Shown: piece after piece, positions 1 through 64,000 of the stretch | Numbering within the stretch: the stretch's first letter is position 1 | How the letters are laid out: each line of letters begins with the position of its first letter | NCBI GenBank assembly: GCA_951406725.2 | Contig: OX597816.1 | Coordinates: 77,190,001-77,254,000 of the forward strand | From: Octopus vulgaris | Lineage: Eukaryota | DNA length: 64,000 nucleotides | Direction: 5' to 3' | Made by a program: the position numbers and the translations under genes | Notes under the pieces: generated by a model | What the model saw: only the letters and a program-made list of their open reading frames with translations | Database searches by the model: none | What the model was told of the DNA's origin: nothing

Positions 1-72
1 TACTCGTCTCAGGAATTGAAGCCACGACCTTGCGATCGTGAGTGCAACACCCTAACCACTAAGCCACGCGCA
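1..72 (-). mobile_element. tRNA-derived SINE head (truncated by window edge)
   Basis: Reverse complement reads CGCGTGGCTTAGTGGTTAGGGTGTTG...GGCTTCAATTCC (pol III A/B-box-like) with imperfect cloverleaf; a similar head lies at ~9055-9120 (+). Confidence 0.55.
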
Positions 73-1039
73 TCCACATTTATAATACATATACACACAA
101 AAAAAATTGCAAATTAAATTGCACACCAAATACAATCGCACATACATTCACAACATGCACACTCATACACTCATATTAAGTCTTACACACTTTTCATTCT
201 CGAGTCAAAACACCATTATCTAAATTATCGCACCTCACGCACAAAAAGGCAATTTAAATTGCTCATGCATACACACAAAGCGACACAACCACATATTGCA
301 CTCCTGGCATATACGAATACACACACGAATACATCTACATTAGTTTGAGACGCACGTTCGTATGCCGTTATTCATATACAAATAGACATCCACCACACAT
401 ACAGATATATATACTAACACATAGACCCAACCAAATACGCACAAGCGCACCCCATTACATTTTCTATGCAAAGACACAGCAAAGACGGTAAACAACACAC
501 ACATACGTGTGTTGTAGGTCGTCTTTAAATGTTATATACAGAAACTAGCATTCAATCTTATCGTTTATCGTCAGCTCGGTAGTTAATCCATAACGTCTGA
601 GTTGATAGAGTTAGTAAAAAGTTGTATTTTTAGATTTTTATGTAAGTATTAGTTTTACAGTTGGAAAAAAAAACATTAAAGTTTTCTCTGTTAGATTCAT
701 ACAAATGTTTAACTTTGTCCAAAAGGATAGTTTTTGTTTCTTGTTTAATTTGTAAGTTTTCTTTTTAAATTCTTTAAATCTACTGAAATCTGTTGGTCGT
801 TCTTTTGAACTTCGTTGTTATCGAACTGGAAGTTCCCAATCGAATAGCTAGAATAGTTTGTTTTGAGGCGGATATTTCTGAGTCTTGAAACAGAACTTGT
901 GCTTAGGTAAATTCGGGTCAACGTTATCAAAGAACACTTTTTTATGCATTCTTTTTATAAATTCTCAAGATTTTTTGGATTAACTATTTTATGTAGTGAT
1001 TATTCAGCAAAATGATGTAGATTCGTTAATCTTTCTAAT

Positions 1040-1325
1040 TTTAGCACAAGACCAGCTATTTCGAGGGGAAGAGCAAATCGATTACATCGATCCCATTACT
1101 TGACCAATACTTTATTTTATCGACCCAAAAAGAATTATAGGTAAAATTGACCTCGGCGGAATTTGAACTCGATACATAAAGAATCGGAAGAAATGCCACT
1201 AAGCATTATGTTCAACGCGCTAAGGATTCTGGCAACTCGCTACCCTAATATGTAAAATAATAATCCTTCCCACTATAGGCAAAACGGCTGAAATTTGATG
1301 GGCGAGGAGGGCTAATCGATTACAG
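1040..1325 (-). mobile_element. tRNA-derived SINE copy (same family as 48001-48393)
   Basis: Shares GACCTCGGCGGAATTTGAACTC (B-box antisense) and TTTATCGACCC core with other copies in the window. Confidence 0.65.
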
Positions 1326-1829
1326 AGGGAGACAGACAGACAGACAACGAATTCTGACTTCAAACCTCTGCTGCTTTGCAGAACTATCCACCTACTGGAA
1401 AGATTTTGAGGGTAAGCCCTGAGAAAAATCCTTAAAGCTGACCGACATTGTTCTCGCAACTGCTTCCACGCTGGCGCTAAGTTATACTGGCCCTTAACCT
1501 TCTTTTGGACAACAGTGGTGTGGGAACGAGAGAGCTGCAACACAGGCAACTGGTGGTCTCCCAAACTAATCCTGCCCAGGCCTGACTCTTTGCGCTCTGA
1601 AATACATTCGGATCGTTTTTATTATATTTCATTTTTTACTTGTTTCAATCATTCTACTGCGGACCATCACCTTGAGGAGTTTTAGTTCACAGGTGATCTG
1701 GGAGTATCCCAGAAACTGCTGTAAGACTGAATTGTTTTCCAATAATGATATTTTATACCACTTGAGATGTTTGGCTTGCTTTAATGTTTGTTGTCCTCTT
1801 TAACAGTTATATATATATATATATATAAA

Positions 1830-2530
1830 ATAGTAAAAAGTGAAAAACTACAGAAGGCTTGTTTTATAAGGTTAAAGAATATATTTGAGTCATTATGTTG
1901 GAAGAATGTTATAAAAATTTTTTCATACAGTAACAGAGTTTTTGAAGAAATTACCGGTTTTGTGTTAACTTTTCAAATTTCTCAAGTGTTTTTACCTACA
2001 TCGTGTTATGTCTTCGTTATGAAGTGCAAAGAAGAGTTCCAGGTAGGGGGAGGTAATAAGCGATTTCTTCCGGTATAAGGGAGATAATCGCTTTATATTT
2101 CTTTTCCCTTTATTTAATGGGGTGAGTTTCTCTGTATAAGAATGTTAGAGTGGTTAAGTTTGGGTTTATATTTTTCAATGAAGAATGTTTCCTTGTTTAA
2201 TCTAATTTGTGTTGGTGTTCCAATGGCACACTGATAGAATGGAAAGATTAAAAATTGTGGTAGTAGTTGCTTTGCGCATTTCTCAATATGCTCACTAAAG
2301 GGTATCATTCTGTATTCTGGGAATGCAATCTGTTGTCGATGCAGAGTGCATCTACGTCTGAATGATAGTCCCGTGGATCCCACGTAGTTTTGGTGGCTGC
2401 CCGAGCACCTTATGACATAAATTATGTTTTCAGAAGCACAAGTAAAATTAGATTTGATCTTGAATTTTTGTCCCTCTTTGAAGAGGAATTCTGATCCTTC
2501 TAGAAGGTTGCGCAACATGCCCAAACCTTC
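1830..2530 (-). mobile_element. Penelope-like retroelement 3' fragment, GIY-YIG endonuclease domain
   Basis: ORF 2114..2710 contains IIYVIRCSGSHQNYVGSTG...RIRLNKE-like TQIRLNKETFFIEKYKPKLN, clearly homologous to the 31823..32794 ORF; 3' end abuts (TA)n at ~1808-1827. Confidence 0.85.
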
Positions 2531-3685
2531 TAAAAAAAGCTCCACGAGGCTCCGGCAGATGGTGGTGGTGACCTCTGTTGTACTCTTTCGCCACAACTTT
2601 CTCTCACTGTCTCTTCCTGCTTCTTGAGTAACGTTGCGATGGACTGGCGTCCCGTCCAGCTGGGGGGAACAAATACGCCACGGAAACCGGGAAACCAGGT
2701 CCATGAGCATAGCTAGACTTGAAAAGGGCGACGTTTATGAAATAAACCTAATTTTTGTACTCCTAGAAATTCATACTTAGCTTATATATAACAGTATAGT
2801 CACTTATAATAAATACCGGTATCTTCACTTATAATAAACTGTTTAGATTATAATTTAGTTAATATTATAGTTAGCATGTTCTTTCGACTCATTACTCCTT
2901 TATTAAATACCAGTAAATGCCAAAAATCAATCTTCACATATACCATCTAATAAGTTAATATTTTAAGTATATAATATGAATAGATATTAAACTATTTCTA
3001 TGAAATTTCTTTCCTCACTCTATTGTACTCAAAAGTATTTGAAAATGTTATCCTTTTGGTTATAATATTCTTCTTAATAATCAATTTTAACTTTATATAA
3101 TATAGCAACATTGTTTAAAGTATTCAACAATAGTACCCCATGATAAAATTTTCCCCTGTAATCTTGCCCCTTTAATTGATAACTAACATTTTGATTTAAG
3201 ATTTTCCTTTACCAAATCTCATTATATAGCTTCAAATTAATCTTGATAGTTTTATGACTATATCCACTATGATTTCAGTCAACTCACTCAGCCCCTTTCC
3301 TAACTGACACTGCTCATTGTTCCTTCGCCTTAGATTTTGATATACAAAGATTTGATAAACAAGACTATAAATTATAACTGACGCCAAAGAACAGAGACAA
3401 TCTAGATCTCTAAGAAGTTTTTTTTCCTGATATCTTAGTAGCTTCTAAGCTGAAGTGAAGACAACATGATCTTTGTATATCTCCTTACCTTCTTGGAGGT
3501 TTTAGGTAAAATTATACTAATGTGTCCATCTGTTTTAATTTAATTTAGTTCTATGCACTTATACAGCTGAGGATTGGTCTCTTTTTAAATTGATGTAATG
3601 GTTCCATTGTTCTATTAAATGGAGTCGCTTGAAACGATCGTATTGCATTACCTGTGAATATCCTGTTGCTCATTTTGATTTTAAT

Positions 3686-3820
3686 CACATATACATATAC
3701 ATACACACATACATATATACATACATACATATACATGCATATATACACATACATAAATACATACACATATACACATACATATATACATACACATATACTT
3801 ATATACATACACATATACAC

Positions 3821-3851
<31 letters not shown>

Positions 3852-3893
3852 CATATATATACATATACACATATACATATATATACATATATG

Positions 3894-3931
<38 letters not shown>

Positions 3932-4126
3932 CACATATATACATATATGTATGTATATATATATATACATATACACATATATACATATATATGTATATAT
4001 ATATATATACATATACATACACATATACATATATATATATATGTATGTATATATATATACACATATATACATACACATATATACATATATATGTATGTAT
4101 ATATATATACACATATATACATACAC

Positions 4127-4157
<31 letters not shown>

Positions 4158-4338
4158 CACATATATACATACACATATATATATACATATACACATATAT
4201 ATATATACATATATATACATATACACATATATATACATATATATACATATACACATATATATATATATATACATACATATACACATATATATACATATAT
4301 ATACATATACACATATATATATACATATATATACATAT

Positions 4339-4403
<65 letters not shown>
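3686..4403. repeat. Compound (TA)n/(CATA)n/(CA)n microsatellite, ~720 bp
   Basis: Seen directly; source of the Y/I/H/T-rich spurious ORFs. Confidence 0.98.
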
Positions 4404-4404
4404 C

Positions 4405-4780
4405 TCTTTTACTTGTTTCATTCAGTCATTTAACTGCGGCCATGCTGGATCACCGCCTTTAGTCGAGCAAATCTACCCCAAAACTTAATCTTTGTAAGCC
4501 TAGTACTTATTCTATCGGCCTCTTTTGCCGAACTGCTAAGTTACGGGGACATAAACACACCAGCATCGGTTATCAAGCGATGTTGGGGGAGAAAAAAAAA
4601 CATATACACACACATAAATATACAACGGGCTTCTTCCAGTTTCCGTCTACCAAATCCACTCACAAGGCTTTGGTCGGCCCGAGGTTATAGTAGAAGACAC
4701 TTGCCCAAGGTGCCACGCAGTGGGATTGAATTCGGGACCATGTGGTTGGTAAGCAAGCTACTTACCACACAGCCACTCCT
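4405..4780 (-). mobile_element. SINE (tRNA-like head at ~4700-4780, tail running into the microsatellite)
   Basis: Reverse complement head AGGAGTGGCTGTGTGGTAAGTAGCTTGCTTACCAACCACATGGTCCCGAATTCAATCCCACTGCG; partial copies at ~6140-6240, ~30620-30740, ~46270-46500, ~55150-55290. Confidence 0.75.
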
Positions 4781-4920
4781 ACATATATATATATACATAC
4801 ATCTTGATAATTACGATGCGCACATATATTCTATCTCTTTTCTGTCTATCTCCCTCTTGTTCTTCCTTTCTGTTTTTCTCTCCCACTCTTTCCCTATTCT
4901 TCTCCTCTCCCCTTCACCGT

Positions 4921-4954
<34 letters not shown>

Positions 4955-5902
4955 TTCTTGACTCTTTCGTTGCTCACATGTGACCAACGACCATTCTTTC
5001 TTCCACGTCCTTCCTAAAGACAAGACATGCTGTTATCTGTCTCTTCTCAAAGCTCGTTTTTCCAGCGTTCACCACTTCACATTGTCTTGACTTAACAACC
5101 CTCACCGTTTGTTTTTACTGTTTTTTTCTCACTGTCTTGTTTTTGTTACCACTTTCACCCTCCGCAAAAAACCCAAATTTTATTTAATTTGCTTTGCGGG
5201 AAGGACTGTTTTAACGAAGTGGCATCTTGTCCTTACCTTCGAACGTGGAGTAGATAAAACAGGGGACATCAGATGAAGGGAATGTTCTTTACGTTGTATG
5301 TCTCGTTTCTGTTTCTTTTTTTTCGTTGTTCGAAAAAAAAGTTCGTTTTCTATGTTTTTGTTTTTTATGTTCTCGTTTCTCATTCTGTCTAAGTTTTTTG
5401 CTGTCCTGTACCCCTATATGCATGTATACGTACATATACTATTTATATTATATATATATACATAAATATATAAACATATATACACATACATATATATATA
5501 TATATGAATTTCAATAACTACATCATTGTTTATCATGGGTCGATTTCTATGAGAATTTTGATGGCTCACCAGGCCTGATTGACTCAAACACCTCCGCCCA
5601 CAAACCACACACATCATAAGCAATACTCTCACTTTCCACAGGTTTCCCCCTTCAAGTCCCCCCCTAATTCTCTCATACTTCAGCCTCTCCCTCTCAAACC
5701 TTGAACAACCATCATGCACTATCTTCCTCCATTACTAGCTGCAATTCCTGTCTGTATTAGAGCATTTTTAAGGCAATCCTTAAATCTTTTTTAGGCTTAT
5801 GCGCTGGTCTCCTCTTCCAGCTCACAATAGATTCAGATGGCTGGTCCCAACTTATATTACAGAGCAGTTATTGTTTATACCTCGCTTAGAGATTTATTAT
5901 TG

Positions 5903-5936
<34 letters not shown>

Positions 5937-5945
5937 ATATACATC

Positions 5946-5992
<47 letters not shown>

Positions 5993-6006
5993 ATATACAT
6001 GCATAC

Positions 6007-6038
<32 letters not shown>

Positions 6039-6052
6039 ATATACATGCATAC

Positions 6053-6086
<34 letters not shown>

Positions 6087-6137
6087 ATATACATGCATAC
6101 ATATATATATATATATATATACATACATGTATACATA
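5903..6137. repeat. Compound (TA)n/(CATA)n microsatellite
   Basis: Seen directly. Confidence 0.95.
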
Positions 6138-6636
6138 CAGGCTTCCTATCAAAACATCTCATGAGCCTTTGTTCAACCTAGGCCTATAGTAGAATACACT
6201 TGTCCTAAGTGCCACACAGTGGGAAGGAACTGGAAACTAATAGCTAGAAGTAGTAACATTATTATGACTAGGTTAATTGTGACACTAGGTGTCACATCAA
6301 CAGGTCATTTGCCAGCTTTGTTCCTTGAAAGACATTTGGATTAAGAGGTCTGACTTAAAAACCAGGTAAAAGTTAGTGTCTGGAAGAGCATCTAGCTTCA
6401 AAACAATGCCTCAATAATATATTGATCTAACTCATGCTAGCATAGAAAAACAGATTTAAAAAACAAATGGACAAACGAATTTACAATTTCTGTTACATCA
6501 AACACAGAGGAAGGAAAAATAGAGAAACGGAGGCAGGCAGGCAGGCAGACAGACATACAAACATGGACATAGATGTACAAAATGAAAATTATAACAAGAA
6601 TAAAATGCTATTAAAACTGAAAAACTGAATTAAGAA

Positions 6637-6655
6637 TTTATTGAAATATTTTATT
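6637..6655 (-). terminator. Candidate polyadenylation signals of SERINC (two AATAAA)
   Basis: TTTATT at 6637-6642 and 6650-6655 on +, followed on the minus strand by a U-rich tract; ~1.25 kb past the stop. AT-rich background makes this tentative. Confidence 0.45.
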
Positions 6656-7888
6656 ATAAATTAAAATTGGCAGGTTTACTACAAATAGTTAAAACAAAAA
6701 AATAAGAAAACATTAATTATAATAGTAATTCATGAAAATTTTATGTGGTGTTTCACTCATTAACTTTAGAATTTCACATTCATAGATACTTTTAAATTTG
6801 ATAAAATAAATTCACATTTAATTAGTCATTGTGTTTGGCATTGGAACAAAGCTATTATTTCTTTTTATTATTATTATTTTTCTGCAGAGAGGAACACAGT
6901 CAATTTACTTGACTTCCAATATTTGACAGGGACTTATTTTTATCAATCCTGAATGAAAGGCAAAGCCAACTTCCAGCAGAAAATGAACTGAAAACAAAGG
7001 GACATAAATACCAGCAGGCATTCATTCCAGTGCTCGACCAATTCCGCCATTCACCACCATGTTAGTAGTAAGAATAGCAAATGGCTCCTGATATGAGCAG
7101 AAGACCATAATTATTTTTCATTGGAAGGGTGTAATCAATTAAACCAAACCAGCTATTTTTATTCACCCCAGAGGGATGAAGGGCAACACTGACCCAGTTG
7201 CAATTTAACTTGAAGAAACTGCAAGCAACAAGTCTGAATGTAAAATAATTGCATTTCAATATTGATTTGTCACTAATAACAAAAATGATAATTCTATATT
7301 TAAAGAAAAAATTTGTAAAGGAAACAGAAATTGTGAACATTGTTTTGGGGCAGGTTTTTAATCAGTGAAAGGTATCACAATATCAAAGATGATAGCAAAA
7401 TTCCACAGGAGAGTATGACAACATTAGTATAGTAGGCATTGCGATGCAAAGAGGAGAAACAGGGAATATATGTCATAATTTCTGCAACATAATACACTCA
7501 CACATACATACACACTTTCATAAATATATATATCATCATCGATGATGATATACATATATATACATACACAGGCAAACTTATGTATGCATATATATATATA
7601 TGTACATACATATATAGATATATACATACACATGCAAACTTATGTGTGCATATATATATATATACTTACACAACCATACATAAATGCACACACACACACA
7701 CACACACACAAACAACTTTTCACTCATCCATTCACATATATATATATAAACTACGAAAATATATGAAGAGCATTAGTTGTCAAGAAAGTCATGCTACAGA
7801 TTAATAAGAAGTCTTTCTGAAGCATTGGTCAAGAAACAACATTGTTGTACCAACCGATACCTCACTTTGAGTATATTTTTTTTTCCCT

Positions 7889-8027
7889 TTAAGTAAAATC
7901 TCTGTTTCTCAGTATAATTGGTGCAACCAAGGTCCACACATATAAAGCCAGAGCAAGCCAACAGGAGATAATTTTCACCCACATTGATGCAAGGTTGGAA
8001 TTTAAGGTTTTCAAATCTGAGCTTGGT
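7889..8027 (-). CDS. SERINC: SERINC exon 12 (terminal coding exon)
   Basis: tttctatttgtag|A CCA AGC...; [45 protein letters not shown]; TAA at 7889-7891. Confidence 0.95.
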
Positions 8028-10742
8028 CTACAAATAGAAACAAAAGAAACAGAGGAAAGAAAATTATAACAGTGTCTATAGTTTTAAGAACACGAAAATG
8101 AAAACTGACAATGAAACACCTCTTTCCTTTTTTCAGTCTGGGATGCATATAGTTACTATATGTAATTGTATTATGTAACATAATAGAGCTACAGAATACC
8201 ACAAAAATTATATAATATGGATGAACACACACACATATATATATATATCATCATCATTTGACGTTGGTTGTCCATACTAGCATGGGTTTGACCAGAGCTG
8301 GCAGGCTTCACAAGACTCCAGTCTGATTTGGTATGGTTTCTATAGTGGGATGCCCTTCCTAAAGCCAGCCACTCAGAGTGTAATGAGTGCTTTTACATGC
8401 CACAAGTATGGGTGCCATTTGTGTGACACCAGTATCTGCTATAACTGTGATTCTGCTCAGCTTAGTGGGTCTTCTTCTCAAGCAAGACATAATGCCAAAG
8501 GTCTCGGTCATTACCTTCATGGAGTCAAACACCTGAAAGGAGCTCAATCACTTTGCCTCCATGAGGCCTAATGCTCAAAAGGTGCACTTTATGTGCCACT
8601 GGCATGAGTGCCAGTAAACGTGACACCAGCATCAGCCATGACTAAGATTTCACTTGGCTTGACGGGTCCTCTCAAGCACAGCACATCGCCAAAGGTCTTA
8701 GTCACTAGTCATTGCTTCAAAGATCATGCTTCACCACCTCATCCCATATCTTCCTGGTGCTACCTCTACCACAAATTCCCTCCACAGAGATCAGCACTCC
8801 TTTACACAGCTGTCCTCGTCCATACGCATCACATTTTTCATTTAGCTGATTTCATGTGAAGAAGTGTTAGTGACAACTTCAAGTACACACACATTACACT
8901 TTCCAGCCATCAATTCTATTCACAAGGCACTGATTGAGTGAAGTCAAAAGAAGACACTTGCCCAGGATGTTGCAGACTAAAACTGTACCTCACACACAAA
9001 CAGAAACAATTACACACAGAAACACACACACACGTGTGTATGTATGTATGTAAAGGCACATGGCTACGTGGTTAGAGTGTTAGGCTTACAATTGTGACAT
9101 AGTTAGTTCGATTCACATTGCTCCAGTTTACTCAGCTATAGAAATGAGTTGCAATATGACTGGTGCCAAGCTGTATCAGTCTTTGCCTTTCCCTTGGATA
9201 ACATGCTGGTATGCATGGGTGACTGCTGGTCATAAAATCCCTGTCAAAACAAACACAGTAGCCTAGGGTAGTTTTTCTACCTGGCCAGCACCTGTCAATC
9301 AACCTACTCATGCAAGCATGGAAGATGGACGTTTAGCTATATATATATATATATATATATATAGCTAAACCATGTTAGAGTTGTTATTACCTTTTCACTT
9401 TTATTCCTCCAATGATGTTGTACGGTAGGGGATGTTTTTAATGATTTGGATATTTACAAATACATTGGGCTGAATGTTCTTCCTGTTGCTAACACTCAGC
9501 CAAAATACAGGTGGCCTTATGAAGTTATGTACCTTGTCTAAGTAAACAGCATCTACCTAGCTTACATAATAAGAAAGAAGAAGCAAAGTGGCTGCGGTAA
9601 GGTTTTGAACTGGCAACCAATGTAATCAGTTGTCAATCTGGAATGTTTAAACAGTGGTGGCAGGTGTGTTTCTAATTAATTAATTAATGAAATTATCAAA
9701 GAGCATACTAACCTAAACCAGTTGGTGAGAGTCATCATGACATAGAGGGAGGCTAGGCAGAACATGAAGTGAAAGAAAGAGTAGCTGTAAGCAACCTCTT
9801 CATCCTCGTTGTCCCAGACATTCTGTCCACTTTTTCCAGTTTCACCATCTTCAGATTTAGTGGAACCTAAAGGAAATAAAAGATAAATTGTTAAAAACAT
9901 GGTAGAAAAGAAAAGCAGCTCACACCACCTGGTTATTGCCTTGGTACAAAATGAAACAAAAAAAAAGAAAAGTCATTATCAATTTGCATTACATTGACAT
10001 TAAAAATCAAATTATCCACTTCCTTATTAGCTTCAGATTACAACCGAGACTGTTTACATTTTACAAATTGTTGCCATTTCAACCAAACACTGCAACATTT
10101 CAATTTTTCGTACCACAAAATACCAGTCTGCAACATAATTGCATTTTTAAGAGTTTTATTTATTTTTTTTTTATAGATAATTTTTATTTTAAGTTTTGTA
10201 AATTCCATCTCCCACTAACAAAAAAAAAGGTAATAAAAAGTTTCAAATTTTACACAGTGTAATTTAATGTCCCATTGGTTGACTGGTGACAACAAATTCC
10301 TAATAAGGCTTATTCAGAAATACAATAGCTACAAACGTTATTCTTAGGTCAAAGAAAGAATTTAAATCTATTCAAAGAATTAGGTTATTTCGCAAGTGAT
10401 TTAGAAACGTCATTATCTTTTAAAATTTATTTCTTCAAAATTACAGAATTACAATGTTCATTCATAGTTGATTTGAGAAATCAATATCTTTCTGTGATTA
10501 AACAAGTAAGGAATTATAGAATTTCAAAATAGTAACACTGGGTTCAATGTTATTATTGACAACTCAATAGTAACATTGAGTCCAAGGGAAATAATTGTAG
10601 TGATAATTATTACTTTTTATTTGTATTTTTAAATCTAAAAACAAAAAATATGAAAAGAGAAACTAGTAAAAAGAAAACCTGGGAGCAGTGCAGTTTATAG
10701 AAAAGTTTAAACGTGTAGTAAGGGGTGTGTAAAAAGAATAAT

Positions 10743-10784
<42 letters not shown>

Positions 10785-13700
10785 TATATAAGCAGCAATA
10801 ATGCAGCTTTGTGAAATGGGGAATAAATTAAATGAAGTAACTAGAATTAAATCATGCAGATATTAAGTGCCAATTCAAGTGAAAGTAGTTAATTGAAGCT
10901 TTGCATAATTAGATTAATAAACTAATTTTGCAAAATTATACATTTAAAATTCTATAATCTATTATTCACTTCACAAAAAGACATTTTTATCATGTATAAT
11001 CTCATTAGTGAAGTACAGACTATATACTAATCATGAACTGCTAGAGTTCTTTACTTTCATAGAAATAACAGCAAATCTCTATCATAAAAGGAAGGCCATG
11101 TTGAATAATGTGTAAGATAAACTCTTAGAAAAAATCATAGGTCTACTCAATTAGTGCTGGCCCTAAACAATAACTGATATTTACTTCTACTATATGGATA
11201 ACTGTTTAATTTACTATAATTACATATGTAAAAATCTTTAAGAAGCCTTACTTAATATTTTGATAATCATCATCATTTAATATCTATTTTCTATATAATA
11301 TCTATGTAAACATTGCAGACTGTAATTCAATATAATACGCTTTGTTTCCATTTATACAATGTGTATACTTATAAGAATATATTACTATTCTATAGCAGAG
11401 TAAAAGCTTAAGAGCTTGAGTAGGGATTATAAGTTTTTTTTATTAGCTTCTACACTTAACCAACTACTCAACTTAACACCACTGTCTGGCTCTTTGTTAA
11501 CCTTAGCCAATTCATTGTTGCAAGGTGAGCATCAACCACATCATCTTCATCAGTCTGAGAAGCCCTACAAAGGATAAGGACTCTGTTGCACCTCACTTGA
11601 CTTATAAAAAATAATGCATAACATCCTATTTACAAAGTAATTCTAAGGATGAGTGTTTGCAGGCAATAAACCAAATTAACTAAGCTTTTTTTTTTTAAAT
11701 AATCTACATATTTATTTCTATATAATAAACAGAAAATTTTGGTGTATTTCTTTGACAAGGTGGTGCCCCAGCATGGCTGCAGCCTTTGGGCTAAAACATA
11801 TTTAAGGATTTAAGGTACAAAGTCTATATTTACAATGATTTAGATAACATTGATTGCATCTAACCCTGCATATTACTGGTACTTATTTCCTTGCTTATGA
11901 AGGGGTGGATGGCTACAGCATGTCTGCCAATCACTTCTCTGATAAATCTAAAATGTTAAAATATATCTAAAGAAATCAGTATCAGTGTTACCTATATAGA
12001 AAGGATTATTCTCACACTGATATTGCTCATGTCAGCTGGAGTAATGTGAATGCCTTTGGTAGAAATTGATAAATATATATCCACAATGAACAACAGAAAT
12101 AACATAGAAAACTGTTAGCAGATTTATGATCAAAAATGTTCAGTTATGACCAACTTAGCTTTTTCTCAAACAAAGTGTATTTAAGATCATATTATCCAAT
12201 ATGTACTTCCAATTTTTAAGACGATAAGATGTGATTAGAGGAAAATTTCATTTATGTTTCTATTAGTTTATTTTGTAACAGTTTAAAAGTTCTAGTGAAG
12301 CCACTAATCTATAATATCAAAAACAATCATAACTCTAATATGTAAAAACTAAGGACGTTGTTTACCAATATCAAATTCTAAAAATAAAAAATTTCCAACA
12401 CAAAAGTGTAATATAATAATAAAAAAGAAAGAAACCAAAAAAAATATTCATTGAAATAAAATACACTTTTTTTTTCTCAAAATGACCCGTTGTCTCAGAT
12501 AAGCCCACCTGAGAAGGTCAAGAGAAATCTGAACTAAAATTAAAAAATGAAAACATATTTTACTTTATAACATATAAGTTAAGAATAATTGAATTTTGAA
12601 AACATTTAGAGCATGTTGATTGAAACTATTTCAATATTAACAGACAAGCATATCAGTTGTTAGCATTAATTGCTAATGATGTAGAGAACAACAATCTTAA
12701 ACGACAACATAGAGCATAATAGCTTGGCAAAATCATGTTGGCTGTTTAAAGAAACATTGCATTCATTTCTTCATTTTAAACTTTTACAAGCCAAATAAAT
12801 GCAACAGCAAAAGAAGACTACATTTCTTCAATTATACAATAATATTGTATATATATTATCATACATTCAAAAGAGAAGAGAAACATTTATTGTATGAAAA
12901 ATAATTATGACCCTGGATCTCTAGCTAAAAAAATTCAGTCTCATTGAATAATGTCTCATGCAAAAATTATGTACAAATAAAGTCAATTTTACAATAAACT
13001 AACTAATAGGTATATTGCTACAAACACAAATTGAACAACTGAATAAACATAACATTTCCATCGTACAACCACCACCTTAACTTCTGCTTACTGAAATAAC
13101 AGTAAACAAGATTCAAAAACAACTGCAGTTTTACGTCTAAGATTTCACCCAAAATTATTCATAGACTATTATTATTGCCCCTTAGTTTCAACACTATATA
13201 TTATTAAGTACAATTCAGCACATACAGGACACAGTTTAGCACATTATTTATTCAGAGTGCTATAAACAATTCTGAGATACATATTTTTAATGGTAAATGT
13301 TCTAAAAGCTAAGCCCTAATTTTCTAATTTTAAGAAAAACGTTTCTTTTTTTTTTTTTTTCAAATAAAACCTTGAATTAATGAATTTTCATGTATAATAA
13401 ATGTCAAATATTAGTTTTTAAAAACTTTTTAAGTAAGTAACTTTAATGAAATGACCAAGCAATGACTAAAACAACTGTACTGCCACCTCAATTCTATGTC
13501 TAAGTCTAATGCTAATTTTATTCAAAGGGAAACAACTTTTCACAGTTCTGATATAATAAACCCTTGGCACACCACAACGAAAAAAATTTTTTTCTTCTCT
13601 ACGGCAACTAGCTAGCAAAAGTTAGAAACTAGTCAAAACATTTGTTAATATGCAGGTGACATGTGAAAGCATTAGACAATAATTGAATATATGGGTTGGA

Positions 13701-15957
13701 GGTAGGGCACATGCATTTCAATGCTGCTGTTAGAATAAGCTCGTACATTTTGGGGTACTGATCACAATGATCTGAAGGGTCAGAAGGTCAAATGGGCTGA
13801 GTGATACAAGTGTAAGACTGAACAACAACAAAAACAATATCTAACATAAGTAAATGGTCACACATTTTAGGTAGGGTAGAGTAGAGTTAAATAAATTGAT
13901 TCCCAGTACTTGAGTAGTACTTTATTTTATTGACTCCTGAAGTTAAAAAACAGATAAAGTCAAACTCAATAACATTTGAATTAGTGATGTAAATGGAAGT
14001 AACTATCACAAACCATTTCCTTTGGCACTCTACCAAACCAAGAATACATAAAGTTGTCAAATACAATTCTTAGCGGGAGGATTTTTTTCACTATATTCAA
14101 TGTAATGACAATCTCATCGTTTTCTAAATAATTTTCTGACTTAACAACAAACCTACTAGTACCTAAAAAAGAACTAACGTTTTTAAAGTTCATGTTTGTC
14201 TCAACTGTACAAGAAGCCTAAATGAAATGGAACGTCTTTACTCGGGAAGCCCAACAGATTCAGTTTGCCAGGAGCTTCTCATTCTATGGATATTGCATAC
14301 AGTCTATTTCTACAGTTACAGAAGTGTTCATATCAAAGCTGTCTCCCTAACTGGTTTGTATTGATTAGGATAACTTTAACTAACATGACTGTTGCTCAAA
14401 ATGTTACTATGTGGCACCCACATTTCTTATAATCTTTAAAGATGTTTTAAGCTCTTGATTTAGAGAAAACAATGGCCAGTTAGGAATGCTACAATTCCTC
14501 ACAAATCTCAGAACCAAAACATAACTGATTAGGGCTACACATCATAATCAAGATCTTATCCTGGGTCCTTCAACATCCTTGAAGCTGTACAAGAACACTC
14601 AAGATTTTTTTTTATTTTGAGACCTAGCAGAATCCATCCATCTCCAAGTCTAAACAAACAGTGAATTTCTTCTAGAAAACAGAACAATTGATGGACAGAA
14701 AGTGATAAGAGAAGAACCAACCACAATACAGGACTAGTACTTTGTCAGCTCTAAAAGGATAAAGGACAAAGTTGACCCCAGAAAGATTTGAACTCAGAGC
14801 ATAGAGAGCCAAAATGATTACTGCAAAGTAATCTCCTCAATGCACTAATGATTCTGACAATTGGTTGCATTGTCACTAACAATAATTAATAGTAGAGAGA
14901 GAGAAAAAACAACAGTTAAAATAATAGAAAGGTATTTTACACAGCTCATCTTAGTTGCTGTAACTGATATTTCCCAGATCTTCCTACAGCAGAACCAAAC
15001 TGACAAGAAACTGAAGCTTTAGTTCATTCAACTGCTGTCATATACTTTATCAGGGTCTTCATTAAATACTTTGTTATTAAGGTGAAACACCTAAATCTAT
15101 TTTCTTTTAATGATGAAATATAATTTCTTGGCAAAATGTCTTGTGGGTAGTGTTCTCAAACTTAGATCTTGAATAAATAATTACAATAGATCACAAGTTT
15201 ATCTATTATTCCTTATCAAAACCCAATCATACACTTGACACCACTCAGTGGCCAATATGACCAACTGTACATCAGATGCTGTCATCAAGTACATGACCAT
15301 TACCTCCATAAAAAGAATTTCCAAGTTTTTCTGTAAATATTAAGAACACCAGAATATGAAGCGTATTAAGATGATATAGATAGAAGATTAAAAGAAAGAA
15401 AAACAAAACAAAACAAAAACAGAACCAAAACAATAAAAGAAATGAAAGGAGGAAAAACTGTGTTAGTGTCAATAATAAAATGAAAACAGAAAATTAAAAA
15501 AAAATAAAGACAGCAGTTGATGAGTACAACATGATATCCATTTTGATATAATATCACAAATACAAGAGCAACAATCGAACTGTTGTAAGAACTGTGCAAG
15601 CAAAAAGCAATAAGAAGTGCAGCTGACATACCAGTGTCATTTAGAAGTATGGCCTCTGTGGCTACAAGGGCAGCAGGTAAGAAAGAGAAATCTCACAGTT
15701 AAACATCCAGACAATAAAGGACAGATTGTTGCGCATTGTGCCAATGCACATCAAACTCTCCAGGCATCACCAATCATATTAGATCTAGCATTGTCCTGGG
15801 GACATGGGGGGCACACACACACATATACATACATATATATGTATAAATACACATACATACATATGTATGTATACATAACTATGCATTCACATGTACACAC
15901 ATGTACATACATTTATACATGTGTACATATACATATACATACAGATATTTACATGTG

Positions 15958-16006
<49 letters not shown>

Positions 16007-19000
16007 TACATATGTGTATGTGCGTGCACGTGTGTGTGTGTGTTTGTGTAGCCACTGGTGAATCCTAGTATTACATATGTATATGATAGCATTGCCATCA
16101 GAACTAATCAAAGATGTAGCACTGCACAGATATAGCTCTTAGCTTGCTCCTTGTAATATTTCGCAATCATGTCAATATACTCCGTATATATATATATATA
16201 TAACTCAGGACAATGCTAGAATTTGTTTTACAATAATAATAATAATAATTATTAATATAATAATAATAATAATGGCCAATCTCTGACAAGCTTTCTGCAA
16301 AGTAATATAAATGATTAGTATCATGTCAGATATAATGTTAACAGTCATCAAACGCTTACCTGAAGATATGTGTAGATGTGTTATGCTTTAGAATCAGACC
16401 TTCATTTTTAGTTTCATTACTGACATTTTCTACTGAATATTTTAATTAACTAAACTTAGCAAGCTAATGAAATTCTAATTTAGTGGTAACTTCTACAGGT
16501 GTTTCTTACAGGAGTGGAATATATAATGTAGGCTAAAAGTCTGACAATGAATACATGCCTGCTACACTGGGAGACATGCAACATCCAAATAGGGAAGTCA
16601 TATATGTTTGGTTTATTAAATATAATATTTCTACACCTTTACAAACAAGTTCAGTAGAGTTAAGATGTTGTGTGTAATTACTGTTATTAAAATACTAGAA
16701 ATAAAGTAGAATGCATAAACTGAAAGCCAGAATTGAGAAACTGAAGAATCAAGAAGAGAAGATGATGAGGGAGGTCACATGAAAAAATGTAAAATGATGA
16801 GTCTGCAAAGCAACTAGCTTTAAACAGATTTTGAAAGTATATGAAAATTCTCAGATAAATGAAATGTATAAATACTATTTTGTGTGAGATGTGTAGTGGA
16901 GGGCAAAAGAGATTCTTCAATTATGCAGCAAAAATCTCTCAGAAAATCATACTGGTGACATGATGAAATGTATCCAGTCCGTAACATAAAGTGGTTGATG
17001 CTAGGAGGGCTATGAAGCTTTAACAAAACCAAATAAATATAACAGCAAAGATTGGCACTTTCCTCTGTTGGTGGTGTATTTGCCAGATGAAGAAGAAGCA
17101 TAACAAGAAGCAAAAGTAGTAAGAAAAATGAGTGTGTTGGAGACAACCCTAACAATGTCAGCCCCCATCCACAACAATGACAAGAAGTAAAATACTGAGT
17201 AACCTGTCCAACTCATTTCCGAATGTATAAGTTAAAATTAAATGTAAACTGGTGATAATAATTATCTATAGATAGGAAAAGTGAGCTTTGGGAAATAAAC
17301 CAAAAAAGTTCATGGCATGAATTTAAATTATTTAGATAAGTGGGTAATGATGTACTGAATGATATTCAAACAATAAAAATTCTTAATGAATTGAAATTAG
17401 CTTTGTAGCAGGAAAAACATACACCTAGTGGTAATTGTTAGCAATTTCAAAAATATTAAAAACTAATTTCACAAAAAATTTCATTTATTATTCTTAGAAG
17501 GAGAAAGCTCAACTCTGTTAGTAAAGACTTCGACCATATTAATCTTATCATCTCCAAGAGGTTGCAAAGGTCATGAATACTGCACCTTACTCCTAACAAA
17601 ACCATATAACAAATTAAAGCAGTCTTGGGAAGCAGAGTCTTTTCTAGTAAGAGGAAAAAAACAAGTGGAGATGTTACAGTATTAATATCAATAGGGACTA
17701 AACTGGTGGTCAATGCAGAAACTGGGGATAGACAAGTGGTTGGTAAAAGTTGTACAGGGATGCTGTCAGTAAGGTGAGGGTTAGCAATGAAGTAGGGGTT
17801 CACCAAGGATCAGTCCTCAGCCCCCTCTTATTCATTATAGTCCTCCAGGCAATAACAGAGGAATTCAAGACAGGCTGCCCCTGGGAGCTCCTCTATGCTG
17901 ATGACCCTGCTCTAATAGCTGAGTCACTGCCAGAACTAGAGACGAAGTTTAGGGTGTGGAAGCAAGGTCTACAATCGAAGGACCTTAGGGTTAACCTGGC
18001 AAAAACCAAAGTCTTAGTAAGTAGGAAGGTTGACAAATCACAAATCCCTTCAGGTAGATGGCCCTGCTCGATCTGTAGAAAAAGCATGGGCAGACACTCC
18101 ATACTATGTACCCAGTGTAAGCTATAGACGCATCAAAGGTGCAGCATGAAAGGAAGGTTAACCAGGAAGATAGTTTTTGTATGTGGCAGATGCACAGGGA
18201 CAATAAACATTGAGGATGTACAGAAAACAGATTCCATCACATGCCAGATGAAAACTAGAAGCAGTTAATAGCTTCCACTATCTAGGCAACCAAGTCTGTA
18301 TTGGGGGTAGTTGCTCTGAGAGTGTAGCAGCTAGAATAAGAATAGTCCGGGCAAAATTCACAGAGCTCCTACCTCTGCTGGCAACTAAGGGCCTCTCAAC
18401 TAAGGTGGTGAAGCCTGACCTTCGAACATTGGGCCTCACAGAGGCAATGACAGAAGACTGAGACCTTTGGAGATATGCTGTGATTGAGAAGACCCAGCAA
18501 CTAAAGTGAGGTTGCAGCCATGGCCGATAACAGTGTTGCATGTCCAGCCCATTTAAGAGTACCCTTGATGCATCGGGCGATATGATATGCTTGAGATCTG
18601 TTGAAGACAGTAAAACCAAAATCGTAGCTGTGGCCAGTGCCCGACTGGTTCTCATGCCAGTGGCATGCAAAAAGCACCATCTGAACATGATTGATGCCAG
18701 GCCCATCTGACTGGCTCATAAAAAGCACCCACTACACTCTCAGAGTGGTTGGTGTTAGGAAGGGCATCCAGCTGTAGAAACATTTGCCAGATCAGATTGG
18801 AGCCGCTGGCTCTCCAGACTTCAGTCAAACTGTCCAACTCATGCCAGCATGGAAAATGGACATTAAACAATGATGATGAATGTAAACAGATCAATGTGGT
18901 AACTATTCTAAATGTAATTTAGTATTCAAGAGATATGCCATTATCAAATATGAGGAAACTGCTCGTTTGTGACTGATTTGATTAGGACAAAGAGAGAGAG

Positions 19001-22000
19001 AGAGGAGACATCTCTACATTGGAGGTTATCCATAAGATTTAGAAATGTAAAATGAATTTTCTACTTACAAAAGCCCTTTTATGTTACTTATCAGTGAATG
19101 ATCAATAAGTGATGCAGTAAAGGTCCATTTTGATAGAACCACTGACATAATTAATGAACAACAGTTTAATATGAAAGACAACAAGAAATGGATATTTGTA
19201 CTACCTGAACATAAGGGAACAGATCTTTGAGATATTAATAAATCAAAGAGGCAGGATCAGTGCCCATGGATTTTTGTTGGCCCCACCTGACTATTGAAAT
19301 CAATGGTGTTCACTTACAACTTTTGTAGGTCAACATCTGCAGGAGAAAAGTGGACTAGGGGTGGAGGGCAGAGGTCCACAGGTCAGTGATATAATGCTTA
19401 AGCAAGTATTTAACATAAGATCTTCAAGGCATTGAGGCATATCAAGGACAAGAAATGATGGGTGCATCAGGTAAGTTTTCATGGCTGTGGTATTAGTATA
19501 AGCTTAGATTAACGAGAGAGAGGTCATTGTAGCCATAGCAGAAAATGCAGAGAGAAAAGATAGCGTATTTGTGAGAAAGCCATTGTAGAGCATTGCTGAT
19601 TTTGGCAACCTGCAAAATGGTGTTCTTTCGGATGCAATTTAGGATATTTGAAAATCTGGTAGCAGTTACAGATAAGATATATGAAAATATTCTTATGCGG
19701 GTTGCATCTAACATTTACAGTACAACTGATCAGAGTTGAAAAAGAAATCTAGTCTTCAATATATTGAGTTCCATTACATCTTGTGAAGTCATCCCAAAAA
19801 TTGACTGAGCTTGTGAGGTCTAGCACTTATAGAAATTGAGTGATTTAGCTGTGTGTTGAAATATGAGGAAAATGTGATAGAAATTTGGTGCTGTTGATGA
19901 GAGTAGGTGTGTCATGGCATCATTGATAAATGCTTTCAGGTGCTTTGCCCATGGCAGCTGTGCTGATTGACAAATGAAAGGTAGGTCATTGACATAATTG
20001 AGTGAGGTGCCAGAGTTTATAGAGTTTATTAGAGTGAATAGCTGTTGAGACAAACACAGTGCAGCCAGAGGTCAAGTTTTGGATCCAGGCAAATAGTTTA
20101 GAATTAAGACTATATGAAGGAAGTTTGATAAAGAAAAGAAATCCATCATGATAACAATTGAAACAGAAGTTTCCAAAGAGAGTTACTAAGATACCCAAAA
20201 ACAAGTTCAATATCTCATATAACCAGAAAACTCCAGCAAATTAAAATTAATTGAAAGTAAGCGACCAATAACTCAAATTTGAAATGGTAATTTATAAAAT
20301 TAGTAAAAATTTTTAATAAATTATGTATAAAAACAAAAAATACATACAAAATTAAATCAAATCAAATACAGAAAATTAAATTATTGGTGCAGTAATGAGT
20401 GTTCAAACACAAAAGAAACAGAAAGATGTATTAGAAAGCATTATTCCTATAACTTCTAATTAGAAATGGAGATATATGCTGAATGATTTCATCAGAAAAG
20501 CAGAAAAAAAATGAAACTTAGGCATGCAGTATTAACATGAATCAAAAATCTTGTATAAATTACTTTGTAAAGAAAGACTAAATTTCAAATTTTCTAATTG
20601 AAGTAAAACATAAACATTTGAAAAGATTTAAGTAACTTTAATGCTTTGTTTTATACAAATGTTAGACAATCAAACACAAAATATCCAATTCTAATTTCCT
20701 ACACTAGCTTGTACCAACATCTCCCCCCCCACACACACACACACACTCTCTCAGCCTCTCTTGCTAGCGATTCTTCATTAGTCATTCTTCAACAACTACA
20801 CTGAAATCCATGCAAAGGACAGTTGTATAAATACTTACTGTAATAATTAAAATAATATTACTTATTGACCAGTATAATTTTTTTTTCTTCATCAAATAAT
20901 TATTTCTCAATAAATCTTTAATGCCCACTACATTAAATATGTTAACACTATCTTAAAACATTCAGTGACTATCATGAATTTAGATTACTTAGATTCTGTG
21001 AAGATATTCAAACACTTTTTTACTTTTTATTTTTCTTATGTTTGTTTTCTGCTGTTCCTATCTTTTTCCTTCTGAAAACCTATTACCAATTTAAACAAGA
21101 GAACTGTACACACGCAAATTTCAACGACAATAAACCTATCAAATAAATGCCTACGTCCACAATATCCAATTTTCTATGATGGAAATTAAGAACAGAAGGG
21201 AATGAAAAAATTGAACAAAGAAAATTATCAATGCCAGGCCCACCTGACTGGCTCCTGTGCTGGTGGCATGTAAAAAGCACCCACTACATACTCAGAGTGG
21301 TTGGCGCTAGGAAGGGCATCCAGCAGTAGGAACATTGCCAGATCAGAATGGAGCCTCGTGCAGCCACTGGCTCTCCAGACCTCAATCAAACCATCCAACC
21401 CATGCTAGCATGGAAAATGGACATATGATGATGATAATAAAAATTGTATTTCTTTTCGTTTCTAGCTGGAGAAAAAAAAAATCGACTTTTGAAAAAGATA
21501 TCAATATTATTCTTTCAAAAGAAACCTCTCCAAATTTCACCTCAAAATTACTACAATACTCTATACACATTCTACCTCAAACAGGTATATATAACGACCC
21601 GTCTCTTAACCTGCACACAGCAACCTATCTCTATATACACTAACCTGCATCTTGGGTTCTAGCACTGTGCTGCAATCCCAGCAAAAGGTAATCCTGTCTT
21701 ACTTAATTGTCCCACAATGAAGGGTACACTCACTATTGTATGCTGTACAAGGCACTATATATTTGACAAATGTTTCATGGAGCTTAACTCATCACTAGGT
21801 ATGACAGCAACGAAATGTCACATAGTAGTACCTGGTTAATATCTCTCTCAGTTTAAAAAAAAATCAAAAATAGGATTGTGTACGATGTATATTTCCTTTT
21901 GCACCTTACCTCCTCTGGTAGAATGCTCCACTGAGTAGTTGTGCATAAGTATTATACATTTTGATTTTTACTTTGAGAGGTAAAGTGAATGTTGTCATTC

Positions 22001-25000
22001 GAAATAAAATTAAGAACTAAATGTTTTCTTTTTGCAAAAGTCTACAGCGATTCCCCACCTCCACTCTTGATTCAATATCATTAAATTGGAAATTGTTCAT
22101 TAATTAAAAAAACTTACAGACAGAAATAGACCACAATGCTAAGGAAAAGAGAGGAATTTGATACTGAAACTTACATAGGAGCATGTTATAAATGGGTAAC
22201 CAAAATGCATGTTATACATGTATTTTGGTTACCCATTGTGAATCATTGCATTTCTCACAGCAAGAGTAAAAGGGAGTGCCAGTAACTTGACACAGAACAA
22301 ATATTGCAAAGGACTTCATTCAAAGAGCCCATTTTGGAAGTTTTTTTCACATCAGTGAAAGATACATCAATGTAATTCCACACAGTTTTTGTCTATGAAA
22401 GCTCATTCATTAAAGTATTGGTTTTTTACCTAGTGTTACAGTAAAATATACTTGCTGTCCATAGAGCCACACCGTGGGATCAAACCCAGAGCCCCAGAGT
22501 TAGGAAGCAAGCTGTTGAACCAGACAATCGTCATAAGTCCCCACTCACCCTTTTAATGGCTCATTCAGAAGAGGAAAGACAACACAACTAACACTTTTTC
22601 AATGATGAGAAAAAGATAAGAAGCCATGTTCCAACTTGGCCTGAATCCGAACAACAGAGTAATTCTCTGCTGAAGGCGGTGATGTTAAAGTAAGTGATGG
22701 TTTAAATATCAGAATTTAATTACATCAATACTCTGCATAATCTAACCTCTGAGAGATATAGCACCAGCATAATTCTTCTCCATAGATTTTTTTTTACAGT
22801 TTGTTTATCATTCATCACATTCAATGAGAACTTCTATCAACATCAAGTGAATCTAAATTATGTTTTGAATGCAGAGACTGCTGCAAGCTTGGAACATTCT
22901 TCAGTAGTGTAAATCAAGATGACTAGCACCACACAAGAATATTTTTGTTAGTAACAGATTTCTGTTTTCATTGTTCGGCTGCTACTAAACCTTTGTCAAG
23001 AAACGACAGCACAATATCTATCAAGATTGACATCAAAAACTTACAACAAAATCTTCAAGAAGTCCTAAGAACATCTACTCAAATAGCATCTCACCTTATA
23101 ATGTCCGTACAAGCAGAGTTGTTTCCCTTGCAATCATTTCCGCCAATAACAATAAAAGAGAACGAGTAACTATTGTCACGAACCAAATGGAAAAAATATT
23201 TACTTGAAGGGAATACTTGAGGTTGAAGGGAAATTGTGGAAGAGGTAGACCTGGGATGAGGTGGTGAAGCATGACCTTCGGAAATATGCTGTGCTTGAGA
23301 AGACCCAGTAAGCTAAGTGAGACCATAACCCATGGCCAGTGCCAGTGGTGTAACCAGCCCACTTAGGCGTATCTTTCTTTCATTGGATACTAAACTGCTT
23401 ACAAAGACCTGTTGAGGGAAGTGAAATCGAAATCAAATTTGATGACAGCACCACATGAATGGCATCCATGCTAGTGGAGCGCTAAGAGCACCATCCGAGT
23501 GTGATCGTTGCAAGGACCACTGACTGGGCCCCGTGCCAGTGGCACGTAAAAGGCACCATTCAAACGTAATCGTTACCAGCGTTGTCTTACTGGCACTTAT
23601 GTCGGTGGTATGTAGAAAACAACATTAGAGCGAGGGCGTTGCCAGTGCTGCTGGACTGGCTCCTGTGCAGGTGATAAGTAAAAACAGCATTTGAGCGTGG
23701 CCGTTACCAGTACTGGCTGGCCCTCGCGACGGTGGCACGTAAAAGCACCCACTACACTCTTGGAGTGGTTGACGTTAGGAAGGGCATCCAGCTGTAGAAA
23801 CTCTGCCAGATCAGATTGGAGCCTGGTGCAGCCATCAGGCCCACCAGTCCCCAGTCAAACCGTCCAACCCTTGCCAGCATGGAAAGCAGACGTTAAACGA
23901 TGATGATGATGAACTAAAACCAAAAATCTTTCTCATCTTGAAAACTGTACAAGATGTCAAAAAACTAATTGTATATTTGAAATCAGCATTAAAACTACAC
24001 TAAGTATACCTTGATATATGCTTGATGAAAAATACTTGTTGACCAGTGTTATTAAAACAAACATCGACATTTCCACAAAACAACTATAGATGAAACAATA
24101 TCACATTTTTAGATAGTATTTTGAAGCATGAGCATTCTATCTGAATTCTTAGGTTTCTCATAAAGTAATTAATGGAACAACAATATAATCTAAATAATGA
24201 CAGAAAGTAGATGAGATACGTCACTACTGCTTAGAGTTCACAAAATGTTGCCAAGAGAAAGAAGTTTCCTTTTCTTCACAGCAAAATAATTTATTTTACT
24301 TAACAATCTCTACATAATTTATTATTGGCCAATACTGAAAAATCATTAGTTTCTCTGGATTCTGTAGTTTCACTAGTTACACAGAGTTATGATAAAATCT
24401 CAGAAATAGCCACACAGTTTTAATAAGACCCCAATACTGTATTAATAAGACATCCCCCACCTGATATTAAGTATATACAGTTGTGATGACATCCCACAAC
24501 AAACAACATAGCTGAAGATATGATAGATAAGATGTAGCTGTGATAAGAAAACAGAACTAGTTACTATTTAAGTAATAGCTACACCTAGTTGTGATTAAAA
24601 AGAAAAACAAAACTACTGAGTTGAGTACAAAAACCCAGCTTGAATCCTTGCTGAAAACCATTACACATCACTTAGGATTTTTGCCTACAAGTCTAATCAA
24701 ACTTTAAAGCTTAAATAAGTATAAACTCTGCAAAGGTACCTGGAGAAAAAGGATTGTGTGAAAGTTCAAAATACTACTGTAATTACAGAAGATTGTCATA
24801 CATCTAACTAATTCCAAAGACTCTTAGAATTTTAGTAATTAATTTTTATGAAATATCTATGCCAAATAAATGCATAAATCTTACCTGTATCCAACTGCAG
24901 AATAGTTCTCTCTGACATGGTAATCTTACCCATTTGACTGTTACTTGAAGTACGAATACTGAAAGAGAAATTAAGATTACATTTTACCATCATAATAATC

Positions 25001-28000
25001 AATATCTGTAACTATTAATTCAATTTAAACCTAATGTCAGCTAAATAATCTCACAAAAATAAAGGAGCTTATCCCTCAATATTGCCATTAAAACTAATTA
25101 TCTTCCCATCACCCTCTTAAAACAATTCATTTCCCATTACCCTATTTGCTTTTATTGTTCTTTTTATATTACATTATTTTGTTGTTATTTTACATCCATT
25201 TATCCATGTTAGCTTTTTCAAATTTAGATATTTGCATTGTACTAAAAAGTAATCATCATCATCATCATGAAGCAGACATACTTCTCTGACTAGAGATATC
25301 ACAAAATGTGTACAATTAAAACTGAACTCTTGCTCAACACTAGTCAAGCATCTCACATTATCCCATTGTAACAGGAAATAAGTCCAAGAACATTATATCA
25401 CACATATTTGATTGTAAAGAACATAACTCATGATTTTAATGAAGACAATATTTTAGGAAACTAAAATTTAAATTTTCCTTAAATCTCCAAGACATCATTA
25501 AGGATTTATATTCAGCTATAACTGCATTCAGTTGGGACAGGTATCTGTTTATTCCAAGCGAAGCTGACAAGTTTATAAAAAAGTAAGGGATGTGAAACAT
25601 AGAGATTAAAATTTGCAGACAAAACAAACATGAAATAATGAGAGGAGAAAATTAAATGTCACCTTGAATAGAGAACTGCAAAAAGCCACAGAAGCAAAGC
25701 AATAATACTCTGCCAATCGAATATACCCAGTTTCGCAAAGTCTCCTTTTTCATTGGGACATTTCTCTTGTGGATTGCAGACACAATCTATAAAAGAAACA
25801 AATCAAGATGAGCAATAAAATACATGACTTAACAGAAAATATTCAAAGTTATTCCTGAAGCTATTTGAAAAGAGGGAATACAAATAATCCATGGAGGAAT
25901 ACAAACAGTTCATTAATTTGTAGCATGTAATAAAAAGATTCTATTATCTAACCAACAGAATTCAGGTTGAAATATCTAAAAGGAACTATGCAAATCTTAC
26001 ATATATACACACAACTAGTAATGTTAAAACATTTCTTTGCATACATGACATTAACTTTTTGAATTATGAAGGTACTGCTGAAAGATTTTATACTCAAGGA
26101 AGGATACATTGATGTTTCTTTCCTGTTTCAACAGTGCAAGCTAACAAAATACTTGCCAGTTATAGAGTATACTTAGTTGCTTACAAAAGTGAACAGTGTA
26201 CCTCCTCATAATATATTATTTATAGCTAAGTTGGTGAGACCATCTACAGTTAAAGCAGACAGAGAAAATTTCAACTATCAATAGCACTTAATCAGAGTTT
26301 TATAATAAATATTAGTATTTCTTCCCAAATCATGACCAAAACTAAAAATATTGTACAATATACAACTTGCCTTCTTAAGTAGACAAGATATGGCCCAAAT
26401 TTAGTCAATATAAGCAAAACTAGATTTCTTTCTATTTAGGTAGCATCATATTAGCTATTATATGCATCCATTACTAAATTTCTTTATTTTGGTTTCTTAT
26501 AACAAGTCACATGAAAAAATCTTTAATTCTGCAGTAACCTACTCAGCAATACATTATCTTACTAAGGCTAGAATCAAGTAGAATATGATGGAATTGTGTC
26601 TTTAATAATTTAACAAAAGAGCTATCAGTTACAACAGATAAATTATCATCATTTAACATCTGTTTTTCCATACTGGCATTTGTTGGACATTTTGACAAGC
26701 TGGAGAACTGCACCAGGCTCCAGTCATCTGTTCTGGCATGATTTCTATGGCTGGATGCTCTTCTTAATATCAAACACTTTACTGAGTGTACTGGATGCTT
26801 TTTTACATGACAAATTATATTTTACAATATAGTTGTGTACAATCATATTTAACACGTTTGTGCATACTCAGGCATCGACAGACAATACTCTGCACAAATA
26901 GTATCAAGAGATGAAATTCTCCTTATAGACAATATGGGTCTAAAGATATTTTCAAATACTTATATATTAATTTCAAACTAACTGAATACTCACAACCACA
27001 CCGTGAAAGATTAAATAACACACAAAGCCCTTAAATTCACTTTAATGAGGTGTCAGACATTTTGTCACACAACCGCAATCTAGTCATAGACAGTTCTGCT
27101 GCAAGTCTGTTACAGTAGATCTATGTGAGTGAGTTGCATCTCTGAGTTAGTCACTTGCTAGACAAGTACTACCCTGAAATAACTGAATACAGTAATCCCT
27201 TGCCATATCACAGTTCACCTATCGCGCACACAGTACACTGCAAATTTTTCTGACTAATATATGTAAGATTATATCGCAGACTCCTCAGTATATCGTGGGT
27301 TTCTGTGGCCAACAGGTATTTATATCTACTTAGATTTTAATAATTTCTGTGGGAGGTTTCGGAATGTAATACTCGCGATAGTGGAGGGATTGCTGTACTA
27401 TTACTTCCTTAATGTATAAAACAGTATTTAAAAACATTGAACATAGTTTTTTTTTAATGTTTACAGCCAAAATATTAAAAATGAAAACAGTCAGTTTCGA
27501 ATTGGCTAAAGCAGACTTATGTCAGATATATGTATAACATTTAAATGAGAAGGACTATAAGATAGTATAAATAAATATCCACGTCAGTTTCAGCGACTGT
27601 AATTGATAAAATATCTAAGGGAGTTCATTCATTTTTGACGATCAAGAATATATTTCAATGAAAATTTTTCTCCTCCAAATGTATAAAATTACATTACAAA
27701 TACAGAATAAAAACACAGGTTAAATAGTTCAAGTAGAAAAAAAATTACATATAAGTTAAATGTTTATATTTACAAGGAAGTTTTATTAAATGGTTATCTA
27801 CTAGGTGTCATTATTCTATATCCAAAGGCTGGCAGAATTGTTAGAGCATTGGAAAAAAAAGTGCTGTGTAGTATTTCTTTCAATTCATAACCTTCTGAGT
27901 TCAAATTCCATCAAAGTTGACTTTACCTTTCAGAGTCAATAAAATAAATGCCTGAACAATGGAGTTGATATAATTTACTATCCTCCCTCTCCTAAATTTG

Positions 28001-31000
28001 TTGGCCTTGTGTCAAAATTTGAAACCATTATTCAAATATCCAGACTGTACAAGAATGACTTCAATAGCTGAACCTTTCAGGCAAGAAGACAAAAGACGGA
28101 GACATTTGGCACCTGGCCATACTCAAGAAGACCAGTACCCCACAACAGAAGTGTTAAGACTGATCCTTCAGGTGGTGTAAAGCACTCATGGTGGTGCCAT
28201 GTAAAAGCGCCCATTAAATGCACCCAGCACATTCTGTAAAATGGTTGGCATTAGAAAGAGTATACTGATTAAGAAACCATGCCAAATCAGATTGGAGTCT
28301 GGTGCAGCTCCACAGCTTTGGTCACACCATCCAACCCATGCCAGCATGGACAAGTGATGTTAAATGATGATGGGATAGTCACACTGCATCCCTGCATGTC
28401 TCTCAGCCAAGAGACATTAATATATGAAACAACAATGTTACATTGTACATATTTCAATGGTATATAACAGATTTGCCCAAACAAAGCTAACTGTGACTAC
28501 AAAACAACTTCTAACTTGAATAAATTCATAAAAAAATTGGCCACAATTGAGTTAATCAACTTAGTATCTAAAGGTAGTCATTTCATAAATTATAAAGCAA
28601 TGAAAGGGAAAGTCAATATATTCAAAATTTAATTTAGAATATTAAGGGCTAAAAGACCAAATATTCTACCATTTCTGCCACATTAACACTCTAGTAACAA
28701 GAAAGATAGATAGAACCTTTACATGGTTGCTCAGCCAGCTAGAAATAGCAGCAAGCTTCTTTCAAATTGTACACTAGTACAGCCAGCTATCACTCAAAAG
28801 TAAATTTAGCTTGGTATCATGTACCATCATCATCATCATCATCATCATCGTTTAACGTCCGCTTTCCATGCTAGCATGGGTTGGACGGTTCAACTGGGGT
28901 CTGGGAAGCCCGAAGGCTGCACCAGGCCAGTCAGATGTGGCAGTGTTTCTACAGCTGGATGCCCTTCCTAACGCCAACCACTCCGAGAGTGTAGTGGGTG
29001 ATTTTATGTGCCACCGACACAAGTGCCAGACGAGGCTGGCAGACGGCCACACTCGGATGGTGTTTTTTATGTGCCACCGACACAGGTGCCAGACGAGGCT
29101 GGCAGACGGCCACGCTCGGATGGTGTTTTCTTATGTGTCACCGACACAGGTGCCAGACGAGGCTGGCGGACGGCCACGCTCGGATGGTGTTTGTTACGTG
29201 CCCTCAGCACGGAGGCCAGTCATTGCGGTACTGGCTACGGTCACGTTCGGATGGTTTTCTTATGTGCCACCGGCACTGGTACCACAAGGATACAAATTCC
29301 ATTGATGTTCATCTATTTTGATTTGGTTCGATTTGATTTGATACGATTCGATTCTCACTTGCCTCAACAGGTCTTCACAAGTGTCACAAGAAGGAAGGTA
29401 TGCACAGGTGGACTGACTACGTCCCAGGTAGGGGCCACGGATTATGGCTTCACCATAATTTTGCTAATTGTTTTAATTTTATAATCATGAGCCATCTTTT
29501 AAAAAACAGACATGTTAGACACTCCATATATATCTGGAGGGAAATGGATGGTCATAGCCATAATGTCTTTGGTTATATCTTACTTAATCCCTTCACTCCC
29601 TGTGGAACATAGATCACTGACGATTTTTCTCCACTGTTCTCAACACTGTGCTGTTCAGTTTTGAATTGTCGTCCATGCTTCTGTAACTTTGCTTTTTTTC
29701 TAGATAGGGGTGTTGGCCCTACACAAACTCATTTTTATTTCTGGGAAGAGGAGGCTCATATTAATCTAGTATCTATCCATTGTCCTGTCCAGCATGGAAG
29801 GCTGCAACATGAACTGGGCCTTGTTCTTCAGGTTAGATCTAAAATAAACTAGACCTATATAATCAAACTACTAAAAGCTAACAACAATAATCAAAATAAA
29901 TAAATCTGTCTATATTATAGAAGACCACAAATTTGTGGGGAACCAAAATAGTTGGTTGAATGAGTAAATTATGAACAAGAAAACTGAAAGGTAAGTTTAC
30001 CTGGATTGTTGGTCATGGCAGACCAAGTCAAATACATGCAGTAAAACGTGATGACTGATGCCTGAAGGAGACCAGATCTTGGTTGGACTGAAAATAATTG
30101 AGAAAGTATTAGCAATGTAGAATTTTAATGGAAGGTCTTTATCAAGTAATATATATTGTAACGAAAATAGAAACAAAGTGTAACATTTATAGATAAATAC
30201 TTTTTTAAACTTTAATATATAAAGTTAGTGCTCTCCTGAACAGCTTTTAACTAAGCTAGCTGAAACAAACTACAGAATATAGTTATGTACCAAAGCATGA
30301 TTTGAAGCAGAGAGTTGTATATGTGTGAATGAATGACAAGAGTATATTATGAGGGGTTGCTGAAAAATTCTCGGAATTGCAAAAGGGCTGGTTGGAGGCC
30401 CAACCTTTCAAGTTCTTTTACAGGGTTTATAAAAACTGAAGGACCACTGCAATAAGTATGTGAATGTGTGTGGGGAATATGTTGAATAAAATCATAATTA
30501 ACTGATCCTCTTCTATTTGCTTTTACCCAAAGCTAGGAACTTTTCAGCACCCCACCCCCTCATATATGTATGTCTATGTGTTTGTGTGTATACACATGCT
30601 TATGTACACACACAGAGGTATGGCACAAGAAGTTTTCTTCCCAACCATATCATTTCAGACTCAATCTCACTGCATGGCACCTTAGGCAAGTGTCTTCTAC
30701 TATAGCCCCAGACTGACCAAAGCCTGGTGAGTGGATTTCGTAAACAGTGTCCTCTCTTGATATGCACTGGCTATAAATGAATGTCACTATCACACAAGTG
30801 ATATCACCCACTTTTATACAAGGGTTATACAACTTTGCTTCAAAATAGACAAGAGTCGGCAATAGGAAGGACGGAAAAGTGGATATTAAAACAACAATAA
30901 TGATGGTACACAAACATATTCTTTCATTCTTTTAATCATTGAAGTCAATACCAATATTCTAAATTATGAAAATCAGAAGCAAGAGGTATTTCAGAATGCA

Positions 31001-31591
31001 ATCAATCCCACTGCATAACAACTTAGGTATGTAGCTTCTGCTATAGCTCTTTGTTGACCAAACTCTTGAGAAGAAATATGGTAGGTGGAAATAGAAAGAA
31101 GCCCATCGCATAAACATGTTTGTGTGTGTGTATGCACATATGGATGTGTACACAACTGAGTAAATAATCATAATCAGGCCTGAACTATGGCTGTAAATGG
31201 TGACTTCACATTTATAGCTGAGCTGCAACCAGCAGCATATGTTGATATTTCCTGTAAATAAATCATCTGCTAGTTCTGTGCTTTCAAACTCCTCTGGAAT
31301 AAGAATAATCCTTTATTTCAAAAACATGTAAAACTTGACAACATGAAAGCATCCAGTCATTAAAATCTGCCCCATCTAAGCCATGCTAGCAGGGGAAAAC
31401 ATACAAAATTGAGGAATCATTGGAGAGAAGCGTGTACAGAAAAACTTGGCACTTTTGGTTTAAAGACAGTATACCACAGAAGTAAAACTAAGTTCCAGTC
31501 AACTCCAACATTACATTATATATATATTGTTGTTGTTGTACTTTCATGTTTGGATTAACTATATATATATGTGTGTATGTGTATGTGTGTG

Positions 31592-31630
<39 letters not shown>

Positions 31631-33453
31631 AGGAAAAATTTTTTTAAAAATGCAGAATGCTCAAATGAAAGAAAATTTTAATAAAATGAGAAATTGATAA
31701 AATATATAAATATATATTTATTCAACCGGTTTTCGTCATTGTATGACTTGTCAAGAATATTTATGTTTTAAAAAGTTTTTTTGAAAATTCCATGAAGAGT
31801 GAGGTAGAGAAAGGAAGTTTGATCAACGAGGAGTTTGCATATTAAGTTGTGTTTGGAATTTTTCAATAAAGAGATTCTCCTTGTTAATTCTCTCCTGTGT
31901 GGTGATCCCGTCTTTACATTGGTAGAAGGGGAATATATAGAATTTGGGGTTTAAGTCTTTAGCACATGAGTCTAAGTGGTCACTCAGTGGAATTTGTCGG
32001 TATTCCGGGAGATTTATTTGTTCTTTATGCACCGTTACTCGTTTACGTAACGGGAGACTCATTTGTCCAACATAATTATGTTGGCAACCAGCGCATGTGA
32101 GAACGTAGATAAGGTTCTCGGAGGAACAGGAGAAGTTAGTCTTGATTTTAAACTTCGTACCTTGTTTGAAGGTAAATTCAGAGCCTTCAAGTAGAAAGGG
32201 GCAGGTACCACAGTTTGAGCGTGCACATTTTTTTACTGTTGGGGGTGGATGTGGTGTGTGAAGTTTGGCATTTGTCAAGAGTTTTTTTAAAGATTTGTGT
32301 TGCCTTTTGCATTTGAGGATTTTGTGTGTATTTATAATGTTTTTCATTTTTGGGTCTGTTGACAGTAGACTGAGGTTTTGTATGATTGTGGTGTATGCTT
32401 CGATATTTTTGGGGTTGTGGGTGGAAATGTATGGAAGTATTTTGAGGTTGTGTGTGGTGTTAGGTTGGGTGGTTTTCAGTGTAGTGTTGTCTAGTTCTTT
32501 GGCGCGTTTTATTCCATACTCTATAAGGGTGGAGGGATATTGACGTTGTAATAGTGTTTTTTTGAGGTCTTGAAGGCGTATTTCTCGTGTTTTTGGATCC
32601 GAGACAATGGTGCATACCCTTTTAGCTAAATTGAAAGGGATATTTGTCTTGGTGTGTTTTGGGTGGCATGAACTAAAGAGGAGGTATTGTTGTGAGTCTG
32701 TAGGTTTGTGGTAGATGTCTGTTATGATTTCGTTCTTAGGTGTTTTTATAATTAGGAGATCAAGGAATGGGAGATGATGTTTGCTTAATTCCATAGTGAA
32801 TTGGATGTTGGGATGTATGTTGTTTAGTATGCCCCTTTCTACTTGAAGGCTCTGAATTTACCTTCAAACAAGGTACGAAGTTTAAAATCAAGACTAACTT
32901 CTCCTGTTCCTCCGAGAACCTTATCTACGTTCTCACATGCGCTGGTTGCCAACATAATTATGTTGGACAAACGAGTCTCCCGTTACGTAAACGAGTAACG
33001 GTGCATAAAGAACAAATAAATCTCCCGGAATACCAACAAATTCCACTGAGTGACCACTTAGACTCATGTGCTAAAGACTTAAACCCCAAATTCTATATAT
33101 TCCCCTTCTACCAATGTAAAGACGGGATCACCACACAGGAGAGAATTAACAAGGAGAATCTCTTTATTGAAAAATTCCAAACACAACTTAATATGCAAAC
33201 TCCTCGTTGATCAAACTTCCTTTCTCTACCTCACTCTTCATGGAATTTTCAAAAAAACTTTTTAAAACATAAATATTCTTGACAAGTCATACAATGACGA
33301 AAACCGGTTGAATAAATATATATTTATATATTTTATCAATTTCTCATTTTATTAAAATTTTCTTTCATTTGAGCATTCTGCATTTTTAAAAAAATTTTTC
33401 CTTACTTATCATTTCTCCACGTGCGGTCAACACAACCCCACCATTTATTGATC

Positions 33454-33490
<37 letters not shown>

Positions 33491-36400
33491 ATGTGTGTGT
33501 ATATATACACATATACATATACACAGATTGCAACAAATGGCAAGATACTCCATTGGAATAGATCCATCCAACCCATACAGTATGGAAAATCCAGATACAA
33601 AATGAAGATTATACTACATGCACTAGTAGCAAGTACCCAGTATTACCTAGATTCATAAATTACATAAGAAATATTTTAATCTCTCACCACCTGAAATCTA
33701 ATCCAATAAGAGCTGTATAGTGTGTTAAGAAATATTTCACAAAAAACTGAATGTTGAAAAAGCAAACTGATAAAAAAATAAACAGTAAAAATCAAGAAAT
33801 TGAGATGATGAACAGGTGAAAAGATTATTAAAAATATGAATATCACAGTCATCATCATCATCATCACTAATATTTTACATTTGTTTCATCTTATTGTATG
33901 GATTGGGCAGTATATCAAAAATAAATACGAGTGCATCTAATTCTGCCAGTCCATATGAAGTATGGAAATTGATATTAAAAATAGATAAAATATGAAATAT
34001 GATAACTAAAACAGATAAAATACGAAATATTATATTTCATAAAATAGATAAAATATGTTTCACTGTGTAATACAATCGATGTCTTAACTCAGCTTAGTTG
34101 TTTTCAGTTGTACTTACACACACAGACAGTTTCAAATGTAGAGCCACATTTAAAATACTTAGATTAAGACAAGCTATTTTAAATGCTTGGTGTCAAGATA
34201 CATTCAGAAACAAAATTTCAGCTATGGATGTTCAACTAGTGGAAACAAGACATAGATAGATGCTATTTCATTTCTAAGATAAAATAAGTTTTTTAATTCC
34301 ATCAGAATTTTTCTTTTATCCTTCTGTTTATCTATGAGAATCTTATTGAATCATCAATTGATACATAAGCAGTCTGATTGATAACAGAATAGCACTGAAT
34401 CTGACAAGATCCAACTAGAATAAAATTACAAAACTTCATATCTTCTATATTCAGATTTAACTCAAATATTCTCTGGTTCATTTTATGCCTGTTATTCTGT
34501 GCTAGCATGGGTTACATGAATGTTATAGAAGCACTATTTCATAGGCAGATGCCCTTCCTGATGCTAACGTTTACTTGTTTTTCCAGCATGGGGATCTCTT
34601 ATTCCAGACAGCTTCAAAAGCACAAAGCAGGCTGGCAATCCATTACAAAAGGAGAAATGCCAAGAGAACACCACACATGTTGTGATTTTTTTTAATAAGT
34701 GAGTGGCAAATATAAACAAACATACACACACAAAAGGCTACAATAGAAAGCATGTGCCACAAATTGGACAAGTGTTTTCCACCATAGACTCAGGTGAGTG
34801 AAATAAAGTAAACAGAAACTGTGTAGAAGATCATCAGTTGGACTGAAGTATCTCATCATTCATCATCCATAATCTAAATGGTACCTGTAACTCAAAGAAC
34901 CAGGTTTGTCACATACTGTGCTATGTAGATTCTTCCTAAGGAGTAGAAACAATGTACAAATGTCCGAGGGATACTCAGCCACACACACACACAATATTTT
35001 AATGTGTTGGCAGTACTAACCATTGAAACTTGAATATACATATGTACATTGAAGTATATATTTAGCATGAGCATTCCAGTTTTAAAATAGGTACAGCATA
35101 TACATGCATGTCATAAGAGGTACCTAATAGGGTTGACAACATGTAGGGCATCCACTGCCTCAAAAAAACCCTCCAACCCAGTGGGCATTACATGATGATG
35201 ATAAATATTTGAGTGTGCGTGTCTGTAAAAAAGTATTCAACCATGAATTCCCCTAATTAATTTAGAATGTCCTCCCCATGTATGACAGACCACAGACACT
35301 TGGTAGCATCAACCAGTATATTAATGTTTTTTTTTTAAATACATATTGCAATTCTTATCAATTCTCCTTCATATCAACTTCTTAGATTAGCTTCAATTAC
35401 TCATATAGCTTGAAGTAGCAGCTCTAAGTTTCTTCTGCAACCTCAAACAGTAGCTCTCGACTATCCTTGTTTTATATTATTCATACAATCCACTATCTGA
35501 TTAAGTTGTCCCAATTTGTTTTTCTCATTTGTTGATATTCATTTTGTATCACAACTGAAGATTCTTCAATCTCAGCTGTGACACAAAGCAAATTATCAAC
35601 AAGAGAAAACAAATCAGGGCAATTTAAAAGCACAATACAATTACTGGCATATACAGCTGGATGAAGAGAATTCTAAACTGGGTACAATGAATACTGTTTT
35701 AATTTCATTAACAGCAAAGACAAAGATCTCCATTATGAAACTGTTCAGGTATGTTTTGTTTTATAATGAAAAATGTGATGATCCTTAGTTCCACATGAAT
35801 TTTAATATGTGAGTTAACTTGATTTTAACACAGATGATGATGATGATGACAACGAAGGTAAAAAAGATGAAGAGACCAACCTTCTTGCACTTTTGGTAAG
35901 ACAGAAATAATGGACACAATAATGCAAAGAATCAAATTGAAGCTGATAAAGAATTTATGAGCAACACATTCTGAATCCTGGAGGGAGAAACAAAAACACA
36001 AACATTATTTTACTAATAAAACCAAAAAGATAAAATGTAATAGTTCAGAGTATATCAATAGTAATACTTTTTCATATTTAAAAGAAAATGGTCAAGAAAA
36101 CCTTTATTTCATAGTGTAACTTGATAGAAGCACTTCAAGACTTAGTGAGTCGAGCCCCAAAATGCTACTGAATTCCTTTTGAGTTACACTGTTTGTAAAT
36201 TTAAGTTTACCCAACTGTTAAGATCATCATTTGTTTTTAGCCTTTAAACTGGTCCAAATTCAAGAAGATTGTTTCCAAAATACTTTACATATACTTACTG
36301 ATTAGAGAAAAGACAGTACACATGGACCCAGAAGAGTGTCAAACTAGAGAAACCATCCCAAAAATGGAACATACAAGACACAACTACACATGGTCCCAAC

Positions 36401-39400
36401 ACATCTAAGAGGGTAGAATTTCTAAATAAATTACTTGAATCATAACCCACACCAGCATAAAAGTAATGATGACAATATAAGACATATGTGCATGTATGTG
36501 TGTGCGTATATAGCATGACCTTCGAACATTGGGCCTTACCAAGGCAATGACTAGTGACTGGGACCTTTGGAGATATGCTGTGCTTGAGAAGACCCAACAA
36601 GCCAAGTGAGACCATAGCCCATTTATGAATACTCCTCATTCAATGGACAATAAATCTTGCTTGTGAAGACCTATTGAGGTAAGTGAAATCAAAATCGCTG
36701 ACGTGGCCCATGATAGTACCGCCTGATTGGCACTCATGCCAGTGGAACATTAGAAGCACATCCGAACATGGGATGTAACCAGCCCACTTATGAGTACCCC
36801 TCATTAATTGGACAATGAACTTTGCTTGCAAAGACCTATTGAGGCAAGTGTAAACAAATCAAAATCACTGACGTGGTCAATGATAGTACCGCCTGATTGG
36901 CACTCTTGCCAGTGGAACGTTAAAAGCACATCCAAGCATGATCATTGCTAGGGCCATGGATTGGCTCCTGTGCCGGTTACATGTGAAAAGCACCATTTGA
37001 GCGTGATCATTGCCAGCATTGCTTTACCGGGACAGGTGCTGGTGGCATGTGAAAAACAACATTCAAGCGTGGTTGTTGCCAGTGCTGCCGGACTGGCTCC
37101 TATGCAGGTAGCACATGAAAACACCTTTTGAGTGTGGTCGTTGCCAGAACCACTGACTGGCCCTCGTGCTACTGGCACGTAAAAGCACCTACTACATTCT
37201 TGGCATTAGGAAGGGCATCCAGCTGTAGAAACTTTGCCAGATCAGATTGAACCTGGTGCAGCCTCTGGCTCACCAGTCTTCAGTCAAACTGTCCAACCCA
37301 TACCAGCATGGAAAGCGGATGTAAAACGATGATGATGACATAAACACTGCATCAACCAGTCTACTGAGTGTTGTTATCCACAACTGGTCACAATGTGTTT
37401 CCTCAAATTGTCATAGCTTTCAAATGATGTCACCCCACTGGCTTGGCAAACAGGCACACTATATATATCTAAATAAATAAATAAATATATATATATATAT
37501 ATATCATCATATATAATATTACCTAAAAAGCTATAACTGATGGGTCAAGAGTTTCATCCAAATTCATTTAACAAACTGAATAAAATGAAGACATCAAAGT
37601 TATACACACCAAAAAAAGAAATTCAAATATTCTGGATCCATCTCAAAAATACCATTTCAGTCATATAACTAACTGAGCTGTCCTCAGTAGGATTTGAACT
37701 CACAGTAATGAGAGTCAGAACAAATATCATAAGGCATTCTACCCACCACTCTAAAGATTCTTCCAATTCACTAATTGACCAAATCATTATCAACTAATTA
37801 ACTGAATCATTGTTGCACCATATCAACTAATTAACAGAATCATTATCAACCAATTAATTGAATCATTGTTGCACTATATCAACTAATTAACTGAATTGTT
37901 AAAGTGAACTCATTTCACTAACTATAGATCAATCTGTGCTATTTTCCTTTTTATAAATTTCATATAAAATAATTTACTGACCGCAGCATAGAAGATGTAG
38001 AAGAGTACCACAGCCGCAAGGGAGAGTACGTAAAAGAGTGCAGTAAAGAACAACAATCCTGTAATAAAGACAGAGGAAAACATGAGAAACAGTATATAGT
38101 AATGTACTGTGATTAAATATGAATCAATTAAGAAATTTACAGTAGATCATTAAAACATATACTGGCATTTCAGTCAATTACTTTTAAATCTTAAGACAAG
38201 AATGCTGGTTAGCTTAAAAGGAAAAATTCTAAAAGGAAACTGAATTTGATAAATTACAAATAATTAACAATAGATGTGATGGTGATAATGATAATAATGA
38301 CAACAACAGTAATAATGGTTTCAAATTTTGGCACAAGGCCAGCAGTTTTATGGGGAGGGTATTAGTTAATCCCATCAACCCCAGTACTTGACTGGTACTT
38401 TATTTTATAAACCCAATTTGATTAAAATAAAAAAGCAATGTTGATCACAGTAGTGTCTGAACTCAGAACATAAAGAGCCAGAGGAAATAAAACAAAATAT
38501 TTTTCTTGACACTAACAGTTCTAGCAATCAACCAAGAGATTTCTAATAAATAAAAATCAGCTTAATTAAAAAAGTGATTATCTTTTCTCAAGATTTCACA
38601 TATTTGTTAATCCAGCCAGTAAACAATTTTGTGATTCTTCTTTGCGCTACTTTGGCAAATAAAGTAATGTCTATGCTGTGCTGATGAGGTCATAATAACA
38701 CTGAATCATGTCCAAAGTTCTACCAAAACAAAATAGCCACCATTTATTATTGTTTTCCCTGCATCACTGCATATTTATTTTGAGTTAGCTTTTCAATGCC
38801 CCATACATTAAATATGTTAATATTACTGTTTCATGAATATATTTCTGAGATCATGAAATTTTAGAGTTATTTTTTTTGGTTTTTTTAGGGAGGTCATATC
38901 ACTACCATTACCATCACCCAGTAAAAGATTTTATTTTGGAAACTCCACAGCAAGGTATCTATCTCTGTCCCTCTATACCTTTAATCTCTCATCAGCTGGC
39001 ACAAAGCCACCCCACCTCAATACTGTTCCCCACCTCCCAGCTGAGGGGATTTTGTCTAGTAAGTTACTTGGTGATCTTGTCAGTGCTCATGTCTCGTAAA
39101 AAGCACTGGTACTGGTGTCACATAAGAAGTACTGGTGCTGGTGACACATAAGAGACATCCAATACACTCTGTAAAGTGGGTAGTGTTAGGAAGGGCATCC
39201 AAATATAGAAATCATGCCAAAACAGACAATGGAACCTAGTGTAGCTCCCAGCCAGCTCTTGTCATGCTGTCCAATTCATGCCAGCATGGAAAATGGACAT
39301 TAAATGATGATGATGAAGTGAGACTGAAACTTAAGTTTACTTGGAGAAAAGGTTAGCAAAAAACAAATACATTTGAGAACTAATAATTTAATCCTTTAAC

Positions 39401-41903
39401 ATTTCCACCAACCAAATCTGATCATTTATTCAAACCAGCCTACTGAAGCAACATTACCCCTAATAAAACTAATGAGTTCAAATGTTTCATAGCTCATTAT
39501 TATATCAATTTATGTATGCTAAACTGCTCCATTTTCTACTTTGTGATCATAACTTTAGATTGGTTTATTGTTTTATAAAATTGCTAATAAATAGTACGAA
39601 AAATGATAATAAAATGTTTGTCATACCGAAGTAATAGCATTTAGACTCTGTTTCTTCATATTTTTCAACCCAGCTCTCATTCCAGCCATGAGCAAAGTCT
39701 ACCAAAAGGATCAGTTGTATCAGGATGAAGAGCAGACCTCCAGCCATACCAATTCCCATCCAAGCTGTCAAAACAAGATTGTAAGAATAAGAAATTACTC
39801 TTTCCCTTTTTAACAGAAAGTATAGGTGTATGCATGGTTGTATTTCAGAAGTTCATTTCTTAACCATTTGGTTTCCGGTTCAGTCCCAGAACACTGTACC
39901 ATGGACTAGTCAAAACCTCTGTGAATATATTTGGTAGAGGGGAAACTAAATGAAGTTTGTGTGTGTGTGTGTTGGCCAAGCACTCGTTGTATAGGAGCAT
40001 CACTGTCTTATCCAGTTTCCTTCATTTGGAATCTTCTGTGAAAGTCTCTCATGTCTGCAGTCTTCCATCCTTCTGTTGTGCTGTGTTTGTTGGACATGGG
40101 GAAATAGTACCTTAGTTTCAACTAGATGAGGGTTGATGACAGAAAAGGCATCCTGCCAAAGAAAATCTGCCTCAATGAATTCCATCTGACCCATGCCAAC
40201 ATGGAAAATGGAAGTTAAGACTATGAAGGTTATGATAATAAAAGCAAATTTAGGCTGAACATCTCACCAAGAAAAGGATTCAAGTTAATATCTAGAAAAA
40301 AACAACTTACCCTGACCAAAGGCCCCACGAGGAATGAAAAAAGCAGCAATTCCAAGTCCAATCAAGATAAGGAATTTGAAGAACCAAAACCTGGACAGCA
40401 AAAAAAAGACAATATATTATTCATTTGTATGAATACTGACTCACACAAAATATGAGTTTCTACATCAGCATATGCTTATATCATGCTACACACAGAATGT
40501 CAACTCTCATCAGTGGCCTTTGTGGGATGCCATCTCTATGGGTTTTGGTGAATTACAATGACCCCACCAATACCTTGACAAATGAACTCATTGATAAAGG
40601 TCAGTGGTTCTCAACCAAGTCCATTTGAGCCTTGGGGGTCCACATATGATTTTGTTGTTAAAATTTATGTGCAATAAATTGGTTATACTTCTACAATACA
40701 CAAAATATTTTAACAATTTTGTATGCAGTTTTAAATAATATTTAATCATAAAAATTCTAATAGTATTTTTTAAGTATTGAATGGCTATGGGGGTCAACAC
40801 AAGTGAAATAAGGATCAAAAGTCTCTATTAGATAGAAAGTGATTGAGAACCATTGATATAGATAATCATCAACATCATCACTGTATGCTGGCATGGCTGG
40901 GTAGATCACCACAATCTGAGACATTTCTTATTGACAGCTACTGTAACAAAGATGGGCCACAGTAGAGCAGTGTGAACTTCGACTATATTGGGTTGGAAGA
41001 CAGGAAGATGAGGGTAGTCCAATACAGCTTCATATATTGGCCTGCTGAAGAGCAAGTGATTCAGAGTGATGAAGATGGCATTTATATGTATATCATCATC
41101 ATTTAAGGTCCATTGTCCATGCTGGCATGGGTTGGACAGTTTGACCAAGCTGGCATGCTGGAAGGCTGCACCAGACTCTAGTCTGATTTGGCATGGTTTT
41201 CTAGAGCTGGATGCCCTTCCTAACGTCAACCACTCCAAGAGTGTAATGGGTGCCACTGGCATGGGTGCCAATTTGCGTGACACCGGTATCTGCCAAGGCT
41301 GTTATTTTGTTCAGCTTGATGGGTCTTCTTCTCCAGCACAACATAATGCCAAAAGTTTTGGTCATTGCTTCAGTGAGGCCCAACACTCGAAAGCAACTTT
41401 ACCTCTATATTTATTAAGAAAGACATCTCAACTACTATCCAGGAAGTGTCCGGACTCAATATGCAGAAAAGATGTACATAGAATTCAATACAATATATCT
41501 GAAGTAAACTACAAGGACACAAAGGATGCAGTGGGATCACAGCAGACTGAAAGGAAAGGACTTTGTATGCAGCAGATGTACAGTATTAAGTAAGGCAGCC
41601 ACAACATAAATTCTTTCAAATGTTTTGAAGAATCCCTAGCAGTACTTCACTTGTGTTACCAAGGTGACCTAATTAGCAATAGAGGTGAGTGTTCCAAAAA
41701 CATAGTGGCCAGAGTAACAGCCAGTGGTTAAAGTTTAGGGCTAGCAACAAAGGGCTTTTGTTTCCCAGTGGAAGGGGCAGGATGTATGACATGCAAAAGA
41801 AGTGCAATTCTGCATGGTAGCAAAACTTGGATGTAAAACTGATGTAAAGTAACAATTATGATACACAACAAAGTAGAGGATAAGATCTGTCAAACCTGTG
41901 CAG

Positions 41904-41934
<31 letters not shown>

Positions 41935-44900
41935 AATAGAATTCAAAGGACTTTCACACAATTTCCATCTACCAATTTTACCAAGTTACCATCATCATCA
42001 TCAAACCTTTAAGGTCTGTTTTCCATGCTGACATGGGTTGGATGGTTTGATCAGAGTTGGAAAGCTGCACCAGGTTCCAGTCTGTTTTGGCTTTGTTTCT
42101 ACAGTTGGATGGCTTTCCTAAAACCTTACTAAAGTCACCCTAATGTACAGTATCCCTCAGCACATTACTGCTTACTTTAATGAGCACATTTGCTCTTACC
42201 ACCACCATTTTATAATTCCATTATTTAACTGTAAAAATCCTATTCACAGTAAGGTCATCTGAAGTATCATTATAGTTATTTAACCTGCCTTAGAATCACA
42301 AATGGAATGTCTGATATTGTGCCACCTACATTCAAAGCGTGCCTCACTCATTTTTCCATTGGATATGAATATTAAAATACCATCTCAAAAAAATATGCAA
42401 ACATTTCAAACATAAATATTATACAAATAAACAGGATACAAGAATTGGCAATTAGCAAAAATTATATTTTAAAAAAAGAAAAACCTAAATTGCTGCATCT
42501 TACCCATTTTGAATTCCAGATCTCGGATCACGTGATGATTTTACATTTATCATAATAATGCTGAATAGGAAAAAAAATGCAGTCGTTGCAAAGCAAACTC
42601 TATAGACAGACAAATAACCAACAACTTCATCACAAAACACTGTTCTGTTGGTTTGAGGCAATGAGGGACCAAAGAAGTTATTACAAAGCCCTGGTATCTG
42701 GAAATATGAAATAAAAAAATGAAACGTAATAATACAATCAGTGAAATATCAATTCAATTAAAATATATCTAACTTTCTCACAACTACTCTGTCTCTGTAT
42801 ATATGTTTATGGGGACACACCCCCACACATCACCTCTATATTCTGTTTACCTAAAATTGACCAGTTCTTCCACCCCATAATTCAATCAGACTTCCTTCTA
42901 CCTGCCTACTTTTCTGTTGGACACAATATCCACAATCCTTTGAATTCTCAGTGCTATCTTAATGAATGTCATGTCCTTTGTTGTCAGAAGCTAAGATATC
43001 CTTCGTTAATTTGCTACATTCATTCATTTCTCTACTGTTTGCTTAATGTAATATTCTACCTCCTGGTCGATATGTTCTCTCTCTCTTTTCTCTTTTTAGA
43101 TATTTGAATTTTAACCACTGTACAAAGCTTAAAGTGTTAACTTGCCCATAAAGCATTCATCCCACCACAAAATACCAGAAATATATTCTGATTCACTCTC
43201 CTCATAAGTAACCAACCTTCAACCTTCCTCTGAGAGTTTCACTGTCTTTGTATTATATACATATCTTGCAATCGGTACTACTACCCCTCCTCTCTCTCCT
43301 ATATCAAGCAGCTGAGACTACAAACCCATCAAAACTTCTACCACCATCACCACCAATTCTTATTTAGGCACAAGACTGACAATTTTGAGAAGGATAGGAC
43401 AGTTGGTTACATCAACCTCAAAATAACATGATTGTAATAATGAATCATCATCATCATCGTTTAATGTCCGCTTTCCATGCTAGCATGGATAGGACAGTTC
43501 AACTGAGGTCTGGGAAGCCAGAAGGCTGCACCAGGCCCAGTCTGATCTGGCAGTGTTTCTACAGCTGGATGCCCTTCCTAACGCCAACCACTCCGTGAGT
43601 GTAGTGACCACTCCGTGATGGCAAAGTTAATTTCTAAATGACATAAGGTATCACTTGATAATTACATTTCTCAGAAGCATCTCGGTTTTGTCAGCCAAGA
43701 AGCAAATGTAGGCATTATTTAAAGTTAACTTTAAAAAAATTAACAAAAAAATAAAGTGAGATTAAATGATTGGCACCAGACTGATTTAACATGAAATAGA
43801 CTTACCTTGCCAAGTTCTGTTCGTAAGTTTGGTATAAGCATAATGCTTGCCACAATTGTACTGAATAAGAGCATGAGTGCATAGCCAATCCGACTTGCAG
43901 TAGAACTTTTGCAAGATGGGCATGCTGAACAACAAAGGGAACACGCAGCACTGCCACAACAACAGGCTAACTGAAAAATAAAATGGGGAAAATAGAGATT
44001 GGTATTTTTAAAGTAATTTAACAATTCATGGTCAATATTGACTCCTAGGGGTGTCTATATGGCTATCCAAGGAGTCAATAAACATCTGACATGAAACATC
44101 TGACATGATTTTAAGCATTAAGAACTTTGAATTATATACAAATTGAATCTAGAAGAGCATAGTAATTTAAAGAAAAAACTCACTAATTTCCAGCCAAATA
44201 TCAATGCAATGACTAGTATTCATCCACACATATTTCATATTAAATATATTAATATCATATATCAATATGACTGAAATTTTATTGTTCTTTTTATCAATTT
44301 CATTTAGTACTTTCATTTTAAATATTTCTTAATAAAAAGTGATAATGACTCAAAAGAACAAAGAAATTGCTGTTTTTAAATCAAGAAATTTTTTATTAGT
44401 AATACATTTTAATTTTATTTCAGAAATTTACATGATGGGAGTCAAAAAATTATCAACAAAAAAAATTTGCCGATCTCTGAATTAACCTTTTCACTATCTT
44501 CCTGAGACTGCCACTCATCCTATAATACATATTTAAATTAAAACATTCCATCATAATGTTATGGCAAAACTTTTTACTATAATTTGTTCTAAAAACCAAC
44601 TTAATAACGACAGTTACTTTCCAATTCTTGATTACTTTAAAGAAATTACTTTTAAGAGATGCAACACATAATTTTGTCAGTGAACAGGCTGCGGTCTCAA
44701 AGCGCCGAAAATATTTTGGCAAATTAAATTTAAATGTTGAAGTGAATGTAACAGTTTTTGCATGTTTCTTAATTGGCTTATAAACACCTTCCACACTGCA
44801 ATTGTTTTTGATTACTTTAAAATTTAGAAGAAATACAGTGTATTTCATTAGAACAAGGACCATGAAATGGTTAAATGATTTGGAGATTTCGGTATCCTTT

Positions 44901-47900
44901 TTCATTGTTGTTGTTTGTGTGCATGTGTGTGTTTTTACCACACACACATGCCAATAATGCTCTAGTTCATTTATGACTCATTCCAGGTAATAACATCTTA
45001 ATTCCATTGGCCCCAATCACACCTTTAACAGAAAGTAAAGCCAAAATATAAGGAAAAACATTAAGTGGGAAATGTCAATCATGTGAACTGACCAGTTAAA
45101 AGATCTTTTTAGAAATTTCACTTTGTTGCTTAAACTTTTTAGCATTTAAAATGGCCATATCCTGCTCAAATATTCTACTTATTTTATATTAAAACTAGCC
45201 AGATCTGGCCTCTCACACCTACTTTATGATGTCATTTTAAAAGCAAGCAATCAGATCATCAAAATCTCAAAGCTATGAGATAATTAATTCAAATTAATTA
45301 TCTCATAGCTTAATTTGAATTAATTATCTCATAGCTTAATTAATTCAAAGTAATGTGAATAAATAAGCATTACATTTGTCTGAGTAATGTGAATGATAAG
45401 GGATTAACCTTTCTTCAAAGCAAATCAGTTCTAAAAACAGAGCCTGTGAGAACTAAAAAATTTAATGATAGGAAATATATAAACCTTTGAGAACTGTAGC
45501 GGTTTTTAAACCTGTAATGTATTATTTCTCTGTATAAAGAGAACTATTATATATGTATAAGGAAATAAGTTAGTGAAAACAGATTATCCAAAAATAGAAA
45601 GAATTAGTTCAGTGTATTCATCATCATCGTTAATTTCCACTTTTCATGTTTGCATGAGTCAGAGGGAATTTTGTTAAGGCAGGTTTTATACAGATGGATG
45701 CCCTTCTTCACAAACCTACACCAGTTTCCAAGCAAGGCAATACTTCCTCATGGCCAGACAAGTTTTCACAGAAGACCGGAAAATGAACAACATTGCTTGT
45801 ATGATGGTGGTACTCATTTACAATCATCACATGGCGTAAAGACCGGAGTACACACAAACATGCATGTCACCAGTCACAGTATAATCATCATCATCATCGT
45901 TTAACATCCGTTCTCCATGCTAGCATAGGTTGGACGGCTCGACCGGGGATCTGGGAAGCCAGAAGGCTGCACCAGGCTCCAGTCTGATCTGGCAGTGTTT
46001 CTACAGCTGGATGCCCTTCCTAACGCCAACAATGATGATGGGAAGATAAGATCCTTCTCTCTCTCTCGTTTGTGGCATTTCCCTTTCCAACAGCTAGTAC
46101 TGGGGAAGAGATAACCCACCAAATTCAACCATGAAGCTTTGGTCAACCAAGGGACCAAGGTGTCATGCAATGGGACCAAACTCAAAACATGCAACTGTGA
46201 AACAAACCTTTTAACTACACATCCATGTCTGTGCCTATGGCCATATTTGCATCATCTACATGTGTGTGTGTGTGTGTGTGTGCAAATGTATGTATGCTCA
46301 CACCTTTGTGATTGTGTTTGTTTCTCACTGCTTGAGAACCAGTGCTGGCTTTATGTCCCCTTAACTTAGCAGTTCAACAAAAACTACTGACAGAATAAGT
46401 ACAAAACTAAATAAGTACTGGGATTTGAGTGTCTAAAACCTTCAAGGAAGTGTTCCAGCATGACCATAGTCTAATGACTGAAACAACTAAAAGAATAAAG
46501 ATTAATATTTTTTTTAACTAAAAAAATTTTTTAAATCCTCAAAATTCTTGCTTAATGTTAAAAACAGACACATTCAAGCTTCAGCCTAATCATCTGCATT
46601 ATTCACAACACTTTTTTGCTTTTCCATTCATCAAACACTCATGTTGCTGGTGTAGAAACCAAATATTTTGCAATCCTTTATTTACTCTATATAACAAGGA
46701 TTCAGATGTAGTATGCAAGAGGAGATTGTGCTGGTACAGTCATGTAATGCATATGAATGAAGACAGTTGCATCAATAATTGCTGATCTATACTTGTGGAG
46801 AAAATATGTGGAAGGGGTAGACCCAGGAAAAGGTGGGACAAAGTGTTGAGAAAAGATCTTCAGACACTGGACCTCACAGAGGGGTGATAAGGGATCGAGA
46901 CTACTGGCAGTTTGCAGTGCTTGAGAAGTCACATCAAACTAACTAAAATCATGGTTTTCCTTGCATACAGGTATGCTCCCACTGCATCCCTCTTCAGCTG
47001 AGCAATCTTAATCTGGCAGACTAATGGGTGCTGGTGCCACATAAAAAGCACTCATGCCAGTGCTGTGTAAAACCATTCTAAAGTGGTTGGGCATTAGGAA
47101 GGGCATCCAACTGTAGAAACCATGACAAAACAGACATGAAGCCCAAGCAGCTCTTCAACTGGCCAGCTCCTGTCAAACCATTCAACCTATGCCAGGATGA
47201 AAAACAGACATTCAATGATAATGATGATCAACTAGTTCTATCTCTTATGTAAATCCCTGACCAACACACAAGACCCGCTGAACATTTTTGGTCTTATCCT
47301 CACCGCCAAACCCTGCCTCTGCCAAACCCGCCACAGTTTCTGCACCTATCAGCTTCACAGGCTACTGCACTATCTCAACTACCCACACTACATCTATATA
47401 CTTTACAACCCATTTCTCTTCCAGCTTTGCAAGGCAAGTATTCTATAGTAAAGTCCTAAAGTCTTGTCACTCCCTACTGAAAAGTAATAAGAACAATAGA
47501 GGAACAATATCAAACACATGTACTGATTTTAGTATATTCATTTTCATTGACACTGACACACATCAAGAAGGTCTGATTCAACACCATCATTTTCATGGCA
47601 CAAAATGATGCAGCGCCTTGTCCTGTGCAATATTTTAGGAAGCTGTGCAAAGGCTGCTGAAACAGCATCCTTCAACTGGTATTGCTCTTGTGAAACTCTC
47701 TCCTTGATAATTGAAAATTAAAACAATATTTACAGGTGGTTACAAAACTTTCAGACCACCCTGTACTTCAAGTCAAGTCCTGTCATAAGCTTTATCTCTA
47801 AACCATCACAGACTAAAATCATCCTCTTAAGCATATCTCACTACATCCCCCACATAACCAAAATTCATTATTCCAAATATCCTGTCACCACCACAAAGTG

Positions 47901-50900
47901 GTTAACATTGATGAGTTATTCAATGAACACAACTAACATTATTTGCTTGTTCATTTTTACATCCATTTTTCTATGCTAGCATGGGTTAGGCAAACTGTAT
48001 TCTTTTCTACTCTAGGCACAAGGCCTGAAATTTGGGGGGAGAGGGCCAGTCGATCAGATCGACCCCAGTACACAACTGGTACTTAATTTATCAACCCCAA
48101 AAGAATGAAAGGCAAAGTCAACTTCAGCGGAATTTGAATTCAGAACATAGACAGACGAAATACCTATTTCTTTACTACCCACAAGGGGCTAAACACAGAA
48201 GGGACAAACAAGGACAGACAAACGGATTAAGTTGATTACATCGACCCCCAGTGCGTAACTGGTACTTAGTTTATCGACCCCGAAAGGATGAAAGGTAAAG
48301 TCGACCCGGCGGAATTTGAACTCAGAACGTAACGGCAGACAAAATACCACTAAGCATTTTGCCTGGTGTGCTAACGTTTCTGCCAGCTCGCCAACTGTAT
48401 TGTTGAGGCACCATTTTACATTAGGATGCCTTTCCTGACAATAATCCTAACTTATTTTTGCTTTTTTTCAAATAAGAGATACTTTATTCCACATGCCTCT
48501 GAAGTCCAGTGGCTGACTCATTAACAGGAAAAACAGCAACAATGACACCACTTGTAGTTGAACAAATTTTCTAAGAGGAACAGATGTAACAGTATACACA
48601 AACACACATTTATTTATTTATTTAATGATGTGAAACTGAGTAATACCATCTGGTTGATAATTGATGAAGAATTAGGGACCTTTTGAGTCTGTCTTTCATC
48701 CATTTGTGCACTCAATATACATTACACATTTTTTAACTTTTCATTTGTGTATTTACAATACATTCTTTTTCTTATATATCAGTTCAATGAACACAACCAT
48801 CATCATTTGTTTGTTCATTTTTACATCAGTTACCCTTGATATGCCTCTTCAATCTCTCTATCTCACTACAGGGATCAATCTTATTATTTTGAAACATTAC
48901 AATGTGCCCCATTCCCATTCAACTAAACAAAATATAATCACAGTCCTCTCAACTAGCTTCGTTGGATACTAACTCTTCTTAGGCCCACCCTTATTACCAA
49001 ACACTATTGATCCTATTGTGTTTCTCCCCCTAAATTCCATACGAACCACATCTCTCAATCACCATTACCAAATTTATACATCACTACTAAATACTCTCCA
49101 ACCGACATTTTCCTCCCATCTCTCAATCTGCAGATGAACATCAGGTTTCGTATAGCCTGTCCCTTTCTCTAAGGATACAGCATAAAAATTAAATCCCTAA
49201 AACTAGACACAAAGATATGAAGAGTCCTCTCACTTCTATACCTAATGTTTATAAATTGATCGATGTCATTGCTTTAAATTATACCAATAAACAAAACTGA
49301 GCTCAATTTTTGTCTATTCAAAACAACAAATTCTCAAGCACAAGTTTATGTCGTTTAAGCCAAAGTTAACTCTGATCAAAATGACCTATAATCAAAAAAC
49401 ATTCCAACTATGACTATCCCGTCTTTTTAAGAATGTCTTATCCTTATATAAGATGAGAGGGAATGATTTAAGTGGGATTTTGCTACTTCTTCTAGCAGGT
49501 CGAGCGACCACATAGAGGTTCCTACGCTAACAAATTAGCTAAGGGGGTTGAAGACATAAGATACTAACACAGAACAGAGATAGAGACTACATCTGGTACT
49601 ATATATCTATGTAGCATTTACTTATAAGTCGAGTTATAAATAAACACCTTTTCGACACGTAACTTGTGAGTCACAGGGAAAACGTTTTGACAACTGCAGC
49701 CAACGCAAAATCTTTTTCTCAACCGACCAAATGTTAAAACCCAAGATGCATTAGAATCTCTGGTTTTATTTAAAGAACTACCAGCAGAATCTACTAGGCT
49801 TTGACACCTGGATTTTTTTTTTAATTTATTTATTTACTCATTATTTATTTATTCATTTATTTCGTATTTACATTTGAAATCAGAGCAGCAAATAGACTGA
49901 TAATATACACAGAAAATCGTGTTTAATCTTCGGGATGAAAATAATATACACGACTAATGTAAACACGAAAGAAATGGCGATTTACATGCGTGTAAATTAA
50001 ATGAAAACGTACGTAAATACAAGGTGACAAGTTTTGTTTTTTTTTTTTTTATCATACACATTATTGTCACATTTACCTCTTGGAAAAGCATGTATGTCAC
50101 TAACGTGCTAATCACCTGGGACGAGAGAGAGCGTCTATGTGGTTAGCTAAAATAACCTTTAAATCACACAGTGTCTTAAGATATTGGACAATGCAGTCCT
50201 AGATATACAACTACAGAAAACGAGATGGTCACGGTTAAAACGCCTATGATTATAAATTAGTCTGCTCAATCACGCGCTAATTAAGTTTTCCGTAAAACTG
50301 AAGCACTGCGTAAGAAATGGTTATACAGGTATGTGTGCGCTTTGCATAAACACGTAGCTACGTGTGTATGTGTGTAATAGAGGAACTAATAGTAGGTCAA
50401 GGACCTAGACTTTCGTGCCAATGCACTAACCAAACATCAGCGGCACGAAGCAACTCGGCTAATAACAATAAAAAAATATTTATCCTTTAAGGAAGTTTGT
50501 TTCTCTAATTTCCAAGTACAAATACCGTAAATCCTCGAGTATAAATCCGCACATTTTTTCCCCAAAATTTAAAGGCCAAAATCCCTAGTGCGTACAATAT
50601 ACGAGGTTAAAAATGAAAATTATTTTCTAAGCAATGTCCGAGTCTCCATTTGCTGTCCGACAATATTTATTCAGACGCATTTTTGTGATGTCGGGCGCGA
50701 AAATACCTTAAATCATCCATAACTTGCAGTTAGCAACATTTATTAAATGTTATTACTGCTATTTCTTTGTTTTCTTCAAACAAAATGCACAAAAAAGCTA
50801 CACATTTGCATTATGTTATATATACAATACTAATAAAGGACGTTACCGTATACATTTTTACAAACCAAGGACGTTATATAGCCCTCCTTGACTCAAGTTA

Positions 50901-51336
50901 GAGAAGGGATGGGTATTATACACAAGGTTTAGGTTTTTCAGAGGTAAAGCCCCATAAAATCCCCTGCGTATTATACTCAAGGATTTACGGTAGATGAGAG
51001 AGAGAGAGAGAGAGAGAGAGTGCGTGTATGTGAGGCCAAATATACTCTACAACGTGTTCAGTACTCTTCACTCGTTTGTTAAATCTAAAAAAATAAAATG
51101 CACGTATATGTACGTCTCTCTCTTTCTCTTTGTTTGTATGTATGTATGTATGTATGTATATATATATATATATAATGAGTTCAGTATGTGGCAAAGTAAT
51201 TTATTTTACTAAGCCTTTTATACAATGTAATATTTTGAATTCGCCTTAAATGGTCCCTTTACATACTGAATACTTGGTGAAATTGATTAATAACTAATTA
51301 ATTTTACCCTCAATTGTTGAAATTATATATATATAT

Positions 51337-51393
<57 letters not shown>

Positions 51394-51973
51394 GCGCGAT
51401 TGATATTAGTTGCATGTATACATTTTCTGGTATGGGATTATCTAGATTGTTGTTAAAATCGCAAATATTCAGAGACTAGACAATGGAACTAGCAACGCGG
51501 GCAGAAAAACCAATAACTACAAGAATGTAAACAACATTGTCACATTGCAATACGAGCAAAAACCGACTGCAACAATATAACACCAGCTTCTAATGATCTG
51601 CATACACAACTCTTTATCGATTGTCAAAAACCAGTTGCATCACTGTTTTACGCAAGACTACTTCCAGCAAGAACATGGAGAGGCTTGCCTATCAGTGAGC
51701 TATTCTCGTTGTTTTTATATTAGCAACGTTGCAGTACCGAAGACTGGGGGTCTTCAAATTGGCCAGTTCTGCATTCCTGGTAATAAATAACCAAGGGTTA
51801 ATTCCAAGTGAACTTTCTTTCAATTGTTTAGTCCCTACCTCAGCTCAGCCAGTATAATATCAGCCCTCCTCAGTTTCCCTTTGGCTTATTCAGGGATACA
51901 CAGGGAGTTTTAAATATTAGCTGTCTTGAAATGTAAACGGTGGTATATATCTAATCGCTTCATACATACATAT

Positions 51974-52029
<56 letters not shown>

Positions 52030-52032
52030 ATT

Positions 52033-52100
<68 letters not shown>

Positions 52101-52556
52101 GTGTGTGTGTGTGTAAGCGTTATTAATTAAGAAAAATCATTATTATCCATTAAAATTACAAACAATAATTATTATCATTACTTAATACACACGATAGTCA
52201 ACAAATTGCGTTGTTAATTAAAAATCAGACAAGTTGACGTCACGTGACTGGCAGCACCTGCAGGACAGGTTTGCCGTTGAAATACTTATATACGCAACAT
52301 TTACACTACTTGAGTATGAGAATAGTTATTGTTCCAAATAGTAGGAAGTAAAAGAATGAACATTCTGAATCATGGGCTGAACCCAAACTCAGAAGGAGGT
52401 AAGTAGGTCAGACGGAGTTTATTTGAGGCTGATTTTTCTACAGCCAAATGCCCTTCCTGTTACCAAGTAACGGAATATTTCTCCACGACCAGAGCTGTTC
52501 TCGCTGAAATGAAACTATTGTTCGTATTCATCTACAACCACTATGCTATGCCAAGG

Positions 52557-52590
<34 letters not shown>

Positions 52591-55500
52591 CTTTTACTTG
52601 TTTCATTCATTTGACTGCAGACATGTTGTAACCCCATCTTGAAGAGTCTATTATCAACTCCAGATGATAATGAAAAATATTTGGGGGTAATAGATCTTAT
52701 TTCACACACAATATATACACAGATATACACACACACATACATGCACATATATATCGTCATTGTCATTCAACATGCTAGCATGGTTGGACAGTCTGACAAG
52801 AGCTAGTAAGTTAGGGGCCATACCAGGTTCCATTGTCTGTTCTGGTATGGCTTCTACAGCTGGAGGCCCTTCCTAACACCAACCACTTTACATGTATAAA
52901 TTATACATGTTTATACACTGAAATGTGCATACATTTCTATTCAGTATTCAGTTAGCTAACTGACCTCTTCATTCTCACAAAATATTGACGTAATGAATGT
53001 CAAAGCTTAGCCATCAAGTCAATGACCGGTCAGTATAGCCTAGAAGTAGCTAATATCTTTGGATACACTGATGAGGATGGAAGATAAACAAGGAGAGTGA
53101 GCTGGAGATAGGGTAATTTATATTAGTATTCATAATTTTAAAAAAAGAACACTAAAATAGTTAAAATGCTTTTCTGTAAAGAATATAAAGAAGCTTTGAA
53201 ATATATTTGACAAAAGTTTCACATTGTGCCCAGAGTGGGAATTTATCATCTTTGGAAGTTTGCCCCGAAGCCAAAAACCTGAGTTTAAGATAAAGTATGG
53301 TTCAATTTTTATAGCTCTTTCAAGTTGGCCAATTTAACAAAATTTACTTTTTTTTTTTTTTTTTACTATCATAAGATTGAACATATTTTCTTTCAGAAAA
53401 AAGATTTTTAACTTCTATTTGAAATTATTTAGAAACATTTTTTATTGTCTTTCAGTCAAACTATAGCCTAGAATGCATAGGTGAACATAAATTTGAGAAA
53501 ATAGCAGATACATGAAAAATATCAAAATTTTTGGTAAAACCCCATCAAACTTGATAATTTTTTTAAAATTTAAAAATTTTGACATATTAAGGGCTAACAT
53601 ATTTCACATCCTCAACATTTTATGTAAACTGTGAGGAAAAATCAGTTCATAGTTGTTAAAAGACCACACAGAAAGTATAATTCCAATTTGGGTACCAAAC
53701 ATCAAAACCAACCAGGATTGAGTAAAACGGGTAGTTACTGACCCTCCCCCCAACATGATTAAACAAGTATAAAAACAGGAAATGGACTCAAAACCTAATA
53801 AATTTCTGGAAATAATCGATCTTTAATGCACTTTTGGTATTTAGCCTATTTTATAGGGTAAAAATTTGATTAGGAAGGTCAGATGGTCAGATTCAGGCTT
53901 TGGGGATTTTGTCTTGCTTACGCCAAAATTGAAGAAGGGCCAAAACATGAGATAACAAAAAGAAAATATTCCCAACAAATCCCTGGATTGAAACTTTACC
54001 ACCACCATCAAAAACAATACAATGAAAACTGCCTACCCACTTATGATACACAAAGAAAATCAGAATCATTTGCACTAAATTATGAAAACTTATCACTTAT
54101 TATTATCACAACAAATAATGGAACAACAATGCCCAACAATGAATAAGCGTAACGTGGACCAGTCAGTAATATAGTCATTCAATTCTTTATTGTTCTCCTG
54201 TCAAAGACACATTCTTATGCTTTGAAGAACGAGTTGTGTGACCAACTTCACCATAAACAGAACAACTTGAGGTGGGATGTTTCAAAGCAACTGCTGGATG
54301 CAATATGATGGACATTCTTCTGAAGATATATCATGGATGTTATCCTTGATTGAAAGCTGATGACATCTTGCAGATAATCATTTTTAACCACAAAACACCA
54401 AAAAGGCAATTTTGGTTGATATGCCCTGATTTGGTTATTTGAACCCATACCCCCATAAACAAAGAAAAAACAAATAACTTTGGTTCCAGCTGATAGCCCT
54501 AAACCACTATCAGGTGATTATTTTAATCCGAGATACGATTTTTTTTCCTGAATTAGCCAATCTGGGCACAATGTGGTCTGTAGCTAAATGTCTCATGCAA
54601 TTAATAGGGTCAGTGACCGATTATATCCATCATCAGACTGAGAAGAAAATTATATCCACGCATCTTATTCCTGTTATGTATTACAGGCTCTGCATATCTA
54701 AGAGGGTGGTCTACCACAAATAATCACATGTACACACACACACACACATACATAATAACAGCCACTTAGCACTCATTTGCATTAGTGTTGTCTTTTTTGT
54801 CTTGGAGACAATATTTTCAGCAGGTTAGCATTACATTATTATAACAATCAGCAGGGTTGCTGCAAATTCTACATTTTAACAGTTTTTAGTGCTACAGCTG
54901 TGGAATAAAGTTCAGCACCACCCATGTTTTAGAGTGTTTTTCAAGGATACATCTTTGTTATTATTGCTAACGATAAAATTTGCTCACTTAATGTTGTTAA
55001 ACTAGACAACAGTTTTATCCTTGACTTAGTTTACAAATTAGCAGTGTTTACTTTTTGCAGATAATGTTGATAAAGTGAAGTATTCAGCTTCATGTTGTAT
55101 TTTGTCTGGTAATTACCTATTTTCAGGTAAATTGCATTTTTGTCCCAGTTGTATTTTCTTATTTTTGTTTCAGTTATTTGACTGCGGCGATGCTGGAGCA
55201 TCTCCTTTAGTCAAACAAATCAACCTCAGGACTTATTCTTGTAAGCCTAGTACTTATTCTATTGGTCTGTTTTGCTGAACTGCTAAATTAATGGTTCATA
55301 AAACCTGTTTAATAAATTTGAAATATTAAACCTTAGTAAAATTTGTGTTCTAATTTCATCATCATAACTTTAGACCACAATGTGTAACATCAATTTTGTG
55401 AGGCTATCTAAATTTATTAAGTACATGGAAAATGTAGCAACATGTGTTTGGATTTTTCAATTATTTGACAACAGTTTATCACTTTAGTTAGTGCACATAC

Positions 55501-58500
55501 CACTGCTAGAAATATCAGGCTCAAACATTTATTTCAGCTATGTTTAGCATTGCATTTTTAACTATGTATTTTGAGCACTAACTGAGATATTTATAGATTT
55601 GCCATAGGTGTACTGAAACTAGAAATAATCAGTGAAATCTTCCAGGAAGAAAATGCTGGACAATGCAGTCCTTCATATACAAAACATGACAGGGTGATCA
55701 CATCTGAATTGCCTTTTATCATAGGTCAGTTTCATCAAGGCAAACTTCAAGTTAAGCCAACAATGTCTACATAACACCTGATGAAAATAGCAACCAAATT
55801 TCCAAATCACACACAGTAACACCAGATTTTCATTAAAGCTTGCATTCATATGCAAAACAGCAATTTACATGAATACGTATTAGCAGAAACAGATTCCAGC
55901 TGTTGAGCAGTCACTAACCAGGGGTTAAGAAGCAACAATAGTATATTTTTCATATTTAACCCTTTAGTGTTCAGATTATTCTGTCAAATGTGATGTTTGT
56001 TTATTCATATTGTTTTGAATTAATCGTTCATTATCTTGTAGTTTAGAGATTTCAGTGATGTGATTTTTTAGTTTTAGAATGACATGGTAGGGCTGAGGTG
56101 AGAGGCGAGATCTGGTCAGTTTCAATGTAAAACAGGTTAAATATTTTGGCCGGATATGGCTGGTTTGAATGCTAAAGTGTTAAAATAATTCTTTACCGTC
56201 TCAATTTCCTTCTGTCTGTAAAACAAGTATAGAAGTTGAAATAGCTCTACCTAGGGAACTAAAAAACCATTTACTGCATACACCAGAATAAAATATTTCA
56301 ATGAATGAATCACAAGTATTATTTGTATTTGCTCCCACAACACTGCTGGTACAATAAAATGAACTCAGTATTCTATAAAGTCACACAAAAAAAAAAGACA
56401 TCAGACAGAGAGGACTATTTAGTTATACTAAGGTAAGGACATAACCTCTTTAGTGAAGATGCCATGATAAAAATGCAGCCAGTAAACTCTGTAAAGTGGA
56501 TGGGATGGTGTTAAGAAAAGCATACAGCTGTAGAAACTATGCCGAAAATGAAATGTACAAATGAGACACACATATACACCAACAGATGCTTTATATATAT
56601 ATATATATTACATACTATACAATATCTGTGTCTTTAAATTCATCTTTATGTTGTACTATTATTATTGCTAATATCTACAGAGTTTATTTGTATTAGTAAA
56701 TGCTGTATGTATTATGTAAAATAATCAAATTATCAATAATATAATTGATTTTCTAGAAATTGTAGTGTAATTAATATTTTCAGGTAATATGTACTTCTTA
56801 TCTAGTTACACTTCATTTGACAAAACAACTGAGCAGCATCATAGTAACATGACACACCTCATCCCTTATTTCTTCAATTACCACAACACATTAGCCACCT
56901 GTAAGCTCATCACCTTACACTTCTACAGAACAAAACCCAAGAGTCAACTGTAAGATCTTCCCCCCTGCCTACTTATTGAAATTCATAACTTCGAACAAAC
57001 CACCTACCTGCTGTAAACTATACTTTCCAGTAGCCATTCAGTCAACCAAAGAACACCTACCTGTCTACTCTTTCCCTCACCTGCTTGCAAAACTTATGCG
57101 CAAGCTAAACAGCATTACAGAGAAATGTGGGCAATATTGGATGAATGAAAGAACTGCGGTAACCAGAGTATGTATGTTCAACAGAATAATTACACTTTGT
57201 CATGGGCAACAAGATCGTATCAGTCGTTTCTGCACAAACATCACAATTGGTAGTGAAAGAGAAAAGGAACATTTCTATAAAATCATTTTGTAGACAGCCT
57301 CAAGAACAAATGATCTCATAAACATGGACAGTGAATTTAATGGATTATGTTAGGCAACACCATAATAGCTGCTTTGATATACATGAAACTATAGACATGA
57401 TATGAGCAATGAGATGGGATCAAGGCTCTTGGAGTTGTGATAAAATGACCCAACCATTTACATCACTGACTTAAGGATGCCAACCAGTTCTCTGATCAGA
57501 CTTCATATTCAGTAGAAAGGACAGGCAAATAGTTGTGAATACTAAATCTTTCTCCTGTGAAAAATACATCATGTAACATATAGTAGTGATTAGTGACTTC
57601 AAAGCAAGAGCTAGATGGACTAAGGGACAAGACATTCTGAAAAACGAAGGCATAGGTTTAGAGAAATTTAAAAAGGCACAGAGATCAAGAAGAAAGAATA
57701 AATAGACCTAAAACAGAGAGGACAACTAAGAGTCGCTACAAAATAAATGGCTGCAAGTTACATCATATCTGTAATTAGCGTATGGTACCAACCAGATGGA
57801 AGGTGACATGCTTCAGTAGACTGGCCCAATAAAAAGCTAAAAAATCAGGCTTGGAAAGACTGGAAGAAGAGAACAATATCAAAGAGCTTAAAGAGAAGCT
57901 GAGACAAAGTTTATCAATGTTCTGCAATGAAAGGATCAGTAGTATTAGGTGTTACAGACTGCAAAGCAGTGTGTCAGGATAACTTAAGATGTCATTGGGA
58001 AAATGTGTGTTGTGGAATGACAGCAGTGAACTGAGCCTCACTAAAACAGAAGGAAGAAACTTGGAAAGAAGCTGCTAAATGTAGAGGTTGCATGGGAAGA
58101 ATTAGATTATTTCAAGTGATTCCAACAATTGACCAGCCATTCAAGTTGCAAACTGTTCAAAAGCATGATTAAGTATAAATGTCTCAAGGTAATGAAAAGT
58201 AGCTGGATTAGTCAGTGAGATACTGACAATGTAGGATATGCATTAGTCACATCCATAGTTAACCAGGTTTTACAAGGAGGGTATCATCATCAACTGCTTC
58301 AAAGGGAAAAGAAATACTTCAAAATAAGTAACTACAGAAATATCAAACTGATGAACCAATTTATGTAAGTTACAATTGATTAGAAAGAAATTTAGCTCAG
58401 ATGAATTGCAGCTTGAGTTTGTGCCAAGACAGGATACTAGCAATGATCTCTTCTTCATAAAATAGCTGCTGGAGAACTTCTTCTAAAAACAAGCCACTAT

Positions 58501-58674
58501 AAGTAGCATTTATTGATTTGGAGATGGTCTTTGGTGGGGTACAAAACTCTGGTGGCCACTGTGAAAACTAAGCAAAAATAATGGCTTGTAAGAGCCATGC
58601 AAACCATGTAAAGAAACACCATGAAGAAATAACAGGCAAAGTCTGGAATTTAGTATAAACAGAAGTGTTCACCA

Positions 58675-58764
<90 letters not shown>

Positions 58765-59981
58765 TTCAACGTCAGCTTTTCGTGTTGGCATTGATTGGAT
58801 GGTTTGACTAAGTACTGGCAAGTCGGGAGGCTGCATCTGGTTCCAATTTGATTTGGCAAGGTTTCTACAGCTGGATGCCCTTCCTAATGCCAACCACTCC
58901 AAGAGTGTAGTGGGTGCTTTTTACATGCCACTAGCAATGTGTGTGTGTGTGTGTTTGTGTGTACGGCTCTGAGACAACCAAAGCCTTGTGAATGAATTTA
59001 GATGAAATGTGAAAGAAGTTCATTATGTGTGTATGTGTGTCCCTCCTTATCTTGACATCATGTAATAGTTGAAAACAATTGTTAGTCATTTATTTCTAAC
59101 ATTCAGTGAGAACACAGTTGGCCATGTACAAATGCTTGGAAACAGGTGAGGGTTGGCAACAGGAAGGGTATCCAGTCACAGAAAATCTGCCTCAATAAAC
59201 TGGCTGGCCCATGAAAGCATGCAAAAGTGGATGTTAAATACTGCTTCTGATGATGATTATGTATATATAACATCATTTAACACCCTTTTCTTTTTTATAC
59301 TGGTAAGAGTCAAACAGTTTGACAGGACCTGACAAGGCAGATGACTGCACCAAACTCAACTGTCATCTCTGTATGGGTTTCTATGGCTGGATACTCTTCC
59401 TAACGCCAACCACTTTACAATGTACTAGGAGCATTTTTGGTGACACCAACACTAGTGGGGTCACCAAGTAACTTTCAAGACAAAGACTCCTCAACTGAGA
59501 AGGGGCATGGTATTGAGGGAGAGTGGCTTTGTACCAGGTGATGAGAGGTTAAAATATTATAGAGTGACTGAAACACGTCTTGCTGTAAAGATACATGGCT
59601 ACCCCAGTCAGAGAGAGAAATATGGTGGTAAAGATGTACCAGGGCATACCCTCAGGTACAAGGAGGTGTATGTAAGAGGAATAGTACAGAGAACTGGAAA
59701 GGGTCAGAGAGCAGGGAATTCATGAGAATGTATTGCATACTGCAATAATTTTATTAATGAAACAATATATTTTATAAATCAAGTCAACAAATCCATGTGT
59801 TGAACCCACCAGTTTGACTAAGGTGTAATGAAGGCAATATCTTTACCAATCAATTATCAATAGTATTCATAATTCTGTGACAAAGGTAAATACTTATAAA
59901 ATAATTGTTTTTCCTTTTAAGCCTTATAAATAACATGAATTCTTGTGTGCGTGTATATATATGCATATATGTTTGTGTGTA

Positions 59982-60027
<46 letters not shown>

Positions 60028-61248
60028 CACACACTGGCTTTGAGATCTTTGTTGATCCCAAATTCTAGATAATCTAATGTTTAAGCTGTTAGAGAAACGT
60101 CAGTTCATGAATGTTTGCTGCCCTCTGATCATACTTGAATTTATTCACTGCGACCTGGTACTAGAACAAATTTTACATCGCTGCTGAAAGACCTCGGCTT
60201 AACATGTCTGAACAGAACATTTTCGTTCCAGACAAATTTTGAAATAAAGACTTAACTCGTTTTTCTAAGCTTCAATTTCTCCCATTCTCCTCTGTATCTG
60301 CAATTGCGGATGAGTATGCCCTAGATACGTATAATGCATCACTTCGTTCAACAAGTGATTTTTAATATTGTTAGTGTTAGGGCCAATCCATTCAATTTCT
60401 GGGATATCAGTTTTAATAACCTCAACCCTTAGTTCGTTTTTCACTATCTTTGTTAGCCTGTGTCTTTCTCTATAAGCCTTGCACAATCTGTAAATAACAT
60501 CCGCAAAGACTAGAGCCTCTAACGTCTGCTCTAGTGCTCGCCATATGTCTATTGTTTCGGCCTGCGTAGTTTGACGCCTCACCCAGTTAATTGTCACTAA
60601 AATCACCTCAGCTCTACAGGTTAATAGAGTTCTGGAATTGCTATCGTTCGAAGTCCCATATAGTAAGAGGAAACGGGTAATGTTAACGAAACATTGCCAT
60701 GGGTCGTTTTCCTTTGCATTTTTCGACATCCGTATTTCAAACAACGGAAATTATGACACCCAAAAATATTATTCCACTAATTTCATTGCCTTCCACCTCC
60801 AACTTCTATAACCTTTTAATTTTTTTCACGAGATATGGAACTTCGAAAGACAACTATTCCAAAACTTCAGTGAGATTTTAGCAAATGCAGTAATAGACTG
60901 GTGTAAATAATGCGTATGCGCGTGAACATAAATATATATACATGTAGAGACAGACAGAGTGTATATGAATGAATGTGCGTGTATGTGTCGAGGGAGTGTA
61001 CATTATATGATAACGTGAGTCAAGAATATTTCGCACTAGAGTAAGAATCATTGATTTCACACAAATATAAATAAACTCTACTACACGAATTGACTATTCG
61101 TTTTTTTCTCATTTCCAACTCGAAATGCGAGCGTATACACAATTCCAAACAATGTTTATATACATACGTGTGTATGTATAATCGCGTAAAATAAGGTAAA
61201 TAATTATCTACTTACACTGGTCCCGATACTACCTATAATGCAGCCCAT
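7889..61248 (-). CDS. SERINC: Serine incorporator (SERINC/TMS1/TDE family, SERINC1/3-like) membrane protein, 12 constitutive coding exons, 453 aa
   Basis: join(complement): 61216-61248, 43806-43970, 42504-42697, 40311-40390, 39627-39764, 37982-38058, 35881-35977, 30001-30087, 25663-25786, 24885-24958, 9713-9866, 7889-8027 = 1362 nt, all GT-AG, phases consistent. Family motifs: [111 protein letters not shown]. Confidence 0.96.
8250..8760 (-). mobile_element. RTE-type LINE 3' end fragment with (GAT)n tail
   Basis: Shares the TTAGGAAGGGCATCC core and CATCATCAT tail with more than 15 copies in the window. Confidence 0.75.
9713..9866 (-). CDS. SERINC: SERINC exon 11
   Basis: cctttag|GT TCC...TGG TTT AG|gttagt; [52 protein letters not shown]. 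Confidence 0.95.
15304..15330 (-). CDS. SERINC: Candidate SERINC microexon F, 27 nt (EKLGNSFYG)
   Basis: ttcttaatatttacag|AAAAACTTGGAAATTCTTTTTATGGAG|gtaatg; symmetric phase 1, stop-free. Confidence 0.55.
15632..15661 (-). CDS. SERINC: Candidate SERINC cassette exon E, 30 nt ([11 protein letters not shown])
   Basis: atttctctttcttacctgctgcccttgtag|CCACAGAGGCCATACTTCTAAATGACACTG|gtatgt; symmetric phase 1, stop-free, resembles the end of exon 10 (ERTILQLDT|G). Confidence 0.7.
15812..16050. repeat. (CA)/(TA)/(TG) microsatellite
   Basis: Seen directly. Confidence 0.9.
16953..17000 (-). CDS. SERINC: Candidate SERINC cassette exon D, 48 nt ([16 protein letters not shown])
   Basis: gcttcatagccctcctag|CATCAACC...GTCACCA|gtatga; symmetric phase 1, stop-free; splice signals only moderate. 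Confidence 0.4.
17744..18880 (+). mobile_element. Decayed RTE-clade LINE: RT fragment, deleted middle, 3' UTR and (GAT)n tail
   Basis: ORF 17750..18127 has [18 protein letters not shown] and LLYADD RT motifs; tail AACAATGATGATGA at ~18867-18880. Confidence 0.9.
19230..20210 (-). mobile_element. Highly decayed CR1/L2-like LINE RT region and 3' end
   Basis: Frameshifted remnants [17 protein letters not shown]..., INSINSG...YVNDLP and [10 protein letters not shown], typical of the RT and C-terminal part of such elements. Confidence 0.6.
21734..21742 (-). CDS. SERINC: Candidate SERINC microexon C, 9 nt (AYN)
   Basis: atatagtgccttgtacag|CATACAATA|gtgagt; consensus donor, UGC upstream of the acceptor, symmetric phase 1. 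Confidence 0.55.
21910..21930 (-). CDS. SERINC: Candidate SERINC microexon B, 21 nt (V/L-EHSTRG)
   Basis: acttatgcacaactactcag|TGGAGCATTCTACCAGAGGAG|gtaagg; strong donor, UGC upstream, symmetric phase 1. Confidence 0.6.
22118..22138 (-). CDS. SERINC: Candidate SERINC microexon A, 21 nt (ALWSISV)
   Basis: aaattcctctcttttccttag|CATTGTGGTCTATTTCTGTCT|gtaagt; strong polypyrimidine tract and consensus donor, symmetric phase 1. Confidence 0.6.
23200..23911 (+). mobile_element. RTE-type LINE 3' end (ORF2 terminus, repeated 3' UTR, (GAT)n tail)
   Basis: GGAAGAGGTAGACC (RGRP), ATATGCTGTGCTTGAGAAGAC, ~60-bp internal repeats, GACGTTAAACGATGATGATG tail. Confidence 0.85.
24885..24958 (-). CDS. SERINC: SERINC exon 10
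   Basis: tttctctttcag|T ATT CGT...GAT ACA G|gtaaga; [24 protein letters not shown]. Confidence 0.93.
25663..25786 (-). CDS. SERINC: SERINC exon 9
   Basis: tttcttttatag|AT TGT...TCA AG|gtgaca; [42 protein letters not shown]. Confidence 0.93.
27190..27395. mobile_element. Tc1/mariner (Tigger/pogo-like) MITE
   Basis: TA|CAGTAATCCCT ... AGGGATTGCTG|TA: terminal inverted repeats and TA target duplication. Confidence 0.7.
28825..29400 (-). mobile_element. RTE-type LINE 3' end, young copy with internal ~63-bp tandem repeat
   Basis: (CAT)n tail at 28825-28849, CpG-rich family core, about three repeat units at ~29004-29200. Confidence 0.85.
30001..30087 (-). CDS. SERINC: SERINC exon 8
   Basis: ttattttcag|TC CAA...AAT CCA G|gtaaac; [29 protein letters not shown]. 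Confidence 0.95.
30350..30562. mobile_element. mariner-like MITE
   Basis: TA|TGAGGGGTTGCTGAAAA ... TTTTCAGCACCCCACCCCCTCA|TA; imperfect TIRs, TA duplication. Confidence 0.6.
31719..31759 (-). ncRNA. Minimal type I hammerhead-ribozyme-like motif (U3/A8 variant), left PLE arm
   Basis: TATTC-TTGACAA-GTCA(TACAA)TGAC-GAAA-ACCGGT-T-GAATA; mirror of 33274-33314. Confidence 0.55.
33274..33314 (+). ncRNA. Minimal type I hammerhead-ribozyme-like motif (U3/A8 variant), right PLE arm
   Basis: Helix I TATTC/GAATA, core TTGACAA, helix II GTCA/TGAC, GAAA, palindromic helix III ACCGGT; one extra A relative to the canonical core. Confidence 0.55.
35881..35977 (-). CDS. SERINC: SERINC exon 7
   Basis: tttctccctccag|GAT TCA...CAA GAA G|gttggt; [32 protein letters not shown]. 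Confidence 0.95.
36510..37340 (+). mobile_element. RTE-type LINE 3' end with an internal duplication (~36620-36775 / ~36780-36940)
   Basis: Same family motifs and GATGATGATG tail. Confidence 0.8.
37982..38058 (-). CDS. SERINC: SERINC exon 6
   Basis: tctttattacag|GA TTG...GCT GCG|gtcagt; [26 protein letters not shown]. Confidence 0.93.
39627..39764 (-). CDS. SERINC: SERINC exon 5
   Basis: ttttgacag|CT TGG...TAC TTC G|gtatga; [46 protein letters not shown]. Confidence 0.96.
40311..40390 (-). CDS. SERINC: SERINC exon 4
   Basis: ttttgctgtccag|G TTT TGG...GGT CAG G|gtaagt; [26 protein letters not shown]. Confidence 0.95.
40602..40855. mobile_element. hAT (Charlie-like) MITE
   Basis: TIRs CAGTGGTTCTCAACC / GATTGAGAACCATTG; 8-bp flanks ATAAAGGT / ATATAGAT (6 of 8 match). 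Confidence 0.75.
41092..41395 (-). mobile_element. RTE-type LINE 3' end fragment
   Basis: Family core and (CAT)n tail; further copies at ~21230-21435, 26645-26800, 28190-28372, 39100-39315, 41990-42120, 52760-52890, 58762-58935, 59270-59460. Confidence 0.75.
42504..42697 (-). CDS. SERINC: SERINC exon 3
   Basis: catatttccag|ATA CCA...CAA AAT GG|gtaaga; [65 protein letters not shown]. Confidence 0.96.
43445..43618 (-). mobile_element. RTE-type LINE 3' tail (young, short)
   Basis: Closely matches 28840-29000 and 45885-46030. Confidence 0.8.
43806..43970 (-). CDS. SERINC: SERINC exon 2
   Basis: tttatttttcag|TTA GCC TGT...GGC AAG|gtaagt; [55 protein letters not shown]. Confidence 0.96.
45134..45403. 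mobile_element. TTAA-flanked (piggyBac-type) MITE, opposite orientation to 55960-56179
   Basis: Shares GCCAGATCT.GCCTCTCAC and GCCATATCC.GC.CAAATATT with the reverse complement of the 55960 copy; TTAA at both ends. Confidence 0.6.
46700..47228 (+). mobile_element. RTE-type LINE 3' end (ORF2 C-terminus plus tail)
   Basis: [15 protein letters not shown]..., GGAAGGGGTAGACCCAGGAAA (GRGRPRK), family tail. Confidence 0.75.
48001..48393 (-). mobile_element. tRNA-derived SINE, tandem (partial dimer) young copy
   Basis: Reverse complement head GGCGAGCTGGCAGAAACGTTAG...GAGTTCAAATTCCGCC; body duplicated (48050-48165, 48230-48350). Older copies at ~6900-7230, 13860-13990, 14720-14870, 27825-28030, 38320-38530. 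Confidence 0.85.
50525..50990. mobile_element. Tc1/mariner (pogo/Tigger-like) MITE, 466 bp
   Basis: TA|CCGTAAATCCTCGAGTATAA ... TTATACTCAAGGATTTACGG|TA; 20-bp TIR with 1 mismatch, TA duplication. Confidence 0.9.
51975..52114. repeat. (TA)n(TG)n microsatellite
   Basis: Seen directly. Confidence 0.95.
52235..52260. promoter_or_regulatory. Candidate intron-1 enhancer: overlapping CRE and CLEAR-type E-box plus second E-box
   Basis: TGACGTCACGTGAC = TGACGTCA (52235-52242) overlapping GTCACGTGAC (52239-52248); CACCTG at 52255-52260. Confidence 0.45.
55960..56179. mobile_element. TTAA-flanked (piggyBac-type) MITE
   Basis: TTAA|CCCTTTAGTGTTCAGA ... TTTGAATGCTAAAGTG|TTAA. Confidence 0.65.
57000..58670 (+). 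mobile_element. Very decayed LINE ORF2 remnants (RTE-like)
   Basis: Fragmentary motifs such as GTAGCATTTATTGATTTGGAG (VAFIDLE, RT domain) and TTCAAAGGGAAAAGA; boundaries uncertain. Confidence 0.45.
61216..61248 (-). CDS. SERINC: SERINC exon 1 coding part (start codon)
   Basis: aaagaATGGGCTGCATTATAGGTAGTATCGGGACCAGT|gtaagt = [11 protein letters not shown], phase 0 into exon 2; good Kozak context (A-3, G+4). Confidence 0.9.
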
Positions 61249-61354
61249 TCTTTCGAATTATTGAATGTAACCGCGCAGTAGTAATTGTATCTTGTAGTGT
61301 AAGAAAAGATAAAGTGTATGATACTAGAGACGAAAATATCAACAATAGAATTAA

Positions 61355-61425
61355 TCGCCACTTCCTCAATATGGCGGCGATTTCTGTTTTTCCTCGAATG
61401 CCGTGACGTCACAGTCACCTGACTT
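61355..61425 (-). promoter_or_regulatory. SERINC core promoter region: ETS-, YY1- and CRE-like motifs
   Basis: CACTTCC (61359-61365), AATATGGCGGCG (61368-61379), palindromic GTGACGTCAC (61403-61412); locally CpG-rich, 110-165 bp upstream of the ATG. Confidence 0.6.
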
Positions 61426-61489
61426 AAATCATGTGTTGCTGAGTTTGTTTATTGTTCGACACCAACTAGTTTAGTCGCAACTCTTACTC

Positions 61490-61800
61490 TGTCTCTCTCA
61501 CTTCCTCTCTTTCTAACACTTATCTAACACTTCTTATCTAACACTTCTCTTCTTCTCACTCTTTCTCACTAGTCTTCTTCCTCTCTCACCTTTTCTCTCT
61601 CTCCTCTTTCTTCCTCTCTCACCTTTTTTCTCTCTCCTCTTTTTTGTCCGTCCCTCCTCAATTGTTTCTCTAAATAAGTCTTTCTCTCTCCAGTTTGCTC
61701 TTTCTCTGTGTCTCTCCCTCTCTTTCTGTTTCTTTCTCTCTTCTCTCTATCTCTCTCGCTCTTTCTCTCTCTTTCCATCTTTTCCTCTCTCTCATTTCGT
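61490..61800. repeat. CT-rich polypyrimidine low-complexity tract
   Basis: Seen directly. Confidence 0.85.
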
Positions 61801-62017
61801 TCTCAACTGCTTATTATTTCTTTCTTTCCCTTTTCCAATTCTTTTACTCACTCAATCACAATTGCTTCTCTTATTATTTCGGCCTCCCTTTCCCCACTTT
61901 TCGCTCACGTCTCCCTTCTCAATTATTTTATGCGCCATTGTTCGTTACATTGTTGAGATAGTCAAATGCAATTTATTTAAAATTTCAATGAATCAAAACA
62001 CTTTTTGTTGGCTTTAA

Positions 62018-62030
62018 GTGTGTGTGTGTG

Positions 62031-62074
<44 letters not shown>

Positions 62075-62111
62075 TAGACAGACAGACAGATAGACAAACA
62101 GATAGACAGAC

Positions 62112-62144
<33 letters not shown>

Positions 62145-62145
62145 T
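62018..62145. repeat. (TG)n(GA)n(GACA)n(GATA)n compound microsatellite
   Basis: Seen directly. Confidence 0.95.
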
Positions 62146-63010
62146 GTTTCTTTATTAGCCACACAGGGCTGCACACAGACAGGACAAAATTACAAGGTAG
62201 AGCTTTTCTTTTGGAGGTAAAAGAAGGGGGTTTGGTTTTCGATCAAAAGGGATCGTAAATGGAAAGAAAGAGGACAAAATAAGGGGGCGATATAAAAAAA
62301 AAAAGGTGGGGGGAAGGAGTTCTTATATATATATTCAAGGAATTATTTGATAGTCTACTATGCTCCGAGCATGTCAGCAACAAACAGGAAAAAAAAAAGC
62401 TTGCGTTGTCATCCTAAAAGTCCCTAGTGATGACAAGGTCCAATTACTTGATTATTTTAGTACCAAGGTCAGCTCCGATTATGATACACGGTTTAGTGTG
62501 ATTGGCAGACACATCACAGGCTGCGTTGGCCGTGTTATTGTTTCTATTATAATCTGTCCTAAGGAACTCAACCGCTCAGTAACAAACATAACGTTCAAGC
62601 TACCAAATATTTATTTATAAAACAACTTAGATACGTCGTCGGTCAAAGTACTGTTATTTAATTGAAAATGTAATAGAACGGATGTTCCTGTCATTCATTC
62701 ATTTCATTCGTTCATTCAATTCCACCGATTGGCTATCAGATCACTTTTTGTTGCGCAACAAGTCTTTCAGAATTCGTGACAGACGACATGTTTAAGCTCT
62801 TAGGCAGCGCTGGACTAACTGTTAAGCAAAATAAGCACATGCTTAGAGTATCAATGGAAAGTGTGGGGAGTCACAGAAATGGTAAATGGTTTACGGCACA
62901 AATGATTTTTACTTTAAAATTGATAAATAATATTCGAAGTGGTTTGTATGATCGGAAATACAAATTCGAAGTGGAGATTTTGCATCAGTAATATAATAAA
63001 CATAGATAGG

Positions 63011-63011
<1 letters not shown>

Positions 63012-63080
<69 letters not shown>

Positions 63081-63114
63081 GTTATTGTTGTTGTTGTTGT
63101 TGTTGTTGTTGTTT

Positions 63115-63152
<38 letters not shown>
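63012..63152. repeat. (ATT)n(GTT)n trinucleotide microsatellite
   Basis: Seen directly. Confidence 0.97.
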
Positions 63153-63155
<3 letters not shown>

Positions 63156-63339
63156 TATCATTATAAATTATTTATTTATTTATCTATTTTTCCACAGATT
63201 GCGGAATTTGTTGTGAAACATGACATGAATTAGAAAAAAAAAGAAAAAATTAAATTAGAAAAAAATGAACGAAACAGAGAACATAATTGAAAAAATGACA
63301 ATGCAGTAAACACAAAGAAGCAGGAAAAAAAAAGCAAAA

Positions 63340-64000
63340 TTCACCACCTTGAAAATTTGGTGGTGCTGGGAAACCTCTCTAATGACTATTGGGGCACGCC
63401 AGCACGCTTGTAACGTTGCCGCGAGTGATGGTGAGGCTGATGCGCTGGAACAACGTCCTTATGAACTTCACCAGTTACCTCAGCTAGGCGAGCTGCCAGT
63501 GAAGACAGGAATCTCGCAGTTAGTGGTCTGACTCCACCAAACGTCTCGAATGTCACAGAATAGAAAATATAGTTGGCTGACAGATCGCAGTACTTCGGAA
63601 TTTTGTTCCGCTCAGCCGCAGAAGCTTTGAATCTCGCTCTGACCGCAGCATCCAGGATGTGAGAAGAAGCAAAGGAGTCGCTAACTGTAACATCCCAGAC
63701 AAGGCAACTGCCCCTCGACCAGGGGCACAGGGCGAGACCGTCAGATCTTTTCCCATCACATCTGGACAACCCAGATGATTCCAAGATGGAGTGGATGTTT
63801 GCCTGGGTCAAGCTCTTCTTGAGTATATGGTTTAACTCTATATGACGTGCGGACCAGCATTCAGGTGGCAAGAAAGACCATGGTGGCCTGTGGAGTCGAG
63901 GAGCCTGTCACAACGACAGCTCAAACCTATGCATAAGTCAGCTCCCACTCTGAGGGCAATGGAGACACGAAGTTTGTCCAAGCTGAGTAGGCCACCAACG
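63340..64000 (-). mobile_element. CRE/NeSL-type non-LTR retrotransposon 3' part (Zn knuckle plus restriction-like endonuclease), frameshifted, runs off the window
   Basis: ...CRCDRLLDSTGHHGLSC in an upstream frame, then ARHIELNHILKKSL...LESSGLSRCDGKRSDGLALCPWSRGSCLVWDVTVSD...AAERNK..KY...ETFG. Confidence 0.8.

Follow-up and report, generated by a model that had tools for sequence, protein, structure and literature searches.

The normal cellular role of the SERINC proteins is poorly understood. HIV-1 Nef targets the loop between TM8 and TM9 (ICL4) in SERINC5, and 27 nt is the strict cutoff for calling a small exon a microexon. A close described counterpart of the locus analyzed here is ICL4 (loop 10) of human SERINC3, which is described in part of one report as binding mu1 and mu2 when phosphorylated, with an acidic cluster near the insert point discussed below binding the mu subunits of AP-1 and AP-2 (10.1101/286633). 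That part of the report also gives the adaptor sorting signals as leucine-based ExxxL-Phi and tyrosine-based YxxPhi, and a section of another study identifies SERINC1 and SERINC3 as cargo of AP-4 (PMC6160451). Neural microexons controlled by SRRM3/4 (eMIC), as outlined in portions of two studies (PMC8797185 and 10.1101/2024.09.17.613571), are another comparison, and the two octopus exons described below are likewise short, frame-keeping and located in a cytoplasmic loop. In the literature searched, no small optional exon was reported at this point in vertebrates; the mouse exon table, as excerpted from PMC8797185, lists only 69-nt Serinc2 and 168-nt Serinc5 exons for the SERINCs, and TMS1/CG4672 is absent from the fly exon tables. 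The octopus gene itself is already represented in databases, as serine incorporator 1 isoforms X1, X2, and X3 of Octopus sinensis (XP_029634468-70) and O. bimaculoides (XP_014777282-4) and as O. vulgaris CAI9719501-5. These automatic models, which are silent on regulation and function, already include forms with either optional exon, with both, and with neither.

The window, a 64,000-nt stretch of the O. vulgaris genome (contig OX597816.1, positions 77,190,001 to 77,254,000), carries a gene of the SERINC family, SERINC1/3-like, on its minus strand. Its 12 coding exons, when joined, reproduce protein P0121 exactly. P0001, which is the product of the same gene with one optional exon (E), matches the Pfam Serinc profile PF03348 over its full length (E value, 1.5e-165; profile positions 1 to 434 of 434), and the solved SERINC structures 7RU6 and 6SP2 were also matched (E values, 1.3e-118 and 3.5e-105). 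Unless another basis is given, the following features rest on the exon joining.

61216..61248, minus strand: coding exon 1
43806..43970, minus strand: exon 2
42504..42697, minus strand: exon 3
40311..40390, minus strand: exon 4
39627..39764, minus strand: exon 5
37982..38058, minus strand: exon 6
35881..35977, minus strand: exon 7
30001..30087, minus strand: exon 8
25663..25786, minus strand: exon 9, which includes TM8 (TM8 from alignment to human SERINC3)
24885..24958, minus strand: exon 10, first half of ICL4
9713..9866, minus strand: exon 11, with a Ser/Thr-acidic cluster at its start followed by TM9 (RNA, exon joining, and alignment to human SERINC3)
7889..8027, minus strand: exon 12, the last coding exon

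Intron 10 (24884-9867) is in phase 1 and spans 15,018 nt, compared with 546 to 5,793 nt for introns 2 to 9 and 11, as had been noted; intron 1 is longer still, at 17,245 nt. The original prediction placed six small exons, A to F in transcript order, in this intron and proposed that their combination yields up to 64 variants of the TM8-TM9 loop. All six units were found as located, with AG and GT ends, lengths divisible by 3, and no stop codon when joined. Exon usage is supported for the last two, which fall within ICL4 as anticipated, the placement being made by sequence alignment to the solved structures.

15632..15661, minus strand: exon E, 30 nt, adding 10 residues (junctions in run X2; database proteins)
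15304..15330, minus strand: exon F, 27 nt, adding EKLGNSFYG (F-exon 11 joint in X2; database proteins)
15331..15631, minus strand: intron between E and F, 301 nt, sometimes retained (retained in P0123)
15670..15675, minus strand: tandem UGC UGC upstream of the E acceptor, at -14 and -11 (sequence)

Exon E is a real alternative (cassette) small exon of an acidic, Leu-Leu type, and at 30 nt it lies above the strict microexon cutoff. The RNA evidence comes from 5 of 24 available runs, which carry no tissue labels and none of which is recorded as RNA; that they contain spliced RNA follows from the splice joints present in them. In X2, the E-exon 11 joint occurs together with the exon 10-E and exon 10-exon 11 junctions, the latter two as loose ends of contigs. 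Exon F is most likely a real alternative microexon of a tyrosine type. Its joint to exon 11 and its skipping are both seen in X2, and its upstream junction (exon 10-F or E-F) is known through the database models P0122, P0125, and P0126. At the RNA level the exon 10 donor is joined either to E or to exon 11; joining to F is found in the F-only database models. Depths in X2, which are rough because they derive from assembled contigs, were 301.5 for E-exon 11, 7.2 for F-exon 11, and 1007 for the exon 11 contig. Joints of E and F were found in one of four runs (X2); X3, X10, and X12 showed only the exon 10-exon 11 junction, which is also present in X1. The E-F intron is probably also retained in X2, where the contig carrying the F-exon 11 joint suggests it by its length and its aligned part.

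The eight Octopus models, from three species, comprise two with neither exon, two with E, two with F, one with both, and one with E and a retained intron. Exon E is present in P0001, P0123, P0126, and P0127, and 9 of its 10 residues are identical in 5 of the 15 proteins of the Sepia pharaonis (cuttlefish-like) cluster, against 88% identity for exon 11 of the cluster representative, P0003. Exon F was found in none of those 15 proteins and, among cephalopod proteins, occurs in Octopus only. A two-residue "DK" insert in three cuttlefish-like proteins (P0133 to P0135) was not counted as optional, being present in all three sequences of its type, and no 6-nt unit matching it was found in the octopus intron. 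As a feature of the octopus, the pair of optional exons is ordinary, since both are already in database models.

The acceptor of exon E was predicted to be eMIC-like, and it does carry the two UGC motifs and UC-rich elements, with two UCUC/CUCU elements, a UUAAC at -41, and an AG-free zone of 28 nt. Exon F differs in that UGC is absent from the 30 nt nearest its acceptor, but it has a CUAAC at 15466-15462 (-136) and an AG-free zone of 125 nt (15457-15333), a length reached or exceeded at 3 of 199 pyrimidine-preceded AGs (YAGs) in the intron. On these sequence features E and F are candidate eMIC microexons, any neural bias and eMIC dependence being hypothetical. A candidate eMIC regulator gene is present in the genome, recognized by a single exon matching SRRM_C (PF15230) at G000:C25:37317492-37317626 with 32.6 bits (cutoff, 27).

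The remaining four units were compared with chance expectation using a splice-like score derived from the gene's own 11 introns. Intron 10 contains 499 symmetric, stop-free AG..GT units of 6 to 51 nt, among which E ranks 12th and F ranks 17th.

22118..22138, minus strand: unit A, 21 nt, with ends that resemble good splice sites (rank 3 of 499; use unsupported)
21910..21930, minus strand: unit B, 21 nt (rank 54 of 499; use unsupported)
21734..21742, minus strand: unit C, 9 nt, encoding A-Y-N (rank 60 of 499; UGC at -12; AG-free zone of only 10 nt)
16953..17000, minus strand: unit D, 48 nt (rank 147 of 499; in-frame stop variant; repeat match)

From the other ten introns, the number of equally good units expected per 15 kb is 0.8 for A, 23 for B, 34 for C, and 117 for D. 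The idea that the units stand above chance held only for E and F, through outside evidence and not through their own splice sites. The UGC motifs that had been noted upstream of three acceptors are there (B, -15; C, -12; E, -14 and -11), but UGC occurs in the -20 to -3 window of 52 of the 199 YAGs (26%), so its presence at three of six units is unremarkable (P = 0.19) and it was discarded as a discriminator of true units. The stretches holding A to C and E to F each gave a single match, in a search that skipped very common words, and are nonrepetitive as claimed; D is not, as 48 of 57 nt spanning both of its ends match a site on G000:C18. An in-frame stop variant of D was present in all three covering runs, on one contig each (depths, 4.1 in X2, 7.9 in X3, and 6.5 in X10), so its open frame is not kept among runs. 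Unit D is a decayed remnant of a dispersed repeat, and the stop allele and repeat origin rule it out as a coding exon. Intronic contigs of X2 showed 0 differences in 508 nt around B and C and 6 in 972 nt around D, too few to speak to constraint.

Among protostomes, 26 groups represented by isoform pairs, including snails, clams, ribbon worms, and arthropods, carry short optional inserts at the same point of ICL4; no published description of this pattern was found in the literature searched. The inserts are 4 to 18 residues long. In 23 of the 26 groups they add a Leu-based hydrophobic pair and in 17 a tyrosine, a residue not found among the 764 residues of the insert-free loops. Aligned at the protein level, rather than by intron position or phase, the same two chemical types appear to recur at this point over three phyla. 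The Leu type precedes the Tyr type in octopus, two oysters, a scallop, Mya, Lineus, and an ant, whereas Aplysia has the reverse order. Outside the 26 groups, Haliotis (four full-length proteins from four species) and single-protein clusters such as Argonauta are insert free.

The point at which E and F insert falls within the segment that the ICL4 deletion structure 7RUG lacks, and the Ser/Thr-acidic cluster of the loop follows it immediately. The start of exon 11 aligns to SGASDEED of human SERINC3, a position at which oysters have GASDSGDEE. The human cluster has demonstrated adaptor binding, as described in part of 10.1101/286633, whereas the octopus cluster is a putative adaptor site by analogy; for a SERINC1/3-like gene, this phosphoserine acidic cluster is a better trafficking precedent than SERINC5, which had been invoked originally. 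The reading we somewhat favor is that the optional Leu-pair peptide of E and Tyr peptide of F form a putative splicing switch acting on sorting by vesicle coat adaptors. E and F are spliced in or skipped with the frame kept, and they land just ahead of the acidic cluster. The acidic, Leu-hydrophobic peptide of the E type may add or strengthen an adaptor contact next to the phospho-acidic cluster, and the tyrosine of the F type could be phosphorylated or act as a partial tyrosine signal, in either case modulating that contact. Inclusion would be tissue regulated, for E probably by an Srrm/eMIC factor. Inclusion of E differs among the unlabeled runs, being seen in one of four.

The inserts resemble adaptor signals without reproducing them. 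In the E type an acidic residue comes ahead of a Leu and a hydrophobic residue, and the F type brings in a tyrosine, but the acidic residue usually lies three or fewer positions ahead of the Leu instead of four. The canonical [DE]xxxL[LI] is created in none of the 26 groups, and a looser [DE]xxL[LIVM] is found in only 11. DxxLL is the GGA signal; octopus E carries Glu, not Asp, at the acidic position (-3 relative to the Leu pair) and Thr at -4. Most Tyr inserts do not fit YxxPhi, which is made by the insert in only two groups (Lineus and Linepithema), and octopus F reads Y-G-G-S. The sequences of octopus E and F thus rule out reading them as canonical dileucine, DxxLL, or YxxPhi signals.

Six independently included microexons giving up to 64 neuron-specific variants would agree with the existence of six in-frame, stop-free units, two of them real, but this is highly improbable: none of A to D occurs in 24 cephalopod proteins, intron 10 holds hundreds of comparable units, D carries its stop, and E and F occur together in only one of the eight Octopus models. 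Since only E and F have exon evidence, from RNA junctions or the 24 proteins, about four loop forms are supported. A to D are most likely chance AG..GT units, and A, despite its ends, is probably one. It is improbable, though less so, that at least one of A to C, most plausibly the 9-nt C, is real and rare or cell type restricted, giving up to eight or more forms. Such a third microexon would fit the three inserts of clams, snails, and Lineus, the insert of 9 or 12 nt that Biomphalaria and Aplysia have ahead of the Leu type, to which C is akin in size and position, and the 12-nt insert of Physella and 9-nt insert of Pomacea, whose order among the inserts is not given. Unit C also encodes a tyrosine, has its UGC, and shares A-Y-N with a Ruditapes insert; A has its strong ends; and contigs lose rare variants. 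Against it, inserts as short as 9 nt are represented in the gene models of Pomacea and Biomphalaria, exon 10 joins E directly in X2, contigs of X1, X10, and X12 run unbroken over exon 10-exon 11 for at least 255 letters, B and C score at chance level, and the expected site of a B-exon 11 or B-E junction appears, from the RNA contigs, to hold exon 10 letters only. None of the 15 joints listed for X1, X2, X3, and X10 over 16300-25000 involves A to D, which is not evidence of absence, as high-copy repeats dominate there and the listing leaves out a further 272 joints as well as 1579 loose ends from that interval, with 58 loose ends in the junction comparison. Should a third microexon exist, unit C would be the strongest of the units left, though it turned up in none of the listed joints or cephalopod proteins; the splice-like look is what A, B, and C offer, and their rare inclusion is possible but unproven.

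Real exons could also act on something other than sorting. E and F may modulate the phosphorylation state of SERINC or its intrinsic activity, such as lipid scrambling through ICL4-helix 8 coupling, which we consider unlikely, even though in human SERINC3 helix 8 becomes ordered and the helical bundles rotate when ICL4 is deleted, from which the authors, in part of their report, infer allosteric communication (PMC10359404). The failure of the inserts to make canonical sorting motifs would suit this alternative. In many Tyr inserts the tyrosine is immediately preceded by an acidic residue, as is often the case at kinase sites. However, the persistence of a Leu-hydrophobic pair across such different lengths has the look of a linear binding motif and not of a length spacer, and the inserts adjoin a known adaptor-binding cluster. 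Nearly neutral length variation of a disordered loop would accommodate the wide differences in insert sequence and length between groups, the lineages lacking any insert, and the rarity of F in X2, the sole run with F, but it is very unlikely given the conservation of E between octopus and the cuttlefish-like proteins and the recurrence of both insert types in three phyla.

The adaptor sorting switch could be extended, tentatively and with considerable doubt, to an ancestral protostome module in which neuron-enriched acidic-leucine and tyrosine exons before the phospho-acidic cluster reroute a putative lipid scramblase between membranes via a noncanonical [DE]xxL-Phi signal, a Tyr insert at a neighboring position in echinoderms being independent. 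The value of the locus is comparative: invertebrates provide natural isoform pairs differing by 4 to 18 residues at a single site in ICL4, to which adaptors bind in human SERINC3. Should the Leu and Tyr inserts alter sorting, they would give a direct test of the site of SERINC action in neurons and may define a noncanonical leucine motif. Example destinations under the ancestral module would be AP-3/AP-4 axonal carriers or sites off the cell surface.

Intron 10 of the octopus SERINC1/3-like gene holds a two-exon alternative module. The original prediction of small optional exons in this intron was partly confirmed: two of its six AG..GT units, E and F, are used, as indicated by joints in sequencing run X2 and by database models, and no use was found for A, B, C, or D. 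The gene was delimited as follows.

61248 to 7889, minus strand: SERINC1/3-like gene, 12 coding exons joined at GT/AG ends
24884-9867, minus strand: intron 10, 15,018 nt, phase 1

The 12 exons joined reproduce exactly the protein P0121, a database isoform of O. vulgaris/O. sinensis. Intron 10 far exceeds introns 2 to 9 and 11 (15,018 nt versus 546 to 5,793 nt), as had been noted; intron 1 is 17,245 nt. A second SERINC-family gene is present in the octopus genome (G000:C8:82776428-82811886).

All six units were found where predicted, and their joined frame is free of stops. Intron 10 holds 499 stop-free AG..GT units of 6 to 51 nt with lengths that are multiples of 3. A splice-site score, which is rough because it was trained on only the 11 introns of the SERINC gene itself, ranked A 3rd, E 12th, F 17th, B 54th, C 60th, and D 147th among them; in the other ten introns of the gene (36,980 nt), units scoring as well occurred per 15 kb at rates of 0.8 (A), 3.2 (E), 4.5 (F), 23 (B), 34 (C), and 117 (D). 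UGC lies at -20 to -3 near 52 of 199 pyrimidine-preceded YAGs in the intron, and its occurrence beside three of the six acceptors, which had been read as a microexon mark, is expected from background (P=0.19). Therefore, splice-like appearance alone sets none of the units apart from background.

The RNA evidence consisted of five of 24 runs (X1, X2, X3, X10, and X12), available as assembled contigs without tissue labels, in which depths are rough and rare forms drop out. Of the three joints tabulated over 9650-15800 in X2, X3, X10, and X12, two are spliced; both come from X2 and lead into exon 11, one from E at a depth of 301.5 and the other from F at a depth of 7.2. Exon 10 abuts both E and exon 11 in X2, where the exon 11 contig has a depth of 1007. 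Exon 10 alone precedes exon 11 in the X3, X10, and X12 contigs over the same interval, and the contigs of X10, X12, and X1 run unbroken for at least 255 letters across the exon 10-exon 11 boundary. Thus, judged from rough contig depths, a substantial minority of the molecules of one run include E, which was seen in none of three other runs. The F-exon 11 contig of X2 (384 nt) reads from within E on into the E-F intron, consistent with a molecule in which these 301 nt were left unspliced; database model P0123 retains the same intron. In P0123, the reading frame continues from E without a stop for 88 further, mostly hydrophobic residues through 15331-15631 (minus strand), replacing TM9-10, and retention could reflect either slow splicing or a truncated isoform. 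For unit B, every row listed at its junction positions 9868 and 15663 is one contig with exon 10 letters. Junctions from A, C, and D would fall at other positions and could be among 58 further rows beyond those listed; over 16300-25000, repeats dominate contig placement, and another 272 joints and 1579 loose ends lie outside the rows listed. Intronic contigs of X2 and X10 carry a polymorphic 22-nt insertion at 11758.

Existing database models already include E and F. The Octopus cluster has eight members, drawn from O. vulgaris, O. sinensis, and O. bimaculoides: E and F each occur by themselves in two, both exons together in one, E plus the retained intron in one, and neither exon in the other two. 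The cluster that includes Sepia pharaonis has 15 members, of which 5 carry E with one substitution and none carries F; 14 of the 15 are unnamed and were assigned as cuttlefish-like by similarity. The single Argonauta model has neither. Units A to D occur in 0 of these 24 cephalopod proteins. An array giving 64 variants is not supported. Unit D (16953-17000) also fails as a coding unit and is a repeat remnant: at position 16984, X2, X3, and X10, from three studies, have one covering contig apiece, whose base converts the cysteine codon of D into a stop; 48 of 57 nt spanning both ends of D match a locus on contig C18, and the DNA just upstream matches C11.

Several features of these proteins merit mention. 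P0133 to P0135, one cuttlefish-like sequence type, all have an extra Asp-Lys ahead of the E position, reflecting either a constitutive microexon of 6 nt or an extended exon 10. P0126 (O. vulgaris, with E and F) departs from exon 12 early, and its long divergent C terminus (residues 442-569), for which tblastn gave no position within the window, is possibly an annotation artifact or a downstream exon. Both the end of exon 10 (24885-24911; ERTILQLDT) and E (15632-15661; TEAILLNDT) contain I-L and D-T with equal spacing; E, to which DSVILGDT of human SERINC3 aligns, may repeat a constitutive motif.

The octopus module appears to belong to an insertion site that is conserved in protostomes and at which leucine and tyrosine types recur. 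Among 30 clusters, picked from multi-member or isoform-labeled matches and so biased toward insert-bearing genes (three sampled in part, at 15 of 80, 15 of 37, and 15 of 23 members), together with further protein matches, 26 protostome groups (18 molluscan, 2 nemertean, and 6 arthropod) had proteins both with and without an insert. In protein alignments, their inserts of 3 to 18 residues all sit directly past the end of the exon 10 segment. A leucine-based hydrophobic pair is gained in 23 groups (octopus EAILL, oyster DAPLV, snail DENLI, shrimp DIPLV, ant EQSLI) and tyrosine in 17 (oyster DKYG, scallop DYQ, Aplysia DTYK, ant DYTT), counts that express conservation rather than independent trials, the groups being related by descent; insert-free loops have no tyrosine among 764 residues. 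Groups without an insert pair, such as Haliotis (four species, no insert), Argonauta, Lottia, and Lingula, fall outside this count, as do two echinoderms. The starfish and brittle-star proteins (P0015, P0185, P0187, and P0188) have optional tyrosine-bearing inserts of 9 to 18 residues that lie a little nearer the start of this loop; one of them forms YxxPhi, and they look like an independent origin. Because many molluscs carry three inserts, a third octopus exon is possible; its size, position, and tyrosine would make C the leading candidate.

E and F are optionally included, in frame, immediately ahead of the acidic cluster in the TM8-TM9 loop (ICL4). When aligned to solved structures, the region running from the end of exon 10 through E and F to where exon 11 begins falls in the part missing from ICL4-deletion human SERINC3 (7RUG, without the part matching query 347-392), with human SGASDEED aligned to the first residues of exon 11. 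We lean slightly toward a model in which putative adaptor binding, and hence protein location, would be tuned jointly by a tyrosine in F and a short contact of the acidic-leucine type supplied by E. Speaking against this model, canonical [DE]xxxL[LI] is formed in 0 of 26 groups and YxxPhi in 2, so any sorting motif would be noncanonical; [DE]xxL[LIVM] is formed in 11. There is precedent for phosphorylation making up for a missing acidic residue in a leucine signal, and Thr or Ser at -4 could act in this way. In the portions of the sources covered, the CK2-phosphorylated acidic cluster of human SERINC3 binds AP mu1 and mu2 (10.1101/286633), the SERINC5 loop shows no mu2 binding in the same assay (10.1101/590646), AP-4 cargo includes SERINC1 and SERINC3 (PMC6160451), and SERINC3 flips lipids in proteoliposomes, its helix 8 becoming ordered on ICL4 deletion (PMC10359404).

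Regulation by the eMIC domain is plausible for E, with two UGC and UCUC, and partly so for F, with CUAAC and a long AG-free zone (125 nt, equaled in 3 of 199 YAGs). These features match the fly eMIC code as described in part of PMC8797185, and UGC, found at 74-79% of SRRM3/4 microexons, is not strictly required according to the text covered of 10.1101/2024.09.17.613571. A candidate octopus eMIC exon was located.

G000:C25:37317492-37317626: SRRM_C (PF15230) exon, match over cut-off, candidate Srrm2/3/4 eMIC exon

TMS1/CG4672 has no row in the exon tables of PMC8797185. The gene names tried gave no match in the C. elegans supplements of PMC7706725, all files but one. Among the papers listed on SERINC microexons, judged by title and opening of the abstract, none was found on E/F or the cross-phylum pattern; subscription papers, bioRxiv supplements, and splicing databases lay outside this scope and may list these exons.

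Elsewhere in the window, the stop-free minus-strand stretches 31826-32857 (343 aa) and 2117-2734 (205 aa) look alike and resemble Penelope-like retroelement remnants; the latter has a weak GIY-YIG match below cut-off (E 7e-4), and the former has none. Two further minus-strand stretches, 63389-63907 and 44456-44977, stop-free over about 170 aa each and with no Pfam match, are probably mobile-element remnants.
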